A stretch of 64,000 nt of DNA from Bacilli bacterium (GTDB lineage Bacteria > Bacillota_I > Bacilli_A > RF39 > UBA660): NCBI GenBank assembly GCA_017442305.1, contig JAFRZY010000001.1, positions 2,632 through 66,631 on the forward strand, given 5' to 3'. The notes beneath the pieces are model-generated. The model had not been told where the DNA came from and searched no databases. It saw only the letters and a program-made list of their open reading frames with translations. Numbering within the stretch: position 1 is the stretch's first letter; every line of letters begins with the position of its first letter. The translations under genes and the position numbers were made by a program. This document shows, piece by piece, positions 1 to 64,000 of this stretch.

Positions 1-832
1 TATATCTTATTTCGTTTGATATGGTTGCAATCTTACTTATATTAGGTGATGTAAATAACTCATTTAATCCGTCTAACAAAAGTAAGAAAGGTTTATCCGG
101 TACAATGTCATTTAAAACATATTTATAAATATCTTCCGGAACATCATTTACTTTATTTAAGTAACTTATAATATTTAAGCATTTTTCGCACTTTTGATAA
201 TATTGACTAGAAATAGGTATTAAATCTTCTTCAGTTAAAGAAACTAAATCAATAAGTTTAATTATTATAACAGCACTGTAAGCGTTAGAGCAGGTTGCTT
301 TTTCATATAATTTGTTGAAAAACAAACTTTTTCCTTGACCGCCAGGTCCTTCAACTAATATACGGTTATTTATATTAAAGTATGAAAAATCTGGATTTGA
401 TATGTTAAATTTTTCTTCCTCAGTATTTTTCTTAAAAAGTTTTTGAGAAAAATATTCGTTATCATCAACATTCTCATTTGTTAATTTATTAAATATATCA
501 GAATTAAATTTAAAATTCTTTTTATCAATATTAGTTTCTTTCAAAAACATGTAAAAGAATAATTCAAATTTATTTGGATCTTTATATTCAGTAGGCACTA
601 ATAATCCTTGTTGTTCAAGATAACTTAAAAAGTCTAACTTATTTTTATCTGTTATAAATAATATTCTACAAATTGTTGCTGGTTTAAGTTTTGCTTTTGT
701 TATAGGGTAACCTTTATCACACCAATTATCAATTGTACGTGGAGCCACATCAAGAATTGCAGCCATATCAAGCCTGCTTGAACATTCTCCTATATCTCGG
801 AAATAATTGTACAATATTTTAAAGTTTGTCAT
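1..832 (-). CDS. N-terminal part of an HTH + P-loop NACHT/STAND-like NTPase (gene runs off the window start)
   Basis: Hand translation of the minus strand from ATG 832..830 stays open to position 1 (277 codons). It is absent from the ORF track because it has no stop in the window. HTH-like RLDMAAILDVAPRTIDNWCDKG; Walker A GPGGQGKS (326..349); Walker B-like FLLLLDGLNE (~61..93). Confidence 0.6.
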   Translation of the reverse strand, partial: MTNFKILYNYFRDIGECSSRLDMAAILDVAPRTIDNWCDKGYPITKAKLKPATICRILFITDKNKLDFLSYLEQQGLLVPTEYKDPNKFELFFYMFLKETNIDKKNFKFNSDIFNKLTNENVDDNEYFSQKLFKKNTEEEKFNISNPDFSYFNINNRILVEGPGGQGKSLFFNKLYEKATCSNAYSAVIIIKLIDLVSLTEEDLIPISSQYYQKCEKCLNIISYLNKVNDVPEDIYKYVLNDIVPDKPFLLLLDGLNELFTSPNISKIATISNEIRY

Positions 833-873
833 TACTAAATCCCCCCCTGTTTTATTTTTTATATTATATCCAT

Positions 874-900
874 GTTGCGTGGATGTTGCATATAAGTTGC
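874..900. promoter_or_regulatory. Three phased GTTGC direct repeats (candidate operator) in a divergent promoter region
   Basis: ATGTTGCGTGG / ATGTTGCATAT / AAGTTGCGCGC. The GTTGC cores start at 874, 885 and 896, exactly 11 bp apart, in a locally GC-rich patch between the HTH-NTPase gene and the ABC transporter gene. Confidence 0.35.
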
Positions 901-1000
901 GCGCTTTTTAATTTTTATTACGATAAAATGTAATTACCGAAAGGGCTAAAAACATTATAACATAATGTAAAAAGCAAGTAAAACAAATGGAGGTGTTAAA

Positions 1001-2686
1001 ATGAAAATATTCAAATATCTGTCAGTACGACTTCGTACCTGCTGTGTTGCTGTTATCTTAGTTGCTATTTTCAGTGCTTGTATTGCATCGATTTGGCCTG
1101 TACTTTTAAGTAGAATCTATGATGATATATCAAGTAGTGCGATTCATAATGTGGATTCAGGCTTAATGGCTTGTATAATGTTTGGAATTGTTTTTGTAAT
1201 ATCAGAAGTTTTGGCTATATTTAGAAGAGTATGGGTTGATATTATTGCAGTATCTTTTGAAAAAGATTTACGAAATAGAAGCATTAATAAGCTTTTGCGT
1301 CTTCCGACTAAATTTTTTAATGCCAATACAAGTGGTGAATATACTGCGAAGATCAATCAATCGGTTGCAGGTGCCAGTCAGCTTGTAAAAGTAATATGCA
1401 ATAGAATTGTTCCGGCAATTTTTATTAGTATCTTTACAATAACGCAAGCAATTAGACAAGCGCCAATGCTTATCGGATTAATATTTCTATCTTTCATTGT
1501 TCTTGAGTTATTTGTTTCGATTTTACAAATAAAATCTCAAAATGGAATTAGAGAATCTTTAATATCGAGTAAAGCTTGTTTAGATGGAGAGATATGTCAG
1601 ACTATTCAAGGAATTGAAAACATAAGAGTAACAAATTCTGAAGATTGGGAATCAAAAAATAAAGCCGTTTTTACTGAAAAGATAAGATCTGTGGAAAGTA
1701 AACATCATATGTATATGGGAACTTTTGATTCAATTAAAAAGATCATTAAAGTTAGTTACACAGTATTATTGTTATTATTTGCGATTTATCTTGTATCAAA
1801 AGGCTCTATAAGTAAAGGTGTTGTTATTACTATAGTAATGTTATTCCAACAATTAAGTTCTTCAATTGATGAGGTTCATGTATTTATGGATGAATTTGCA
1901 AGTTCATCAATTAAAGTTAAGGAAATTATTTCTCTTTTCTCTAGTGTAGAAGATGATGTTTTCTCTTACAAAAGTGATGTTGAAAAATTTCCCGTTGGTG
2001 ATATTTATGTTGAGAACTTAACGGTATTTACGCCTGATAAAGAAAAGAGAATCTGTAGTAATGTTAATTTTACTTTAAAAGAAGGCGGAGTTACTGCTTT
2101 ATGTGGACCTACAGGATCAGGGAAGTCTTCGGTTATTAAAGGACTTATGCGCTTTTATCCAACAGAAGGTAGCGTAGTAGCGGGAAGTAATTCTATAAAA
2201 ACAGTTTCTCAAAAGCTATTATGTACCGGTATTTATGATATGGTGCAACAACCGGTATTTATAGTTGGAACGTTAAAGGATAACCTTGTTTATGGTCTTA
2301 ATGAAATGCCTTCTAATGAACAATTATTATTAGCGTTAAAAAGTGCATTAATCTTTGATGAACTACAAGAAAAAAATCAGGATGTTTTAGCTATTTCGGT
2401 TTCAGAAAATGCAAATAATTTTTCTGGAGGGCAACGACAAAGAATTGCTTTAGCAAGAGCTTTCTTAAGGCAACCTAAATGGTTCTTTGTTGATGAAGTT
2501 ACCGCAAATATAGATGATTATACAACAGAGAAAGCTTTTGATAATCTTATAAAACACGCTAAATCTGTCAATGCGGGAATTTTGTGTATATCACATCAAC
2601 AAAAAGTAGTAAATAAATGTGAATACATTATAGATCTAACGACAAATGAAAAATTAAAAAATAGAGAGGAGAATTATGTATGTTAA
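1001..2686 (+). CDS. ABC exporter, fused permease + ATPase
   Basis: 561 aa. N-terminal multi-TM domain. NBD with Walker A GPTGSGKSS, signature FSGGQRQRIALARA, Walker B FFVDEVTANID, H-loop CISHQ. SD ggaggtg upstream. Confidence 0.85.
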   Translation: MKIFKYLSVRLRTCCVAVILVAIFSACIASIWPVLLSRIYDDISSSAIHNVDSGLMACIMFGIVFVISEVLAIFRRVWVDIIAVSFEKDLRNRSINKLLRLPTKFFNANTSGEYTAKINQSVAGASQLVKVICNRIVPAIFISIFTITQAIRQAPMLIGLIFLSFIVLELFVSILQIKSQNGIRESLISSKACLDGEICQTIQGIENIRVTNSEDWESKNKAVFTEKIRSVESKHHMYMGTFDSIKKIIKVSYTVLLLLFAIYLVSKGSISKGVVITIVMLFQQLSSSIDEVHVFMDEFASSSIKVKEIISLFSSVEDDVFSYKSDVEKFPVGDIYVENLTVFTPDKEKRICSNVNFTLKEGGVTALCGPTGSGKSSVIKGLMRFYPTEGSVVAGSNSIKTVSQKLLCTGIYDMVQQPVFIVGTLKDNLVYGLNEMPSNEQLLLALKSALIFDELQEKNQDVLAISVSENANNFSGGQRQRIALARAFLRQPKWFFVDEVTANIDDYTTEKAFDNLIKHAKSVNAGILCISHQQKVVNKCEYIIDLTTNEKLKNREENYVC

Positions 2687-3117
2687 AATCTAACGAAAAA
2701 ACAATTGCTACACAACATCATCCGTTACCACCGCATCATCACGATCCGCTTGGAAGACATCATGTTATATCAGTAATGTATGATAGTAAAAAAATGGAAG
2801 AAGTGTATGGAGAATTATGGGAGTACCATATCGAGAAAGTTGGTCTTGAACCACCTGAAATGAAAATGTTATTTGCGTTGCAAATGGGATTTAAAGTTTA
2901 TGCTGATTCTCGCATCGCTGATATTCTTCTTGCGCAACGTGAAGAAGAAAGAAGTAGGGGTACATCTCACAAATTTATAAATGTAGCTTTAGATGAAGAA
3001 GTATTAGCCTTGCTTTCTGATAAATTAGGAATTGCTAAAGATTTGGTATCAGTTATACTTGAACATGCTCCAGAAGGTGTTGTTTCAGTTGTAATTGGTG
3101 CTGCAAAAAAGAATTAA
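2680..3117 (+). CDS. Hypothetical protein with His/Pro-rich N-terminus
   Basis: 145 aa. Overlaps the ABC gene stop by 7 nt. N-terminus HHPLPPHHHDPLGRHH. No family recognised. Confidence 0.5.
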   Translation: MLKSNEKTIATQHHPLPPHHHDPLGRHHVISVMYDSKKMEEVYGELWEYHIEKVGLEPPEMKMLFALQMGFKVYADSRIADILLAQREEERSRGTSHKFINVALDEEVLALLSDKLGIAKDLVSVILEHAPEGVVSVVIGAAKKN

Positions 3118-3170
3118 ATAAATATAAAAAAAATAAAAAAGAAGGGTCGCTCTTCTTAGGAGGTGTAAAA

Positions 3171-3746
3171 ATGACTAATATTGAAAATAATGTTACTGAA
3201 ACGGGAATAATGGAAACGTTGTGTGTTCTTAATAATCATAAACAAGATTACGAAATAATAGCTAATGCTTCACTATATTTACCGATTCCAGAAGATGATA
3301 TTCATGCTAAACTTGATGAAATTGTGGATAATCTTTGCAGGTTAAAGAAAGAAAAATTTCTTTTTCTTACTCCTGAAATTGCTATTATAGAAAAACTTTG
3401 TGATAAAAAGGACGTCAAAGAAATACTAGTATGTCTTCCTTCAGGTTATAACGAAGAAACTTATGAACGTATTTTTAATAATAAACCAACTGGGATTAAA
3501 GTTACATTTATTAATGAAAATGAAGTTCCACTTAATTTTACTGGAAATAATGCCGCTATTGTAGGATTTGGTTTTTGTGATAATGAAAGAGCAATTATAT
3601 TAAATTATAATTATCGAATGATGGAGCGCTATAAATCATTCTATGGTTATAGAATTTTAGTATCATGTGGTAAGGATATGAGTAACACACGGCCTATAGG
3701 TTGGACACCTATAAATATTTATACATTTTTCAACGAAAAAATATAA
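3171..3746 (+). CDS. Hypothetical cytoplasmic protein
   Basis: 191 aa. SD aggaggtg. Same operon as the ABC exporter and the permease. No confident family. Confidence 0.5.
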   Translation: MTNIENNVTETGIMETLCVLNNHKQDYEIIANASLYLPIPEDDIHAKLDEIVDNLCRLKKEKFLFLTPEIAIIEKLCDKKDVKEILVCLPSGYNEETYERIFNNKPTGIKVTFINENEVPLNFTGNNAAIVGFGFCDNERAIILNYNYRMMERYKSFYGYRILVSCGKDMSNTRPIGWTPINIYTFFNEKI

Positions 3747-3758
3747 AGGAGGGATAAT

Positions 3759-5033
3759 ATGTATATAAAACAAAATATAAAAAATTCAGTTCCATCTATG
3801 CTTTTAATTGCAATAGTTTTCGTGTTATCCACCATTGCTTCATTAGTTATGGGGATTCCGGTTTCCGAGATAACTCAAAAATTTAATTATTCGGTAATCG
3901 TAATACTAATTATTATGGAATTGTTTACAAATTTAATTGTGGAAACTGGAATTATGCAGTTTTTAGCCACGAAACTTGCCTTGGTATCTAAGGGTGGAAA
4001 AAAATTATGTATATTTTTATTTGGAATTTTAATGTTTTTTATTAGCGCTTTTTTAAATAATATAACGGCAGTGATGATGGTATTGCCTGTAATATTTGTT
4101 CTTTTAAAAGCCTTAAATGCTGATAAAAAATATATTGCAATATTCTTTGCAGTAATTCTAGCTTTATCAAATACAGGAGGAGCAGCTAGTCCTATTGGAG
4201 ATTTTCCTGCTATTGTGATTATGACAAGCGGAATAACTACCTTTACTGGATATTTGTTTCGAGCTTTTCCTTTATTTCTAATTACTTCAATTGTTTTATT
4301 AATTTTATGGTCATTTTTTATTAAAGATAAAAATGACTCAAAAACAAATCAAAAATTAGCTGTAGAATTACTCCAAAGTAGATATAGAAATAATAAAGTA
4401 AGACTTGATATTTTAATTCCTCTAGGAATAATTATGCTTGCGATGTTTATTGCGTGGAGTGTGGTTCCTCAAAATATAATTCCTCCAGAAATGATAGCAT
4501 TGTTAGGTTATGTTATAGGACTTGTTTTTGTGTCAGCGAAGAATGTTAGAATTAAACAAACTATTGATATGAAGTCTGTATTAATGATTTCTTCATTCTT
4601 ATTTTTAGCAACAGTAGTTAGTTCATCTGGATTATTAACATATGTAGCTAAATTTTTAGAAAAGAATATACCGAATTCTAAAATTTTATTGATAGTAATT
4701 ATGTTAATTACATCTTTAGTATCAGGATTAGTTTCAGCTGGACCGGCAGCAGCTGCAATGCTTCCTGTTATAGTAAATCTTTGCAATACAACATTAGCAG
4801 CAGAATCAGGTTGGGTTGCAATAGCTTATGCCGCAAGCATTTGTGCTGGATCTAGTTTGTTTTTGTGGAGTGCTACTGCAGGATTTATTCTTTCGAGTAA
4901 AATTGATGATGCAAATCTTGGGACGGAAAAAGAAAAGATTACTTGGGGTATAAAGGATTATTTTAAATACGGAATTGTTAATTACTTTGTTCAAATGGCA
5001 ATAGCAATTTTATGGATAATATTAATTGTATAG
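3759..5033 (+). CDS. ArsB/NhaD-type (ion transporter superfamily) permease
   Basis: 424 aa polytopic protein. Motifs FLNNITAVMMVLPV and SNTGGAASPIGDFPAIV resemble the IT-superfamily GG..PIGD hairpin motifs. Confidence 0.65.
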   Translation: MYIKQNIKNSVPSMLLIAIVFVLSTIASLVMGIPVSEITQKFNYSVIVILIIMELFTNLIVETGIMQFLATKLALVSKGGKKLCIFLFGILMFFISAFLNNITAVMMVLPVIFVLLKALNADKKYIAIFFAVILALSNTGGAASPIGDFPAIVIMTSGITTFTGYLFRAFPLFLITSIVLLILWSFFIKDKNDSKTNQKLAVELLQSRYRNNKVRLDILIPLGIIMLAMFIAWSVVPQNIIPPEMIALLGYVIGLVFVSAKNVRIKQTIDMKSVLMISSFLFLATVVSSSGLLTYVAKFLEKNIPNSKILLIVIMLITSLVSGLVSAGPAAAAMLPVIVNLCNTTLAAESGWVAIAYAASICAGSSLFLWSATAGFILSSKIDDANLGTEKEKITWGIKDYFKYGIVNYFVQMAIAILWIILIV

Positions 5034-5061
5034 AAATGTTTTAAAAACATTTCTTTTTTTA
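5033..5061 (+). terminator. Rho-independent terminator
   Basis: GAAATGTTT / AAACATTTC stem followed by a T7 run directly after the permease stop. Confidence 0.65.
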
Positions 5062-5152
5062 TTACCCTAAATCAGGAAAATAATCTTTTATTAGTACTAA
5101 TAAATATGTTATAATTATAAAAGATTAATTAAAGGGAATTGAGGAATAAAAA

Positions 5153-5575
5153 ATGCTTGAATTATATAAAAAATATAAAGAAATTATTAATTATTTAATA
5201 TTTGGTTTTTTAACAACTGTAGTCAGTTTAGTAGCTTATTATTTGGTTACAATAACAATTCTTGATCCTAATGTTAGTTTAGAATTACAAATAGCTAATG
5301 TAATTTCTTGGATAGTAGGAGTTTTATTTGCATATTTTACCAATAGAGCTTTTGTATTTAATAGTAAAAATGAAAACAAGTTAAAAGAATTTATCACATT
5401 TACTGGAGCTAGAGTATCAACTCTTTTACTTGATATGGCTGTTATGTTTATATTTGTAACTCTTTTAAAAGGCAACGATAAAGTATTTAAAATAGTTAGT
5501 CAAATTTTAGTTATAGTAGGTAATTACTTATTAAGTAAATTAATTGTATTTAAGAAGGATAAAAATGAAAAATAA
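5153..5575 (+). CDS. GtrA-family membrane protein
   Basis: 140 aa, 4 TM. NVISWIVGVLFAYFTNRAFVF is typical of the GtrA family. First gene of the gtrA / GT-C / GT2 trio. Confidence 0.8.
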   Translation: MLELYKKYKEIINYLIFGFLTTVVSLVAYYLVTITILDPNVSLELQIANVISWIVGVLFAYFTNRAFVFNSKNENKLKEFITFTGARVSTLLLDMAVMFIFVTLLKGNDKVFKIVSQILVIVGNYLLSKLIVFKKDKNEK

Positions 5576-7631
5576 GTTATTTAGTTTTATTAATAAGTTC
5601 TTAATAATATTTACAATTATCTGTTTTTCTATTTCATTAATAGGAGCAGTATTTTTCTATGTTAATAGAAGCCATGATTATTTAAATCCCTTAGTTTTAA
5701 TAGTAGGTTCTATAGTTTATTTATTTTTACTAATTAAGTTATATAAAATTATTATTAGATTAGATGAAAAGAAAAAGAAAATTATAGTATTTGTTTTACT
5801 TATATTACAGTTTTTATTACTTTTATTAAGTACATTTGTTATAAGTAGTATTCCTCAAGTAGATTTAATTCATATTTTAACTGAGATTAATAGTTTAAAT
5901 CATACAGGAACAATTTTAAATAATACGTATTTTTCTGTTTATCCAAATAATAGATTTTTATTAATTTTGTTATATGGATTGCAAAAAATTAGTCCTGAGA
6001 ATAGCTATGTGATTTTCTATTTATTAAGTAGTGTAAGTATTACAGTGATGTCTTATTTTACTTATAAAACTGTTAATAAGTTGTATGATATCAACAAAGG
6101 ATTATTGAGTTTATTTATTTGCGTGTTATCTCCAATCTTTTATTTATATGTTTCTTATTATTATACAGATGTTTTAATGCTTCCGATAGCGAGTATTATT
6201 ATTTATTTGATTGTTAAAAATAAAGATGAAGAAAATCTTAAAAGTAACATCATTTACGGTTTAGTAATTGGAGTTTTATCAATAATAGGATATAAGATTA
6301 GAGCGGTTGCAATTTTCTTGCTAGTAGCGTATTTTGTTTATTTAGTATTTACTAAAAACATATTATTTATAATAAAAAAATTCTTACCAATTGTAGTAGG
6401 AGCGTTTATAACATTATTTTGTATTGGTCAAATAGAAAATAATTTCTTTCCTAATGTTGATGCTAATAAAGAATTTCCAATGACGCACTGGATTATGATG
6501 GGAGCCAATAAAAATAATTATGGTTATTATAGTCAAGATGATTATAATCTAAGTAGTAGTGCTTTAACTAAAGAAGAAAGATCTGAACTAAATATTAAAG
6601 AAATAAAAAACAGAATAATTGGAATGACACCTTATGAAATGACTAGACAATTGGTTGTAAAATTAGTTTCAGTATGGGGTAAAGGAGATTATAGTTATCA
6701 GAAATATTTAGAGTTAGTAAATGAATTTAATCCGTCTTACCGCTATTTACTTGAAGATAAAAATATTGTTATTAATTATTTATTACAATTTTCTAAAATA
6801 GTAGTTATGTTTATGGCTATATTATCTTTAATTAATATTTATAAAAGTAATAAAGTATCAATAATGGCTATTGCCTTATTTGGAGCAGTTTTCTTTTATA
6901 TAATTTGGGAAGTTTGTCCAAGGTATGGATTATCTTTCTTGCCATGGTTAATTATAATTGGAACGAATTCTTATGACGCTTTAAAAGAAAAATGTGATAA
7001 GATTAGTCTTAATAAATATTTTAAATATACTATTTTAGGCGTAACTATATTGTTATTTATTTTGGGATTTAATTATTATACATCTATAAGTTTAAAAGAA
7101 AATATGGTAGCAAAAGATGATGTTAGTAAAATAAAATATGTTGCTCTTAATAAAGATAATTATATTACTCAATCTTTAGATTTATATGATGATTTTAATA
7201 AAATAAGATTAAAATTCAAATATACAGAACAAAGCTTAGATGATACTTATTATTTAGAACTTTTAGATGAAAAGAATAATATTGTTTATAAACATGAGTT
7301 TACTAACAAAGATTTAGTAAATGAAAAATATACTAATTTTATTTTAGACAAAACTTATGGAAAAGGAAAATACACAATTAAATTAAGTTCTAATTCCGAA
7401 AAAAATCTAGATGTTTATATTGCTTATAAAGAGGAATTTGATTATTATCCTGAAGGTGTGTTAAAATTAAATGGAGATATTGAAACAGGAGATTTAATAT
7501 TTGAAATTGTTAATCAAGAAAAAAGACCTATATATTCATATCTCGAATATTTTGGAATTATAGCTTTAACTTTAGGAGTTGAGTATATAGTTTTGTTTAG
7601 AAAGAAGGAAGATGTAAATGAAAAAAAGTAG
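5565..7631 (+). CDS. Polytopic GT-C-type (ArnT/PMT/YfhO-like) membrane glycosyltransferase
   Basis: Track ORF 5544 trimmed to ATG 5565 (aaggat SD). More than 10 hydrophobic segments, then a soluble C-terminal domain. Genomic context lies between gtrA-like and GT2 genes. Confidence 0.6.
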   Translation: MKNKLFSFINKFLIIFTIICFSISLIGAVFFYVNRSHDYLNPLVLIVGSIVYLFLLIKLYKIIIRLDEKKKKIIVFVLLILQFLLLLLSTFVISSIPQVDLIHILTEINSLNHTGTILNNTYFSVYPNNRFLLILLYGLQKISPENSYVIFYLLSSVSITVMSYFTYKTVNKLYDINKGLLSLFICVLSPIFYLYVSYYYTDVLMLPIASIIIYLIVKNKDEENLKSNIIYGLVIGVLSIIGYKIRAVAIFLLVAYFVYLVFTKNILFIIKKFLPIVVGAFITLFCIGQIENNFFPNVDANKEFPMTHWIMMGANKNNYGYYSQDDYNLSSSALTKEERSELNIKEIKNRIIGMTPYEMTRQLVVKLVSVWGKGDYSYQKYLELVNEFNPSYRYLLEDKNIVINYLLQFSKIVVMFMAILSLINIYKSNKVSIMAIALFGAVFFYIIWEVCPRYGLSFLPWLIIIGTNSYDALKEKCDKISLNKYFKYTILGVTILLFILGFNYYTSISLKENMVAKDDVSKIKYVALNKDNYITQSLDLYDDFNKIRLKFKYTEQSLDDTYYLELLDEKNNIVYKHEFTNKDLVNEKYTNFILDKTYGKGKYTIKLSSNSEKNLDVYIAYKEEFDYYPEGVLKLNGDIETGDLIFEIVNQEKRPIYSYLEYFGIIALTLGVEYIVLFRKKEDVNEKK

Positions 7632-8571
7632 TTTAGTATTAAATTTGGTAATACCTTGTTACAATGAAGAAGAAGCATTACCGCTTACTAAAAAAGAATT
7701 AGATAAAAAAATGGCCAGTTTAATGGAAGAAGGTCTAATTAGTAAGGATAGTAAAGTAGTATTAGTTAATGATGGATCTAAGGATAAAACTTGGGATGTT
7801 ATTACAAAACTACATGAAGAAAATAATATGTATGTTGGTGTTAATTTATCAAGAAATAGAGGACATCAAAATGCTTTACTTGCAGGACTTATGTATGCGA
7901 AAGATCACGCTGATATAAGTATAAGTATGGATGCGGACTTACAAGATGATATCAATGTTATGGATGATATGATAAAAAAATATAATGAAGGTGCAGATGT
8001 TGTTTACGGAGTACGTAGTTCACGTGAAAAAGATACATTCTTTAAAAAGTTTACTGCCGAAGCATTTTATAAATTAATGCATGTTATGGGAGTTGAAGTT
8101 GTATTTAATCATGCAGACTGCCGTTTGATGAGTAAAAGAGCTTTAGAGGGATTAAGTCAATATAAAGAAGTAAATTTATTCTTAAGAGGCATTGTTCCAC
8201 AAGTGGGATATAAAACGGATATTGCTTATTATGAAAGAAACGAAAGAGTTGCAGGAGATTCTAAATATCCACTTAAAAAAATGTTAGCGTTTGCGATAGA
8301 TGGAATTACTTCATTTAGTATTAAACCACTTCGTATGATTACATCGATAGGATTTATAATTTTATTACTAAGTTTTGCGGTATTAATTTATTCATTAATC
8401 ATGAAAATTATTGGTAATACTGTTTCTGGATGGACATTTATAGTTTGCTCAATTTGGTTAATTGGGGGCATTCAAACTTTATGTTTAGGAGTAATTGGGG
8501 AGTATATAGGAAAAATTTATAACGAAACTAAAGAAAGACCTAGATATATAGTTGAATCAATATTAGATTAA
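7618..8571 (+). CDS. GT2 polyprenyl-phosphate glycosyltransferase (GtrB/CsbB-like)
   Basis: 317 aa. LVIPCYNEEEAL, VLVNDGSKDKT, DxD MDADLQDD and two C-terminal TM helices. Confidence 0.85.
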   Translation: MKKSSLVLNLVIPCYNEEEALPLTKKELDKKMASLMEEGLISKDSKVVLVNDGSKDKTWDVITKLHEENNMYVGVNLSRNRGHQNALLAGLMYAKDHADISISMDADLQDDINVMDDMIKKYNEGADVVYGVRSSREKDTFFKKFTAEAFYKLMHVMGVEVVFNHADCRLMSKRALEGLSQYKEVNLFLRGIVPQVGYKTDIAYYERNERVAGDSKYPLKKMLAFAIDGITSFSIKPLRMITSIGFIILLLSFAVLIYSLIMKIIGNTVSGWTFIVCSIWLIGGIQTLCLGVIGEYIGKIYNETKERPRYIVESILD

Positions 8572-8598
8572 AGATGTTAGTTATTAACATCTTTTTAT
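8572..8598 (+). terminator. Rho-independent terminator
   Basis: Perfect 8-bp stem AGATGTTA / TAACATCT followed by TTTTTATTT. Confidence 0.65.
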
Positions 8599-8654
8599 TT
8601 GTTATAAAAGTAAAAATATGATATAATAGCCAACCAAGAAACGGGTGGAGTATT

Positions 8655-10190
8655 GTGAATGCTTACGAAAAATATTATAGAAGAAGTTATAATGCTATTA
8701 AAAGATTAACCGAAGTTTATAAAAACGGCTATGATGAAGCAAAAATGCAGCAGTTTAGAGCGTATTTAAATACTTGTGGAATCAATAGAGATGTTTTATA
8801 TGCTGAACAAGCTAATATTATGTTTACAATAGCAGTAGCATTATTAGGTTTAAATAAAGAAAGTATTGAAAAAACCGAAAAATTTACGGAATATAAAAAA
8901 GCAAATAATGCTTTAAACATTAGAAAAAGAGATATTCCTATATCTGCTCAAAGAGAAATAGCAGCATTTGATGCTAAAAGAGTTAGAGAAACTGACTTAG
9001 ATGACTGGTTAAGTATTATAATTGATATACCTGCAGATAAAACTAACGCAGATCATATTAAAAGAGTAAGAAATGGTTTGTTGCATGGTAATTTTTATGT
9101 AGATGGTGATAATCACTTATTACAAAAAGCGCATATTAAAACAAAAAGTTATTATGAATCAGAACTATTAAGTATTGAGTTTCAAACTTTTGTTTTTGAA
9201 TACTTTAGTAATTTAGAAAATTTAGGCTTGGCAGAAAAAATGCAATCATTTCTAATGGATACAGAAAATCATATTGTTGATGAACTTGATTTAACTACAA
9301 GATTGATAGAAATGTCTATTGTTGAACTTAGCTATGATAATTTAAAAACAGTGGGAGTAGATACTCCAGAATTATTATACGTTGATTCATTAGATGAAAG
9401 ATATAAAGTAGATTTAGCGTCATTTGTTAAGAAAATGACTGAAACTAATAACTATGAAAATTTTAAATCTTCGATAAGACATTTAAATACAAACGAAATA
9501 GCTAAAACTTTTGTGTTTATCACTAAAAAAATTGGAGAGGATTTTTATAAATTTGATATAGATAAACAATGTGGAATAATTACCTCTCATTTACAATTTG
9601 CTATAAATCCAAAAAAAGATATTAGCAATTGGTTGATGCATTTTTGGTACTTGTTTTCAACAATGTATAATGGACGTTTTCACATAGAGTATTTTAGGGG
9701 TGATGATTTCGCATTTGAATCTTGTTTATCAGCATTGGCCATTTTAAAAGCTTATTTAGTAATGTATCGTATGCAAGTTAAAGATTTCACAGAAATAGAA
9801 TATGATAAAATTAACTTTGATCGCAGTTTTTTAAAAAACAAATTAATATCTAGTCATACTACAACTCCGCCGACTGAAGATTATTTTGAAGCATCATTTT
9901 TAAAAGAACGCTCTAAAGATTTGGTTAGTAGTGATGATGTAATATGGAACAAGATTATTTGTGAAGTAGTAAGAAATAGTTTGGCTCATGGAAATGTTAG
10001 ACCTTATACGGATAATTCTTTAGAATCTATGATTGAACTAACGGATGTTGATCCTAAAAATGGAAGTATAAGAGCAATTCAGATGCCGCTTGAAAAATTT
10101 GAAGAATTTTTAAATTCAGAAGCATTCAGTCCTAGTAATTGTTATAAAAAAACTGATGAAAGTTTAAGTTTAAGTAGAAAGAAAAGTTAA
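8655..10190 (+). CDS. Orphan protein with two HEPN-type R-x4-H motifs (candidate RNase)
   Basis: 511 aa, GTG start with SD gggtggag. RVRNGLLHGN (R139-H144, nt 9069..9086) and VVRNSLAHGN (R440-H445, nt 9972..9989). Own extended -10 (TGATATAAT) and own terminator. Confidence 0.5.
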   Translation: MNAYEKYYRRSYNAIKRLTEVYKNGYDEAKMQQFRAYLNTCGINRDVLYAEQANIMFTIAVALLGLNKESIEKTEKFTEYKKANNALNIRKRDIPISAQREIAAFDAKRVRETDLDDWLSIIIDIPADKTNADHIKRVRNGLLHGNFYVDGDNHLLQKAHIKTKSYYESELLSIEFQTFVFEYFSNLENLGLAEKMQSFLMDTENHIVDELDLTTRLIEMSIVELSYDNLKTVGVDTPELLYVDSLDERYKVDLASFVKKMTETNNYENFKSSIRHLNTNEIAKTFVFITKKIGEDFYKFDIDKQCGIITSHLQFAINPKKDISNWLMHFWYLFSTMYNGRFHIEYFRGDDFAFESCLSALAILKAYLVMYRMQVKDFTEIEYDKINFDRSFLKNKLISSHTTTPPTEDYFEASFLKERSKDLVSSDDVIWNKIICEVVRNSLAHGNVRPYTDNSLESMIELTDVDPKNGSIRAIQMPLEKFEEFLNSEAFSPSNCYKKTDESLSLSRKKS

Positions 10191-10274
10191 AACCTTTTCT
10201 TTTTTTATTTAAGATAACAATTATTTATAAATTAATGATAATTTGATATAATGAATAAGAAAGATAGTGATAGT

Positions 10275-10538
10275 ATGAATTTGACAATAGGTAAAGTTAA
10301 AAGTTTTGATGGTTTTTCAGGAGAAATTATTACTCAAAATGCAAAATATATATTTTTAGATACGGATATCATAGAAGGTAACACTATTACTAATAATGAT
10401 TTTGTTTCTTTTAGAGGAGAAGAAATCAATGGCATTAACAGAGCTTATTTTGTAAGATTTTTTGCTAAGGATATTAATGAAGCAAAAAATAGTACAGAAA
10501 CGTTAGAGAAATTATTAAAGAAAGCGGGTGATTATTAA
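10275..10538 (+). CDS. Small cold-shock-domain/OB-fold-like protein
   Basis: Track start 10251 lies inside the extended -10 box TGATATAAT (10244..10252), so ATG 10275 is preferred. GKVKSFDGFSGEII...FVSF resembles the CspA-type GxVKWF..GFGFI pattern. Stop overlaps the next start (TAATG). Confidence 0.4.
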   Translation: MNLTIGKVKSFDGFSGEIITQNAKYIFLDTDIIEGNTITNNDFVSFRGEEINGINRAYFVRFFAKDINEAKNSTETLEKLLKKAGDY

Positions 10539-13500
10539 TGAATAATAACCGCTCTTTAATAAATTTATTAGAACAAATTAATACAAAAATTGAAAATAAT
10601 AATTTTAATTTTACTGAATTAGAAGTTAAATTTATTAGTCTTAATAAAAATTTGTATGAAAAGATATTTAATATTTTGGCTAATAATAGAGAAGAATGGA
10701 AAACTTTATCAAAGGCTGCCGAAAAATTATTAGATCTTTTTGCATACAATTATGAACTAAATGAAGATTATATTAAAAATAGTAGTATATTTATGATAGA
10801 TAAAGGTTTTTTAAATTTTAATTTTTCTGATGAAAGGATAGCCTCAGAAGTTAACTCCTATTTTGCTGAAAAATTAAAAGATGCTAGTTATAAACCAGAA
10901 TCAATTTCTATTTCTAAAGAATTACTACAAATAATTGTTTTAAATAATAGAATGGATTTATTAGACAATGTAGCGTATATATCTGGAATGGACTTAAAAA
11001 CGGCATTAGAAATTAAAGATTATTTTGTAAATAATAATAAAGAAATTTCTCCAATTTTTCATGAATATTTAAAAGAGTGTAATTTACCATTAGAGATATT
11101 AGATATTCATGCCTTAATTAGAGAGATGCTAGGTTCTAAAAAAATATCTTTTGAACTTTTAATTAATAAATTAAAAAATTCTGATTCCCTTATAAAGGAA
11201 GATCCATTTTGGAGTAAAATTTTATCTAGTTTAGAAGAGAAAGAAAGAGAAATAATTGCCGATATACTACTTGATAAACACTGTTATATAGGAGTAATAC
11301 CTTCATTAAATATAAATGAAACAAATGTAGAAAAATACGTTAATAAGTTTATTCAAATTATTGATGCTGATGATATTATTGAAGATTTTACAGATGAATA
11401 TAAAACAAATAGCAATTATCAAATACTACTTAGTAAACCTAATGTAGTTGAGGCGTTAATCAAGCAAAATAAATTTTCAATTGTATTATGTAGTCCAATA
11501 CTTAATAACTATGTTTCTAATATTATAGAAATGATTAGGAGTAATCCTGAAAGATTTAGGGAAGCAAATTTTAGTGACTATGAGTTAGAAAAGTACCCAG
11601 AAATTTATTCGGAATTAATAAAAATTGGTAACTGTTCATTATATGATTCTTTTAATTGTTCAAAGGATTTAAAAGATTATTTTAAAGAACAAGTTATAAA
11701 TGGTAATTTTAAAAAAATTCCTAGGGCTTTATTAAATGATAATGATTTTATTAATTTAATGATAAAAGAGGGACATATTGATACTATTTTTTTGACAACT
11801 AATATGTTAAGAAAAGATGGGCTATATGAATTTGATTTAGAAAGTACTAAAATAATACTTGATAAATGCGAAAATGATTTGGATTTTGCAATTGATTTTT
11901 TGATGAGAAATACTGTATCGGTAATAAAAAATCAAGAGTTATTAATTTACTTTCTGCAATGTAATTTTGTGTTCGTAGAATACTTATTAGAAAAAATGAA
12001 CCATTTGGAAGAAGATTTGAGTATTTATTCTAAAGAGGTTTTAGAGGTTCTTAAGAATTATCTTATAAAAAAATATCAATTAAACGAAGAACATTTTACT
12101 ATATTAGCAAATAACTTTGGACCATTAATAGTTCGTTATGTGGATAACGAAAATATCAAAGAAGTAATAAATTCAAACGATGAAACTTTTAATAAGATTA
12201 TTGGATTATTTCCTAAATTAGAATTTAAAATGGCTGATGTTGAGAAAATATATGATGCGTTAAAACAATATGAATTTTCTAAAATAAATGTTAATGATAT
12301 TGAAATATTTGCTAGAATTAATCATTCACTTAATGATCGAAATACTGAATATTTAAAAGACTTAGAAACTTTAGCTACTATATTTGTTAATGAAGAAGAA
12401 GCAAATAAATTTTATAAAAAGTTTATTACAGCATATCCAGAATTGTTAGATTCTTGTAAAGAGAATCCAAAATCATTTTTACTTAATATAATAAAATATA
12501 TAGAGAGTGGATCTTTAGAAGAGAAAGATTATTATATTAATGTCTTACATTTTATAACAGATTATTATATAGCTAATAAACGAGAACAATATCGTCTTAC
12601 TTATGATATGAATGAGGCTTTAAATTTACCTTATATTTTAGATGAAAAAGATAGTATAAAACAATTTATAAAATTGTGTGCATTAAGAATTCATAAAAAT
12701 CTAATTGTTTTAGAAATGATGGAAAGAGGAATAGATGAAACTCTAGCCAACGATTGTATAGATTACTATTCTTTTGATAAAAGAGATTTTTCGGATGATA
12801 GAGTAGTAGAAATTCAAAAACATATTAAACTTATGATTAATCTTGCAAACAAAATTATTAAAATAACCGGTATTTCTCCATATTTCTTGGATTCGTTAGA
12901 TAATGAGGGGAAAATTAGAAGAAAATATTATGTTGAAGCTAATGCTGATAATTTATATGCTATCTTAATGAATTTACGGATAGATGTATTAGAAAATACA
13001 ATTTTAAAACCTGAAAATAATGCTACTTATGAAGCATTATTAACTTATATTTATAAATATAAGTTGCATTTATTACCTGATTATTTTAAAAAATTATTAG
13101 CAAGTGAAAATATTGATATTTCTTTAGAGGTATCGGATGTTGCTAGCTTTATTTCCTACTTTAGTGAAATAAGTGAAACAGAAAGAAAACGTCTTGATAG
13201 TTTAGGTAGAAATTCTGAAGATTTAAATTTAGGAATTATTTCTATTATGAAATATGCCGAAGCGTATTCGGCAATGTCTAGTGTATACAGTCAAATTTTA
13301 GGAATGGAAGATTTTAGACTATTAAAATCTAATCCTAAACCTAATGCGGCTCCATATAAAACAAAAGGGGACACTAGGTTGCATGAAGGGGTTTTAAAAA
13401 CTCTTGAAAACTTTAAAAGATCAGAAGTGACAGTTCCAACATTTAATGAAGTATTAACATTACCTAATGGTAAAAAAATGCAAGTAGTTGTAGGCAATTT

Positions 13501-14308
13501 TAGTCATCCCGCTAATTTAACGATGGGTGAGAGAACTGGTTCTTGTATGCGTATTGGTGGGTTAGGTGAAACACTTTTTGATTTTGTATTAAATGACAAA
13601 AACGGTTTTAACATTCGTTTAGTAGATCCTGAAACTCAAGAATTTATTTCGCGAGTATCAGGATTTAGAAATGGTAACAGTGTGTTTTTAAATGAATTGA
13701 GATTTAGTTGTAATTTAGAAAAATATTCTAATAAAGATGTTGTGGATTTTTGTACACAGGCAGCAGAAATTATGGTTGAAAAATCAAAAGATAGTTTAAA
13801 ACCTCTTGATAATGTATTTTTACATAATGCGTACGCAACAGTTGGTCTTGGACTTAGTGAAGTGTCATTTGGCATTTCGGACTGTAAAGAAGGATTAAGT
13901 AAGTTTTATTCAGACATTAAAGATAGAGGAATTGTTTTGGCAACAACTAATAAGCCTTTTGTGCCAATCGATTTTGATAAGACTAATATTCCGGCATATC
14001 CTGTTGCAAGGGAAGAAGTTTATAGTCATGAAGATTGCAATAAACTAAGAATGGCTATTAATAGAGTTCACTCAATCAACTTAGCATTACAAGGCTTTAA
14101 TTATGAATTCATTGAACCACTTAAGTTTGCAAATGGCATAATATTTGGGTTTGCTAATCAAGACTGGTATATTTATCTTGATGAAAACGGGGATATACAT
14201 GAAGAATTAATTAATATTGATTCGCGAGCTAATGCGGAATTAACCGTTGCGCGGGATGCAATAATGAGACTAAAAACTAATTTACAATTAGATAGTGGTC
14301 GTAAATAA
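10538..14308 (+). CDS. 1256-aa cytoplasmic protein of unknown family
   Basis: Long uninterrupted ORF translationally coupled to the OB-like gene. No P-loop, TM or signal peptide seen. The C-terminal ~300 aa look globular (GNFSHPANLTMGERTGSCMRIGGLGE...). Confidence 0.6.
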   Translation: MNNNRSLINLLEQINTKIENNNFNFTELEVKFISLNKNLYEKIFNILANNREEWKTLSKAAEKLLDLFAYNYELNEDYIKNSSIFMIDKGFLNFNFSDERIASEVNSYFAEKLKDASYKPESISISKELLQIIVLNNRMDLLDNVAYISGMDLKTALEIKDYFVNNNKEISPIFHEYLKECNLPLEILDIHALIREMLGSKKISFELLINKLKNSDSLIKEDPFWSKILSSLEEKEREIIADILLDKHCYIGVIPSLNINETNVEKYVNKFIQIIDADDIIEDFTDEYKTNSNYQILLSKPNVVEALIKQNKFSIVLCSPILNNYVSNIIEMIRSNPERFREANFSDYELEKYPEIYSELIKIGNCSLYDSFNCSKDLKDYFKEQVINGNFKKIPRALLNDNDFINLMIKEGHIDTIFLTTNMLRKDGLYEFDLESTKIILDKCENDLDFAIDFLMRNTVSVIKNQELLIYFLQCNFVFVEYLLEKMNHLEEDLSIYSKEVLEVLKNYLIKKYQLNEEHFTILANNFGPLIVRYVDNENIKEVINSNDETFNKIIGLFPKLEFKMADVEKIYDALKQYEFSKINVNDIEIFARINHSLNDRNTEYLKDLETLATIFVNEEEANKFYKKFITAYPELLDSCKENPKSFLLNIIKYIESGSLEEKDYYINVLHFITDYYIANKREQYRLTYDMNEALNLPYILDEKDSIKQFIKLCALRIHKNLIVLEMMERGIDETLANDCIDYYSFDKRDFSDDRVVEIQKHIKLMINLANKIIKITGISPYFLDSLDNEGKIRRKYYVEANADNLYAILMNLRIDVLENTILKPENNATYEALLTYIYKYKLHLLPDYFKKLLASENIDISLEVSDVASFISYFSEISETERKRLDSLGRNSEDLNLGIISIMKYAEAYSAMSSVYSQILGMEDFRLLKSNPKPNAAPYKTKGDTRLHEGVLKTLENFKRSEVTVPTFNEVLTLPNGKKMQVVVGNFSHPANLTMGERTGSCMRIGGLGETLFDFVLNDKNGFNIRLVDPETQEFISRVSGFRNGNSVFLNELRFSCNLEKYSNKDVVDFCTQAAEIMVEKSKDSLKPLDNVFLHNAYATVGLGLSEVSFGISDCKEGLSKFYSDIKDRGIVLATTNKPFVPIDFDKTNIPAYPVAREEVYSHEDCNKLRMAINRVHSINLALQGFNYEFIEPLKFANGIIFGFANQDWYIYLDENGDIHEELINIDSRANAELTVARDAIMRLKTNLQLDSGRK

Positions 14309-14347
14309 TAAAAAAATACTTGGACATACTACTAATAGGTGTAGTGT

Positions 14348-14668
14348 ATGAAGAAGTATTTTTTTATTTTTATATTATTTTTAGCAATGATTTTAACTGT
14401 TTCTGCTAAAAACATTGATAGAAATTTAGATGTAAATAATTTAAATTCTCGTGATTTATTAGGGTATTTAAAAGAAATAAAACAAAATCCTAAATCAATT
14501 AAAGTTTGTAATAAGGATTATTGTGATTATTTAAAATATAATTCATTAGAAAAGTCTGTTAATACTTATATTGATGAATATATTTCTTTTGTAAAAAATA
14601 AATCTGATGAGGAAACCTCTATAAAAGTTTTATTACAGGGTTTTTTAATAACGGAAATTATTTATTAG
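14348..14668 (+). CDS. Small secreted protein
   Basis: 106 aa. Signal peptide MKKYFFIFILFLAMILTVSA/KN. Confidence 0.5.
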   Translation: MKKYFFIFILFLAMILTVSAKNIDRNLDVNNLNSRDLLGYLKEIKQNPKSIKVCNKDYCDYLKYNSLEKSVNTYIDEYISFVKNKSDEETSIKVLLQGFLITEIIY

Positions 14669-15578
14669 CTTTTATTCCTTGATATGAATTGCGGCGTTTC
14701 ATTTCTTTATCAATGTCATTTAAGACACAAAATTTTTTTAAAAGCCAATCAGGCGCAAGTAATTCTTTTGGATTTGGGTCCCCGGTAATTCTGCCAATGA
14801 CTATTTTTTCATCAATTAATTCTAATTGATCACAAACTATATCAATATATTCCTCTTTTGTTAAAACTGGAAATTTTTCTTTATTGTACATAGTAGCTAA
14901 TTCGGTATTATTCATAATATGTAACATATGGATTTTTATTTCATCAATACCTAAATTATTTAGATATTTAACTGTTTCAAGCATATCATTTTTTGTTTCA
15001 TAAGGTAGCCCGTTTATAATATGAACTACGACAAATATGTTCCTTTTTTTAAGTTCTTTTACGCAGTCTTCAAAGTTTTTTAAAGTATGTCCTCGCTTGA
15101 TTAATTTTAGTGTTTTTTCGTGAATAGTTTGAAGACCTAGTTCAATTGTTAAAAATGTTCTTTTATTTAAATCTTCTAAGTAATCCATAACATCAGGTGC
15201 TATAGCATCACTTCTTGTTGCAATTGAAAGACCAACAACATTAGGAATATTTAAAACAGTTTCATATTTTTCTTTTAGGATGTTTAATGGTGCATAAGTA
15301 TTAGTATTAGCTTGAAAATAAGCAATGTATAAACTATTTGGCCATTTTCTTTCCATGATAGTTTTAATCTCATTAAATTGAGTAACTAAATCTTTTGTTT
15401 TATCACCACCAAAATCACCACTTCCGTTAGTACAAAAAATGCAACCATTACCATTTATTTTGTTTGGGCAAGAAAAGTTGCCATTTAAACTAACTTTAAA
15501 TACTTTTTGGTTAAATTTTTGGCGATAAAAATAATTTAAGGTATGATATCTTTTATTATCTAATGTGTATTTAAACAT
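14658..15578 (-). CDS. TIGR01212-family radical SAM protein
   Basis: 306 aa. N-terminal Cys cluster CPNKINGNGCIFC. Overall architecture of the YhcC/TIGR01212 group. Confidence 0.8.
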   Translation of the reverse strand: MFKYTLDNKRYHTLNYFYRQKFNQKVFKVSLNGNFSCPNKINGNGCIFCTNGSGDFGGDKTKDLVTQFNEIKTIMERKWPNSLYIAYFQANTNTYAPLNILKEKYETVLNIPNVVGLSIATRSDAIAPDVMDYLEDLNKRTFLTIELGLQTIHEKTLKLIKRGHTLKNFEDCVKELKKRNIFVVVHIINGLPYETKNDMLETVKYLNNLGIDEIKIHMLHIMNNTELATMYNKEKFPVLTKEEYIDIVCDQLELIDEKIVIGRITGDPNPKELLAPDWLLKKFCVLNDIDKEMKRRNSYQGIKANK

Positions 15579-15696
15579 AATAATCCCTGATTTCTTTTCC
15601 TTATTCTATCAAAGTTATCTAAAAAAAGAAATATTAGAGTTATTGTTTTCAGATATAAGTTATGATATTATATTAATAGTAGAAAAGGGTGAGACA

Positions 15697-18099
15697 GTGG
15701 CTATAAACAAGTTAAGAGAAGCAGCAATTAGTAATTCGGCTGCTGTTTTTAGAGGTAAATATTACCGAATCACAGTATTAACTGAAAGATTAATTAGATT
15801 TGAATATGACATTGATGGAAATTTTATGGATGAACCTACAGAGTTTGCAATAAATAGGAACTTTCCGGTTCCAGACATGAAAGTCCAACAAGATGATAAA
15901 TATTTAGAAATTGTTACTAAATATTTTGCTATGCTTTATGTCAAAGAAAAGCCTTTTGTTGGGCCTAAATATGCGCCTGATTCAAACTTAAAAGTAATTT
16001 TAAAAAATACCGATAAAATATGGTATTTCAATCATCCTGAAGCAAGAAACTTTAAAGGAACTAATATTAGTTTAGATGAAGATAGTACTAAATCTAAGCT
16101 TCATAAAGGTCTTTATTCTACAGATGGTTTTGCTTCAATTGATGACTCCCATAATTTGATTATTAATAAAGAAGGTTTTTTAGTTCATCCAAAAAATAAA
16201 AGGATAGATACTTATTTGTTTATTTATCGTCGAGATTTTGGGTTATGTTTAAAAGATTATTTTATGCTTACTGGTAAACCTTATTTAATTCCAAGATATG
16301 CTTTAGGTATTTGGTGGAATAGAGATAAAATATATAGTTTTGAAGATACAAAAAAACTTGTTAAAACTTTTAATCGTTATGGTATTCCTTTATCAATACT
16401 TTTACTAAGTGAGTTTTGGCATATAAAAGATCCGAAAGATTATAATAAATTTAAAACCGGATATACTTTTAATCCTGCTTTATTTTCGAGTCCTACTTTA
16501 TTTACTAGTTATATGCATGAGCATGGAGTTAGAGTTGGACTTAACATCGATCCTTGTGAGGGAATTTTTCCTCATGAAGATAAATATAAAGAGCTTGGTG
16601 GGTTAATAGGTTTCCAAAAAGAACAAACAATACCATTTGCTATATTTGATAAAATGTTTATCGAAATATATATGGAAAGATTAATAAAATCTCTATCTAA
16701 TTACGGTGTAGACTTTTATTGGATTGATTACAAAAGAAAAGATTTAGATAGTTTAAAAGCTCTTAATTATTATCATATGAAAGAAAATGAGGATAATCCT
16801 GAAAAAAGAAGCTTAATATTATCTCGAAATTCTTTAGTAGCATCACATAGATATCCAGTACATTATTCAGGTGAAACTACAGTAAGTTGGGATACACTTA
16901 ATTATTTACCAGAGTTTAACGCTAGTGCTAGTAATATTGGGGTTTCATGGTGGAGTCATGATGTTGGTGGTTTTAAAGATGGTATTGAAGATAGTGAACT
17001 TTATATAAGAAATGTAGAATTTGCTACATTCAGCCCTATATTTAGATTTAGTGCTAAAAGAGGTATCTATTATAAAAGAGAACCATGGTTATGGGATATA
17101 AAAACATTCAATATCGTAAGAGATTATTGTAATTTAAGACACCGTTTAATCCCTTATTTGTATTCTGAAGCATATAAATATTCCGAAAACGGGTTACCTC
17201 TTGTTCAACCACTTTATTATTATTATCCTGAGATATATGATGAACCTGTATATAAAAATGAATATTACTTTGGAACTGAACTTTTTGTTTCACCAATTAC
17301 TCGGCCTAATGAAACTGTAATGAATCGGGCAATTGAACAAATATTTTTACCAAAAGGAATGTGGTATGATTTCAAAACTGGTAAAAAATTTCCTGGTAAT
17401 AAACGCTATGTAGTATTTTATAAGGATGAAGATTATCCGGTATTTGCTAAAAGTGGATCTATAATTCCAATGGCTGTATTAGATCAGAATTTAAATGATA
17501 CTTCACTTCCTAAAAAAATGGAGATTCATGTATTCCCTGGCAAAAGTAACGTTTATAAGTTATATGAAGATGATGGTGTAACTAGTTTAAATGAGGAAGG
17601 CTATTATACAGTAACTGCAATTGATTATAATTATTTAGCTAATAATTACACTTTAATTATAAGACCTTTAGAAGGAAAAAATGGTATATTACCAGCTAAA
17701 AGAGATTATAAAGTAAGATTCAGAAATACTAGAGGTGCAGATGATGTTATTGTATATGTAGATAATGAACGAATTAATAGTGGCATAGAATCTTATGAAG
17801 AAGATACAGATTTTATAGTAGAAGTAAAAGATGTTGATACAACAAGACAATTAACAATCAATTGTAAAGGACAAGATATTGAAATAGATGCGGTTCGTAT
17901 TATTAATGAAGATATTGCATCAATCATAACAGACTTAAAAATAAAAACATATTTAAAAGAGCGAATTCATGCTATTATATTTAGTGAGTTAGCAATCTCT
18001 CAAAAACGTATATTAATAAAGAAGCTAAAAAAAGAAGGTTTGGAGAGTCATTTTATTAGAATGTTCTTAAAACTATTAGAATATATTTCAGAAATCTAA
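15697..18099 (+). CDS. Glycoside hydrolase family 31 (alpha-glucosidase/xylosidase-like)
   Basis: Track start 15565 overlaps the divergent radical SAM start, so GTG 15697 with SD aaaagggtgag is preferred. GH31-like motifs GVDFYWIDY, HYSGETTVSWDTL, WWSHDVGGF. Confidence 0.75.
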   Translation: MAINKLREAAISNSAAVFRGKYYRITVLTERLIRFEYDIDGNFMDEPTEFAINRNFPVPDMKVQQDDKYLEIVTKYFAMLYVKEKPFVGPKYAPDSNLKVILKNTDKIWYFNHPEARNFKGTNISLDEDSTKSKLHKGLYSTDGFASIDDSHNLIINKEGFLVHPKNKRIDTYLFIYRRDFGLCLKDYFMLTGKPYLIPRYALGIWWNRDKIYSFEDTKKLVKTFNRYGIPLSILLLSEFWHIKDPKDYNKFKTGYTFNPALFSSPTLFTSYMHEHGVRVGLNIDPCEGIFPHEDKYKELGGLIGFQKEQTIPFAIFDKMFIEIYMERLIKSLSNYGVDFYWIDYKRKDLDSLKALNYYHMKENEDNPEKRSLILSRNSLVASHRYPVHYSGETTVSWDTLNYLPEFNASASNIGVSWWSHDVGGFKDGIEDSELYIRNVEFATFSPIFRFSAKRGIYYKREPWLWDIKTFNIVRDYCNLRHRLIPYLYSEAYKYSENGLPLVQPLYYYYPEIYDEPVYKNEYYFGTELFVSPITRPNETVMNRAIEQIFLPKGMWYDFKTGKKFPGNKRYVVFYKDEDYPVFAKSGSIIPMAVLDQNLNDTSLPKKMEIHVFPGKSNVYKLYEDDGVTSLNEEGYYTVTAIDYNYLANNYTLIIRPLEGKNGILPAKRDYKVRFRNTRGADDVIVYVDNERINSGIESYEEDTDFIVEVKDVDTTRQLTINCKGQDIEIDAVRIINEDIASIITDLKIKTYLKERIHAIIFSELAISQKRILIKKLKKEGLESHFIRMFLKLLEYISEI

Positions 18100-18100
18100 C

Positions 18101-18129
18101 TTGCAAAAGTATTTATTTAGTGCTATATT
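18101..18129 (+). promoter_or_regulatory. SigA-type promoter of the thrS leader
   Basis: TTGCAA (18101..18106), 17-nt spacer, TATATT (18124..18129). Confidence 0.5.
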
Positions 18130-18330
18130 ATTAGCAAAGCAATGAATTGGACATGGTTATTAACATTTGTTTTAAAGAGAGTTAGTGGTTGGTGAAAACT
18201 AATAAACGATTTAATAATTACTACCTAGGAGCTGAACTCGAAAGAGATTTCCGGTTAATGCCGTTATAAGAATTAAGTTAAATAAAGGATGGTACCGTCT
18301 ATATGACTCCTTATGTACCATTCTTTTTTT
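18130..18330 (+). promoter_or_regulatory. T-box riboswitch leader (Thr)
   Basis: Stem I AGAGAGTTAGTGGTTGGTGAAAACTAAT. ACU/ACC in the candidate specifier loop (ttACTACCta). T-box core AAGGATGGTACCG. Terminator ATGGTAC...GTACCAT plus T-run. Confidence 0.8.
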
Positions 18331-18348
18331 ATTTATAGGAGGAAATAT

Positions 18349-20094
18349 ATGAGAAATTTTAGAGAAGAAGAAAGTTTAAACACATTAAACCATAGTTGTG
18401 CTCATTTACTTGCACAAGCTGTAAAGCATTTATATCCAAATGCTAAGTTTTGGGTAGGACCGGTAGTTGATGAAGGGTTTTACTATGATATTGATTTAGG
18501 AGATACTACTTTAACAGAAGAAGATTTGCCAGCAATTGAAAAAGAAATGAAAAAATTAGCTAAGGATGGTAAAAGAATTTTTAGGGAAGAAATTTCTAAA
18601 AGTGAAGCTTTAGAAAGATTTAAAGACGATGAATATAAATTAGATTTAATTAGCAGAATGGATGAAGAAGACACTGTAATTAGTTGTTATACTCAAGGTG
18701 ACTTTACTGACCTTTGTCGTGGACCTCATGTTGAAACAGTTAAAGTATTAAAGAATTTTAAGTTATTAAAAGTTAGCGGAGCTTATTGGAAAGGTGATGC
18801 TAACAACAAAATGCTTCAAAGAATATATGGTGTTTGTTTTCCAACGGAAGAAGAACTTAATGAACATTTAACTTTCTTAGATGAAGCAAAAAAAAGAGAC
18901 CATAAAAAATTAGGTAAAGAATTAGAACTATTTATGATGAGCGAATTTGGTCCAGGGTTTCCATTCTTCTTACATAATGGAATGATTGTTAGAAATGAAC
19001 TTGAAAACTTTTGGTATCAAGAACATACTAAAGAAGGGTATGAATTTATTAAAACTCCAATAATGTTAAATAAGGAGTTATGGGAATTATCCGGACACTG
19101 GTTTAATTACCGTGAAAATATGTATGTAAGTGAAATTGATGAAAGAACATTTGCGGTTAAACCAATGAACTGTCCAGGCGGAATGTTAGTTTATAAAAAC
19201 TCTTTACATTCATATCGTGATTTACCACTACGTGTTGGGGAATTGGGTCAAGTTCATAGACATGAAGCAAGTGGAGCTTTAAATGGATTATTTAGAGTTA
19301 GAACATTTACTCAAGATGATGCCCATATATTTATGAGAGAAGATCAAATTGAAGAAGAAGTAGTTAAATTAATTAACTTTATTGATCGTGTATATAAAAT
19401 TTTTGGACTATCTTATGATATTGAATTATCAACAAGACCTGAAGAAAAATATATTGGCGATATTGCTATTTGGGAAAAAAGTGAAAAAGCTTTAGAAGAA
19501 GCATGTCACAAAGCAGGCCATGAATGCAAAATTAATCCAGGCGATGGAGCATTCTATGGACCTAAATTAGATTTCCATATTAAAGATTCTTTAGGTAGAG
19601 TATGGCAATGTGGAACAATTCAACTAGATATGAATTTACCAGAAAGATTTGATTTAAATTATATTGCTGAGGATGGAACAAAAAAACGTCCAGTTATGTT
19701 ACATCGCGTTATATTTGGTTCTATTGAAAGATTTATTGGTATATTAATTGAACATTATGCTGGAGCATTTCCTTTATGGCTTGCACCAACCCAAATTAAT
19801 ATAATTCCTGTTAATAATGAATATCATTTAGAATATGCTAAAACTGTATATAATAAATTAGTTTCATTAGGATTAAGAGTTAAACTTGATGACCGTAATG
19901 AAAAATTATCTTATAAAATGCGTGAATCTCAAACTAAAAAGACTCCAATAACTTTAATTTTAGGAGATAAAGAAAGAGATAATCAAGAAATTAGCTTTAG
20001 AAAATTTGGAAGTCAAGAAACTGTTAGTTTGAGTATGGAAGAATTTATTACTTCTGTAGAAAAGGTAGTTGAAGAAAGAACTTATAATATTTAA
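18349..20094 (+). CDS. thrS: Threonyl-tRNA synthetase (no N-terminal TGS domain)
   Basis: Start trimmed to ATG 18349 (SD aggagg). HSCAHLLAQAV editing-domain motif at residue 15. Class II core and anticodon-binding domain. Preceded by a T-box. Confidence 0.9.
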   Translation: MRNFREEESLNTLNHSCAHLLAQAVKHLYPNAKFWVGPVVDEGFYYDIDLGDTTLTEEDLPAIEKEMKKLAKDGKRIFREEISKSEALERFKDDEYKLDLISRMDEEDTVISCYTQGDFTDLCRGPHVETVKVLKNFKLLKVSGAYWKGDANNKMLQRIYGVCFPTEEELNEHLTFLDEAKKRDHKKLGKELELFMMSEFGPGFPFFLHNGMIVRNELENFWYQEHTKEGYEFIKTPIMLNKELWELSGHWFNYRENMYVSEIDERTFAVKPMNCPGGMLVYKNSLHSYRDLPLRVGELGQVHRHEASGALNGLFRVRTFTQDDAHIFMREDQIEEEVVKLINFIDRVYKIFGLSYDIELSTRPEEKYIGDIAIWEKSEKALEEACHKAGHECKINPGDGAFYGPKLDFHIKDSLGRVWQCGTIQLDMNLPERFDLNYIAEDGTKKRPVMLHRVIFGSIERFIGILIEHYAGAFPLWLAPTQINIIPVNNEYHLEYAKTVYNKLVSLGLRVKLDDRNEKLSYKMRESQTKKTPITLILGDKERDNQEISFRKFGSQETVSLSMEEFITSVEKVVEERTYNI

Positions 20095-20153
20095 GTTCTT
20101 TTTATTTGCATTTAGGTATAATTGTTAGTAAACTTATTATAGTAGGTGTTAAT

Positions 20154-21386
20154 ATGGATATAAATGAAATTTTAAATAAAGCTTATATGGAATTAAAACC
20201 GTTAATTATTTCAATAAAAGAACATAATACTTGTGAACACTGTACAGGAACATTTTTAAATGTTTCATGTAAATATTGTGGTAGTATAGATCCGGTTTTA
20301 GATCACTTAGTAACAAAATTAAATGCTGAGTTAATAAAATTAGATAATGAGTTAAGCCCATACAAAAATAGTAAAATGCCACTAAATAAATTGTTTAATT
20401 TATTTATGCTTTTATATGATCGAGAAATACCAATGCTTGATATCATGCTTGATAATTATAAATATAGGGATGTTTATTATAGCTTTTATAATGACTCACT
20501 TGAAAAAATGAATAATGGTCAAGAGTTTAGCGAATTAGAAATGGATACTATAGAAAGTATGATTAATTCTAATAATGGGAATGTTGAATTATTAAATTAT
20601 TATAATTATTTTATACGTAATACTTTCTTAAGGAGTCAAAATGTAAGCTATGAAACATTTAGAGTTATAATAAAACAATATATGGAATTAATGATAAAAA
20701 AAGTATATCCGAATGGTAAATGTATTATTGATAATAAATTAAAGGAAGAAATTGGGGGAAATGCTTTTCATGGCATAGTAAGCATTAATGAAATAGATAT
20801 TAAATATTTTTATGAGGGTTTAAGTTTCTTTTTGTTATTTACTATGACTCATGAATTACAGCATACTTATCAATATAAAGAAATATATTGTGATGAACAT
20901 TATATAACGCCATTTTTAATGGATCAAATAAAAGAATTTGCTATATTCGATCATAACGTTGAGTATTATCTTCAAAATCATGATAATATTTCTTTTGAAA
21001 AAGAAGCGGAAATGATTGGGATAGGAGATGCTGTCCAATTTATAAACTTTTTAGAAATAGAATTACCATCACTAGAATATTTTATAAAAAGAAAAGCAGA
21101 GTTTGAAGAAAAACTTTATGATAGAAAAAGAATTTTAAATGGTGAAGATACAACATTAGATGATGAATTTGCTAAAGTAATTGCTAAACACCCAGGGGTT
21201 TTAAAAAAATATAATAAACTAAATTTGCTATATAAAGTCGTTGAAGGTAAGGCAGAAGCTAAAACTATTGATGAGTTGGTGAATGATTTTAATAATATGA
21301 TGGAAAATCCTGAATTAAATGACGAGCAACGTAAATTATATATGGAGTTTTACCGACATTATATTGGGGTTAGCAGAAGAAATTAA
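20154..21386 (+). CDS. Zn-ribbon + HExxH protein (putative metallopeptidase-like)
   Basis: Start trimmed to ATG 20154 (SD aggtg). CEHCTG...CKYCGS Cys4 ribbon near the N-terminus. FTMTHELQH HExxH motif mid-protein. Confidence 0.45.
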   Translation: MDINEILNKAYMELKPLIISIKEHNTCEHCTGTFLNVSCKYCGSIDPVLDHLVTKLNAELIKLDNELSPYKNSKMPLNKLFNLFMLLYDREIPMLDIMLDNYKYRDVYYSFYNDSLEKMNNGQEFSELEMDTIESMINSNNGNVELLNYYNYFIRNTFLRSQNVSYETFRVIIKQYMELMIKKVYPNGKCIIDNKLKEEIGGNAFHGIVSINEIDIKYFYEGLSFFLLFTMTHELQHTYQYKEIYCDEHYITPFLMDQIKEFAIFDHNVEYYLQNHDNISFEKEAEMIGIGDAVQFINFLEIELPSLEYFIKRKAEFEEKLYDRKRILNGEDTTLDDEFAKVIAKHPGVLKKYNKLNLLYKVVEGKAEAKTIDELVNDFNNMMENPELNDEQRKLYMEFYRHYIGVSRRN

Positions 21387-21389
21387 ATA

Positions 21390-21418
21390 TTGATTTTAAA
21401 TCTTCAAAATAGTATAAT
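21390..21418 (+). promoter_or_regulatory. SigA-type promoter of the leuS leader
   Basis: TTGATT (21390..21395), 17-nt spacer, TATAAT (21413..21418). Confidence 0.55.
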
Positions 21419-21424
21419 ACTTTT

Positions 21425-21607
21425 AAGCAGATGAAGAAAGAGTAGTAGTAAGGGAATTTTTTAAGAGAGTTAGTGGTTGGTGCAAACTAATAAAAAGAAC
21501 TTATGAACTTGCTTTTGGATGTATTGGGGTAATCTCCCTTAAAAGATTTAGAGAACAAATTAAGGTGGTACCACGAATCTTTCGTCCTTTGGATGAGAGA
21601 TTTTTTT
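21425..21607 (+). promoter_or_regulatory. T-box riboswitch leader (Leu)
   Basis: Stem I AGAGAGTTAGTGGTTGGTGCAAACTAAT (31/32 identical to the thrS leader). CUU-A specifier candidate (aaCTTAtg). T-box AAGGTGGTACCACG. Terminator plus T7 run. Confidence 0.8.
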
Positions 21608-21625
21608 AATAGAAAGAGGGATTAT

Positions 21626-22051
21626 ATGAATACGTGGCAATTTTATTTAGGATTTTTTGGAGTGCTATATGTTTTAGTTTTTGTTGTGGATTATTTCTTT
21701 ATTAATTTAAGAAAGTATAATTTAATGTTTAAAAAAGCTAAAAATACTAAAAAGAAACTAACAAAAAAATCAACTAAGAAAAAAGAAGTTAAAGAATTTG
21801 GCGAAGTTAATTATTTGGTTGGTAAATTCAAATTAGATAAAAAGAAAATTAATTATAAATCAGTTATTTTATGGACTGCTATTATTAATTCTTTTATAAT
21901 TTCTTTTGTATCAACTGTAATAAGTGCTATACCTGCTCATATGATTTGGCAATTGTTAGTTGGGTTTGTGCTTATATTTGCACTTATTTATTCATTATAT
22001 GAAATTTACGGACGTATTTTAGTTAAGAAAGGTTGGGGTAAAGATGAATAA
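21626..22051 (+). CDS. Small membrane protein between the Leu T-box and leuS
   Basis: Track start 21593 lies in the T-box terminator, so ATG 21626 is preferred (141 aa). Hydrophobic segments flank a Lys-rich loop. Overlaps the leuS start by 8 nt. Confidence 0.55.
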   Translation: MNTWQFYLGFFGVLYVLVFVVDYFFINLRKYNLMFKKAKNTKKKLTKKSTKKKEVKEFGEVNYLVGKFKLDKKKINYKSVILWTAIINSFIISFVSTVISAIPAHMIWQLLVGFVLIFALIYSLYEIYGRILVKKGWGKDE

Positions 22052-24452
22052 TAAATTAGTAGAAGCTAAATGGCAAAAATATTGGCAAGATAATAAATGT
22101 TTTGAAGCTTTTAATGGTGGGGAAAAACCCCCTTATTATATTTTGGTAGAATTTCCTTATCCGAGTGGTTCTGGTCTTCATGTAGGACATGTTAGAAGTT
22201 ATACTGCTCAAGATGCAATGGCTCGTATGAAAAGATTGCAGGGGTACAATGTATTATATCCAATGGGCTGGGATGCTTTTGGAGCACCAGCTGAACAGTA
22301 TGCTATAAAAAATCATATTCATCCTAAGGATGCAGTTAAGGAAAATATTGCAACATTTAAAAGACAAATGGAAACTTTAGGTTTTTCATTCGACTGGTCT
22401 AGAGAGTTTTCTACAACTGATCCAGAATATTATAAATGGACTCAATGGCAATTTTTACAATTTTATAAACATAATATGGCTTACAAAGCAACTGTCCCAG
22501 TAAACTGGTGTCCAACATGTAAAACAGTTCTTTCTAATGAAGACGCTGCTGGCGGAGTTTGTGAACGTTGTGGTGATCAAGTTGTTCAAAAAGAAAAATC
22601 GCAATGGATGCTTAAAATGGCTGATTATGCTGAGGATTTACTTACTGGTCTAGAAGATACTAACTTTGCAGAAAAAGTAAAATTAGGTCAAATTAACTGG
22701 ATAGGTAAATCTAAAGGTGTAGAATTGGATGTAGATATTGTTGGTGGTGGAAGATTTTCAATTTTTACTACATGTATTGAAACAATTTATGGAATTACTT
22801 TCTTTGTAATTGCGCCGGATGGTAAATTAATAAAAGAATTAATGCCACGAGTTTTAAATAAAGAAGAAGTGGAAGCATATATTTTAGAAACACAAAAGAA
22901 ATCAGCAATGGATCGTACAGAACTTAATAAAGGTAAAACTGGCTGCATAGTTAAAGGAATTAAAGCAATCAATCCTGTTAATGGTCGTGAAGTTCCAATC
23001 TTCTTAGGAGACTTTGTTTTGGGTGATTACGGAACTGGTGCGGTTATGGCAGTTCCATCTCATGATCAAAGAGATTTCGAATACGCTAAAGTTCATAATT
23101 TAGAGATGGTTCAAGTAATTGAAGGAAGAGAAACTGAAACTTCTGCTTTTGAAAAACAAGATTATTTGGGTAAAGGATGTAAATTAATTAATTCTGAAGA
23201 ATTTACTGGATTAACTGTTGAAGAAGCTAAAGAAGCAATTACTAAAAAACTAGTTAAAGAAGGCATTGCTAGAGTTGTTAATAATTATAAGATGCGTGAT
23301 TGGATTTTCTCTAGACAAAGATTCTGGGGAGAACCTATCCCAATGATTAATTGTCCAGAATGTGGTTGGGTACCAGTTCCAGAAAACGAATTACCTTTAT
23401 TACTTCCAGATGTTGCAGAGTATGAACCGACTGATGATGGTGAAAGTCCACTTGCAAAAATCACTGATTGGGTAAATTGTAAGTGTCCTAAGTGTGGTAA
23501 ACCAGCTAAAAGAGAAACGGATACAATGCCTAACTGGGCTGGATCAAGTTGGTATTTCTTAAGATTTATGGATGCCAAAAATGATAATGCTTTTGCATCT
23601 ATGGACGCTATGAAATACTGGGGAAAAGTAGATTGGTATAATGGAGGTATGGAACATACAGCAAGACATCTATTATATGCTCGTTTCTGGGTACAATTCT
23701 TATACAATATTGGACTTGTTCCTAATAAAGAAATGATATGGACTCGTGTATCGCATGGTATGGTATTAGGTTCAAATAATGAAAAAATGAGTAAATCAAA
23801 AGGGAATGTTATTAATCCGGATGATATCGTTAATGAATTTGGTGCTGATACTTTAAGAATTTACGAAATGTTTATGGGAGATTATGAACAAGATGCGCCT
23901 TGGAGTACAGATTCGCTTAGAGGATGTAAACGTTTCTTAGATAAAGTTATAAAATTAAAAGATAGATTAAATGAAGAAACAGGAATTTCTAAAGATTTAG
24001 AAGTAATTATTAATAAGACTATTAAAAAAGTTACTAATGATTTAATAAATATGTCTTATAATACTGCTATTTCAGCATTGATGATTCTAACTAATGCTTA
24101 TTTAGATAAAGAAACCATTACAAAAGATGAGTATAGACTTTTATTAACATTATTAAATCCGATAGCGCCTCATACTACTGAAGAATTAAATGAGTTAATC
24201 GGTTATGAACCAATTGTAAATGGTAGATGGCCAGAATATGATGAGGCTAAAACTGTGGAAGATGAAAGAGAAGTAGGAGTACAAGTTAACGGTAAATTAA
24301 GGGGTACTATTAAAGTTTCTCTATCTACCACAGAAGAAGAAATGATTAATATGAGTATGGCTAATGCTAATGTAGTAAAATTTATCGAAGGTAAAGAGAT
24401 TGTAAAGACAATCGTTATTAAAGGAAAAATTGTTAATATTGTTGTAAAATAG
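22044..24452 (+). CDS. leuS: Leucyl-tRNA synthetase
   Basis: 802 aa. HVGH (HIGH) and KMSKS motifs, CP1 editing insertion, Cys clusters. Confidence 0.95.
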   Translation: MNNKLVEAKWQKYWQDNKCFEAFNGGEKPPYYILVEFPYPSGSGLHVGHVRSYTAQDAMARMKRLQGYNVLYPMGWDAFGAPAEQYAIKNHIHPKDAVKENIATFKRQMETLGFSFDWSREFSTTDPEYYKWTQWQFLQFYKHNMAYKATVPVNWCPTCKTVLSNEDAAGGVCERCGDQVVQKEKSQWMLKMADYAEDLLTGLEDTNFAEKVKLGQINWIGKSKGVELDVDIVGGGRFSIFTTCIETIYGITFFVIAPDGKLIKELMPRVLNKEEVEAYILETQKKSAMDRTELNKGKTGCIVKGIKAINPVNGREVPIFLGDFVLGDYGTGAVMAVPSHDQRDFEYAKVHNLEMVQVIEGRETETSAFEKQDYLGKGCKLINSEEFTGLTVEEAKEAITKKLVKEGIARVVNNYKMRDWIFSRQRFWGEPIPMINCPECGWVPVPENELPLLLPDVAEYEPTDDGESPLAKITDWVNCKCPKCGKPAKRETDTMPNWAGSSWYFLRFMDAKNDNAFASMDAMKYWGKVDWYNGGMEHTARHLLYARFWVQFLYNIGLVPNKEMIWTRVSHGMVLGSNNEKMSKSKGNVINPDDIVNEFGADTLRIYEMFMGDYEQDAPWSTDSLRGCKRFLDKVIKLKDRLNEETGISKDLEVIINKTIKKVTNDLINMSYNTAISALMILTNAYLDKETITKDEYRLLLTLLNPIAPHTTEELNELIGYEPIVNGRWPEYDEAKTVEDEREVGVQVNGKLRGTIKVSLSTTEEEMINMSMANANVVKFIEGKEIVKTIVIKGKIVNIVVK

Positions 24453-24453
24453 A

Positions 24454-24482
24454 AAAAGTACATTTTTATGTACTTTTTTTCA
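24454..24482 (+). terminator. Rho-independent terminator
   Basis: AAAAGTACAT / ATGTACTTTT stem plus T-run directly after leuS. Confidence 0.7.
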
Positions 24483-24534
24483 AATAATTCCAAATTTTTT
24501 AACATTTATATTTTATTATATATTTGGTGATAAT

Positions 24535-24705
24535 ATGAAAGTTAAAATGTTTGATGAAAGCCATGAAAAGGATTTAGAGACTGCAATTAATAACTTTTTA
24601 AATAATTTAAATGGTGATATAATTGATATTAAGTATAGTGTTGCTATTTCTGTATTTGGAGAAGAACAAGTTTACTGTTTTACAGCAATGGTAATATATA
24701 GTTAG
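24535..24705 (+). CDS. Cse60-like small sporulation protein (below the ORF-track size cutoff)
   Basis: 56 aa found by hand: MKVKMFDESHEKDLETAINNFLNNLNGDIIDIKYSVAISVFGEEQVYCFTAMVIYS. The pattern matches my recollection of the B. subtilis Cse60/YteV family. Confidence 0.6.
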   Translation: MKVKMFDESHEKDLETAINNFLNNLNGDIIDIKYSVAISVFGEEQVYCFTAMVIYS

Positions 24706-24713
24706 GTGATGTT

Positions 24714-26354
24714 ATGAAAAAAAGTTCTTTTATTGAAGGAACATTTATTGCGACATTTGCAATTGTTTTAACTAAAATTTTAGGAATGCTTTATGTAATA
24801 CCCTTTTACAAAATAGTAGGGTCTCAGGGTGGAGCTTTATATGCTTATGCATATACTATTTATGTTTTGTTTATTGATATATCAACAGCAGGAATTCCTA
24901 ATGCTATAAGTAAGATAACAAAAGAATATAATACTTTGGGTAAAGAAGAAGCTAAAGTTAGAGCTTTTAAATTAGGGATAAAATTAATTAGCATTATAGC
25001 GATTATATCTTTTTTAGTATTATTTATTTTTGCTGAACAAATAGGTATGATTTTACTAGAGGATATAACAGGTGGTAATACTATTAAGGATGTCGCATTA
25101 GTAATACGTTGTGTATCTTTTGCAATTTTAGTTATTCCGTTTTTAAGTGTTTCTCGTGGATTTTTACAAGGTCATAGTGTAATTAATGTATCTTCTTTTA
25201 GTCAAGTAATTGAACAAATTTTTCGTATTGCTGTAGTATTAGGTGGTAGTTATTTAACTTTAAATATTTTAGGATTATCTTTAACTACTGCTGTTGGAGT
25301 AGCAATGTTTGGAGCTTTCGCAGGAGGTATTGCATCCGTTATATATATAGGAACTAATATAATAAAGAATAAAAAAGAATTAAGTTTAGATACAAAATTC
25401 GAAAGAGAAGATGCAGTTACTAACAAAGAAATAATAAAGAAGATTATTACTTATGCGATACCAGTAATAATTGTTAGTGTAGCAGTATCGATATATAACA
25501 TTATTGATATGCTTATTATTTTAAATACTATCAGTAAATTAGGATTTACTGGTCCCGAAACAGAATTTATTGCTAGTGCTATTAATACGTGGTCTAGTAA
25601 AATTAATATGATTGTAACATCAGTTGGGACAGGTATGACTGCTAGTTTAATTCCAACAATTGTTAAAGCTTACACTTTAGGAGATTATAATGATGTTAAC
25701 AATAAATGTAATAAAGCATTACAAATAATTATTTTAATTTGCTTGCCAATGGTAGTAGGTATATCTTTACTTGCTAAACCAATTTGGACAATTTTTTACG
25801 GTTATAATAGTATAGGAGTTACTATATTATCATTAAATATTTTTGTAGCATTATTTTTAAATTTATTCATGGTTACTAATTTTACTTTACAAAGTGTTAA
25901 TAAGTTTAAAGTTGTCTACATTAGTGCTTTAACAGGATTTATTCTAAATGCCTTATTAGACGCACCACTTATGATTATTTTTTCTAAAATTGGAATTCCG
26001 GCATATTTAGGTGCAACAGTAGCTACCTTGATTGGTTATACAGCTTCTGTTTTAATTGCGTTATTAACACTAAAAAAACAACACAATTTTAAATATATGG
26101 AAACTATAAAAGTGTTATTTAAAACTTTACTAGCAATTATAATAATGGCTGCTGTAGTAATTTTACTTAAATCAATAATTCCAGTTAATTTAAGTAGTAC
26201 TATGAGTATTATTATCTACATTGGTGTGATTGCTTTATTTGGAGCATTAGTATACTTATTTGTTATTTGGAAGTTAAATTTAATTAATGATGTACTAGGT
26301 AAAGAGTATGTGAAAAAAATTATAAAAAAACTTACTTTTGGTAAAGTAAGTTAG
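24714..26354 (+). CDS. MOP-superfamily flippase (YtgP/SpoVB/MurJ-like)
   Basis: 546 aa, ~14 TM. N-terminus FIEGTFIATFAIVLTKILGMLYVIPFYKIVGSQGGALYAYAY resembles YtgP/SpoVB. Confidence 0.75.
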   Translation: MKKSSFIEGTFIATFAIVLTKILGMLYVIPFYKIVGSQGGALYAYAYTIYVLFIDISTAGIPNAISKITKEYNTLGKEEAKVRAFKLGIKLISIIAIISFLVLFIFAEQIGMILLEDITGGNTIKDVALVIRCVSFAILVIPFLSVSRGFLQGHSVINVSSFSQVIEQIFRIAVVLGGSYLTLNILGLSLTTAVGVAMFGAFAGGIASVIYIGTNIIKNKKELSLDTKFEREDAVTNKEIIKKIITYAIPVIIVSVAVSIYNIIDMLIILNTISKLGFTGPETEFIASAINTWSSKINMIVTSVGTGMTASLIPTIVKAYTLGDYNDVNNKCNKALQIIILICLPMVVGISLLAKPIWTIFYGYNSIGVTILSLNIFVALFLNLFMVTNFTLQSVNKFKVVYISALTGFILNALLDAPLMIIFSKIGIPAYLGATVATLIGYTASVLIALLTLKKQHNFKYMETIKVLFKTLLAIIIMAAVVILLKSIIPVNLSSTMSIIIYIGVIALFGALVYLFVIWKLNLINDVLGKEYVKKIIKKLTFGKVS

Positions 26355-26695
26355 ACCATATACATGGTATCATTTCCTGAGTTATAGTCATCTGTTGAAT
26401 AAAAAGTTTGAGATTCTAGTTTGTTAACTCTTGATTCTAAACGATTTATTTGTCTTTCAATTTTTGCAATACGATTTTCTATTTCGGTAAAAGCATTATA
26501 ATCGTAATTACCGTAGTTATTAGTTGGAAAATTCATAGCGTTTGGATTGATAGCAGATCCTGCATAAAAGCTTTGCGAAGCTTGAGCACTTTGGAATGGT
26601 TGGTTAGCAATCGGTATATTCAAGTTAGGATTAGCAAAATAACTTTGAGTACTCATGCCAGCTTCACTAAAAAACGTGTTTCGGTCTTTTTTCAT
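26351..26695 (-). CDS. Hypothetical Q/N/Y-rich protein with C-terminal coiled coil
   Basis: 114 aa. Strong SD (rc: aagggaggaactataATG). IENRIAKIERQINRLESRVNKLES heptads. Confidence 0.55.
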   Translation of the reverse strand: MKKDRNTFFSEAGMSTQSYFANPNLNIPIANQPFQSAQASQSFYAGSAINPNAMNFPTNNYGNYDYNAFTEIENRIAKIERQINRLESRVNKLESQTFYSTDDYNSGNDTMYMV

Positions 26696-26742
26696 TATAG
26701 TTCCTCCCTTACTGTTTATTATATGAAGAAATATAGAAAGTA

Positions 26743-27384
26743 GTGATATTTGTGAGATTAAGAAATATTAAAAATAAAAATGAATTAATAGAAAATTGTG
26801 AATATTTAATAGAAGATGCTAGTATTTTAAAAAATAATTGGCAAGAAGAATTTGGAAATAATAATCCTATTCATTTAGAGATTGGTATGGGTAAAGGTTC
26901 TTTTCTTCTTGGAATGGCAAAAAAGTATCCTAATATTAATTTTATTGGTGTTGAAAGATATACAGGAGTACTGGCTCGTGCTATTAATAAAATTAACAAA
27001 GAAGAAATAACTAACTTAAGAGTTATAAACATTGATGCAATAAAGCTAAATGAGGTATTCGATCATGAAATCGATACTATTTATTTAAATTTCTCTGATC
27101 CATGGCCTAAAAAAAGACATGCTAAAAGAAGATTAACTAGCGAAGATTTCTTACGTGTATATGATAATTTATTTAAAGGAGATAATTTGATTATACAAAA
27201 AACTGATAATGTTGGTTTATTTGAAAGCAGTATAGTTTCTCTTAGTACTTATGGCTATAAAATTGAAGATATTTCTCTAGATTTAGCTAACACTGATAAA
27301 GAAAATGTAATGACTGAATATGAAGAGAAGTTTGTTAACCTAGGAGTTAAGATTAATTATTTATACGCTACTAAAAAAAGATAA
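26743..27384 (+). CDS. trmB: tRNA (guanine-N7)-methyltransferase
   Basis: 213 aa. LEIGMGKGSF SAM-binding motif and FSDPWPKKRHAKRRL. Confidence 0.9.
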   Translation: MIFVRLRNIKNKNELIENCEYLIEDASILKNNWQEEFGNNNPIHLEIGMGKGSFLLGMAKKYPNINFIGVERYTGVLARAINKINKEEITNLRVINIDAIKLNEVFDHEIDTIYLNFSDPWPKKRHAKRRLTSEDFLRVYDNLFKGDNLIIQKTDNVGLFESSIVSLSTYGYKIEDISLDLANTDKENVMTEYEEKFVNLGVKINYLYATKKR

Positions 27385-27437
27385 TATTTTAATTTAATAA
27401 AAAGTCTGTTATAATGAAATAGTCTAGGAGGATTATA

Positions 27438-28076
27438 ATGAAGAAGTTATTAATACTTGGTTGTATATTAGTTTTATTAACTGGATGTACTAATCTTAAA
27501 GACAATTCTGTTGAAGATATTATTAGTGAATCTTTAGCTAGTAGAGTGGATAGTACAAATGTTAATAGAAAAGGATATCGTTATTATTTGCCTCGAGGTC
27601 TAAAAGTTATAGATAGTACGGATTATAATGAAGTGTTTAAAGATACTAAATATAAGTATTATTTATATGTCGATATAATTAGTAAGTATAATAAAATATC
27701 TGAAGAATATAAGATAAATAATAATTCCTTTATTTCTCGCAATATAAAAAATGGAGAAAAAAGAGGATATTTGGAAGTTAATGAATATGAAAATTCAAAA
27801 TATTTAATTGAAATTATGTATAATTATGCTAAAATAGAAGTAATGGTAGATGAAAATGATATTAATAAAGTTATAGCATACGCCGTTGGCATTCTGTCTT
27901 CAATTACGTATAATGATAGTGTAATTGAAAACTTGATGGGCGATGATGTTCTTAACTTTATGGAAGAAGAATTTAATATATTTGAAACTGTTAGTTCTGA
28001 TAGTAATTATTTACAATATGAAGAAGAATATAAATATGTCGAAGAAGATATACCAGATACAGATCTAGTTAATTAG
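27438..28076 (+). CDS. Lipoprotein
   Basis: Signal peptide with lipobox LLTGC. SD aggagg. Confidence 0.65.
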   Translation: MKKLLILGCILVLLTGCTNLKDNSVEDIISESLASRVDSTNVNRKGYRYYLPRGLKVIDSTDYNEVFKDTKYKYYLYVDIISKYNKISEEYKINNNSFISRNIKNGEKRGYLEVNEYENSKYLIEIMYNYAKIEVMVDENDINKVIAYAVGILSSITYNDSVIENLMGDDVLNFMEEEFNIFETVSSDSNYLQYEEEYKYVEEDIPDTDLVN

Positions 28077-28090
28077 GAAGAGGTAAAATT

Positions 28091-28984
28091 ATGGGATTCA
28101 TGAGTAAAATTAAAAACATCCTTTTTGAAGAGGAAGAAATCGAAGAACCAATAAAAAAAGAAGAAGTTATTGAAAAACCTGTAGTAAAAAAGGAAGTAAT
28201 GGAAAGAGAAGTTGTTGATACTACTGAATACGCTAAGCCTAAAGAAGAAAAAATGGCTCATCCAGTAGAAGAATTAAGTGATAGAGAATTATTTAAATCT
28301 GAATCAACTTTCAAATTTCCGGCTTTTGATGAAGAAGAGTTTGAACAAACTATGCCAAAGGTTCGTCCAACTAATGTTTTAGCATATGAAAAGAAGAAAG
28401 AAAAACCAAGAAGAGTAGAATATAATAGATATGATAGAACAGAAACTGTTCCAGTAGTAGAAAAGAAAAAGTTTAAACCTTCACCAATTATATCTCCGGT
28501 ATATGGTATCTTAGATAAAGATTATAAACCAGAAGATATTATGCCAAAAAGAAAGGATTCTGACATTGCTAGACCTAAAGTATTAGATGTTGATAGTGTT
28601 AGAAAAAAAGCTTTTGGTACATTGGAAGATGATATTGAAAAAACTTTAGCAGAACCAACGGTATCTTTCTATGAAGAACCAGAAGAAGTAAAATTAGCTA
28701 AAAAAGAAGAATCTTTAAAAAGAGAATTAGAAGAAAAAGTAAAAACTATTGATGAATTATTAGAAGATAGTGCAACTGATGAAATCCCTGTAAGTTTGGA
28801 AGCTACCAAAGAGATGAATATAGAAGAAATAGAAAATGAACTTGAAAATTATGAAGAAGAAGAAACATTAGCTATTTTAGATGGTATTGATGATGTAGAA
28901 CCTAATTTAGAAGAAGATACTTTGGAAAGTGATTTATTTGATTTAATAGATTCGATGTACGAGAGTAGAGAGGGAGAAGAATAA
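28091..28984 (+). CDS. Highly acidic E/K-rich protein
   Basis: 297 aa. Amphipathic N-terminus MGFMSKIKNILF, then low-complexity E/K/P-rich sequence. Confidence 0.5.
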   Translation: MGFMSKIKNILFEEEEIEEPIKKEEVIEKPVVKKEVMEREVVDTTEYAKPKEEKMAHPVEELSDRELFKSESTFKFPAFDEEEFEQTMPKVRPTNVLAYEKKKEKPRRVEYNRYDRTETVPVVEKKKFKPSPIISPVYGILDKDYKPEDIMPKRKDSDIARPKVLDVDSVRKKAFGTLEDDIEKTLAEPTVSFYEEPEEVKLAKKEESLKRELEEKVKTIDELLEDSATDEIPVSLEATKEMNIEEIENELENYEEEETLAILDGIDDVEPNLEEDTLESDLFDLIDSMYESREGEE

Positions 28985-28986
28985 AA

Positions 28987-29292
28987 ATGGAATTCTTATT
29001 AAGTTTTTTGCCGATAGTAATATATTTTCTACTTATTATAATTTTAATCATAGGTATAATTTTTGGATTAAAAGCTATAAAAACTATGGATAAAGTTGAT
29101 AAAATTGTAGATAATGTTAATGAGAAGATGGAATCATTAGATTCGATGTTTAATATAATTGATTTTATAACAGAGAAATTATCAACTATTTCTGATAAAG
29201 TAGTAGACTTTATTAGTAGTTGGGTTTCGAAATTATGGTTTCAAAGAAGCAAAAAAAATATTAAGGAGGAAGAAATAGAAGATTATGAGTAA
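28987..29292 (+). CDS. DUF948/YtxG-like membrane-anchored coiled-coil protein
   Basis: 101 aa. One N-terminal TM plus a helical domain. Sits directly upstream of the ytxH-like gene, as in the B. subtilis ytxG-ytxH pair. Confidence 0.5.
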   Translation: MEFLLSFLPIVIYFLLIIILIIGIIFGLKAIKTMDKVDKIVDNVNEKMESLDSMFNIIDFITEKLSTISDKVVDFISSWVSKLWFQRSKKNIKEEEIEDYE

Positions 29293-29737
29293 AAAGAGTG
29301 GTTTAGGAAGCCTTTTATTAGGTTTAGGTATTGGTGCTGGTCTAGGAATTTTATTTGCACCTAAAAGTGGAAAAGAAACTAGAGCTGAATTAAAAGAAAA
29401 AATAGATGATTTTGTTAATAAAGTAAAAAATATAGATATAGAAGAAGTTAAAGAATCATTAGAAGAAAAAATTGAAGATTTAAAAGCTGAATTAAAAGAT
29501 TTAGATAAAGAAAAAGTAGTTGCAGTAGTTAAAAAGAAAGCTAAGGCTATTTCTAAAAAGGCTGATGAATTAGTTAAATTAGCTATCGAAAAAGGCACTC
29601 CAGTAGTTGAAAAAGCTGCTAGAGAAGTTAAAGCCAAAACTGCAGCGGTTTTAAAAGCAGCAGTAGAAAAATTAGAAGAAACTGAAGAAACACCTAAAAA
29701 GGTTGTTAAAAAAACTACCAAAAAAGCTACTAATTAA
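29285..29737 (+). CDS. YtxH-family general stress protein
   Basis: LLLGLGIGAGLGILFAPKSGKETRAELKEK N-terminus followed by a K/E-rich helical region. Confidence 0.75.
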   Translation: MSKKSGLGSLLLGLGIGAGLGILFAPKSGKETRAELKEKIDDFVNKVKNIDIEEVKESLEEKIEDLKAELKDLDKEKVVAVVKKKAKAISKKADELVKLAIEKGTPVVEKAAREVKAKTAAVLKAAVEKLEETEETPKKVVKKTTKKATN

Positions 29738-29739
29738 AC

Positions 29740-29768
29740 TAGACAAAAACTTATGTTTTTATTATAAT
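29740..29768 (+). promoter_or_regulatory. SigA-type promoter of the tyrS leader
   Basis: TAGACA (29740..29745), 17-nt spacer, TATAAT (29763..29768). Confidence 0.45.
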
Positions 29769-29774
29769 AACATT

Positions 29775-29909
29775 ATTCAATGTTGAAGGAACTTACAACC
29801 CCGGAGTTGAAACGTTTTATCGCGTTAAGATTAAAGTGTATGATTAATTCATAAATTAAGGTGGTACCGCGGGTTTATACTCGTCCTTATCTTATTTATG
29901 AATTTTTTT
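29775..29909 (+). promoter_or_regulatory. Short T-box leader (Tyr)
   Basis: T-box core AAGGTGGTACCGCGG. UAC-A candidate specifier (cTTACAAcc). Helix TTCATAAAT...ATTTATGAA followed by a T7 run. Lacks the AGAGAG...GGTGNAA platform seen in the thrS and leuS leaders. Confidence 0.6.
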
Positions 29910-29926
29910 ATTTAGGAGGAATTATT

Positions 29927-31153
29927 ATGAATTTATATGAAGATTTAAAATGGCGTGGACTTATTCAAGATATCAGTAGTCCAGAATTAATTGACAAGTT
30001 AAATAATGGGTCTTTAACATTTTATATAGGTACTGATCCAACAGCTGATTCTATGCATATTGGACATTATTCATCATTTTTAATTTCAAAAAGATTAGCT
30101 CGTTTTGGACATAAACCTTTATTATTGGTTGGAGGGGCAACTGGTTTGATAGGAGATCCTAAACCGACTGCAGAAAGACCAATGATAACTAAAGAAGAAG
30201 TAGAAAAAAATATAGCAGGTTTAAAACGTCAAGCAGAAGAAATTTTTGGATTTGAAGTTGTTAATAACTATGATTGGACTAAAGATATTAATGTAATAGA
30301 TTTCTTAAGAGATTATGGTAAATTCTTTAATGTCAACTATATGCTTGCCAAAGATAAAGTAAAGAAAAGATTAGAAAGTGGTATAACTTATGCTGAATTT
30401 TCTTATATGATTTTACAAGCTTTGGATTTCCTATATTTATTCGAAAATAGAGATTGTGTTTTACAAGTAGCAGGTTCAGACCAATGGGGAAATATTACCT
30501 CAGGTATTGAACTTATAAAGAGAAAACTTGGAAAAGAAGCTTATGGAATGGTTATGCCTTTAGTAACTGATTCAACTGGTAAAAAGTTTGGTAAAACTGA
30601 AGGTAATGCTCTATGGCTTGATAAAAATAAAACTACTAGTTACGAGTTATATCAATATTTAATTAATTTAGAAGATTCAATGATTATTGATTATTTAAAG
30701 AAATTAACATTCTTAACAAAAGAAGAAATAGAAGATTTAGAACAAAAACACAATGCGGCACCTCATTTAAGAGAAGCTCATAAAGCTTTAGCTCGTGAAA
30801 TTATTACTGACTTACATGGGGAAGAAGAGTATGCAAAAGCTCTTATGATAAGTGAAGCGTTATTTACGGAAAAAATTAATGAGTTGACCGCTAATGATAT
30901 TTTAAACAACTTAAAAGATATTCCGAGTTTCAATATAAATTCTGATATTAATATTATAGATTTACTTGTTAATAACAATATTTGTAGTAGTAAAAGAGAA
31001 GCTCGTGAGATGGTATTAGGTAATGCAATTTCTATCAATAATAAAAAAATTACGGACTTAGAATATGTTATTAGTAAAGAACAAGCAATTGAAAAACAAG
31101 TATTACTAATTAAAAAAGGTAAAAAGAACTATTTCTTAGGTATTTATAACTAA
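29927..31153 (+). CDS. tyrS: Tyrosyl-tRNA synthetase
   Basis: Start trimmed to ATG 29927 (SD aggagg). HIGH (SMHIGHY), KFGKT, C-terminal S4 domain. Confidence 0.95.
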   Translation: MNLYEDLKWRGLIQDISSPELIDKLNNGSLTFYIGTDPTADSMHIGHYSSFLISKRLARFGHKPLLLVGGATGLIGDPKPTAERPMITKEEVEKNIAGLKRQAEEIFGFEVVNNYDWTKDINVIDFLRDYGKFFNVNYMLAKDKVKKRLESGITYAEFSYMILQALDFLYLFENRDCVLQVAGSDQWGNITSGIELIKRKLGKEAYGMVMPLVTDSTGKKFGKTEGNALWLDKNKTTSYELYQYLINLEDSMIIDYLKKLTFLTKEEIEDLEQKHNAAPHLREAHKALAREIITDLHGEEEYAKALMISEALFTEKINELTANDILNNLKDIPSFNINSDINIIDLLVNNNICSSKREAREMVLGNAISINNKKITDLEYVISKEQAIEKQVLLIKKGKKNYFLGIYN

Positions 31154-31199
31154 TTAAAAAATCTCCATTTCATAACATATAGTGAAAGGAGATTTTTTT

Positions 31200-31439
31200 A
31201 TGATTAATTATCCGGGAAATTCGCAATATATTAATTATGGTATGCCAAATAAAAATGCTGGAGATAGGCAGTTTTTATTTCCATTTTTATTAGGAGGCTT
31301 AGCAGGAGGTGCAGCTGTCGGTTTAACTAGACCTCGACCTATTTATAATGTTGCGCCTTATCCACAACCATATCCGCCATATTATCCAGGAAGACCATTT
31401 TATTATAATTCCTATGGTGGTTATATCCCTTATAGATAG
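31200..31439 (+). CDS. Small P/Y/G-rich protein
   Basis: Start trimmed to ATG 31200 (SD aaaggag). 79 aa with one hydrophobic segment and a PYPQPYPPYYPGRPFYY tail. Confidence 0.45.
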   Translation: MINYPGNSQYINYGMPNKNAGDRQFLFPFLLGGLAGGAAVGLTRPRPIYNVAPYPQPYPPYYPGRPFYYNSYGGYIPYR

Positions 31440-32560
31440 CAGAAAGATAAATCTTTCTGTTTTTTAAATTTTAAAATGATTCCTATAAACATAAAATAAA
31501 TTAAAATAGTAGTTCCGCCATAACTCAAAAATGGCAGGGGAATTCCTATAATAGGCATAAGACCAATATTCATTAAAATATTTTCAAATTGTTGGAAATA
31601 AAATATTGCTATAAAAGAAATAAAGAAATATTTATATGAATTATTAGTATTAAAGTAAGTTTTTAATAAAAAAATATCTATAATTAAATATGCTAATAAA
31701 ATTAGAAAAATTGTTATTAAACCAAAATTTTCTATGGTAAATGCAACAATAAAGTCAGTTGGAGCTTCGGGAATATAGATGCTTACTTTTCCTATTCCGC
31801 TTCCAAAAAAACTTGCCGAACCAATGGCTACAAGAGCGTTTTCAAGTTGCAAGCCAATTCCGTTAGTAAAAGAAAGTAGTCTTTCAACGCGATAGAAAAA
31901 ACTAGTTCCAATTAATTTTATTAAAACATCAGGATTATTAAAGTAATAATAGAAAAAAATTAATAAAAAGATCATTGTTATTAGTGATATTATAATAAAC
32001 CAGCGTTTACGAATTTTAGAAGTTAATAAAATACTACCTGCAATTAATAAATAAATTATAATGGCACCTGTATCGGGTTCTAAAAATACAAGTATTGAAG
32101 GAATAAATGTAATAAGTAAAACTTTAAGTATTAAAATAAATTCATCTTTTGTTTTTTCTATTTTTGTGTTAGCAACTATTTTGGTTAAATATAAAGCTAG
32201 AGAAAGTTTAGCAAGTTCGCTAGGTTGAAAAGAAAAATATTTTAAATTAAACCAAGCTTTAGCGCCGTTAATTTCTTCGCCAAATATAAGGACTAGAATT
32301 AATAAAATAATACTTCCTAAATAAAAAATAAAACTATATTTAAAAATGGATTTTAAATCAATTTTAGAAATTATAAACATAATTAAAAAACCTAATATGT
32401 ACCAAATTATTTGCTTTATTAAATGATTTTGGTAATTTAATGCTAAAACTTTTGCATTATACATATTAAGAAAGCTAATAAACATTATGAATATTAAGGG
32501 AATAAAAAAATATAGTAATTTATAGTCAAATTTCCTTTTCATATTTTTAGTATGTCTCAA
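31430..32560 (-). CDS. FtsW/RodA/SpoVE-family SEDS protein
   Basis: 376 aa polytopic protein. FQPSELAKLSLALYL and C-terminal GIPLPFLSYGGT motifs. Confidence 0.9.
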   Translation of the reverse strand: MRHTKNMKRKFDYKLLYFFIPLIFIMFISFLNMYNAKVLALNYQNHLIKQIIWYILGFLIMFIISKIDLKSIFKYSFIFYLGSIILLILVLIFGEEINGAKAWFNLKYFSFQPSELAKLSLALYLTKIVANTKIEKTKDEFILILKVLLITFIPSILVFLEPDTGAIIIYLLIAGSILLTSKIRKRWFIIISLITMIFLLIFFYYYFNNPDVLIKLIGTSFFYRVERLLSFTNGIGLQLENALVAIGSASFFGSGIGKVSIYIPEAPTDFIVAFTIENFGLITIFLILLAYLIIDIFLLKTYFNTNNSYKYFFISFIAIFYFQQFENILMNIGLMPIIGIPLPFLSYGGTTILIYFMFIGIILKFKKQKDLSFCYL

Positions 32561-32600
32561 ATTTCTTTGATTATCATAAAATGTAATAGAGGTGTTCTGT

Positions 32601-32906
32601 ATGAAAAAAGATTTGCCGGGAGTATTTGCAAATCCATTAAATAAAGATTTTAAAAATGTTCAAGAAATATACTACAGTAAAAATGATTTAACTTTAAGAA
32701 ACTCTTCAGTCAGCATTGATTCTATTTTAACTAAAATAAATAGAATATTTAATTCTAGTCATCATGTTTATAAAAGTAAAGTTAAAATAACTACTAATAA
32801 TGGTATATTAGTAAAAGAAATAGTAGGTAAGTCTAGTGGTAATTTATTAACTTTAGACGGGGAAGTAATAAAAATAATTGATATATTAGATATTGAAAAA
32901 ATGTAA
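32601..32906 (+). CDS. Hypothetical small protein
   Basis: Start trimmed to ATG 32601 (SD agaggtg). 101 aa. No family recognised. Confidence 0.45.
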   Translation: MKKDLPGVFANPLNKDFKNVQEIYYSKNDLTLRNSSVSIDSILTKINRIFNSSHHVYKSKVKITTNNGILVKEIVGKSSGNLLTLDGEVIKIIDILDIEKM

Positions 32907-32930
32907 TAAAAAAGAACTTTTTAGAAGTTC

Positions 32931-33248
32931 TTAAATTATGTCATCAATATATTTTTTTAATTGTTTGGCATTAGAACCAAAAACAATTTTTAGTTGATTG
33001 TCAATTTCAACTACGCCTTTAGCTCCTAATTTTTGAATAGCATCTTTATCAACTTTAGAAACATCATGTAAGATAACTTTAAATCTTGACATGTTACATT
33101 CAGCATTAATTATGTTTTCTTTTCCGCCTAAATAACCAATTAGTTTATTTGCTTCAATGTTAAAATCTCTTTTTGATAATTTAATAATGATTAAAGATAT
33201 TAGTACTAATACTGCGATTATAATAATATATTGAATTAATTGACTCAT
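32931..33248 (-). CDS. Membrane-anchored PTS EIIB-like domain protein
   Basis: Start trimmed to ATG 33248 (SD aggtga). N-terminal TM, then LGGKENIINAECNMSRFKVILHD..., which resembles the glucose-family EIIB fold (C-x-T-R-L-R position occupied by C-N-M-S-R-F). Confidence 0.55.
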   Translation of the reverse strand: MSQLIQYIIIIAVLVLISLIIIKLSKRDFNIEANKLIGYLGGKENIINAECNMSRFKVILHDVSKVDKDAIQKLGAKGVVEIDNQLKIVFGSNAKQLKKYIDDII

Positions 33249-33375
33249 TTTTATCACCTGATAAAATTATACTATAGATTTTAAAAAATTAAAACAAATT
33301 TGTTTATGATAATTAAGAACAAAATATAAAAAGAAACATAAATTATTAATGAGAATACATGAAAGGGTGAATGAT

Positions 33376-33822
33376 ATGTGTAATAATGAAAATAATACTT
33401 GCAAAAATTGTGTTAACGAAATATTAAGTGTTATTCTAGTATTACAAGAAAATGCTTGTCCAGAAAATTGTTTAGATACGTGTGATCGTCCAGTTTTAGG
33501 TGGAGGGCCAAATTGTCTAATTTGTAATACAAGACCAGTAATGCTTTATACTTGTTGTGCGAATGGTTCTCCTTGGAGTATGCCAACAACTAAAGACAGT
33601 ACTGTTACTTGTGCGGTAGGAACTGTGTCAGATACTTGTTCTACAGTATTTAGAGTTGAAAAAATCGAAGGCAATTGTGCAACATTTAGAGTACTGGCTG
33701 ATAATCCAGATACAACAAGTTTAAATCCTTATGTTGCAACTAATTCTTTCTTTACAATGGATACTGGTTGCTTATGTGCAATTAGATGTTTAACAGATAC
33801 TTTTGTAGACTGTGTTTGTTAA
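33376..33822 (+). CDS. CotZ/CotY/ExsY-family Cys-rich spore coat/crust protein
   Basis: Start trimmed to ATG 33376 (SD aaagggtga). TVFRVEKIEGNCATFRVL and GCLCAIRCL match the B. subtilis CotZ segments TVFFRVERVHGSCATLSLL and DCFCAINCL. Confidence 0.8.
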   Translation: MCNNENNTCKNCVNEILSVILVLQENACPENCLDTCDRPVLGGGPNCLICNTRPVMLYTCCANGSPWSMPTTKDSTVTCAVGTVSDTCSTVFRVEKIEGNCATFRVLADNPDTTSLNPYVATNSFFTMDTGCLCAIRCLTDTFVDCVC

Positions 33823-33850
33823 AAAAATACAAGATTTAATCTTGTATTTT

Positions 33851-34687
33851 TTATTTGTTATAAATACGATACAAATTGATTGAAGGTTTATTAAACACTC
33901 TTAATTTTAGGTTTTCTGTACCAATACCACTAGAAACATAATAGTCAGTATCATTTACTTTATAATAGCCATCAATATACTTTTCTGAACCTTCCTTTTT
34001 GATAATACCACCTAGGAATGGGACTTTTATTTGACCTCCTAAAGAGTGTCCAGCAAAAGCCATATCAACGCGATAGCTAGATAAATTATCAATATTATCA
34101 GATTCATGTATTAAAACTATACTAAATGATGGTTCAATATTTTCTTCCTTAAAGGAAATATCTAGTTCTTTAGAATCAGTAAGTCCAACAATTTTAATTG
34201 GTTCAGTTCCTTTATAATATAAAAGTTCATTACTATTGTTTAAAAGGATGAAGTCAGCATCTTCTAAAGTTGTTTTGTATTCATTATAATTTTTTAAATC
34301 AGCATCTCCACTAATGGCATATTTATATAATGCTGGTTTAATCTTTTTAAGTTCTTTAGTAATTTTTTTTAAATCCTCATTTGTTAGTTTTATATTGTTA
34401 TTAAATAAATCTCCTGTAAAGAACACCACATCTGGTTTTAATTCGTTTATTTTTTTTACTATTTTTTCTAAATCATTAAAATTTGTCGTTTGTCCAAAAT
34501 GGATGTCTGAAAAATGAATAATTTTTAAACCATGAAAGTTATTAGGTAACTTTTCATTTGTTATAGCGTATTCTTTTATATTTAAACCTTTGGTGTTAAT
34601 GTATCTTGCCCATACAAATAGTAGCGCAAATATAATTATTATTATAAAAATAATGGATTTGAATTTAAATTTTCTTTTTTCTTTCAT
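33851..34687 (-). CDS. Membrane-anchored metallophosphoesterase (YkuE-like)
   Basis: IHFSDIHFG, FTGDLF, GHSLGGQ calcineurin-like motifs. N-terminal TM. Confidence 0.8.
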   Translation of the reverse strand: MKEKRKFKFKSIIFIIIIIFALLFVWARYINTKGLNIKEYAITNEKLPNNFHGLKIIHFSDIHFGQTTNFNDLEKIVKKINELKPDVVFFTGDLFNNNIKLTNEDLKKITKELKKIKPALYKYAISGDADLKNYNEYKTTLEDADFILLNNSNELLYYKGTEPIKIVGLTDSKELDISFKEENIEPSFSIVLIHESDNIDNLSSYRVDMAFAGHSLGGQIKVPFLGGIIKKEGSEKYIDGYYKVNDTDYYVSSGIGTENLKLRVFNKPSINLYRIYNK

Positions 34688-34690
34688 AAG

Positions 34691-35374
34691 TTACCCCAAT
34701 AAAGCCATATAAGCAAGAATTACCGCCACTGTATTATGAATCATGTGAGTTGAAATAGAAGAAAAAATATTGTTTGTTTCATAGTAACTTTTAGCAAAGA
34801 AAAATCCTAAAGCACCATAAGGAATTACGTATAATAATTCAATTAACGATGTGCTCGATAAAAGGTGCATTGCTCCAAAAAATATTGCTGAGTAAATCAA
34901 ATAGGGCATTTTTTTATTAAAAGCTTTTCTCGGAGATAATCTAAAAATTATTTCTTCGGTTATAGGCGCTATAAAAACCATAGCAGTTATAGCATATAGA
35001 GGTGTAGAAACTAGTAAGCTTCTGTTCATTTCTTCATTATTTGCTATATTACCAGTTATAAAACTTATGATTACGTTACTTACAAGCATAACTATTAATC
35101 CGATGATCCAATTTTTTAAGGAAGTACTCATAATATTTTTAATGTTATTTTTGTATTCTTTGAAATCCACAATAATTCTTTTGCGATATATGAGAAAAAG
35201 AACAAATAAAACTATTAATTCTACTAATATTGCAATTAAGTTGCTAATCCAAAAATTAGAACTTTTAATAAGATTTTTAAAAGCGTTTGATAAGATTAAT
35301 ACTAATCCTAAATATAAAAGAAAAACTAATAAGCTTTTTCCGATTTCTTTAAAAAAATTTTTGATTTTTTCCAT
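34691..35374 (-). CDS. CPBP-family intramembrane glutamic endopeptidase
   Basis: Start trimmed to ATG 35374. Motifs EEIIFRL, FGAMHL, HMIHN in TM helices. Divergent from the first gene of the pilus/T4SS array. Confidence 0.75.
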   Translation of the reverse strand: MEKIKNFFKEIGKSLLVFLLYLGLVLILSNAFKNLIKSSNFWISNLIAILVELIVLFVLFLIYRKRIIVDFKEYKNNIKNIMSTSLKNWIIGLIVMLVSNVIISFITGNIANNEEMNRSLLVSTPLYAITAMVFIAPITEEIIFRLSPRKAFNKKMPYLIYSAIFFGAMHLLSSTSLIELLYVIPYGALGFFFAKSYYETNNIFSSISTHMIHNTVAVILAYMALLG

Positions 35375-35433
35375 ATGTTCACCATCCAGTATCTTAAATA
35401 TATCATAAAAGGGTATCCTAATCAATTTTTTAA

Positions 35434-35462
35434 TTGAAAGAGTAGACTTTTTATGTTAATAT
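35434..35462 (+). promoter_or_regulatory. Candidate SigA promoter of the 35.5-43.5 kb operon
   Basis: TTGAAA (35434..35439), 17-nt spacer, TAATAT (35457..35462). Confidence 0.35.
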
Positions 35463-35487
35463 TTTATATAGAGGTTGGTGTAATACT

Positions 35488-36243
35488 ATGAGGAAAATTT
35501 CGAGGATGTTATTAATAATTTTAGCAGTCATTTTTTTACAAATAAATGTTGTATCAGCAGCATCAAAATGTGATTACAATGAACAAGTTGAACTTAATAA
35601 TACTGCTGCTAACATTAAAGTTTCTTATGAAGAAGCAGTTGGTGTAGATAACAGTGATATCGGTCTTGAAAGTGATAGTGGAGAGATGCCAAATAATGAA
35701 TATTTATATTTTAAAGTACAAATATTCAATGTTACTGAAGAAGTATATGTTAAAGTAACAAATTCACAAAATAATGATGTTAAATATTTAAACTATAATG
35801 AAAGTCAAAGTGGCGTATTAACACTTGATTGGAAAGATTTAGATAATGTTGTAGATTTTACCATCACGGTATATACAAGTGCTTCTACAGGGTGTCCTAA
35901 TGAAGAATTAAGAATTATTAATTTAACGTTACCAAGATATAATTGGCTATCTGAAATAGCTAAATGTATCGGCAATGAAGAGTTCTATTATTGTCAAAAA
36001 TATATCTTAAGTAAAGATGATATTAGTGAAAATGAATTTGCGGTCAAATTAGAAGAATATTTAAATAAAAAAAATAAAGATGAAATTCAAAATGAAGAAG
36101 AACATTTAAGTTTTGGAGATAAAATTAATAATTTTATTAAAGAGAATAAAGTTACAATTATTGTAATTTCTACAATTGTCGTTGTTGGTGGGGTTGTTGC
36201 TAGTGTAATAGTGATTAAAAAACGAAGGAGTAGATTAATATGA
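35488..36243 (+). CDS. Secreted, C-terminally membrane-anchored protein
   Basis: 251 aa. Signal peptide ...VVSA/ASK. C-terminal TM plus KKRRSRLI tail without LPXTG. ATGA overlap with the next gene. Confidence 0.6.
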   Translation: MRKISRMLLIILAVIFLQINVVSAASKCDYNEQVELNNTAANIKVSYEEAVGVDNSDIGLESDSGEMPNNEYLYFKVQIFNVTEEVYVKVTNSQNNDVKYLNYNESQSGVLTLDWKDLDNVVDFTITVYTSASTGCPNEELRIINLTLPRYNWLSEIAKCIGNEEFYYCQKYILSKDDISENEFAVKLEEYLNKKNKDEIQNEEEHLSFGDKINNFIKENKVTIIVISTIVVVGGVVASVIVIKKRRSRLI

Positions 36244-39200
36244 AAAAAATCTTAAAAGCTGTATTGGTTGTATTTACTTTTGTTTGCGTTACAAATGTTA
36301 ATGCAGCAAACATTATTGATAAAGGAAAATATGATACTGGTTTAGATTATGGTTTTTCCGGAAAAGGAACTAGTGGTGGCGGTTATGATATGCCAGCAAC
36401 ATTAAGAAAATATATTCTACAAAAAGATGGAAAAGAATATAGTGCATTTTGTATGGACGTTACATACAAGCCAGTAAGTGATAGTCAATCTGTTTCTTGT
36501 ACTAAGATGGCAATAAATTCTGCTTACAATGCAGGTTTGATTGCGATTGGTAAAAATGGTTATAATATAAAAACTCAAACATCAAATACAATTAATGGGA
36601 TTACGGTAAGTGGTGATAATTATTACAGTGCAACAAATATTGCATTACGTTTATATAAAATGGCAATGGGAAATGCCAAGACCGATAACTCTTATGCAAG
36701 TATGTCCGCTGATTATAACTATAGTATGTTAAATACTGCTGTTGATTGGATGTATAGTAATTTTGAGTTATTTAAAAAAGCAACGGGATACACAGGTAAG
36801 AAAGATAAAAGTGAATTGTTTAAATATACTGGGTTATCAGGTACCGCTGCTATAGGTCAAAATACTCAATATGCAAAAACTACGGATCATCATGATAACA
36901 AAATGTCTGATAATTTCTATACTTTAAGAAGTGCTGATAGTTCAGTTTACAAAGCTGCAAAGGAATTATTTAAAATAGGTTTAGAAGAGGCTGCAGCTTA
37001 CAGAAGTAATCCTACAGCGTATAAAGAAAAATATAATGATAATACTGACGGTAAAAAAGCTAGTATTGTAGTTTCTAATATAAATAATAATAGTAATTCA
37101 TCGGTTGCAGGTGGAACATCTTCAAGACAAGATAATAATACTCATTTAGTAAGTTTAGATTATGTTACTATAGAATTAAAAGATTTTACTGCAACCGATA
37201 AAATTAGTGACATTTCAATAAGTTGTATTAATTGTAGTGAAGTTGCAAGAGGTACTGCTTCTGTTGCGATTTCAAGATATTCATTAGACGGAGGAAATAC
37301 TTATATTAATGGTGCTCCAACAAATGATAAATTAAATGGTTTAACTGGTAATAAAAAAATAGTGTTAGAAATCACTACTAAAGTAAAAAAAGATAATCTT
37401 TATAGTTGTGATGATATTAAATTCAAAGTATCTTACAACTCAAATTTAACAAGTTCGACAAACTCATCAGAGGATGATTCGAATATAAAAGGTATTTATA
37501 GTTGTTTAGCAGCTAATAAACCAGGAGATCATCAAGAATTTTATCAAATTGAAGCATGGCCTAATGAATCAGCAACTAATCCTGATGAGAATCCTGGAGG
37601 TACTGATGGTAGTCCTGCATCAGCTTCAAAAGAATTTAAGGTTAATTTCTGTCCGCCTACTGGTTCTTGTATTGCAAAAGATCCTGCTACTATGACTGAT
37701 GAAGAAAAACAAGAATGCTGTGATGAATGGGAAGATGCATGTGTAAACGGTAACAATTATTGTACATATGTTGGAGAATATTGTGTTACATGTGATACTA
37801 AAATTGATCATCCTACAGCTTGTACCGATTTTGATGATGCTGGTGTATCTGAAGGAGAAGTAGTAGAAGCTTTAGATGAAAATGGTAATGATAATACTAA
37901 GCTTTGTCTATTAATGCGAAAAAAAGATGAAGCGGGTAATAGCATCTTAAGCAGTTCAAATAGCTATTGTGAGATATATTGTAAAGAAGAATTTAAATAT
38001 AATCTTCCGGGAGCTGTATCTATAAATAGTGGTACATATTTCCAATTAGAAGCTACAATAACAGGTACTAAGAGTTGTTATACTTCAAAAATAGATACAA
38101 ATAAATTTAAAACGGATTTAGAAGCCCTTAAGGCCGATAAAGATGCTGGTAGAATTTCAGCCGCCGAATATAATACTAAACGTGATGATGTTGTAAAACA
38201 ATATAATTCTTGTGTCAATTTAGATGAAGAATATAGTTGTTTTGAACCAAAGATAAAGTATGAATATGATGAATCTTATGATAACGGAATTAATGAAGGT
38301 AGTAAGGAATTTACTCGTACTAATGTTACAGTATCTAATGACGAAACTGAATATTGTACTGGTGAAGTAAATGATAGTTATGCTTGTCAAGGTTCTAATA
38401 GAAAAGGAACTATAACAATAAATGGTGTAACATATAGTACTGCAGATTATGTAAAGACTACTATTACTAAAACTGCTAATTATAAAACACCATCAGTGTT
38501 CTATACAAAGACTCCGACTGGTGCTATAGTTTCACAAGAAGAGTATGATCGTTTAGCTGAAAGTCAAAAAAATAATTATAATAAAATAGATGGTTTACCT
38601 GTATCAATTAAAACTGAAAGTGGAAATCATAAGTTTACTTTAACATTATCGAATGTTGGAGAATTCTATGCATTAAGTAAACCTGGAGCTTGTGTAACAG
38701 GTAGATTAATCGGTGCAGATAATAGTGTTTTTGATAAAAATAAAAATACAAAAGCAGAGTATGATTGTAAGTACTTTGTAAATTGTCCAGAGTGTGATTT
38801 TGATTGTGTTGGACCTTTATGTAATATTGAAACATGTGATGGACCAAATTGTGTTCCTACATGTATAGGTTATGGATGTGCTTATACTAATGGTGGTTTA
38901 AGCTATGCTTACAGAACTATTTCTTTAGTTAACTTAAATCCAACTAATAGAGAACTAGGTTATAACTGGAATACTAATAGTTCTAAGAATAAAGCTGCTG
39001 CTAAAGCAACTGCAGCAATTACTGAAATTACTGGAGAAAAAGAAGATATTTATGAAGATGAACCAATATATTCATTTAAGATTACGCCAGCTTTACAAAG
39101 AAAAATTAAAGAATATAATAAAACTCAACTTAATAAAGGTGGATTTGCAAATGAATCATTAGTGTGTGAAGATTACACATACAACGGTAAAACTTATGAA

Positions 39201-39374
39201 AATGTTAATTGTAAAAGTACATTTATCGAAGATTTAAATAGTGGAGAATTTGCAAACAATGTTGTTGTTCCTTCTGAAAAGAGTAAACCAACATTTACTA
39301 ACTGGTTTGAAAGTGACTATTGTCAAAATAATGTTTGTACAACAGGAAAAGGAATAGGACCTTCATATAAATAG
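36240..39374 (+). CDS. 1044-aa Cys-rich secreted protein (candidate adhesin / pilus-associated protein or substrate)
   Basis: Signal peptide ...VNA/ANI. Many Cys residues, including CPECDFDCVGPLCNIETCDGPNCVPTCIGYGCAY (38782..38884). No LPXTG and no TM. Confidence 0.55.
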   Translation: MKKILKAVLVVFTFVCVTNVNAANIIDKGKYDTGLDYGFSGKGTSGGGYDMPATLRKYILQKDGKEYSAFCMDVTYKPVSDSQSVSCTKMAINSAYNAGLIAIGKNGYNIKTQTSNTINGITVSGDNYYSATNIALRLYKMAMGNAKTDNSYASMSADYNYSMLNTAVDWMYSNFELFKKATGYTGKKDKSELFKYTGLSGTAAIGQNTQYAKTTDHHDNKMSDNFYTLRSADSSVYKAAKELFKIGLEEAAAYRSNPTAYKEKYNDNTDGKKASIVVSNINNNSNSSVAGGTSSRQDNNTHLVSLDYVTIELKDFTATDKISDISISCINCSEVARGTASVAISRYSLDGGNTYINGAPTNDKLNGLTGNKKIVLEITTKVKKDNLYSCDDIKFKVSYNSNLTSSTNSSEDDSNIKGIYSCLAANKPGDHQEFYQIEAWPNESATNPDENPGGTDGSPASASKEFKVNFCPPTGSCIAKDPATMTDEEKQECCDEWEDACVNGNNYCTYVGEYCVTCDTKIDHPTACTDFDDAGVSEGEVVEALDENGNDNTKLCLLMRKKDEAGNSILSSSNSYCEIYCKEEFKYNLPGAVSINSGTYFQLEATITGTKSCYTSKIDTNKFKTDLEALKADKDAGRISAAEYNTKRDDVVKQYNSCVNLDEEYSCFEPKIKYEYDESYDNGINEGSKEFTRTNVTVSNDETEYCTGEVNDSYACQGSNRKGTITINGVTYSTADYVKTTITKTANYKTPSVFYTKTPTGAIVSQEEYDRLAESQKNNYNKIDGLPVSIKTESGNHKFTLTLSNVGEFYALSKPGACVTGRLIGADNSVFDKNKNTKAEYDCKYFVNCPECDFDCVGPLCNIETCDGPNCVPTCIGYGCAYTNGGLSYAYRTISLVNLNPTNRELGYNWNTNSSKNKAAAKATAAITEITGEKEDIYEDEPIYSFKITPALQRKIKEYNKTQLNKGGFANESLVCEDYTYNGKTYENVNCKSTFIEDLNSGEFANNVVVPSEKSKPTFTNWFESDYCQNNVCTTGKGIGPSYK

Positions 39375-39395
39375 AAGAGGAAAGGATTTGCTTAT

Positions 39396-39815
39396 ATGAA
39401 AGAATCATATTGGGGTTATTGGTTAATAGTTCTTGGTATTTTTGTTATAGTTGTAATGATGTTAATTTCAAATTTAACTTCTACTAATACGCAAGATTAC
39501 TATTTGATAAAAGAAATAACACAAGCTTCTATGTTAGATTCTGTAGATTATGCTTACTATCGTGAGTATGAAGAAGTAAAAATAAATAAAGAAAAGTTTG
39601 TGGAAAGTTTTATAAGAAGATTTACTGATTCAGCAACATTAAGTTCAACTTATGAAGTATCTTTTTATGAAATTTATGAAGCACCCCCAAAAGTAAGTGT
39701 TAAAGTTTCTAGTTCATCTAATACCTTTAATATAGCAGGTGATGCAGAATCATTTGATATTGTTAATAAATTAGATGCAATCCTAGAAATGGGTGTATTA
39801 AAGGTAGATAATTAG
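39396..39815 (+). CDS. Pseudopilin-like protein (paralog of the 44108 and 44603 genes)
   Basis: N-terminus MKESYWGYWLIVLGIFVIVVMMLIS matches the MKE[AS]..G + hydrophobic helix pattern of the downstream pilin and pseudopilin genes. Confidence 0.45.
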   Translation: MKESYWGYWLIVLGIFVIVVMMLISNLTSTNTQDYYLIKEITQASMLDSVDYAYYREYEEVKINKEKFVESFIRRFTDSATLSSTYEVSFYEIYEAPPKVSVKVSSSSNTFNIAGDAESFDIVNKLDAILEMGVLKVDN

Positions 39816-39825
39816 GAGGAATAAA

Positions 39826-40632
39826 ATGGGTAATTTAATGACAAATTTAAAAAAATTTATTAGTAATAAAAATACTGTTACTATATTAGGTGTAATATTA
39901 GGGGTAGTAGTTTTATATATCGGATATAATTATCGTGTAAAACAAGCTATAGAATTAGTTTCTATTCCTTATGCTACTCAAGCTATTGCTGGTAAGACTA
40001 AAATTACATCTGAAATGATTAGTACCGTTGAAGTAAATAGATCATTTTTAAGAAATAATCCTAATGTTATTACAGATATTAATAAATTAATAGATCAATA
40101 TGTTAATTATGGTATGCCTGTACCAAATGGAGCTTTCTTCTATACTGATCAAGTTGTAGCAGAAAAACAATTAAATGATTCAGCATTTAATGATATACCA
40201 GATGGCTATACAATATTTACTTTAAAGGTTGATTTACATACAACTTATGGTAATTCTATATACCCTGGTAATTATATAGATTTATATTTAAAAGCAATTG
40301 ATGATACTAATAGATTAATATATGGACAATTTATTACAAGTATCGAAGTATTGGCAGTTAAAGATAGTGCTGGAAATCATGTGTTTGAAGGTGCTTCAAC
40401 TGGTACTCCTGCAGAACTTTTATTTGCAGTACCAGACGAAATGTATAAATTGTTAATGAAAGCAGACTTATTAACATCAAATTCTATTGAAATAATCCCT
40501 GTACCTAGAAATGCTAGTTATACTTCTAATAAAGGAGAAACTAGTGTAACAAGTGAATATTTAAAGAATTTTATCTTATCTAAATCTGCGACAATCCCTG
40601 ATGAATTTGTAAATAATACAGTAACTGAATAA
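39826..40632 (+). CDS. cpaB: CpaB/RcpC-like pilus assembly protein (SAF domain)
   Basis: 268 aa. N-terminal TM, then VSIPYATQAIAGKTKITSEMIS, a SAF-like beta-clip. Position immediately upstream of the CpaF-like ATPase. Confidence 0.6.
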   Translation: MGNLMTNLKKFISNKNTVTILGVILGVVVLYIGYNYRVKQAIELVSIPYATQAIAGKTKITSEMISTVEVNRSFLRNNPNVITDINKLIDQYVNYGMPVPNGAFFYTDQVVAEKQLNDSAFNDIPDGYTIFTLKVDLHTTYGNSIYPGNYIDLYLKAIDDTNRLIYGQFITSIEVLAVKDSAGNHVFEGASTGTPAELLFAVPDEMYKLLMKADLLTSNSIEIIPVPRNASYTSNKGETSVTSEYLKNFILSKSATIPDEFVNNTVTE

Positions 40633-40646
40633 AAAAGAGTAAAGAG

Positions 40647-41768
40647 GTGAGATTTGTGAATGATGCTATATTTTCACAAATAGACTTTGGACCAATTAAA
40701 GAATTTTTAGAACAAGACAATATAACCGATATTTCCTACAGTAATGGTGGTCAAATATGGTTAAAGTCTTTGGATAAAGGTGTTTATAAAGTTGAGCGTC
40801 CAGAAATAAATAATGCGTTAATCGAAAAATTAGCTTTTCAATGTTCTAATGTAATGGGTAAGACATTTAATATGGCTCATCCATTCTTAGATGCTGAAAG
40901 TGCAGAATTACGTTTAAATTTTATTCATGACTCCATTGCAACCAATGGAGTAGCTCTAGTTATACGTAAAACTCCGGCTAAAATAAGATTAAATAAAGAA
41001 AAATTATTAAATGAAAAGTATGTTACTGAAGAACTTTTGAATTTCTTATTACTATGTGTTCGTGCTCATTGCAACATAATTGTAAGTGGTGAAACTGGTT
41101 CCGGTAAAACAGAATTAGTAAAATACCTAGCTAGTCATACACTAGAAAACGAAAAAATTATTACTATTGAAGATACCTTAGAGTTACATTTAGATAGAAT
41201 TTTTCCGCATCGTGATATTGTAGCTATGAAGACAAATAATATTGCTGATTATTCTGATGTGTTAGTAACATGTATGCGTCAAAATCCACGTTGGATTTTA
41301 CTTTCGGAAGTTCGTAGTGCAGAAGCAGTTATGGCTGTAAGAAACTCAATTTCTTCAGGGCATAATATTATTTCAACAATTCACTCTGATAGTGCTGCTA
41401 ATATACCAATGCGTATGTATAGTTTGCTTGAATCGAATTTAGACATTGACCAATTCTTAAAATCAATTCATCGTTATGTACAATTAGGAATTCATGTAAA
41501 AGGTTATATGAGTAAAGAATTAGGTCGATTCCAAAGAGAGATTGTCGAAGTGACAGAATTTTATGTTGATGAAGAAAATAAAGCTGGTCATAATACAATA
41601 TTTAAAAAAGGCTTAGATGGAAAAATATGTTTTAAAAATCCATCTAAATATATTAGAAATTATATGGGGGCTCAAGGAGTAGATGTTCCTGAAATAGTAT
41701 TTAAGGAAACTATTAGTGCAGAGGATAATACTACGTCAGATTATATAAATGAAATAGAAACTTTATAA
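40647..41768 (+). CDS. tadA: CpaF/TadA-family secretion ATPase
   Basis: Walker A SGETGSGKTE, IEDTLEL (Asp box), MRQNPRWILLSEVRSAEA, His box GHNIISTIHSDSA. An alternative GTG start at 40656 is better spaced from SD agaggtga. Confidence 0.85.
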   Translation: MRFVNDAIFSQIDFGPIKEFLEQDNITDISYSNGGQIWLKSLDKGVYKVERPEINNALIEKLAFQCSNVMGKTFNMAHPFLDAESAELRLNFIHDSIATNGVALVIRKTPAKIRLNKEKLLNEKYVTEELLNFLLLCVRAHCNIIVSGETGSGKTELVKYLASHTLENEKIITIEDTLELHLDRIFPHRDIVAMKTNNIADYSDVLVTCMRQNPRWILLSEVRSAEAVMAVRNSISSGHNIISTIHSDSAANIPMRMYSLLESNLDIDQFLKSIHRYVQLGIHVKGYMSKELGRFQREIVEVTEFYVDEENKAGHNTIFKKGLDGKICFKNPSKYIRNYMGAQGVDVPEIVFKETISAEDNTTSDYINEIETL

Positions 41769-41781
41769 AAGGAGGATATTT

Positions 41782-42675
41782 GTGGAACTTATTATATTAT
41801 TAGCTATAACAATATTTGTCATTACTTATAGAAAAAACACTGGCGAAAATGTTTATAAATTTTTTGTTTCGCAAGTGTCTAATATGTATGAAAAATATGC
41901 TCCTTATAGTTTTAAAACAGTTAGAGAAAAAACTAAAGAATTAGGACAAGAATACACTACTAAACAATATACTATTCAAGTTGTTTTATTTGCTGCTATA
42001 GGTGGCGGTATTGCTTATATGTATTTTTATAGTATTATATGGGCTTTAATATATGCATGCATTGCAGTTGCATTTATCCCATATCTAGCGTATTTAAGAT
42101 GCCAAAGAGTTTATAGTGAATATATATTTGAACAAATTCAGGTATATACAACAAATGTAATAATGGAATTTAATACAACTCAAAGTTTTGTTAAGTCTTT
42201 AGAGGGAGTTAGAGATTCAGGAATTTTAGAAAATCCTGTATTAGATGATGTAAAAACTATGATTGAGATGTCATATCAAAATGGTACGATAGATGAATCC
42301 ATTGAATTTTTCAATAGTAAGTACCCTTATTATATGGTAAAAAATATGCATCAATTATTTTTACAAATCACTAAAGAAGGTGCAAGAGATTCAGGAGAGT
42401 CTTTAGAAAACATGTCAATGGATATCGACGCTTTGGTTGAAGGTGTATATCGTGATCAAATGGATCGTAAAAATTTCCATAAAAGATTTATTACTTTTGG
42501 TCTTGTATTATTCTTCTTAGTAATGGTTATGCAATTTTTACTTGGAAGAGAAAGTTATATTGAATTACTAGACTTATGGTATGTAAAAATTATATTGCAT
42601 GCAATAATTATTATAAATAGTTATTTCCTTATCACTGGTGAAAAATATTATAATGAAGATGTGGGGGGAGAATAA
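41782..42675 (+). CDS. tadB: TadB-like T2SS-F-family platform protein
   Basis: 297 aa. N-terminal TMs, ~130-aa cytoplasmic helical domain, C-terminal TM pair. Follows the ATPase gene. Confidence 0.6.
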   Translation: MELIILLAITIFVITYRKNTGENVYKFFVSQVSNMYEKYAPYSFKTVREKTKELGQEYTTKQYTIQVVLFAAIGGGIAYMYFYSIIWALIYACIAVAFIPYLAYLRCQRVYSEYIFEQIQVYTTNVIMEFNTTQSFVKSLEGVRDSGILENPVLDDVKTMIEMSYQNGTIDESIEFFNSKYPYYMVKNMHQLFLQITKEGARDSGESLENMSMDIDALVEGVYRDQMDRKNFHKRFITFGLVLFFLVMVMQFLLGRESYIELLDLWYVKIILHAIIIINSYFLITGEKYYNEDVGGE

Positions 42676-43463
42676 TGTATTTAGAAATTATTATTATTGG
42701 TATTATTGTTATTTTCTTAATGGTTTATACTGGGCGAATTAATTCTAATAAGTTTTTTTCAGATAATGAAGTATATTTAAGAAAATTAAAAGAAGAAGAT
42801 TGGGATTTCTATGTAAAAGCTAAATATGGTGATAATGTTAATTCTGATATTCTATTTAATAGAAGAATCCGTAATGGAGTGATGATAGCCGCGTTAGTAC
42901 TATGTTTAATGCTTGGTAATTTAAGTTATATTACTTTTCTATTTGCTATTATTGTAGGTTTCTTCACTTTTAAATTAGATTATATTAATATTAAAAGTTA
43001 TTATAAGAAACATCTACATCAAATAGATGCTATGCTACCGCATTATTTAAAAAGTATAGAAATTTTAATACAACACTATACAGTACCGGTAGCTATTGGT
43101 AAATCAATGAATGATGCTCCAGCAATATTTAAAGATGGACTTCAAGAATTAATAAATGAAATTAATGCTGGTAATGATACTATTGAACCTTATATGAATT
43201 TTGCTAAAACATATCCGGTAAGAGATTCAATGCGTATGATGCGTTTATTATATCGTTTGAGTTTAGGACGCCAAGAAAGAAAGCAAGAACAATTACTAGC
43301 TTTTTCAAGATCAATTTCAAATTTGCAACAAAAAGCTAGGGAAACCAAATATAAAGAAAGACTTGAAAAAATGGAAAGTAAGACCATGGCAATGTTGATA
43401 ACTACCGGTTTAGGGGTTATGATATTACTTATCTTAGCTGTTCTATTAATAATGAATGTTTAA
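42675..43463 (+). CDS. tadC: TadC-like T2SS-F-family platform protein
   Basis: 262 aa with the same topology class. TAATG overlap with the TadB-like gene. Confidence 0.6.
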   Translation: MYLEIIIIGIIVIFLMVYTGRINSNKFFSDNEVYLRKLKEEDWDFYVKAKYGDNVNSDILFNRRIRNGVMIAALVLCLMLGNLSYITFLFAIIVGFFTFKLDYINIKSYYKKHLHQIDAMLPHYLKSIEILIQHYTVPVAIGKSMNDAPAIFKDGLQELINEINAGNDTIEPYMNFAKTYPVRDSMRMMRLLYRLSLGRQERKQEQLLAFSRSISNLQQKARETKYKERLEKMESKTMAMLITTGLGVMILLILAVLLIMNV

Positions 43464-43487
43464 AAACTGTCTTTTGACAGTTTTTTT
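43463..43487 (+). terminator. Rho-independent terminator
   Basis: AAAACTGTC TTTT GACAGTTTTTTT. Confidence 0.65.
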
Positions 43488-43512
43488 GCTTCGTAAAGTA
43501 AAAATATTCTTG

Positions 43513-43541
43513 TTGATAAAAATATAAAAAAAAGTTATAAT
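43513..43541 (+). promoter_or_regulatory. Near-consensus SigA promoter of the pilin operon
   Basis: TTGATA (43513..43518), 17-nt spacer, TATAAT (43536..43541). Confidence 0.55.
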
Positions 43542-43572
43542 AATTATGTAATAATAAAGGAGGAATTTAATA

Positions 43573-43836
43573 ATGAAGGAAGCAACTGGAGAATTAAATA
43601 TGACAGTTATAACAGTAGTGGCTATTGCAGCAGTAGGAGCATTCTTTTACGCATTTGTATGGCCTGCTATAAAAGGAAATATTACTAGCTCTACTAGATG
43701 TGCTAATGCTGTATGTACAAGTTGTTCTACTGCTAATGGAAGAAGAAGTTGTACTGGATGTTCGTTTGATACAAATGGAGATGGAGTAGTTTCAGGTACT
43801 GATGAAACTGGTTTTTCTTGCACATATAACGATTAA
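43573..43836 (+). CDS. Small pilin-like protein 1 (Cys-rich head)
   Basis: 87 aa. MKEATGELNMTVITVVAIAAVGAFFYAFVW, then a 6-Cys C-terminal domain. SD aaaggagg. Confidence 0.6.
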   Translation: MKEATGELNMTVITVVAIAAVGAFFYAFVWPAIKGNITSSTRCANAVCTSCSTANGRRSCTGCSFDTNGDGVVSGTDETGFSCTYND

Positions 43837-43849
43837 TTAGGTGATATAA

Positions 43850-44092
43850 ATGAAAGAGGCTACAGGAGAACTAAATATGACAGTAATTGTATTAACGTTG
43901 GTAGGGCTTCTAATAGCTCTTTTCTTTTATACTGTCTGGCCAATGTTAAGAGGAAATTTTGTTAGTGAAACAAATTGCAGTAAAGCAATTTGTGAACCTT
44001 GTCCTAGTATTGCAGGAAATACTTGTAAAACTAGGGTATGTCATATGCCAGGCGATGAAGCTAATACATTTGAATGTGTTAATAAAGGATAA
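43850..44092 (+). CDS. Small pilin-like protein 2 (Cys-rich head)
   Basis: 80 aa. The first 13 residues are identical to pilin 1 (MKEATGELNMTVI) despite synonymous nucleotide differences. 6 Cys in the C-terminal part. Confidence 0.6.
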   Translation: MKEATGELNMTVIVLTLVGLLIALFFYTVWPMLRGNFVSETNCSKAICEPCPSIAGNTCKTRVCHMPGDEANTFECVNKG

Positions 44093-44107
44093 AAGTAGGT
44101 GATATAA

Positions 44108-44593
44108 TTGAAAGAAGCAATAGGTGGTAATTGGTTATTTAATATTGTGATTTTTTTCGTTGTATTGTTTACTGGGTATTTATGTCTATCAATTAATCAT
44201 ACAAAGGCGTTTAATGTAAAAGACGATATAGTTAAAATTATTGAGCGTGAAAATGGATTTGAAGATTTAAGTGCTGTTAGTTCTTTGCATGATAAAAAAA
44301 TAATAAATGATATAGTTGATAGTTTACAAACTTTTGGATATCGTAATACTAGTGTTTGTCCTGTTAATGAATCAGGAACTACATGGTATGGCTTTGATAG
44401 AGAAGGAAACAGAGATCATAGTAACAGGAATTCGGCTTTTTGTATTCGAAAAATAGATGTTTCTAAGAATAGAGATGATGCACCTGATACTGGATATTAT
44501 CAAGTTGTTGTTTTCTATCAATTAGATTTACCAATATTTAATAGTTTATTTAATTTTAATATAAAAGGCGATACTAAGCTTTTATATAGGTAG
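44108..44593 (+). CDS. Pseudopilin/TadE-position protein
   Basis: 161 aa, TTG start. MKEAIGGNWLFNIVIFFVVLFTGYL. Paralog of the 44603 gene (shared FCIRK/YCIRK and F.I.G C-terminal strands). Confidence 0.5.
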   Translation: MKEAIGGNWLFNIVIFFVVLFTGYLCLSINHTKAFNVKDDIVKIIERENGFEDLSAVSSLHDKKIINDIVDSLQTFGYRNTSVCPVNESGTTWYGFDREGNRDHSNRNSAFCIRKIDVSKNRDDAPDTGYYQVVVFYQLDLPIFNSLFNFNIKGDTKLLYR

Positions 44594-44602
44594 GGTGAAT
44601 AT

Positions 44603-45079
44603 ATGAGAGAATCAATAGGAACCACATGGATTTTACAATTGGTAATAGTGTTTATTTTATTGTTTGTTAGTTTTTTAACTCTTTCATTAAATTATTCGAA
44701 AGCTTATAAAACTAAAAATGAAATGTTAAGTATAATAGAAAAGTATGAGGGATTAAATTCTGATTCTATAAAAATTATTAATAATTATTTAAGTTACAAT
44801 AATTATAAAGTTAAAAGCAAATGCCCGACTGATGGTATTTGGTATGGGCAAACAGATATATCTGGTAATAATGGAGTGTTAGAGCAAGCCGTTTCTAATC
44901 AAGAATATTATTATTGTATTCGAAAAAGAAGTTCGAATAGATATCATTATTACCATTTTTACGAAGTAAAAGTTTTCTTGACTTTTAATTTACCTGTTTT
45001 TGGTGATTTTGCTAAATTTACGATAAACGGGTCTACCGCAGATGTATTAACAAAAGATACATATACTGCATCAAATTAA
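44603..45079 (+). CDS. Pseudopilin/TadF-position protein
   Basis: 158 aa. MRESIGTTWILQLVIVFILLFVSFL. Paralog of the 44108 gene. Confidence 0.5.
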   Translation: MRESIGTTWILQLVIVFILLFVSFLTLSLNYSKAYKTKNEMLSIIEKYEGLNSDSIKIINNYLSYNNYKVKSKCPTDGIWYGQTDISGNNGVLEQAVSNQEYYYCIRKRSSNRYHYYHFYEVKVFLTFNLPVFGDFAKFTINGSTADVLTKDTYTASN

Positions 45080-45090
45080 GGAGGATTAAA

Positions 45091-46089
45091 ATGAATGTTA
45101 TAGTATCAAATAAGTTTCAACCATTACTTGCTACTTTAGATATTGATTTAATAAAAAGTATTAATGGTGAATTTACACCATCAGAATTAGCAAGTCAATT
45201 TAGTAATTTTTTCTTTAATAAGATGGTTTTAGATATTACAGCAATTAAAGATTATATGGATATTACTGTAATTCAAGAATTATCAGTTTCTATCGATATG
45301 AATAAAATAGTATTATTATTAGATGATTCTGAAATTGTTAATTCGCCAACTTATTTGTCACAACTTGTATCGATGGGTATTTATAATTTTACTAGAAGTA
45401 TTGATGCTGTTAAGTTTTTAATTGATAATCCTAATTCATATAAAGATGTAGCAAGTTATCATAATTTAAATAATACATATATTCCTACAGCTAGTACTGG
45501 AGATGGTGCTGTAAATCCTGTTCAGCCTATGGGATTAAGAGTTATTGGATTTAAAAATATTACTGAACATGCAGGGGCTACAACTTTGGTATATATGTTA
45601 AAGAAAAACTTGGAAAGAATGTATCAAGTAAAGGCAGTAGAAGTTGATAAACATGATTTTACATATTTAAATGATAAATCATTAGAATGTACAACAGCTG
45701 CAGATTTACCTGCTTATATAGCAAAAAATCAAAATAAAGAAGTAATTTTAGTTGATTTAAATGAAGAAGGTTCAGAAGGTGCTTGTTCTGAGGTTATTTA
45801 TTTAATTGAACCTGGATTAATAAAATTAAATAAATTAATAAGAAGAGATCAAGCGATTTTTGATAAATTAAAAAGCAAGAAAATAGTTTTAAATCGTAGC
45901 ATATTATCTAATAAGGATGTAGCAGATTTTGAATTTGAAAGTAGAAGTAGAGTATTCTTTAATATTCCTTATTTAGATGATAAGAAAGATTATCAAAAAG
46001 TATTAGATGACTTTTTGGCAGCATTAGGATTTTCTAGATTAAAAGATTCTGGTGACAATAAGAGTAAACTATTTAACATTTTCAAGTGA
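45091..46089 (+). CDS. TadZ/CpaE-like ParA/MinD-fold protein with a degenerate P-loop
   Basis: 332 aa. N-terminal receiver-like region. RVIGFKNITEHAGATTLVYML (45538..45600) occupies the position of the KGGxGxTT deviant Walker A. Confidence 0.5.
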   Translation: MNVIVSNKFQPLLATLDIDLIKSINGEFTPSELASQFSNFFFNKMVLDITAIKDYMDITVIQELSVSIDMNKIVLLLDDSEIVNSPTYLSQLVSMGIYNFTRSIDAVKFLIDNPNSYKDVASYHNLNNTYIPTASTGDGAVNPVQPMGLRVIGFKNITEHAGATTLVYMLKKNLERMYQVKAVEVDKHDFTYLNDKSLECTTAADLPAYIAKNQNKEVILVDLNEEGSEGACSEVIYLIEPGLIKLNKLIRRDQAIFDKLKSKKIVLNRSILSNKDVADFEFESRSRVFFNIPYLDDKKDYQKVLDDFLAALGFSRLKDSGDNKSKLFNIFK

Positions 46090-46095
46090 TATAAC

Positions 46096-46124
46096 TTGAC
46101 ATTGTTTTTTTGTTTAGTTACAAT
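46096..46124 (+). promoter_or_regulatory. Consensus-like SigA promoter
   Basis: TTGACA (46096..46101), 17-nt spacer, TACAAT (46119..46124). Confidence 0.65.
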
Positions 46125-46150
46125 ATAAATATGAAAAGGAGAGGTATTTT

Positions 46151-46531
46151 ATGTTAATTATGGCAGGTGCAAATCAATTTTGTGCAGATACTTGGGAAAT
46201 TTGGCAATTTGTTGGTTATATTTTAATGATCTTTAAAATCGTAATTCCTCTATTATTATTAATCTTAGGAATGTTTGATTTAGGAAAGGCTGTAGTTGCT
46301 AGTGATGATAAGGCTATTAAGAAAGCAACTACTCAACTTGCATATCGTGCAGTTGCTGCAATCGTTATTTTCTTTGTTCCAACAATAATTGGTTTTGTAT
46401 TCTCAATTGTTAATGGATTTAATAATGATGCTGCAGTAAAAGCTAATTATACAAAATGTAAAGATTGTTTAGTTTCACCTACAAATAATACTAAATGTAA
46501 TGGTAATGCTGTAGTAATTAATGCTAACTAA
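46151..46531 (+). CDS. VirB2/TrbC/Maff2-like two-TM hairpin protein (candidate T4SS pilin-like subunit)
   Basis: 126 aa. Two hydrophobic helices separated by the polar loop DLGKAVVASDDKAIKKATTQ. Monocistronic, between a consensus promoter and a terminator. Confidence 0.5.
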   Translation: MLIMAGANQFCADTWEIWQFVGYILMIFKIVIPLLLLILGMFDLGKAVVASDDKAIKKATTQLAYRAVAAIVIFFVPTIIGFVFSIVNGFNNDAAVKANYTKCKDCLVSPTNNTKCNGNAVVINAN

Positions 46532-46563
46532 TATCATTTAGAGTTTTAAGAGTGTTATTTCTA

Positions 46564-46599
46564 AAAAGAGATGGAATTTTATTTACCATTTCTTTTTTT
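46564..46599 (+). terminator. Rho-independent terminator
   Basis: AGAGATGG (46567..46574) / CCATTTCT (46586..46593, one G-U pair) plus a T-run. Confidence 0.55.
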
Positions 46600-46642
46600 A
46601 ATGTTATAATTATTCTGTATATTATAGTGTCAGAGGTGTAAG

Positions 46643-47866
46643 ATGAAAAAAAGTTTTATATATTTATTTATAACATTATTATTATTTGTTAGTTTTTCTA
46701 GTTTGGTTAATGCTGCGCTTCCACTTCCTGGGGAAACATTTACTCCTCCTGCTGGATCGCAACAAGTTGTTTGTAATATAGGATATACCGATGGTTTACT
46801 TTATGATCAAGATTGGCATTTTATAATTACAAATATTTGTAAAGCAGAAAAACAATTAAATGAATGGAAATATGATTGCTCAAATGTTAATCTTGCTTGG
46901 TCAATAAAATACGGTGGTGTTTATATATGTCCTGCTACTGGATGTACGGATGTTTATAATGCTAATTCAGGTGGGATAGGTTTGGATTCTCTATTTTCAA
47001 ACAGTAACTTTGTAAATTTATATGCAAATGATGATAGCACAAATAAAGATTTATATACAAATTCAGAACTAAAGAATATTTTAACCTCAAAGAAATGTCC
47101 GAGTTATATTTATATAGCAACTAATCCGACAAATCAACATTTAGGTTTTATATTTTCGTCTTCGCCTGTAAATAATGCCAGTCAAATATTTAAAAATTCT
47201 GGTTATAAAGTTGAGTTTATGTCTGAAAATGCTGGAGAAGATTTATCTGCAGTTAATAAAACTAATTTTGAAAATCATCTAAAAAAAATGAAAGATAATA
47301 TCCAAAAATTTAAAGATAATGATTGGGGAAATGTTTATTCTGAAGAATGTTCAAAATTTGGTGTGTTTGGAGGTATTTTTCACATTGGAACTGGGGATTA
47401 TACAGAAAATACAACTTTAAAATATTATGAAAAATACAAAGAAGAATTACAAAAATCGGATTCGAGTTATAATTTCACGGAAGCAGATTCGTTATTTGAT
47501 GAATACAAAACAAAATATGTTTGTGCACCAAAACCTATTGATACTGGTGAAATAAATGAAATAAAATTAAATAGGGTAACTTGTGAAACTTTGTTTATGA
47601 ATGGATCTGAATATAATGATACTTGGAAGTTATTGAGCACAACTTTAAAATTTATGCAATATATGGCTGTTACACTTGCTTTAGTGCTATCAATAGTAGA
47701 TTTTATAAAAGTTGTTCCAACTAATGATAAAGATGCTATAAAAAAGTCTGCATTCAAGGCTGTAACTAGGGTAGGAATAGCTATTGTGATATTTTTTGTG
47801 CCAATAATTTTAGATTTTATTTTGGAGTTAGTTGGCTTTAGTAATCCAACTTGTGGATTAATATAA
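46643..47866 (+). CDS. Secreted ectodomain fused to a VirB2/Maff2-like C-terminal hairpin
   Basis: 407 aa. Signal peptide ...LVNA/ALP. C-terminal FMQYMAVTLALVLSIVDFIKVVPTNDKDAIKKSAFKAVTRVGIAIVIFFVPIILDF aligns to the 46151 protein. Confidence 0.5.
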   Translation: MKKSFIYLFITLLLFVSFSSLVNAALPLPGETFTPPAGSQQVVCNIGYTDGLLYDQDWHFIITNICKAEKQLNEWKYDCSNVNLAWSIKYGGVYICPATGCTDVYNANSGGIGLDSLFSNSNFVNLYANDDSTNKDLYTNSELKNILTSKKCPSYIYIATNPTNQHLGFIFSSSPVNNASQIFKNSGYKVEFMSENAGEDLSAVNKTNFENHLKKMKDNIQKFKDNDWGNVYSEECSKFGVFGGIFHIGTGDYTENTTLKYYEKYKEELQKSDSSYNFTEADSLFDEYKTKYVCAPKPIDTGEINEIKLNRVTCETLFMNGSEYNDTWKLLSTTLKFMQYMAVTLALVLSIVDFIKVVPTNDKDAIKKSAFKAVTRVGIAIVIFFVPIILDFILELVGFSNPTCGLI

Positions 47867-47890
47867 TAGAATAATAGGATGTGATATTTT

Positions 47891-50137
47891 ATGTGGAAAT
47901 CAATTGAGGTAGGTTTAGTTAGACTACTATTGTTAATTGATTCTGTTATTTATGGATTTGTAGCTGATTTGTTTGAAATATTTGTTGAGTTAGCGAATGC
48001 AAGTAGTAAAATATTTACTGAGTCTGCGATTTCTTCCTTTGCCAATAGGATTTATGTTATAGTTGGGGTGGTAGCTTTATTTATTATTTCTTATCAGCTA
48101 ATAAACGCAATTATAAATCCAGATAATTTAACAAAAGGTAATAATTCTGGTGCTAAATTAGTTATGAATTTAGTAACATCAATTGTATTAGTGGCTTTAG
48201 TTCCTACTATATTTAATTATGCTTATAAGCTGCAAGATGTAATTTTAAATGATAATATCGTAGGTAAAGTATTTTTAGGAAATTTTTCAAATCAAGAAAA
48301 TTTGATTAACACAGATACTGGTGAAGTTATTGATAATTCGTATGTTGTAAAACAATATGGCTCACAACTTTCGTGGTCTGTTTTAAATGCTTTCTTTTAC
48401 ACAACTAATGAAGATTTATATACATCATGGAGTCCTTGGGGGGAATATAAGACAATTTCTGATGGCGTTAATTTTGTTGCTTGTGGTGGTGCTATACTTT
48501 TGGTAATTGGTTCTGGGGTAGCGACTTATTTTTCTGCTGGGGCTGCATCTGGAACTATTCCTACATCGGTTGGGGTAGCTGTAGCAGCTTGTGGCGCAAC
48601 GACTGTTAATAGCTTAGTTGCAAATACCGGTCATTTAATAACTTCTGATACTATTTATTGGAAAGGAATGACTGCTGTAGCACAATTAGGAGATTTTGGA
48701 TTAATTACTGCTTTTGCGGAAGAGATACTGAATGGTAATGTAATATATATGCCAATAATTTCTACAATAGTGGGGTTGATTTTATTATACATGATTTTCA
48801 GTTATTGTTTGGATTTGGGGTTGCGTGCAGTGAAATTGGCTTTTTATCAAATGATTGCTCCTATCCCAATATTTTCTAGAATAATTCCAAATAATAAGAT
48901 ATTTAATAATTGGATAAGATTAACTTTAACAACATTCATGGAAGTTTTCATAAGAATGATAGTTTTATTTACTGTAATATTTTTATCTTCTAATATAGGA
49001 GAATTAAATATTCCGGGTGGTCTATTAGTGAAAATGATTATAATTATGGGAATCGTTACTTTTGCGAGACAGGCTCCTAAATTAATTAGTGACTTAACTG
49101 GTATTGATAGTGGAAATATGAAGCTTGGTATTATGGAAAAATTAGGTGCAGGTGGTGCTTTGGCCGCTGGTGCGCTAATAGGTGGTGGAATAACTGCCGG
49201 AGTTAAGAATTTTACTAATAGCTGGAGAAATACAAATGGAAACAGATGGCAAAAACTTGGAGCTGGTTTAAAAAGTGGATTTGCTGGTACAGTATCTGGA
49301 GGTGTTAGAAGTGCCAAAGGAGCTGGTTTTAAAGCAAAAAGTTGGGGCGATATGAAAAACGCCGCTTCTGCGGGTAGTAAAGCTGCTCATAACAAATCTA
49401 AAGATAGAGCTGCTTATAAAGCATCGCATGGCGGAACTTTAGGCGGAGTTATTAAAGGTCATGCAAGTGACGCTTGGTCAGGAGTTAAGAATTGGGCTGG
49501 TGTTACTAGTGGTGTTCTTGAAAAAGTTGATTATCAAGAGGAATATTTAGCAGGATTTGATGATTATAAGTCTCTTTATAATAATGGATCATATCAAGCT
49601 ATGGAAGCACAATTAAATCAATATGAAGCTCGTATTGCAGCTGAGGGAGGAAGTGCTGAAACTTATAGTGGTTCAGGTATTACTTTAGATAGCGCACGTA
49701 AGTCGTTAGAGGAACAAATGCGTTTGAAAAGATTGGAAGCAATTGAAAAGAATACAGATGGGGCAGCATACACTATGTATAATTTAGCAATGCAAGTTAG
49801 AAATAATCAGGCTTTAGCTGCTGCAGCTGGAGTAGATCCAAACTTTATTAAAAATGCTGATGATTTTGAATTAAGAAACGGTAAAATTTATCATAAAAAT
49901 GGTGGAACAGTTTGGACTCATGAAGAATTACAAAAATTGTTAGAAGGAAGAGTTGCAACGCATGATCCGGTAACAGGAAAGATTAATGGAGATATTAATG
50001 ACCCTACTACTAAGATGTATGGAATGTCTAAAGGTTTGGGTGAATCTAAAAAAGATGTTGCAAAAGACAAAAACCAAACAAAAAGAAGTATTGCTTATAA
50101 AGAAGCTAAGAAAGCTAAAGATAGTCAAAAATCTTAG
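47891..50137 (+). CDS. VirB6/TcpH/PrgH-like polytopic T4SS channel protein
   Basis: 748 aa. About 7-8 TM helices in the first ~430 aa, a Gly/Lys/Trp-rich segment, then a soluble C-terminal domain. Position is upstream of the VirB3- and VirB4-like genes. Confidence 0.55.
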   Translation: MWKSIEVGLVRLLLLIDSVIYGFVADLFEIFVELANASSKIFTESAISSFANRIYVIVGVVALFIISYQLINAIINPDNLTKGNNSGAKLVMNLVTSIVLVALVPTIFNYAYKLQDVILNDNIVGKVFLGNFSNQENLINTDTGEVIDNSYVVKQYGSQLSWSVLNAFFYTTNEDLYTSWSPWGEYKTISDGVNFVACGGAILLVIGSGVATYFSAGAASGTIPTSVGVAVAACGATTVNSLVANTGHLITSDTIYWKGMTAVAQLGDFGLITAFAEEILNGNVIYMPIISTIVGLILLYMIFSYCLDLGLRAVKLAFYQMIAPIPIFSRIIPNNKIFNNWIRLTLTTFMEVFIRMIVLFTVIFLSSNIGELNIPGGLLVKMIIIMGIVTFARQAPKLISDLTGIDSGNMKLGIMEKLGAGGALAAGALIGGGITAGVKNFTNSWRNTNGNRWQKLGAGLKSGFAGTVSGGVRSAKGAGFKAKSWGDMKNAASAGSKAAHNKSKDRAAYKASHGGTLGGVIKGHASDAWSGVKNWAGVTSGVLEKVDYQEEYLAGFDDYKSLYNNGSYQAMEAQLNQYEARIAAEGGSAETYSGSGITLDSARKSLEEQMRLKRLEAIEKNTDGAAYTMYNLAMQVRNNQALAAAAGVDPNFIKNADDFELRNGKIYHKNGGTVWTHEELQKLLEGRVATHDPVTGKINGDINDPTTKMYGMSKGLGESKKDVAKDKNQTKRSIAYKEAKKAKDSQKS

Positions 50138-50157
50138 TTTAGAAAGGATAAAAAGGA

Positions 50158-50460
50158 ATGAAAATGTATTTAATACCTGCCAATTCTAAGAAGTCTCAAT
50201 TGATTTTGGGCTTCTTTACCCCATTTGATTTAGTGGTATTTGGAATTGGAGCAATTATAACAATTATTTTGTTGTTGGTAATAAGAAGTTCAGATTTAAC
50301 TGTAATGATATTGATACTTTTACCGTTATTAATATCTACTTTGTTAGTTATGCCTGTTGTTTATTATCACAATGTAATGCAATTGTTAACAAATATAATT
50401 ATGTTTTTTATAAATAGACGAAGGTATTATTGGAAAGGCTGGTGTATTAATGAAGAATAG
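50158..50460 (+). CDS. VirB3/PrgI/TcpE-like small 2-TM protein
   Basis: 100 aa. Two TM helices. Immediately precedes and overlaps the VirB4 N-terminal-domain ORF. Confidence 0.5.
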   Translation: MKMYLIPANSKKSQLILGFFTPFDLVVFGIGAIITIILLLVIRSSDLTVMILILLPLLISTLLVMPVVYYHNVMQLLTNIIMFFINRRRYYWKGWCINEE

Positions 50461-51001
50461 TAAGGAAAGTTCTTTTACAGAAGATTGGTTACCTGTAAAA
50501 CAAATAATAAACGGGATGATTTTGACAGATGATGGTTATTATGTAACGGGGATTAAAGTTGCGCCTAAAAACATCTTCATTATGGATAGTGTTGCGCAAG
50601 ATGCAATTGTTAATAATTTAACAAATGTTTATAACATGTTAGATTTTGAATTTTGGTTGATGATTGCAGATAGACCTGTAGATTTAAGTGTTTATTTAGC
50701 GCAAATGCAAATGTTATATAATGATTCTAGTGATGCTTTAGAAAGAAAGCTAATTATGCAAGATATTAATAAAGCTAATATGTTTATGAGTAGTGAATAT
50801 AATGTTGTTGATACTGAATATTATATCTTGTTTAAAGAAAAGAAAATGGAATTAGTCCAAAAGAAACTACATAATTTAATTAGTGGTTTTGCAAGTTGTG
50901 GTTTAAATTCAACACAAACTTCAAATTCAGATTTAAGAATGATATTAGATAATTTCTTAAATGGTGGGGTTAGTACTACAGTTGGGACGGTGATGCCATA
51001 A
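50450..51001 (+). CDS. VirB4 N-terminal domain encoded as a separate ORF
   Basis: 183 aa. EDWLPVKQIINGMILTDDGYYVTGIKVAPKNIF resembles the N-termini of Gram-positive VirB4/TraE/Orf16-type ATPases. The stop overlaps the next ATG (TAATG at 50999..51003). Confidence 0.5.
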   Translation: MKNSKESSFTEDWLPVKQIINGMILTDDGYYVTGIKVAPKNIFIMDSVAQDAIVNNLTNVYNMLDFEFWLMIADRPVDLSVYLAQMQMLYNDSSDALERKLIMQDINKANMFMSSEYNVVDTEYYILFKEKKMELVQKKLHNLISGFASCGLNSTQTSNSDLRMILDNFLNGGVSTTVGTVMP

Positions 51002-52785
51002 TGGCCTTAAAGAGTGAAGTAGCACCTAAAGGTATGCAATTTAATGCAACAGATTTCATAATAAGTGGAAAATATTCTACAATTATGACAATTGTAACTT
51101 ATCCAAAAAATATTTATCCGGGTTATTTATCTGATTTAACAAGTTTAAGTGGTGTTAAAGTTGTTGTTAAACATATTCCTATTCCATTTAGTACTTTACA
51201 AAAAATGCTAAATAAAGAAATTGCTGATTTAAAAGCGCGTTATCAAACAGAAAAGGATTTAACATTTCAAGAAAAAATTCGTCAAGATTATGAATCCTTA
51301 GAACAGTTTATTTCAATGCTTGCTGCAACACAAGCAAGAATTTATGATTTTCAATTACATATAATGATTTCTGGGGATAATAAAGAAGAATTAGAAATGC
51401 GTAAGATGCAAGTTCGTAGCCATTTAGAAGCTATGGGTATGCGGGGAGTGTCATTAATGTTTGAACAGGAGAAAGTGTTAAAATCAATTCTACCGATTTT
51501 CCCTAAACAAGATATTGAAGATAGAATTGGTACTCCGGTTCCATCCGTTACAGTATCAGCGATGTATCCATTTGTGTTTGATAGTGTAAAAGATCCAGGT
51601 AATTCTATGTTATTTGGTGTGGATTTTTCCGGTGGAGTTGTATTATTTAATCAATTCTTATATCAATTAAAAAAAGAGCATAATAGAAATAATGCTAATA
51701 TGATTCTTTTAGGTACTTCTGGTACTGGTAAATCTACAGCAGCAAAATTATTAATTAGAAGTCATTTAAGAAATGGTTATAAAGTTGTATGTATTGACCC
51801 AGAAGGTGAACTTGGTGAAATGGTTAATAATATGGGCGGTAATTTCTTAGATTTAGGAAAAGGTGGAGAATATGGTATGATTAATCCACTTGAAGTAATT
51901 GTTGATGCTGATGAAGAGGAAATTGCTCAAGGTTTAGGTTATACAATTCTTACTCGTACGTTACAACAGTTAAAAGCATTTTTGAAATACTATTCACCTA
52001 GTATTGAGGAAGATGTACTTACAATGTTTAGTGAAGTAGTTCAAGATACTTATAAACGTTATAAAATAGATTTTGATACAGATTTTACAAAATTTACAAG
52101 TGCTGATTTTCCAACATTTGATGATGTTTATGCAACAATTAAAGGAAGATTGCTTTCAATGGTTGATGCAACTCACGAAAGAGATGTAATGGAAAGATTA
52201 GAATTAAAAATCAGACCACTAGTTAAAGAATTACGTTATTACTTTACAGGTCATACAACATTAGATATTGATAGTGATTTTATTGTGTTTAATATCAGAG
52301 AATTAATGAATAGCGATGAAAACATTAAAAATGCATTGTTCTTTAATATATTAAAATATGCATGGGGTGAATGTTTAGATAAATCTGTTAATACAGTAAT
52401 GATGGTTGATGAAGCGCATGTACTTCTATCTAGTCATAATGAATTAGGTGCGGAATTCTTAGCCCAAATTCAAAGACGTAGTAGAAAATATAATACTGGT
52501 ACAATCATAATTACTCAACAACCTACAGATTTTGCTGCTCCAAATATAATTACTCATGGTAAAGCAATATTTGATAATGCTGCTTATTATCTAGTAATGG
52601 GATTAAAAAAACAAGCTGTAGAAGACTTGTCTAAATTAATAGATTTAAATGAATCTGAAAAAGAAGGTATTAAATATTATAATCAAGGTGAAGCATTGTT
52701 TATTTGCGGAAGCCGTAGAATGAGAATAAATATAGTAGCCACTCAAGAAGAATTAGATTCTTTTGGTACAGGTGGTGGATTATAA
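51001..52785 (+). CDS. virB4: VirB4-family T4SS ATPase (C-terminal 594 aa)
   Basis: Walker A LLGTSGTGKST, Walker B VMMVDEAHVLL, downstream IIITQQP. The N-terminal part YSTIMTIVTYPKNIYPGYLSDL is typical of VirB4. Confidence 0.85.
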   Translation: MALKSEVAPKGMQFNATDFIISGKYSTIMTIVTYPKNIYPGYLSDLTSLSGVKVVVKHIPIPFSTLQKMLNKEIADLKARYQTEKDLTFQEKIRQDYESLEQFISMLAATQARIYDFQLHIMISGDNKEELEMRKMQVRSHLEAMGMRGVSLMFEQEKVLKSILPIFPKQDIEDRIGTPVPSVTVSAMYPFVFDSVKDPGNSMLFGVDFSGGVVLFNQFLYQLKKEHNRNNANMILLGTSGTGKSTAAKLLIRSHLRNGYKVVCIDPEGELGEMVNNMGGNFLDLGKGGEYGMINPLEVIVDADEEEIAQGLGYTILTRTLQQLKAFLKYYSPSIEEDVLTMFSEVVQDTYKRYKIDFDTDFTKFTSADFPTFDDVYATIKGRLLSMVDATHERDVMERLELKIRPLVKELRYYFTGHTTLDIDSDFIVFNIRELMNSDENIKNALFFNILKYAWGECLDKSVNTVMMVDEAHVLLSSHNELGAEFLAQIQRRSRKYNTGTIIITQQPTDFAAPNIITHGKAIFDNAAYYLVMGLKKQAVEDLSKLIDLNESEKEGIKYYNQGEALFICGSRRMRINIVATQEELDSFGTGGGL

Positions 52786-52786
52786 G

Positions 52787-52816
52787 GGACTTAACAATTG
52801 TTAAGCCTTTTTTTTT
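52787..52816 (+). terminator. Rho-independent terminator
   Basis: CTTAAC AATT GTTAAG palindrome plus a T9 run. Followed by an extended -10, TGATATAAT. Confidence 0.6.
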
Positions 52817-52857
52817 GTGATATAATTTTTACAGAATTATAAATAGTGGTGATAATT

Positions 52858-54981
52858 ATGTATAGACCAAATAATAAATTTAAAAATAATAGTGCTTATC
52901 GCAATAATTTAGATGCATTAGAAGAGAGGAAAAATTATAGAAGAAATCAATTAATGCAACAACAATATTATGAACAAGCCGATGATGAAGAAGATGAAAA
53001 TATTGAGAATGAAGATGTTAATAATACACAAGATTTAGAAAATACTGAGAAACCAGTTAATGGGTCTTCTAAACCGCAAAATAGTTCTATACAACCTAAA
53101 CGAAATAGTATTGGGAATCGCGGCTTAAAACTTCCCGGTTTAAAAAGTAGGAAACCTACACAAGCCATTGCTAAAGGCGTAAAAAATATAAAAGGGATTG
53201 GTGTTTTTCTAGGAAAATACAAGATTGTTATCTTAATTGGTGCAATTTTCATATTTATGTTTTTTTTGTTAATTTTAATGTCATTAGATATGTTTGGTGA
53301 TTCAAGTGACACTTCTGGTGTAGGAGGTAAGAATCAAGGGTATTTTGATTTAGCGTGTAACTTTAATAAAACTGTTGTAAATTATAAAGATGAAAATAGT
53401 AATCATGAAAATATAAGTTTAGAAGATTTTATTATAGGAACTACATATGCTTATGTTCAAGATAAGAGCTATTCAGATACTGTTTTAAAATCTTTAATTA
53501 TAATTTTAAAAACCAACGCATTAAGTCAGGGAAATTATAGTAATTTACTTCAAAAATTAACATTAGATAATTTTGAAAAAGGTTATATATCGCAAGATAA
53601 TATGACTAATCAATCACTAAAAAATCAGATTACTAATATATATAATTCTACAGCTGATGAAATATATGTTTCGGAGTCATATAAAGGTACAATTAAAAGT
53701 TTAAATTCATCTGATATTTTGAATTTATCTGATGAGGTTATCCAAAAAATCGTAAACCTTGCATCAAACAAGAATTATGAGCAAATATTAAATGAATTAT
53801 ATAATTCCAATGCTGAAAACAAAAAGTTATATAAAATAGCAGATAATTGTACATATTATTCATTAACTGAAAATGATGCTTTTTGGTGGCCAATTGGTGG
53901 CGGTGTCGATACTGGTGATAATATTTATAGTGGTCAGCCTACAGCTACTTATATTTCTTCAAATTATGGTTTAAGAGTAATTGATGGAAAAAGATCATAT
54001 CATCAAGGGATAGATATAGCTGCTTCTTGTCAAAGTAATGTTGTTATAGCGGTTAAAGCCGGAAAAGTAAAAAAAAGCTATAATGGGTGTGATAATAATG
54101 GTTATTATCAGAGTAAATGTGGTGGAGGTTACGGAAATTACATTTATATTGAGCATGAAGATGGGACAATGAGTCGTTATGCTCATTTGTATCCAGATTC
54201 TATAACCTTAAAAAGTGGTGATACAGTCAAACAAGGTGAAAAAATAGGTTTGATGGGTAATTCTGGTTCATCTACTGGTTGTCATTTGCATTTTGAAATT
54301 TTAATTAATGGTTCTAATGTGGATCCTTTAAATCATGTAAGTGCAACTAATCCAAGACCACAAAGTCATCAAAGTTCTTTAATAGTTAATGATAACGTGG
54401 CCAATGCTGAAGAAACCAAAAGAGAGATATGTAGATCTTTAAAAAATGGTGGCTATTCTGATGATGCAGTAGCAGGAATGTTAGTAAATATTGAGGCCGA
54501 AGGAAGCTTTAAATTAAATAATCTTGAGGGTTGTTATGAGAAAGATAATTGTTGTTATGATGGTACATATGGTTATTGTAAACATCCTGAAATAGGTGAT
54601 TTTGGTTCTGATGAAGCTTATACTAATGGTGTTGATTCTGGGGCTTATCCTAAATCCAAATTTGTTAATGATAGAGCGGGGTATGGGTTAATTCAATGGA
54701 CATCATCAGGAAGAAAATCTAATTTATATGACACTGCAAAAAAAGTTGATAAATCTATAGCGTCTTTAAGTGTTCAGTTAGGATATTTACTAACGGAAAT
54801 AAAGAGTGGTGCTTATTCTATAACTAATAAATATGTTACGGGTAATTATTCAGCTTATGAAATAGCAAACAATTTTTGTTTAGATTTTGAAAGACCAAAA
54901 GATAAAGAAAATACTTGTCCTACAAGGGCTTCAAATAGGGCTTCTGTTATGTTGGACTATGTACAAAATAATTGTAGTTAG
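52858..54981 (+). CDS. Multidomain cell-wall hydrolase (SpoIID-like region + M23 peptidase + phage-tail-lysozyme-like domain)
   Basis: Start trimmed to ATG 52858. TM at ~aa 120. ISLEDFIIGTTYAYV...LKSLIIILKTNAL (SpoIID-like). M23 motifs HQGIDIA and GNSGSSTGCHLHFEI. C-terminal GMLVNIEAEGSF...GYGLIQWTSSGR. Confidence 0.75.
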   Translation: MYRPNNKFKNNSAYRNNLDALEERKNYRRNQLMQQQYYEQADDEEDENIENEDVNNTQDLENTEKPVNGSSKPQNSSIQPKRNSIGNRGLKLPGLKSRKPTQAIAKGVKNIKGIGVFLGKYKIVILIGAIFIFMFFLLILMSLDMFGDSSDTSGVGGKNQGYFDLACNFNKTVVNYKDENSNHENISLEDFIIGTTYAYVQDKSYSDTVLKSLIIILKTNALSQGNYSNLLQKLTLDNFEKGYISQDNMTNQSLKNQITNIYNSTADEIYVSESYKGTIKSLNSSDILNLSDEVIQKIVNLASNKNYEQILNELYNSNAENKKLYKIADNCTYYSLTENDAFWWPIGGGVDTGDNIYSGQPTATYISSNYGLRVIDGKRSYHQGIDIAASCQSNVVIAVKAGKVKKSYNGCDNNGYYQSKCGGGYGNYIYIEHEDGTMSRYAHLYPDSITLKSGDTVKQGEKIGLMGNSGSSTGCHLHFEILINGSNVDPLNHVSATNPRPQSHQSSLIVNDNVANAEETKREICRSLKNGGYSDDAVAGMLVNIEAEGSFKLNNLEGCYEKDNCCYDGTYGYCKHPEIGDFGSDEAYTNGVDSGAYPKSKFVNDRAGYGLIQWTSSGRKSNLYDTAKKVDKSIASLSVQLGYLLTEIKSGAYSITNKYVTGNYSAYEIANNFCLDFERPKDKENTCPTRASNRASVMLDYVQNNCS

Positions 54982-54990
54982 GAGAATTTT

Positions 54991-55758
54991 ATGCAAAAAA
55001 ACAAAAAAATAATTTTAGGGATATTACTATTAATATTTTTTCTTATAGTTGTTATAGCTGTAGTTTTAGGAAATAAAACTGGTAATAATGAAAATCCTAA
55101 TACTGGGATTGAAACAGAAGAAAAAGATAGAATGGAATTAGTAGATGATTATGAAGAATTTTTTTCTGTTCAAGCTACTATAAACGATATTGATAACGTT
55201 GAAATGGACTCATCTTATGTTGCAAAAGAAATTTATATACATTCTATTTCTAAAACTAGATATTATTTTATAAGGTGTATCAAAATGTCTGAATTTGATG
55301 ATTCAACTGATGTTTATTTATTATTAATTGTGGATGGTAAAAATAATTCTTATGAGTTAGAAGAAATAAAAGAACATATTGATGATTTACAAAAGTATGC
55401 TGCAGATTATAATGTTGTTATTAAAAATATAAATTCTTCAAATATATTACTAAGTGGTAGTAGTGAACCGAAAAATGTTTTAACAAGTTATTTAGAATTT
55501 TTTAAAAAATTATTAATTAAAGATTCATATGCTGCTTATAATATGCTACACACTGATACAAAAAGTAAATATATTGATTACAATGATTTTGATGCGAATG
55601 TAGTAAATATTTATCAAAAGCTATCATCTGGTATTTTTTCATATAGCGTTAAAGATAGCAATGATAGTGAAATAAAGACTTATTATTTCGAAGATGATAA
55701 TCGTAACAAAATTGTAATTTATGAAGAAAGTATAATGAATTTTAAAATTTCTTTTTAA
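54991..55758 (+). CDS. Bitopic protein in VirB8/TcpC position
   Basis: 255 aa. One N-terminal TM, then a ~220-aa extracytoplasmic alpha/beta region. Assignment is by position and topology only. Confidence 0.3.
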   Translation: MQKNKKIILGILLLIFFLIVVIAVVLGNKTGNNENPNTGIETEEKDRMELVDDYEEFFSVQATINDIDNVEMDSSYVAKEIYIHSISKTRYYFIRCIKMSEFDDSTDVYLLLIVDGKNNSYELEEIKEHIDDLQKYAADYNVVIKNINSSNILLSGSSEPKNVLTSYLEFFKKLLIKDSYAAYNMLHTDTKSKYIDYNDFDANVVNIYQKLSSGIFSYSVKDSNDSEIKTYYFEDDNRNKIVIYEESIMNFKISF

Positions 55759-55846
55759 TCTACAAATCAATTAAAGTAAAGATAATACTCTTTGCTTTTC
55801 TTTATATTTTATAGTATAATATTTTTGTTAAACTGGAGGAATCAAA

Positions 55847-58099
55847 ATGAAATTTAAGGTTGAACCAAAAGATTTTTTCTTATTTTGTTTGTATTGTATT
55901 TTATTGTTATATTTATGTTGTATTGCAGTCTTAAATTTTGCATCATTATCAAATGATGGTACATTTTATGGTTTGATTCCATTCAAGGCTTTTACTATGC
56001 CTTATTTACCAGTAACTTTGGGAATGTTTTTTGTCGCGTTAATAATAATTTTTACTAGTGTTTCTTCTTATATTTTTAATAAAGAAAAAGGTTCAGGTAT
56101 GGGACTTTCTTTTGGCGGAAAAAAAGAAAGTGGATACTCTAGATGGGCAAAAGATAAAGAAATAAAAAATGGTACAGATGTGGTAAAAGTAAATATTAGT
56201 GATCCAGTAGCTAAAGCGGCTGGTATACCACTTATTAATAATGGTAAAGAAGTATGGGTGGATAATGGTGAATACCATAGTTTAGTAATAGGTTCTACTG
56301 GTTCAGGTAAATCTCAAACAGTTGTTAATCCATTAGTAAATTTACTTGCCAAAAAGGGCGAAAGTATGATTATTACTGACCCTAAAGGTGAGTTATATAG
56401 ATATTGTAGTGGAGCACTAAAAAAACGTGGTTATAAAATAGTATTACTTAATTTTCGTGAGCCATTAAATGGCAATGCATGGAATCCTCTTAATTTACCT
56501 TATCAATATTATAAAAAAGGTAATACAGACAAAGCAACTGAATTATTAGATGACGTTGCACTAAATATTTTATATGATCCAAGTAGTGGTAAAGATTCTG
56601 ACTTCTGGGAAAAAAGTGCTGCTGACTATTTTTCAGGTTTAGCATTAGGTTTATTCATGGATGCTCAAGAAAAAGAAGTTAATTTAAATAGTATTAATTT
56701 AATGAGTACTGTTGGTGAAGAAAGATACGCTACTAGTAATTATGTTAAAGAATACTTTGGTTTAAAAGGAGAGCAATCTAACGCTTATGTATTTGCATCT
56801 AATACTATAAACGCTCCAGCAGAAACTAAGGGTGGTATATTATCAACATTTAGACAAAAGATAAGATTATTTTCATCTCGTGAAGAATTAAGCGAAATGT
56901 TATCATATAGTGATTTTGATATGAGAGCGGTAGGTAAGGAAAAGACTGCTGTATTCTTGATAATTCATGATGAAAAGAAAACATATCATAGTTTACTTAC
57001 AATTTTTATTAAGCAAATATATGAAACATTAATTGATGTAGCCCAAGAAAACGGTGGTAAGTTACAATATCGTACAAACTTTATTTTAGATGAGTTTGCT
57101 AATATGCCACCTCTTAAAGATGTTGATTCAATGGTATCGGCAGCTCGTAGCCGTGATATTAGATTTACTTTTATCATTCAAAACTTTGCGCAATTAAATG
57201 ATGTATATGGCAAAGAGGTTGCAGAAATTATTAAAGGTAACTGTGGTAATATAATTTACTTAATTAGTACCGAAATTGCGGCATTAGAAGAAATTAGTAA
57301 GATGTGTGGAGAGGTTAAATCAAGCGAAAAAGATAAAACGGCATCAACACCATTAGTTACCGTTACAGATTTACAAAAAATGAAATTGTTTGAAGTTATT
57401 ATTAAAAGGCTTAGAACGGATCCTTTTAAAACACAATTTGTTCCAGATTTTAAAATAGACTGGGGACTTGAAAAAGCACCTGCAGAGTTTCCAAAAAGAG
57501 AAAGACAAGAAATTCAACTTTTCGATTTAAAACAATATGTTACAGAAGAAAAGAAGAAAAGAATGATGGAAAATTTTGAAAAAAACAAAGATAATAATAT
57601 TGGATTAAATCCTGGTATGCCAAATCCATTTGGTATGGGAGGTGGAATGAATTCTCCATTCGGAGGTCCTTCACCATTTGGAGGAAATAATCCATTTGAA
57701 AATCAAGTACCAAATCCGTTTAATTCTGGGCCGATGCCAAATCCACTTGGTGGTAGTCCATTAAATAATATGGATATCGATGCCATGATGAAGGATATTG
57801 ACCGTAAGTTAAAAGAATTAGATGAAGAAGAAGCTAAACAAAAAGAATTGTTAGAGAAGAATAATGTAGATAAAGAAAACAAACAAGTTAATAAAGTTTT
57901 TGATATTTTTGCAGAAGATAATGTAGTATCGCCTGAAGCAAAAATAGAAGAACCAATAAAAGAAGAAGTTAAAGAAAATATATCTGTTAAACAAAGTGAT
58001 AGTAAACCAATAATTAATATTGATGCTGATAGTATTATTGTAAATGAAAATGTAATTACAGATGATGAATTTTTTGACGATTTCTTTGGAGATGAATAA
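55847..58099 (+). CDS. virD4: VirD4/TraG-family type IV coupling protein
   Basis: 750 aa. Two N-terminal TMs. Walker A VIGSTGSGKSQ, Walker B FILDEFANMP, FTFIIQNFAQL. NPF/PFG-repeat and acidic C-terminal tail. Confidence 0.85.
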   Translation: MKFKVEPKDFFLFCLYCILLLYLCCIAVLNFASLSNDGTFYGLIPFKAFTMPYLPVTLGMFFVALIIIFTSVSSYIFNKEKGSGMGLSFGGKKESGYSRWAKDKEIKNGTDVVKVNISDPVAKAAGIPLINNGKEVWVDNGEYHSLVIGSTGSGKSQTVVNPLVNLLAKKGESMIITDPKGELYRYCSGALKKRGYKIVLLNFREPLNGNAWNPLNLPYQYYKKGNTDKATELLDDVALNILYDPSSGKDSDFWEKSAADYFSGLALGLFMDAQEKEVNLNSINLMSTVGEERYATSNYVKEYFGLKGEQSNAYVFASNTINAPAETKGGILSTFRQKIRLFSSREELSEMLSYSDFDMRAVGKEKTAVFLIIHDEKKTYHSLLTIFIKQIYETLIDVAQENGGKLQYRTNFILDEFANMPPLKDVDSMVSAARSRDIRFTFIIQNFAQLNDVYGKEVAEIIKGNCGNIIYLISTEIAALEEISKMCGEVKSSEKDKTASTPLVTVTDLQKMKLFEVIIKRLRTDPFKTQFVPDFKIDWGLEKAPAEFPKRERQEIQLFDLKQYVTEEKKKRMMENFEKNKDNNIGLNPGMPNPFGMGGGMNSPFGGPSPFGGNNPFENQVPNPFNSGPMPNPLGGSPLNNMDIDAMMKDIDRKLKELDEEEAKQKELLEKNNVDKENKQVNKVFDIFAEDNVVSPEAKIEEPIKEEVKENISVKQSDSKPIINIDADSIIVNENVITDDEFFDDFFGDE

Positions 58100-58129
58100 A
58101 AACAAGAAATATATTATTTCTTGTTTTTT
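58098..58129 (+). terminator. Rho-independent terminator
   Basis: AACAAGAAAT (58101..58110) / ATTTCTTGTT (58116..58125) plus a T-run. Confidence 0.7.
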
Positions 58130-58186
58130 AATGGTTTTTAATTACCCAACAATTCTTTTTATTCATATTATATAGTGGTGTTATAT

Positions 58187-58444
58187 ATGAAAAGAATAAA
58201 AATAACTGATTATAAGGGAAATATGGGAAAATTAATTGATGTACAAGATGCAACTTCTTATCTTGAAGAGCATCACCCCTTAAGTGTAAATATCTATTAT
58301 GATACACTTTTACTACACCATAGTGATTTGCTTAATAAAAATGATAAATATTATATTATTTGTCGTAAAGGTCATAAGAGTAAAAAAGCTGTAAGTATAT
58401 TAGAATTTTATGGTTATGATGTAACTCAAGTATATTATGAGTGA
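58187..58444 (+). CDS. Single-domain rhodanese-like protein
   Basis: Start trimmed to ATG 58187. Active-site loop CRKGHKS in a ~85-aa protein. Confidence 0.65.
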   Translation: MKRIKITDYKGNMGKLIDVQDATSYLEEHHPLSVNIYYDTLLLHHSDLLNKNDKYYIICRKGHKSKKAVSILEFYGYDVTQVYYE

Positions 58445-58495
58445 AAAATATTAGATTTTGTATTATAATATTACTTAGGTAAAGTAGGTGTAATA

Positions 58496-59581
58496 ATGGA
58501 TTATGTAATAATTGGATTATTAATATTAGTTGTAATTATACTTATTATTATTTTATGTAAAAATAATGGTAGTAATGTAATGTTGGAACGAATGGGAAGA
58601 TTAGAAACTGATTTAACTAAAGAAATAGGTGAGTTTAAAGTAGGCTTTTCTAATGATCTACGAAATGATTTTGATAAATTAAATGAAAAAATTGATACGA
58701 GATTAAATCTGATTAATGAACGAGTTAATGCAAGACTTGATCAAAATTTTGAAAAAACTAATAAAACATTTAGTAGTATTTTAGAAAGACTTTCTAAAAT
58801 TGATGAAGCCCAAAAGAAAATTGATGGCTTATCTACTGAAATAGTGTCTTTACAAAGCGTTTTAACTGATAAAAAAACTCGTGGTATCTTTGGCGAGGTA
58901 AATTTAAATTACATATTAAGTAATGTTTTTGGTGAAGAGAATAAAGGTATTTATGATATTCAACATAAGATGAGTAATGGTTTTATAGCAGACGCCCTTT
59001 TATACGCTCCTGCACCTTTAGGCACAATTGCAATTGATTCAAAATTCCCTTTAGAAAATTATCAAAGAATGACCGATAAATCTTTAAGTAAAGAAGAAAG
59101 AGTGCTTGCTGAAAAACAATTTAAATTAGATGTAAAAAAACATATTGATGCAATAAGTAGTAAATATATTATTCCTGGAGAAACTAGTAATGAAGCTATT
59201 ATGTTTTTACCAGCTGAAGCAATATTTGCAGAAATAAATGCCTATCATCCAGAACTACTCAAAGAAGCTTATAATAAAAAAGTATGGATTACTAGTCCAA
59301 CTACTTTAATGAGTACGTTATCTATTATAGGTATGATACTTAAAAATATGGAAAGAGATAAATACGCAAAAGTAATTCATGAAGAATTAAATAAATTAAG
59401 TTTTGAATTTGATAGATATAAAGATCGTTGGGATAAATTATCAAGAAATATTGATACGGTTAATAGAAGTGTCAAAGAACTTCATACAACCAGCGAAAAG
59501 ATATCTCGTAGATTTGAATCAATTAACAAAGTAGATATTGGTAATATAGATCATGAAACTATTGAATATATAGAAGAGTAG
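58496..59581 (+). CDS. rmuC: DNA recombination protein RmuC
   Basis: 361 aa. N-terminal TM, long coiled coil, C-terminal nuclease-like domain (AIDSKFPLE..., MFLPAEAIF, ITSPTTLM). Confidence 0.85.
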   Translation: MDYVIIGLLILVVIILIIILCKNNGSNVMLERMGRLETDLTKEIGEFKVGFSNDLRNDFDKLNEKIDTRLNLINERVNARLDQNFEKTNKTFSSILERLSKIDEAQKKIDGLSTEIVSLQSVLTDKKTRGIFGEVNLNYILSNVFGEENKGIYDIQHKMSNGFIADALLYAPAPLGTIAIDSKFPLENYQRMTDKSLSKEERVLAEKQFKLDVKKHIDAISSKYIIPGETSNEAIMFLPAEAIFAEINAYHPELLKEAYNKKVWITSPTTLMSTLSIIGMILKNMERDKYAKVIHEELNKLSFEFDRYKDRWDKLSRNIDTVNRSVKELHTTSEKISRRFESINKVDIGNIDHETIEYIEE

Positions 59582-59643
59582 TGTTTTATATGGAAATTTA
59601 TATAAAATAATGTTATACTAATTTTAATAGAGTGGTGATATAA

Positions 59644-60762
59644 ATGAAAAAATATATTATATTTTTTATAGGAATATTTATGTGTTTAATTCCTTTAAGA
59701 GTAAATGCAGAAGATAAATATTCAAAAGATGAAACATGGATAGAGTGTATTTATAATATTGGAACTGCAGCTACTTATAATTATTATTACAATTTAACGA
59801 ATAATACTTTTACACCAGTTGCTTCACCATTGGTTACACATTTAAATGTGGTTTCGAATTTGAAAAGTAGTGATTTTGTTGATAAAACCAATAATCAGTT
59901 GTATTGTCCAAATATATATGTTGCGGTATCATCTAATAGTGCTGGCGCAACTTATTCAGCTCGTGCTGAAAAGGAAGGAAATGCTCAATTATATAAGGTA
60001 ACAACGGAGAAAAAAAATATTGTTGCTAGTAACCAAAATAATTCAATAACGAAAAAACATTGTGTTTACGGAAATGTTTCTTTTACTTTGGATATGACTA
60101 ATAAAAAAGTATTAAGTGCGGAGATTCCGAATTATGTAATTTCTAGTTTTCAACACAGCTTTTCAGATATATATGATGAAAATAAAAAAGAATGTAAATG
60201 TGTTCAGATAAATTCCGTATGTACAGATCGAGGTGGTAGTTATTGTTCTATTTATAAGTCAGGAAAAGAAGTGTGTTATGAAGGGTATGTTGAGGAAGAA
60301 ACTCAAACTCCCAATACTTCAACATCAATAACTGAAAAAGAAAAAATTGACTTTAAATTTTGTGAAGAAGATGGAGTTTTAAAAACGTTCCAAATTGTTA
60401 GTTATCTAATAATGATTATAAAGATTTTAGTTCCATTGTTATTAATTATATTTGGATCTATTGATTTAGGAAAGGCAGTTATAGCTGGAGACGATAAAGC
60501 GATTCAAGCGGCTAGTAAGATGTTAGTGACTAGAGCAATAGGTGGAATAATAATCTTCTTTATTCCAACAATCATAAATTTTGCTGTTGGTTTGGTGGCA
60601 AGTTGGTCATCTGTTAAAAATGAATTTATTAATTGTCAGACTTGTTTAAATAGTGCTAGTGAATGTATAACAAAGAGAAAAGAAATTTGTTCTAAAGAAT
60701 ATACTGATAAAACTTGTACATGGGATGATCAATTAGGTTCATGTAATTGCGATGATAAATAA
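59644..60762 (+). CDS. Third paralog: secreted ectodomain + VirB2/Maff2-like hairpin + Cys-rich tail
   Basis: 372 aa. Signal peptide ...RVNA/EDK. Hairpin region 60388..60606 (IVSYLIMIIKILVPLLLIIFGSIDLGKAVIAGDDKAIQAASKMLVTRAIGGIIIFFIPTIINF) is closely similar to the 46151 protein. Confidence 0.5.
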   Translation: MKKYIIFFIGIFMCLIPLRVNAEDKYSKDETWIECIYNIGTAATYNYYYNLTNNTFTPVASPLVTHLNVVSNLKSSDFVDKTNNQLYCPNIYVAVSSNSAGATYSARAEKEGNAQLYKVTTEKKNIVASNQNNSITKKHCVYGNVSFTLDMTNKKVLSAEIPNYVISSFQHSFSDIYDENKKECKCVQINSVCTDRGGSYCSIYKSGKEVCYEGYVEEETQTPNTSTSITEKEKIDFKFCEEDGVLKTFQIVSYLIMIIKILVPLLLIIFGSIDLGKAVIAGDDKAIQAASKMLVTRAIGGIIIFFIPTIINFAVGLVASWSSVKNEFINCQTCLNSASECITKRKEICSKEYTDKTCTWDDQLGSCNCDDK

Positions 60763-60788
60763 AAAAACAGATTTTAATCTGTTTTTTA
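60761..60788. terminator. Bidirectional terminator
   Basis: A7 CAGAT TTTA ATCTG T6 between convergent genes. Confidence 0.65.
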
Positions 60789-60790
60789 TT

Positions 60791-61600
60791 TTATCTAAAA
60801 TATATAAATATAAATATTACTAATAACAAACAATATATCGAGAACTTCCATAATTTGCCTTTTTTAACCCATTCACTAAGCCATTTATATGAGAAGAATG
60901 TAACTATGCCAGCTGCTATCATTCCGATTGTATATGGCATTAAAAGTTTGTTTAAATTTCCTGCTTCTATTATATCAAATACTCCTAAAGTCATTGAGGC
61001 CATACTTACAGGGAAATATAACATAAATGTATATTTAAGAGCCGTTTCGCGACTTAATCCGCATATTAAACAACCTACTAGTACTGTACCGCTTCTACTA
61101 ATTCCAGGGAATATTGTAACGGCTTGTAGTAATCCAATAATGATGGCATCTTTGTAAGTTAAATCATCATCTTTTTTATTACCATTTAAATTTCTAACTA
61201 AGAATAAAGCAATTGCGGTTATTAAAAAAGCTATTCCTAATACTTTTGGAGAATTGTAATTATCAACTATATCTTTAAAAATAATTCCTGTAACACCTAC
61301 TGGGATAGTGCCAATGATAATTAATAAACAATATTTAAATTTGTTATATAATTTTTTTCTTGTTTCTTTTTTGAATATGTAACTAAAAAATGCTTTTATA
61401 AGTTCTATTATATCTTTCCAAAAAATAATTAATATTGCTATAAATGATCCAAAGTTTGAAATAATTAAAAAATTCGCATCATCAAAAATTCCTGTATTAA
61501 ATATTTGTTTAAATAATGTTAAGTGTCCACTACTGGAAATAGGGAGCGGTTCTGTAAATCCTTGTAATAATCCTAATATAATATAATAAATTAATTTCAT
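60791..61600 (-). CDS. uppP: Undecaprenyl-diphosphate phosphatase
   Basis: 269 aa polytopic protein. GFTEPLPISSSGHL and PGISRSG motifs. Confidence 0.9.
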   Translation of the reverse strand: MKLIYYIILGLLQGFTEPLPISSSGHLTLFKQIFNTGIFDDANFLIISNFGSFIAILIIFWKDIIELIKAFFSYIFKKETRKKLYNKFKYCLLIIIGTIPVGVTGIIFKDIVDNYNSPKVLGIAFLITAIALFLVRNLNGNKKDDDLTYKDAIIIGLLQAVTIFPGISRSGTVLVGCLICGLSRETALKYTFMLYFPVSMASMTLGVFDIIEAGNLNKLLMPYTIGMIAAGIVTFFSYKWLSEWVKKGKLWKFSIYCLLLVIFIFIYFR

Positions 61601-61671
61601 TTATAATCACCTATTAAATTATATAATAAATTTTAAATTTAATAAATAAAATATTGATAGGAGTTTTTTAA

Positions 61672-61914
61672 ATGTACAGAATAATATTATTTTTAATCGG
61701 TATACTACTTATGAGTGTGGGTTTATTTTTTTTAATAATTTATCTTAATTTATTTACTTTAGGGTATAGTTTTTTTGAATTTGTTAAATTTATTAGTGTA
61801 AGATTTGAGTGTTTAATTTTTTTGATAGGTTTTTTATTTTTAATTTTAGCATTAAGGAAGGAAAGATTAAATGGATTATTGTCACGATATTTTAATAAAC
61901 ATGGAAGAAGATAA
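61672..61914 (+). CDS. Small membrane protein
   Basis: 80 aa with 2-3 hydrophobic helices. Confidence 0.45.
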   Translation: MYRIILFLIGILLMSVGLFFLIIYLNLFTLGYSFFEFVKFISVRFECLIFLIGFLFLILALRKERLNGLLSRYFNKHGRR

Positions 61915-62512
61915 TGTATTTAAGTTTTATGAATGGGAGAATTATGATCCAATTGAATTAATAAAAAAAATTCCTATATTTAGAGTAAATAGTAAAACTT
62001 TACACGATTTTTATTTATATGATGTTTTAGTTTCTTTAACTTTTTTAGAAAGCTTAAAAGATAAAACAATTCTTAAGAACAACAAACTTAATAAAACGTT
62101 AAAATATGCTTGCTTATTATGTGATTGTAAAAATGTTTTAGTGGTAGAGTTTAATGATTCAGGTAAGATAATTGGCCGCAGTAATTTATTACTAGATGAT
62201 GAAGCTAATATAATTGAGTTTATATATAATTATAAAGAAAGTAAAATGTTATATCAAAAAGAAGATAAAATAAAAATTACAAATTCGTTAAGGCAAGAAG
62301 AAATGATAAAAAAAGTAATTAGATTAGAATTAAAAACTGTCGCAGATAAAAAAAATGCTAGTAAATTAAAATATTTATTTAATGAGCTTTTTGGCTATGA
62401 AGAAAATAATATAAACAAAATAAAGGAATTAATAGAAGCTGAGTTAAAATTAGGAATAAATATTAATCTAAAAAAAATTTATGATTTAATCGTGTTGTCA
62501 TATAATAATTAA
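61871..62512 (+). CDS. Hypothetical protein
   Basis: 213 aa. An alternative start at ATG 61901 would reduce the overlap with the upstream gene. No family recognised. Confidence 0.5.
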   Translation: MDYCHDILINMEEDNVFKFYEWENYDPIELIKKIPIFRVNSKTLHDFYLYDVLVSLTFLESLKDKTILKNNKLNKTLKYACLLCDCKNVLVVEFNDSGKIIGRSNLLLDDEANIIEFIYNYKESKMLYQKEDKIKITNSLRQEEMIKKVIRLELKTVADKKNASKLKYLFNELFGYEENNINKIKELIEAELKLGININLKKIYDLIVLSYNN

Positions 62513-62527
62513 AAATAGGTCTTGGAT

Positions 62528-63514
62528 TTATCTTCCAAGGCCTATTTTTTTGTATACTTCTTTAACTTTAGCTTCTGCAATTGGTAAAACTTTATTAATA
62601 CCGTTATTTAAAACTTCATCAACTAGATTACTATTAATAATTTCGTTATATTTTGTTTGAATATTTGTAAGTAATTCTACTACGACATCAGCAACTCGAG
62701 TTTTAAAGGTGCCATAGTTGCATCCTGAAAATTCTTTTTCAATTTCAGCAAATGATTTATTGGTTAATGTACTATAGATTGTCATCAAGTTTGATATTCC
62801 TGGTTTATTGATTTCATCATATTTAACGATTGCTTCGCTATCAGTTACAGCACTCATTATTTTTTTGCGAGCTATTTCTGGTTCTTCCAATAGTAAAATG
62901 TATCCTTTAGGATTTTCTTCAGTTTTACTCATTTTTTTAGTTGGATTTTGCAAGTCTTTAATTTTTTCTCCAACTTTTGGAATAACAGGTTTAGGTATTT
63001 TAAAAGTTTCTCCATATTTGTGGTTAAAACGTTCTGCTATATTACGAGCAAGTTCTACGTGTTGTTTTTGGTCAATTCCTGTTGGAACAACATCAGCATC
63101 ATAAATGATAATATCACTTGCCATTAGTACTGGATAAGTATAAAGTCCGCAACCAATTGATTCATTATTCTTTCCCTGACTTTTATCTTTAAATTGAGTC
63201 ATTCTATTTAATTCCCCAATATATGAATTACACTCTAAAACCCATGATAGAGCTGTATGATATAAATTTTCTGATTGTAAAAATATAGTATTTTCTTTAG
63301 GATCTAAGCCGCATGCTAAATATAAAGCTACAAGTTTTTTAATTCTTTCTTTTAAAATTTCTGGGTCATTGTGTACAGTTATAGCATGTAGATCTGCTAC
63401 AAAAATAAATGATTCATAATTCTTTTGCATTTCAATAAATTGTCTTATTGAACCAATATAATTTCCTAATGTTAATTCTCCTGTTGGTTTAATACCACTA
63501 AGTAATCTTTCCAT
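62528..63514 (-). CDS. trpS: Tryptophanyl-tRNA synthetase
   Basis: 328 aa. GIKPTGELTLGNYIG (HIGH-class motif) and KMSKT. The upstream region is too short for a T-box. Confidence 0.95.
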   Translation of the reverse strand: MERLLSGIKPTGELTLGNYIGSIRQFIEMQKNYESFIFVADLHAITVHNDPEILKERIKKLVALYLACGLDPKENTIFLQSENLYHTALSWVLECNSYIGELNRMTQFKDKSQGKNNESIGCGLYTYPVLMASDIIIYDADVVPTGIDQKQHVELARNIAERFNHKYGETFKIPKPVIPKVGEKIKDLQNPTKKMSKTEENPKGYILLLEEPEIARKKIMSAVTDSEAIVKYDEINKPGISNLMTIYSTLTNKSFAEIEKEFSGCNYGTFKTRVADVVVELLTNIQTKYNEIINSNLVDEVLNNGINKVLPIAEAKVKEVYKKIGLGR

Positions 63515-63594
63515 AACATCACCTTTAATAATTTTACCATAAAATGTATAAAAATTAAATAGGAATACATAATAATAACAAAAGGAGAATAGAA

Positions 63595-64000
63595 ATGAAA
63601 AAAATATTTATTATGGTAGTTTCTTGTTTATTATTAGTAGGATGCAGTTTGACTGAAGAAAAAGCTTCTGATGCAGTTAAAAAATATTTGCATCAATATA
63701 ACAATTTAGGTGATATAGTTTTAGCGGATATAGCAACGTTAGTAGATAGTGAAGAGTTAAATGATGAACAGAAGAAAGTATATGAGGACGTATTAAAAAA
63801 ACAATATCAAGATTTAAGTTATGAAATTGTTAATGAAGAATATAATGGAGATACAGCAGAAGTAGAAGTTAATATTACGGTTTATGATTTATATAAGGCT
63901 CAAACTGATGCTGCCACATATTTGTCAAATAATTTAGATGAATTTAATGACGAAACTGGTTCATATGACAATGAAAAATATTTAGATTATAAACTAGAAC
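63595..64000 (+). CDS. Lipoprotein (5' part, runs off the window end)
   Basis: ATG 63595 with SD aaaggag. MKKIFIMVVSCLLLVGC lipobox. Open to the window end, hence absent from the ORF track. Confidence 0.6.
   Translation, partial: MKKIFIMVVSCLLLVGCSLTEEKASDAVKKYLHQYNNLGDIVLADIATLVDSEELNDEQKKVYEDVLKKQYQDLSYEIVNEEYNGDTAEVEVNITVYDLYKAQTDAATYLSNNLDEFNDETGSYDNEKYLDYKLE

What the first reader, a model, noticed from the sequence alone, without database searches (positions are those of the whole stretch)
46151..47866. VirB2/Maff2-like two-helix hairpin occurs free and fused behind large secreted ectodomains
Seen in sequence: one module recurs in three genes. It is a TM helix, a polar loop (DLGKAV.A.DDKAI..A) and a second TM helix (IIFF.PTII.F). 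It forms the core of the 126-aa protein at 46151. It is also the C-terminal module of the 407-aa protein at 46643 and of the 372-aa protein at 59644. Both larger proteins have signal peptides and ~300-aa N-terminal ectodomains. A short DTW(E/K) motif precedes the hairpin in two of the three. The free 126-aa version is a monocistronic unit with a near-consensus promoter (TTGACA-17-TACAAT) and its own terminator, as expected for an abundant structural subunit. Established knowledge: VirB2/TrbC pilins and Firmicute Maff2 proteins are small two-helix hairpins. Inference: the fused versions could be minor or tip subunits that display an ectodomain on a VirB2-like polymer. That would be a novel arrangement.
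Basis: partly seen in the sequence, partly recalled or inferred. Interest (0 to 1): 0.7.

Follow-up and report, generated by a model that had tools for sequence, protein, structure and literature searches.

The report
Modular VirB2-like pilins in gut Bacilli
A small two-helix membrane protein of the type IV secretion "pilin" family occurs free and fused behind large secreted domains in a chromosomal secretion locus of an uncultured gut bacterium, and the fused forms may decorate a Gram-positive conjugation-type pilus, which has not been tested.

Summary
The window has exactly three significant copies of one two-helix module: the free 126-aa protein, the 407-aa protein and the 372-aa protein (HMM E 1e-54, 1e-12, 4e-35; next hit 0.045).

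The module belongs, at marginal scores, to Pfam PF18895 T4SS_pilin. It does not match TrbC/VirB2 (PF04956), Maff2, the Mycoplasma pilin-like family or pCF10 PrgF. Foldseek finds no solved pilin.

The window is chromosomal DNA of an uncultured gut Bacilli MAG. No relaxase or integrase was found.

The order Tad-like pilus locus, free gene, fused gene(s), VirB6-like, VirB3, split VirB4, hydrolase, VirD4 recurs in many related MAGs, with arrays of up to 8 module genes. The free gene usually has a near-consensus promoter and a terminator-like hairpin.

The module is far better conserved than the ectodomains. Cysteines flanking the hairpin are near-invariant. Charge distribution predicts both termini outside, so fused domains are extracellular.

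Best reading: a major VirB2-like subunit plus modular minor or tip subunits. Polymerisation is inferred, not shown. Thirteen loci link the free gene to the Tad-like locus with no T4SS nearby.

I rate this a new variant of a known kind.

The parts
46096..46124 (+). Near-consensus sigma-70-type promoter (TTGACA-17-TACAAT) of the free hairpin gene
   Evidence: 11 of 12 matches. In relatives, 63 of 79 free genes have a site with at least 10 of 12 matches upstream, against 35 of 170 other module genes.
46151..46531 (+). Free 126-aa T4SS_pilin-like protein. Short acidic N-tail with invariant C11, helix 15-50, tight turn, helix 53-90, then a tail helix with invariant C103, C106 and C116. The hairpin is encoded at about 46193-46420.
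   Evidence: AF2 pLDDT 81.6; loop net +2.0, N-flank -1.2, C-tail -2.4.
46563..46600 (+). AT-rich hairpin plus U-run, a candidate (possibly leaky) intrinsic terminator after the free gene
   Evidence: In relatives a terminator-like hairpin follows 54 of 73 free genes against 47 of 115 other module genes. The consensus scan did not call it.
46582..46610 (+). Second promoter-like site (TTTACC-17-TATAAT with an extended-10 TG) ahead of the 407-aa gene
   Evidence: 10 of 12 matches. This is a consensus match only.
46643..47866 (+). 407-aa fused protein. Signal peptide (1-24, ...LVNA|A), ectodomain of about 290 aa with a 'C-N-I-G-Y' and a 'CPSYIY' motif, invariant C314, N325-x-T327, hairpin helices 326-360 and 363-397 (nt about 47618-47833), C404, end.
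   Evidence: AF2 pLDDT 64.5. No PDB relative by fold or by sequence.
47891..50137 (+). VirB6/TrbL-like polytopic membrane protein (748 aa) with a long G/A/K-rich C-terminal extension. Presumed assembly platform. Its N-terminus gives a weak T4SS_pilin hit.
   Evidence: TrbL_4 E 4e-4; Mbov_0396/MMCAP2_0566 about 3-4e-5; T4SS_pilin E 0.002; hhalign probability 10%.
50158..52785 (+). VirB3-like (100 aa), TraC-like N-domain (183 aa) and VirB4 ATPase (594 aa), encoded as three overlapping ORFs
   Evidence: Mbov_0397 VirB4 family, 358 bits. The split is conserved in relatives.
52846..58099 (+). Cell-wall hydrolase (Peptidase_M23 plus lysozyme), a 255-aa membrane-anchored protein, and the VirD4 coupling protein (750 aa)
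59644..60762 (+). 372-aa fused protein encoded apart from the cluster. Signal peptide (1-22, ...RVNA|E), Cys-rich ectodomain of about 215 aa with 'ECIY' and 'CPNIY' motifs, module about 238-320 (nt about 60355-60603), and a 52-aa Cys-rich tail. It has its own extended-10-like promoter and a clear terminator (60763-60788).
   Evidence: A 35%-identical relative lies in the same rhodanese-RmuC-UppP neighbourhood.
36240..46089 (+). Adjacent Tad-like pilus locus: 1044-aa protein, DUF5411, RcpC/CpaB-like, CpaF ATPase, two TadB/C-like proteins, small prepilin-like proteins with an MKEAxG leader, and a 332-aa protein. The free hairpin gene directly follows it in 44 of 67 loci with upstream flank.

Best explanation
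The three genes encode paralogous members of a VirB2-like (Pfam T4SS_pilin) hairpin family. This family belongs to a chromosomal, apparently relaxase-less type IV secretion locus of an uncultured, walled gut Bacilli lineage.

Shown:
- The shared module.
- Its family and its gene neighbourhood.
- Its predicted N-out, loop-in, C-out topology.
- Near-invariant cysteines on both extracellular flanks.
- Separate strong expression signals for the free gene.
- Much faster evolution of the ectodomains than of the module.

Inferred:
- The 126-aa protein is the abundant major subunit. The VirB6-like platform and the VirB4 ATPase extract it from the membrane and stack it into a short pilus or conduit through the wall. 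This is the model proposed for PrgF-PrgH in pCF10.
- The fused proteins carry the same assembly module and enter the same pathway at low stoichiometry.
- Both termini of VirB2-type pilins lie on the outer surface of the fibre, so the appended domains would be displayed outside.
- The 407-type gene is almost always the last gene before virB6. It may act as the initiating or tip subunit, a functional stand-in for VirB5.
- The 372-type genes vary from none to several per locus and may be variable adhesin or enzyme display subunits.
- Disulfides between the pre-TM1 and post-TM2 cysteines probably clamp the two extracellular ends.
For: Module homology.

T4SS_pilin hits over the full profile in 65 of 73 free members. 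Some relatives carry precomputed PF18895 hits.

Conserved gene order free, fused, VirB6, VirB3, TraC-N, VirB4, hydrolase, VirD4 in distant relatives.

Fused genes longer than 165 aa occur only where the T4SS is adjacent: 30 of 30 loci against 0 of 16.

Topology from charge: loop +2.0, flanks -1.2 and -2.4. The fused forms have canonical signal peptides or lipoboxes. In relatives, hydrolase domains (GDSL lipase, Amidase_3, peptidases) are fused C-terminally to the module. That is also the outside.

Near-invariant residues shared by free and fused forms: pre-TM1 Cys, D, R, IFFxP and post-TM2 Cys.

Module identity is 57-71% where ectodomain identity is 20-51%.

Promoter and terminator enrichment at free genes.

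Literature:
- VirB2-like PrgF is essential in a Gram-positive T4SS, with both termini outside the modelled pilus. No VirB5-like tip was found there (10.64898/2025.12.18.695078).
- Essential VirB2-like pilin arrays occur in Patescibacteria (PMC10633639, PMC12102498, PMC12857230).
Against: - No polymer has been shown or modelled.
- The window copy is below Pfam's cut-off (21.2 vs 26.6 bits).
- There is no sequence link to solved pilins, to PrgF, to TrbC/VirB2 or to Maff2.
- Foldseek finds only generic TM hairpins.
- In 13 of 53 informative loci the free gene follows the Tad-like locus with no T4SS within 5-10 kb. Its partner could therefore be the Tad-like machine, or it may act independently of the T4SS.
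- Orphan fused genes lie outside T4SS loci: the 372-aa gene here, and L087 and L088.
- A 215-290-aa domain on a subunit may be sterically incompatible with a VirB2-type lattice except at the tip or base.
Confidence: 0.5

Rival explanations
1. The hairpin is a static docking or anchoring module. It inserts in the membrane and binds the VirB6/VirB4 membrane complex, or simply anchors proteins. This holds adhesins and wall- or lipid-degrading enzymes at the secretion site. No fibre forms, and the free protein is a small structural subunit of the membrane complex.
For: - The ectodomains include envelope-active hydrolases in relatives. This would suit stationary accessory factors such as VirB1-like hydrolases.
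- Foldseek shows only a generic TM hairpin.
- Gram-positive T4SS pili have never been visualised.
- Fused genes are strictly T4SS-linked.
Against: - A simple anchor needs one TM helix and no conserved sequence. Here residue identities in both helices, the charged loop and the flanking cysteines are conserved across free and fused forms.
- The free form has separate high-expression signals, as expected for a stoichiometrically dominant subunit.
- The family matches a pilin profile.
Confidence: 0.3
2. The free hairpin protein belongs functionally to the neighbouring Tad-like pilus system, or to a combined Tad plus T4SS apparatus, and not to the T4SS alone. Its position before virB6 in this window would then be a consequence of the two loci abutting.
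For: - The free gene directly follows the last Tad-like gene in 44 of 67 loci with upstream flank.
- 13 loci have Tad plus one or two free genes and no T4SS nearby.
- One T4SS locus has fused genes but no free gene (L006).
Against: - 14 loci have free plus fused plus T4SS without a Tad locus upstream.
- The same module is fused in strictly T4SS-linked genes.
- The Tad-like locus has its own prepilin-like genes with a shared MKEAxG leader.
- No known Tad component is a two-TM hairpin (my own knowledge of Tad systems).
- A split of one ancestral locus into two would explain the same pattern.
Confidence: 0.12
3. The similarity is a compositional artefact of hydrophobic helices, and the three proteins are unrelated.
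For: Some noise-level hits of family members to GPCR and transporter profiles show that TM composition alone can produce weak matches.
Against: - Pairwise E-values of 3e-18 and 6e-12 with composition adjustment.
- Polar loop residues and cysteines are conserved.
- HMM E-values of 1e-12 to 1e-54 against 0.045 for the next ORF.
Confidence: 0.01

Closest known systems
Pfam PF18895 T4SS_pilin, the VirB2-like pilins of Patescibacteria (CPR), including the essential pilin array of Ca. Southlakia epibionticum
   Same: - Small two-helix hairpin encoded next to virB6/virB3/virB4 of an MPF_FATA-like system in a monoderm.
- Chromosomal, with no relaxase nearby.
- Tandem arrays of divergent paralogues.
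- A type IV-filament locus is also present.
(PMC12102498, PMC10633639, PMC12857230.)
   Different: - The host is an uncultured gut Bacilli lineage, not Patescibacteria.
- A VirD4 coupling protein is present.
- Most array members carry ectodomains of about 50 to over 400 aa, with a signal peptide or lipobox. The CPR papers I read describe no such fusions.
- Scores to the profile are marginal.
PrgF (pCF10), proposed VirB2-like pilin of Gram-positive conjugative T4SSs (ter Beek et al., bioRxiv 2025)
   Same: - 50-150 aa, two TM helices, a charged cytoplasmic loop, and a gene just upstream of virB6.
- A monoderm host with a thick wall and a T4SS-encoded hydrolase.
   Different: - No detectable sequence similarity.
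- PrgF has no flanking cysteines and no third helix.
- No fused paralogues and no tip protein were reported for pCF10.
- pCF10 is a plasmid with a relaxase, whereas this locus is chromosomal.
Modular (bimodular) type IV pilins such as Streptococcus sanguinis PilB (PMC8179133)
   Same: The same logic: a conserved polymerisation module shared with the major pilin, with a grafted functional domain displayed on the filament at low abundance.
   Different: It is an unrelated filament superfamily. Type IV pilins have a single N-terminal helix and are processed by a prepilin peptidase. This is an analogy only.
VirB5 / TraC pilus-tip proteins of Gram-negative T4SSs
   Same: Proposed role only. A VirB5-type subunit initiates the pilus on the VirB6 platform and presents an adhesive domain at the tip (PMC12857230).
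   Different: VirB5 is a soluble helical periplasmic protein without a VirB2 module. The 407-aa model gave no VirB5 hit by Foldseek against the PDB, and the sequence profile gave no PDB hit at all.
Mycoplasma ICE proteins (Mbov_0395 pilin-like, Mbov_0396/MMCAP2_0566 TM protein, Mbov_0397 VirB4)
   Same: The VirB4 here is closest to the Mbov_0397 family (358 bits). The VirB6-like protein weakly matches Mbov_0396/MMCAP2_0566.
   Different: The hairpin matches the Mbov_0395 pilin-like model only at noise level: 12.7 bits against a cut-off of 40, and 18 of 73 members at E<=0.1. Those elements are ICEs in wall-less bacteria.

Membership tests
Pfam PF18895 T4SS_pilin | Profile score at or above the gathering cut-off (26.6 bits) | tested here: inconclusive
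   Window proteins: 126 aa 21.2 bits (E 3.2e-4), 372 aa 15.4 bits, 407 aa no hit. In the family, 65 of 73 free members hit at E<=0.01, best 3.3e-7, covering profile positions 5-71 of 71. Roughly one in six close relatives carry a precomputed PF18895 hit. Only 8 of 119 fused proteins hit at E<=1e-4.
VirB2-like pilins in general (including PrgF-type) | Small protein with two TM helices joined by a short charged cytoplasmic loop, both termini outside | tested here: met
   AF2 gives helices 15-50 and 53-90. Hydropathy and charge analysis gives loop net +2.0 and flanks -1.2 and -2.4 over 73 members. Topology is predicted, not measured.
VirB2-like pilins in general (including PrgF-type) | Gene encoded close to virB6 / virB4 | tested here: met
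   In the window the free gene lies 1.36 kb upstream of the VirB6-like gene. T4SS genes lie downstream in 47 of 66 relatives with usable downstream flank, and are absent nearby in 19.
VirB2-like pilins in general (including PrgF-type) | Assembles into a helical polymer on a VirB6 pentamer (structure, or a multimer model with ipTM >0.65) | not testable with these tools
   Only single-chain prediction was available.
VirB2-like pilins in general (including PrgF-type) | Detectable structural or sequence similarity to solved pilins (TraA, VirB2, TrwL, TrbC) or to PrgF | tested here: not met
   The profile search against PDB sequences gives only rhodopsin noise. Foldseek gives no hit at E<1 and the best local matches are HtrII-type TM hairpins. 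hhalign against PrgF gives probability 1%. Two-helix hairpins give these methods little to discriminate on.
Pfam PF04956 TrbC/VirB2 | Profile match; long cleaved signal peptide; in some members head-to-tail cyclisation | tested here: not met
   No PF04956 hit at E<=1 for the window proteins or at E<=0.01 among 73 relatives. The free protein has no N-terminal signal peptide. Cyclisation is not testable.
Pfam PF12750 Maff2 | Profile match | tested here: not met
   No hit.
NCBIfam NF045849 Mbov_0395 pilin-like conjugal transfer protein (Mycoplasma ICE) | Profile score at or above 40 bits | tested here: not met
   12.7 bits, E 0.074. 18 of 73 relatives hit at E<=0.1, best 0.0015, which is no better than unrelated membrane families.
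Conjugative element (ICE or plasmid) T4SS | Relaxase, integrase or replication genes nearby, and an island-like context | tested here: not met
   No relaxase or integrase domain was found in the ORFs scanned, which cover nearly all ORFs of at least 140 aa in the 64 kb. The flanks are tRNA synthetases, FtsW, a MurJ-like protein, RmuC and UppP. GC content is uniform. tblastn finds no match in 72,556 plasmids. A relaxase elsewhere in the genome cannot be excluded.
VirB5-type tip protein (for the 407-aa protein) | VirB5/TraC fold or profile | tested here: not met
   No Pfam or NCBIfam hit. No PDB match by fold (the model has low confidence, pLDDT 64.5) or by sequence profile.

The most novel reading that the evidence does not exclude
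An uncultured, walled gut Bacilli lineage carries a vertically inherited, relaxase-less Tad-plus-T4SS contact apparatus. This apparatus builds a heteropolymeric VirB2-type pilus. Its minor or tip subunits are modular pilins: the same hairpin carrying fast-evolving adhesin-like or envelope-degrading domains. These supply the missing VirB5-like function in monoderm T4SSs and determine partner specificity. The arrangement parallels the essential pilin arrays of epibiotic Patescibacteria and hints at a contact-dependent, possibly host-dependent, lifestyle.
Probability: 0.25. Interest if true: 0.85.

Novelty: new variant of a known kind. Interest (0 to 1): 0.62.

Why it matters
Until 2023-2025 Gram-positive T4SSs were thought to lack pilins. 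Patescibacterial pilin arrays and pCF10 PrgF changed that view. No tip or minor subunit is yet known for any monoderm system, and no VirB2-type pilin with a grafted domain turned up in the literature I could search.

This family offers natural chimeras. One conserved hairpin is joined to many different extracellular domains, in arrays of up to eight genes next to virB6. If these chimeras co-assemble, they would show three things:
- how a conjugation-type pilus can be functionalised;
- what provides adhesion or wall penetration in monoderms;
- why the arrays diversify.

The locus also marks a second reduced-genome-style lineage, besides Patescibacteria, with a chromosomal T4SS and no relaxase in sight. 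It gives concrete targets for multimer modelling and metaproteomics: a free-to-fused subunit ratio and a predicted disulfide clamp.

Tried and rejected
1. Sequence search of the free-family profile against all PDB chains gave only rhodopsin-type noise.
2. Foldseek of the 126-aa model (pLDDT 81.6) against the PDB gave nothing below E 2. No pilin was retrieved.
3. Foldseek of the 407-aa model (pLDDT 64.5) gave no fold for the ectodomain. PDB sequence searches with the 372-aa protein and the 407-type profile gave nothing.
4. hhalign of the family against pCF10 PrgF found no relation.
5. The 'fourth copy' at the VirB6-like N-terminus is too weak to count: Pfam E 0.002, but hhalign probability 10%, and the free-family HMM does not find it.
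6. NCBIfam Mycoplasma ICE pilin-like and TM families hit at noise level.
7. tblastn of the free protein against 72,556 plasmids found no match.
8. The metagenome scan with the 407-type alignment returned a single locus, so no unbiased T4SS-anchored statistics were possible. Two look-ups via 407-type proteins showed the full Tad, free, fused, T4SS order.
9. I rejected the 'DTW' motif as a shared feature because the two strings are at non-homologous positions.
10. I looked for papers on T4SSs in RF39-type gut Bacilli and found none.
11. I could not place the MAG in GTDB. The link of names such as CAG:460 and Ca. Coprovivens to order RF39 is from memory only. NCBI lists them as Bacilli incertae sedis or Bacteria incertae sedis.
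Full report
**1. What is in the sequence**

The window has about 27% G+C and uniform composition. The three ORFs exist as reported: 46151-46531 (126 aa), 46643-47866 (407 aa) and 59644-60762 (372 aa).

Pairwise BLASTP gives these values:
- 126 vs 372: E 3e-18, 44% identity over 106 residues. The match runs from a Cys before the first helix to a CxxC after the second.
- 126 vs 407: E 6e-12 over 77 residues.
- 407 vs 372: E 0.084.

An HMM built from 120 homologues of the free protein scores the three window ORFs at 1e-54, 4e-35 and 1e-12. Every other window ORF of at least 40 codons scores 0.045 or worse. The window therefore holds exactly three real copies.

The promoter TTGACA-17-TACAAT is present at 46096-46124, followed by a good ribosome-binding site. 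After the stop codon lies an AT-rich hairpin with a U-run (z only -1.6). A second promoter-like site precedes the 407-aa gene.

- The loop motif fits only two of the three copies.
- The module of the 372-aa protein is followed by a 52-aa Cys-rich tail that is itself partly homologous to the tail of the free protein.
- The 372-aa ectodomain is about 215 aa.
- The two 'DTW' strings are not at homologous positions.

**2. Which family**

Pfam places the free protein in PF18895 T4SS_pilin at E 3.2e-4. That is 21.2 bits, below the 26.6-bit cut-off, but it covers the whole profile. The 372-aa protein scores E 0.02. Of 73 diverse relatives, 65 hit PF18895 at E<=0.01, the best at 3.3e-7. The next families, GPCR-type profiles, are matched by 15 members or fewer at about 1e-3 and are plainly compositional noise.

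Negative results:
- No hit to TrbC/VirB2 (PF04956) or Maff2 (PF12750).
- The Mycoplasma 'pilin-like' NCBIfam model is matched only at noise level.
- The profile finds no solved pilin in PDB sequences.
- The AF2 model of the free protein has pLDDT 81.6, with helices 15-50, 53-90 and 94-108. Foldseek returns only generic two-helix TM hairpins for it.
- hhalign against pCF10 PrgF is negative.

Membership of a VirB2-like pilin family therefore rests on a marginal but consistent Pfam match, on architecture and on gene context. It does not rest on similarity to any characterised pilin.

**3. Context**

Downstream of the 407-aa gene lie these genes:
- a VirB6/TrbL-like protein (748 aa);
- a VirB3/PrgI-like protein (100 aa);
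- a TraC-like N-domain (183 aa);
- a VirB4 ATPase (594 aa; best model the Mycoplasma ICE VirB4 family, 358 bits);
- an M23 peptidase plus lysozyme hydrolase;
- a 255-aa membrane protein;
- VirD4.

Upstream is a Tad-like pilus locus: DUF5411, RcpC-like, CpaF, two TadB/C-like proteins and prepilin-like proteins.

The rest of the window is housekeeping: ThrRS, LeuRS, TyrRS, FtsW/RodA, a MurJ-like protein, TrmB, RmuC and UppP. No relaxase or integrase domain was found in the ORFs scanned, which cover nearly all ORFs of at least 140 aa. The proteins are identical to those of an NCBI MAG labelled 'Bacilli bacterium'.

**4. Relatives**

The free family is large. A profile search of 1.84 billion representatives gives 9,245 hits at E<=1e-3 and 3,986 at E<=1e-10. 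Among the best 150, roughly half are 170-490 aa with the module at the C-terminus, and several have it at the N-terminus.

A scan of GTDB species genomes returned 366 confirmed stretches. The 80 best come from uncultured gut or rumen MAGs labelled Bacilli, Tenericutes, Erysipelotrichaceae, CAG:460, Ca. Coprovivens, Ca. Onthocola or Ca. Ventrenecus.

Searches with the two fused proteins show the same thing. Only a few hits are full-length orthologues. Most share just the module behind unrelated-looking ectodomains that start with a canonical signal peptide or a lipobox.

Two module subtypes exist:
- The '372-type' keeps the Cys-rich tail of the free protein.
- The '407-type' ends 8-10 residues after the second helix. 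It has its own highly conserved sequence, TC.TLF...YN.T..LL.TLKFMQY...VLS..DF.KVVPT.DKDAIKK...R..IAIVIFFVPIIL.FIL.LVGF..PTC.LL.

**5. Arrays and gene order**

In 86 fetched loci the module genes form tandem arrays of 1-8 genes. The order is free gene, then none to several 372-type genes, then one or two 407-type genes, then virB6. The ectodomain of the 407-type gene ranges from about 30 aa to about 500 aa.

Fused genes longer than 165 aa are found only where the T4SS is adjacent: 30 of 30 loci against 0 of 16.

The free gene sits exactly at the junction with the Tad-like locus. Of 53 loci with enough flank:

| Configuration | Loci |
|---|---|
| Tad + free + T4SS, with fused genes | 16 |
| Tad + free + T4SS, second module gene only a short 126-164-aa form | 7 |
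| Free + fused + T4SS, no Tad | 14 |
| Tad + one or two free genes, no T4SS within 5-10 kb | 13 |
| Neither | 3 |

One T4SS locus, fetched through a fused protein, has fused genes but no free gene (L006). This pattern is compatible with one ancestral super-locus that is split in some genomes. It also leaves open that the free protein works with the Tad-like machine. I could not inspect whole genomes, so this stays unexplained.

**6. Features bearing on mechanism**

(a) Topology. Over 73 free members the inter-helix segment carries 5.7 K+R in 24 residues (net +2.0). The N-flank has net charge -1.2 and the tail -2.4. This predicts N-out, loop-in, C-out, as for mature VirB2 and PrgF. Signal peptides on the N-terminal fusions fit this topology. 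So do hydrolase domains fused C-terminally in relatives: four GDSL lipases, Amidase_3, Peptidase_C39-like, S9/esterase and S11. In every case the extra domain ends up outside.

(b) Conserved residues.
- Free family, invariant: C11, G22, P33, G40, D43, G45, K46, A47, V48, R66, P77, C103, C106 and C116.
- 119 diverse fused proteins, near-invariant: the pre-TM1 Cys, D, R, IFFxP and the post-TM2 Cys.

The cysteines lie on the same, extracellular, side. They probably form a disulfide clamp between the two ends of the hairpin. This is an inference.

(c) Evolutionary rates. Between orthologues and paralogues the module is 57-71% identical where the ectodomains are 20-51% identical. The nearly identical pair P0121/P0122 (84-85% in both regions) is set aside.

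(d) Ectodomains are not arbitrary. 372-type ectodomains share 'tCxY' just after the signal peptide (Cys 94%, Tyr 88%), a 'CP..iY' strand (Cys 94%) and a third Cys (82%). The 407-type shares the CPxYIY element (hhalign probability 78%, E 2e-5 over 16 columns). No known fold or PDB relative was found, and the 407-aa model has low confidence.

(e) Expression signals. A promoter with at least 10 of 12 matches lies upstream of 63 of 79 free genes, against 35 of 170 other module genes. A terminator-like hairpin follows 54 of 73 free genes, against 47 of 115 others when only gaps of 50 nt or more are counted. This fits an abundant major subunit followed by less-expressed partners.

**7. Comparison with what is known**

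Reviews up to late 2025 state that VirB2 and VirB5 are absent from Gram-positive T4SSs, except in Patescibacteria. There, chromosomal, mostly relaxase-less MPF_FATA-like systems carry arrays of 2-11 PF18895/VirB2-like pilin genes. In Ca. Southlakia epibionticum the array is essential (PMC12857230, PMC12102498, PMC10633639).

A December 2025 preprint reports the following:
- pCF10 PrgF is an essential VirB2-like protein.
- It models as a pilus on a PrgH (VirB6) pentamer, with both termini outside and the charged loop in the lumen.
- Similar small hairpins lie near virB6 in most Gram-positive conjugative plasmids.
- No VirB5-like tip protein was found.

I found no paper describing VirB2-type pilins with grafted ectodomains, nor any on a T4SS in this Bacilli lineage. 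The nearest conceptual precedent is the modular type IV pilin PilB of Streptococcus sanguinis (PMC8179133), from an unrelated filament family.

**8. Verdict**

The most likely reading (about 0.5) is a VirB2-like major subunit plus modular minor or tip subunits that use the same VirB6/VirB4 assembly route and expose variable domains on the outside. The 407-type is the best candidate for a VirB5-like initiator, because of its fixed position before virB6.

The main rival (about 0.3) is that the hairpin is a non-polymerising docking or anchoring module of the T4SS membrane complex. A link of the free protein to the Tad-like machine (about 0.1) cannot be excluded.

The step from 'shared pilin-family module' to 'co-assembly in a pilus' is inference.

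Noticed in passing
window 36240-46089: A Tad-like pilus locus: a 1044-aa unannotated protein, DUF5411, RcpC-like, CpaF, two TadB/C-like proteins and a 332-aa protein. It also has four small prepilin-like proteins (about 43558-43833, 43850-44092, 44108-44593, 44603-45079). Three of them (sequences) share an MKEAxG / MRESIG-type leader and a hydrophobic helix, and the 80-aa one has a Cys-rich tail. The whole block is conserved next to the free hairpin gene in 44 of 67 related loci.
   Followed up: partly
window 50158-52785: The VirB3/VirB4 function is encoded as three ORFs with overlapping ends: a 100-aa PrgI-like protein, a 183-aa TraC-like N-domain and a 594-aa ATPase. The closest model, Mycoplasma Mbov_0397, is a single 894-residue profile that all three ORFs match in series. 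The split is conserved in distant relatives (L004-L006, L091, L092), so it is not a frameshift artefact.
   Followed up: partly
window 47891-50137: The VirB6-like protein is an 'extended VirB6'. A G/A/K-rich C-terminal region of about 300 aa follows the TM core. Its N-terminal two helices (residues 46-110) give a weak T4SS_pilin hit (E 0.002) that profile-profile comparison does not confirm.
   Followed up: partly
window 59644-59679: The database representative identical to the 372-aa protein (P0140, 360 aa) starts at Met13. That start cuts off most of a canonical signal peptide (MKKYIIFFIGIFMCLIPLRVNA|ED). The longer start has a GGTGAT ribosome-binding site.
   Followed up: yes
L002 position 5139 (equivalent to window about 46781): In one metagenome assembly the 407-aa gene carries a single G-to-T change that turns Gly47 (GGA) into TGA and splits the gene into 46-aa and 294-aa ORFs. 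This is a natural null allele or a sequencing error.
   Followed up: partly
L007 11827-13032; L017 11911-13122: In loci where the free gene is not followed by a T4SS, it is followed by a NifS-like gene. Next comes a 401-403-aa secreted thioredoxin-fold protein (CPHC motif) fused to a polytopic membrane domain. This could be a disulfide-handling system for the many Cys-rich surface proteins of these anaerobes.
   Followed up: no
window 1-64000: No relaxase, integrase or replication-initiator domain was found in the ORFs scanned. The T4SS is flanked by tRNA synthetases, cell-wall genes and RmuC, and has the same G+C as its surroundings. The T4SS looks vertically inherited rather than part of a recently acquired element.
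   Followed up: yes
window 47615-47623 (residues 325-327 of the 407-aa protein): An N-x-T triplet just before the first helix is invariant (N325, T327) in all 18 aligned 407-type proteins. It may be a helix cap or a modification site.
   Followed up: no
L010, L021, L033, L048, L073, L086: Several MAGs carrying this Bacilli-type locus are labelled 'uncultured Muribaculaceae bacterium' in their records. This is probably a binning or labelling error.
   Followed up: no
window 10538-14308, 8655-10190 and 20106-21386: Three large ORFs (1256, 511 and 426 aa) have no Pfam match at E<=1e-5. A CotZ-like spore-coat domain protein lies at 33349-33822, and a relative (L087) has a YunB-like gene. This hints that the lineage may sporulate.
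   Followed up: no
window 46151-46531 (Pfam hit): The free protein also matches PF17534 (DUF5453) at E 0.0035 over residues 15-124, against profile positions 80-180 of 186. DUF5453 may be another family with this hairpin behind an N-terminal extension.
   Followed up: no
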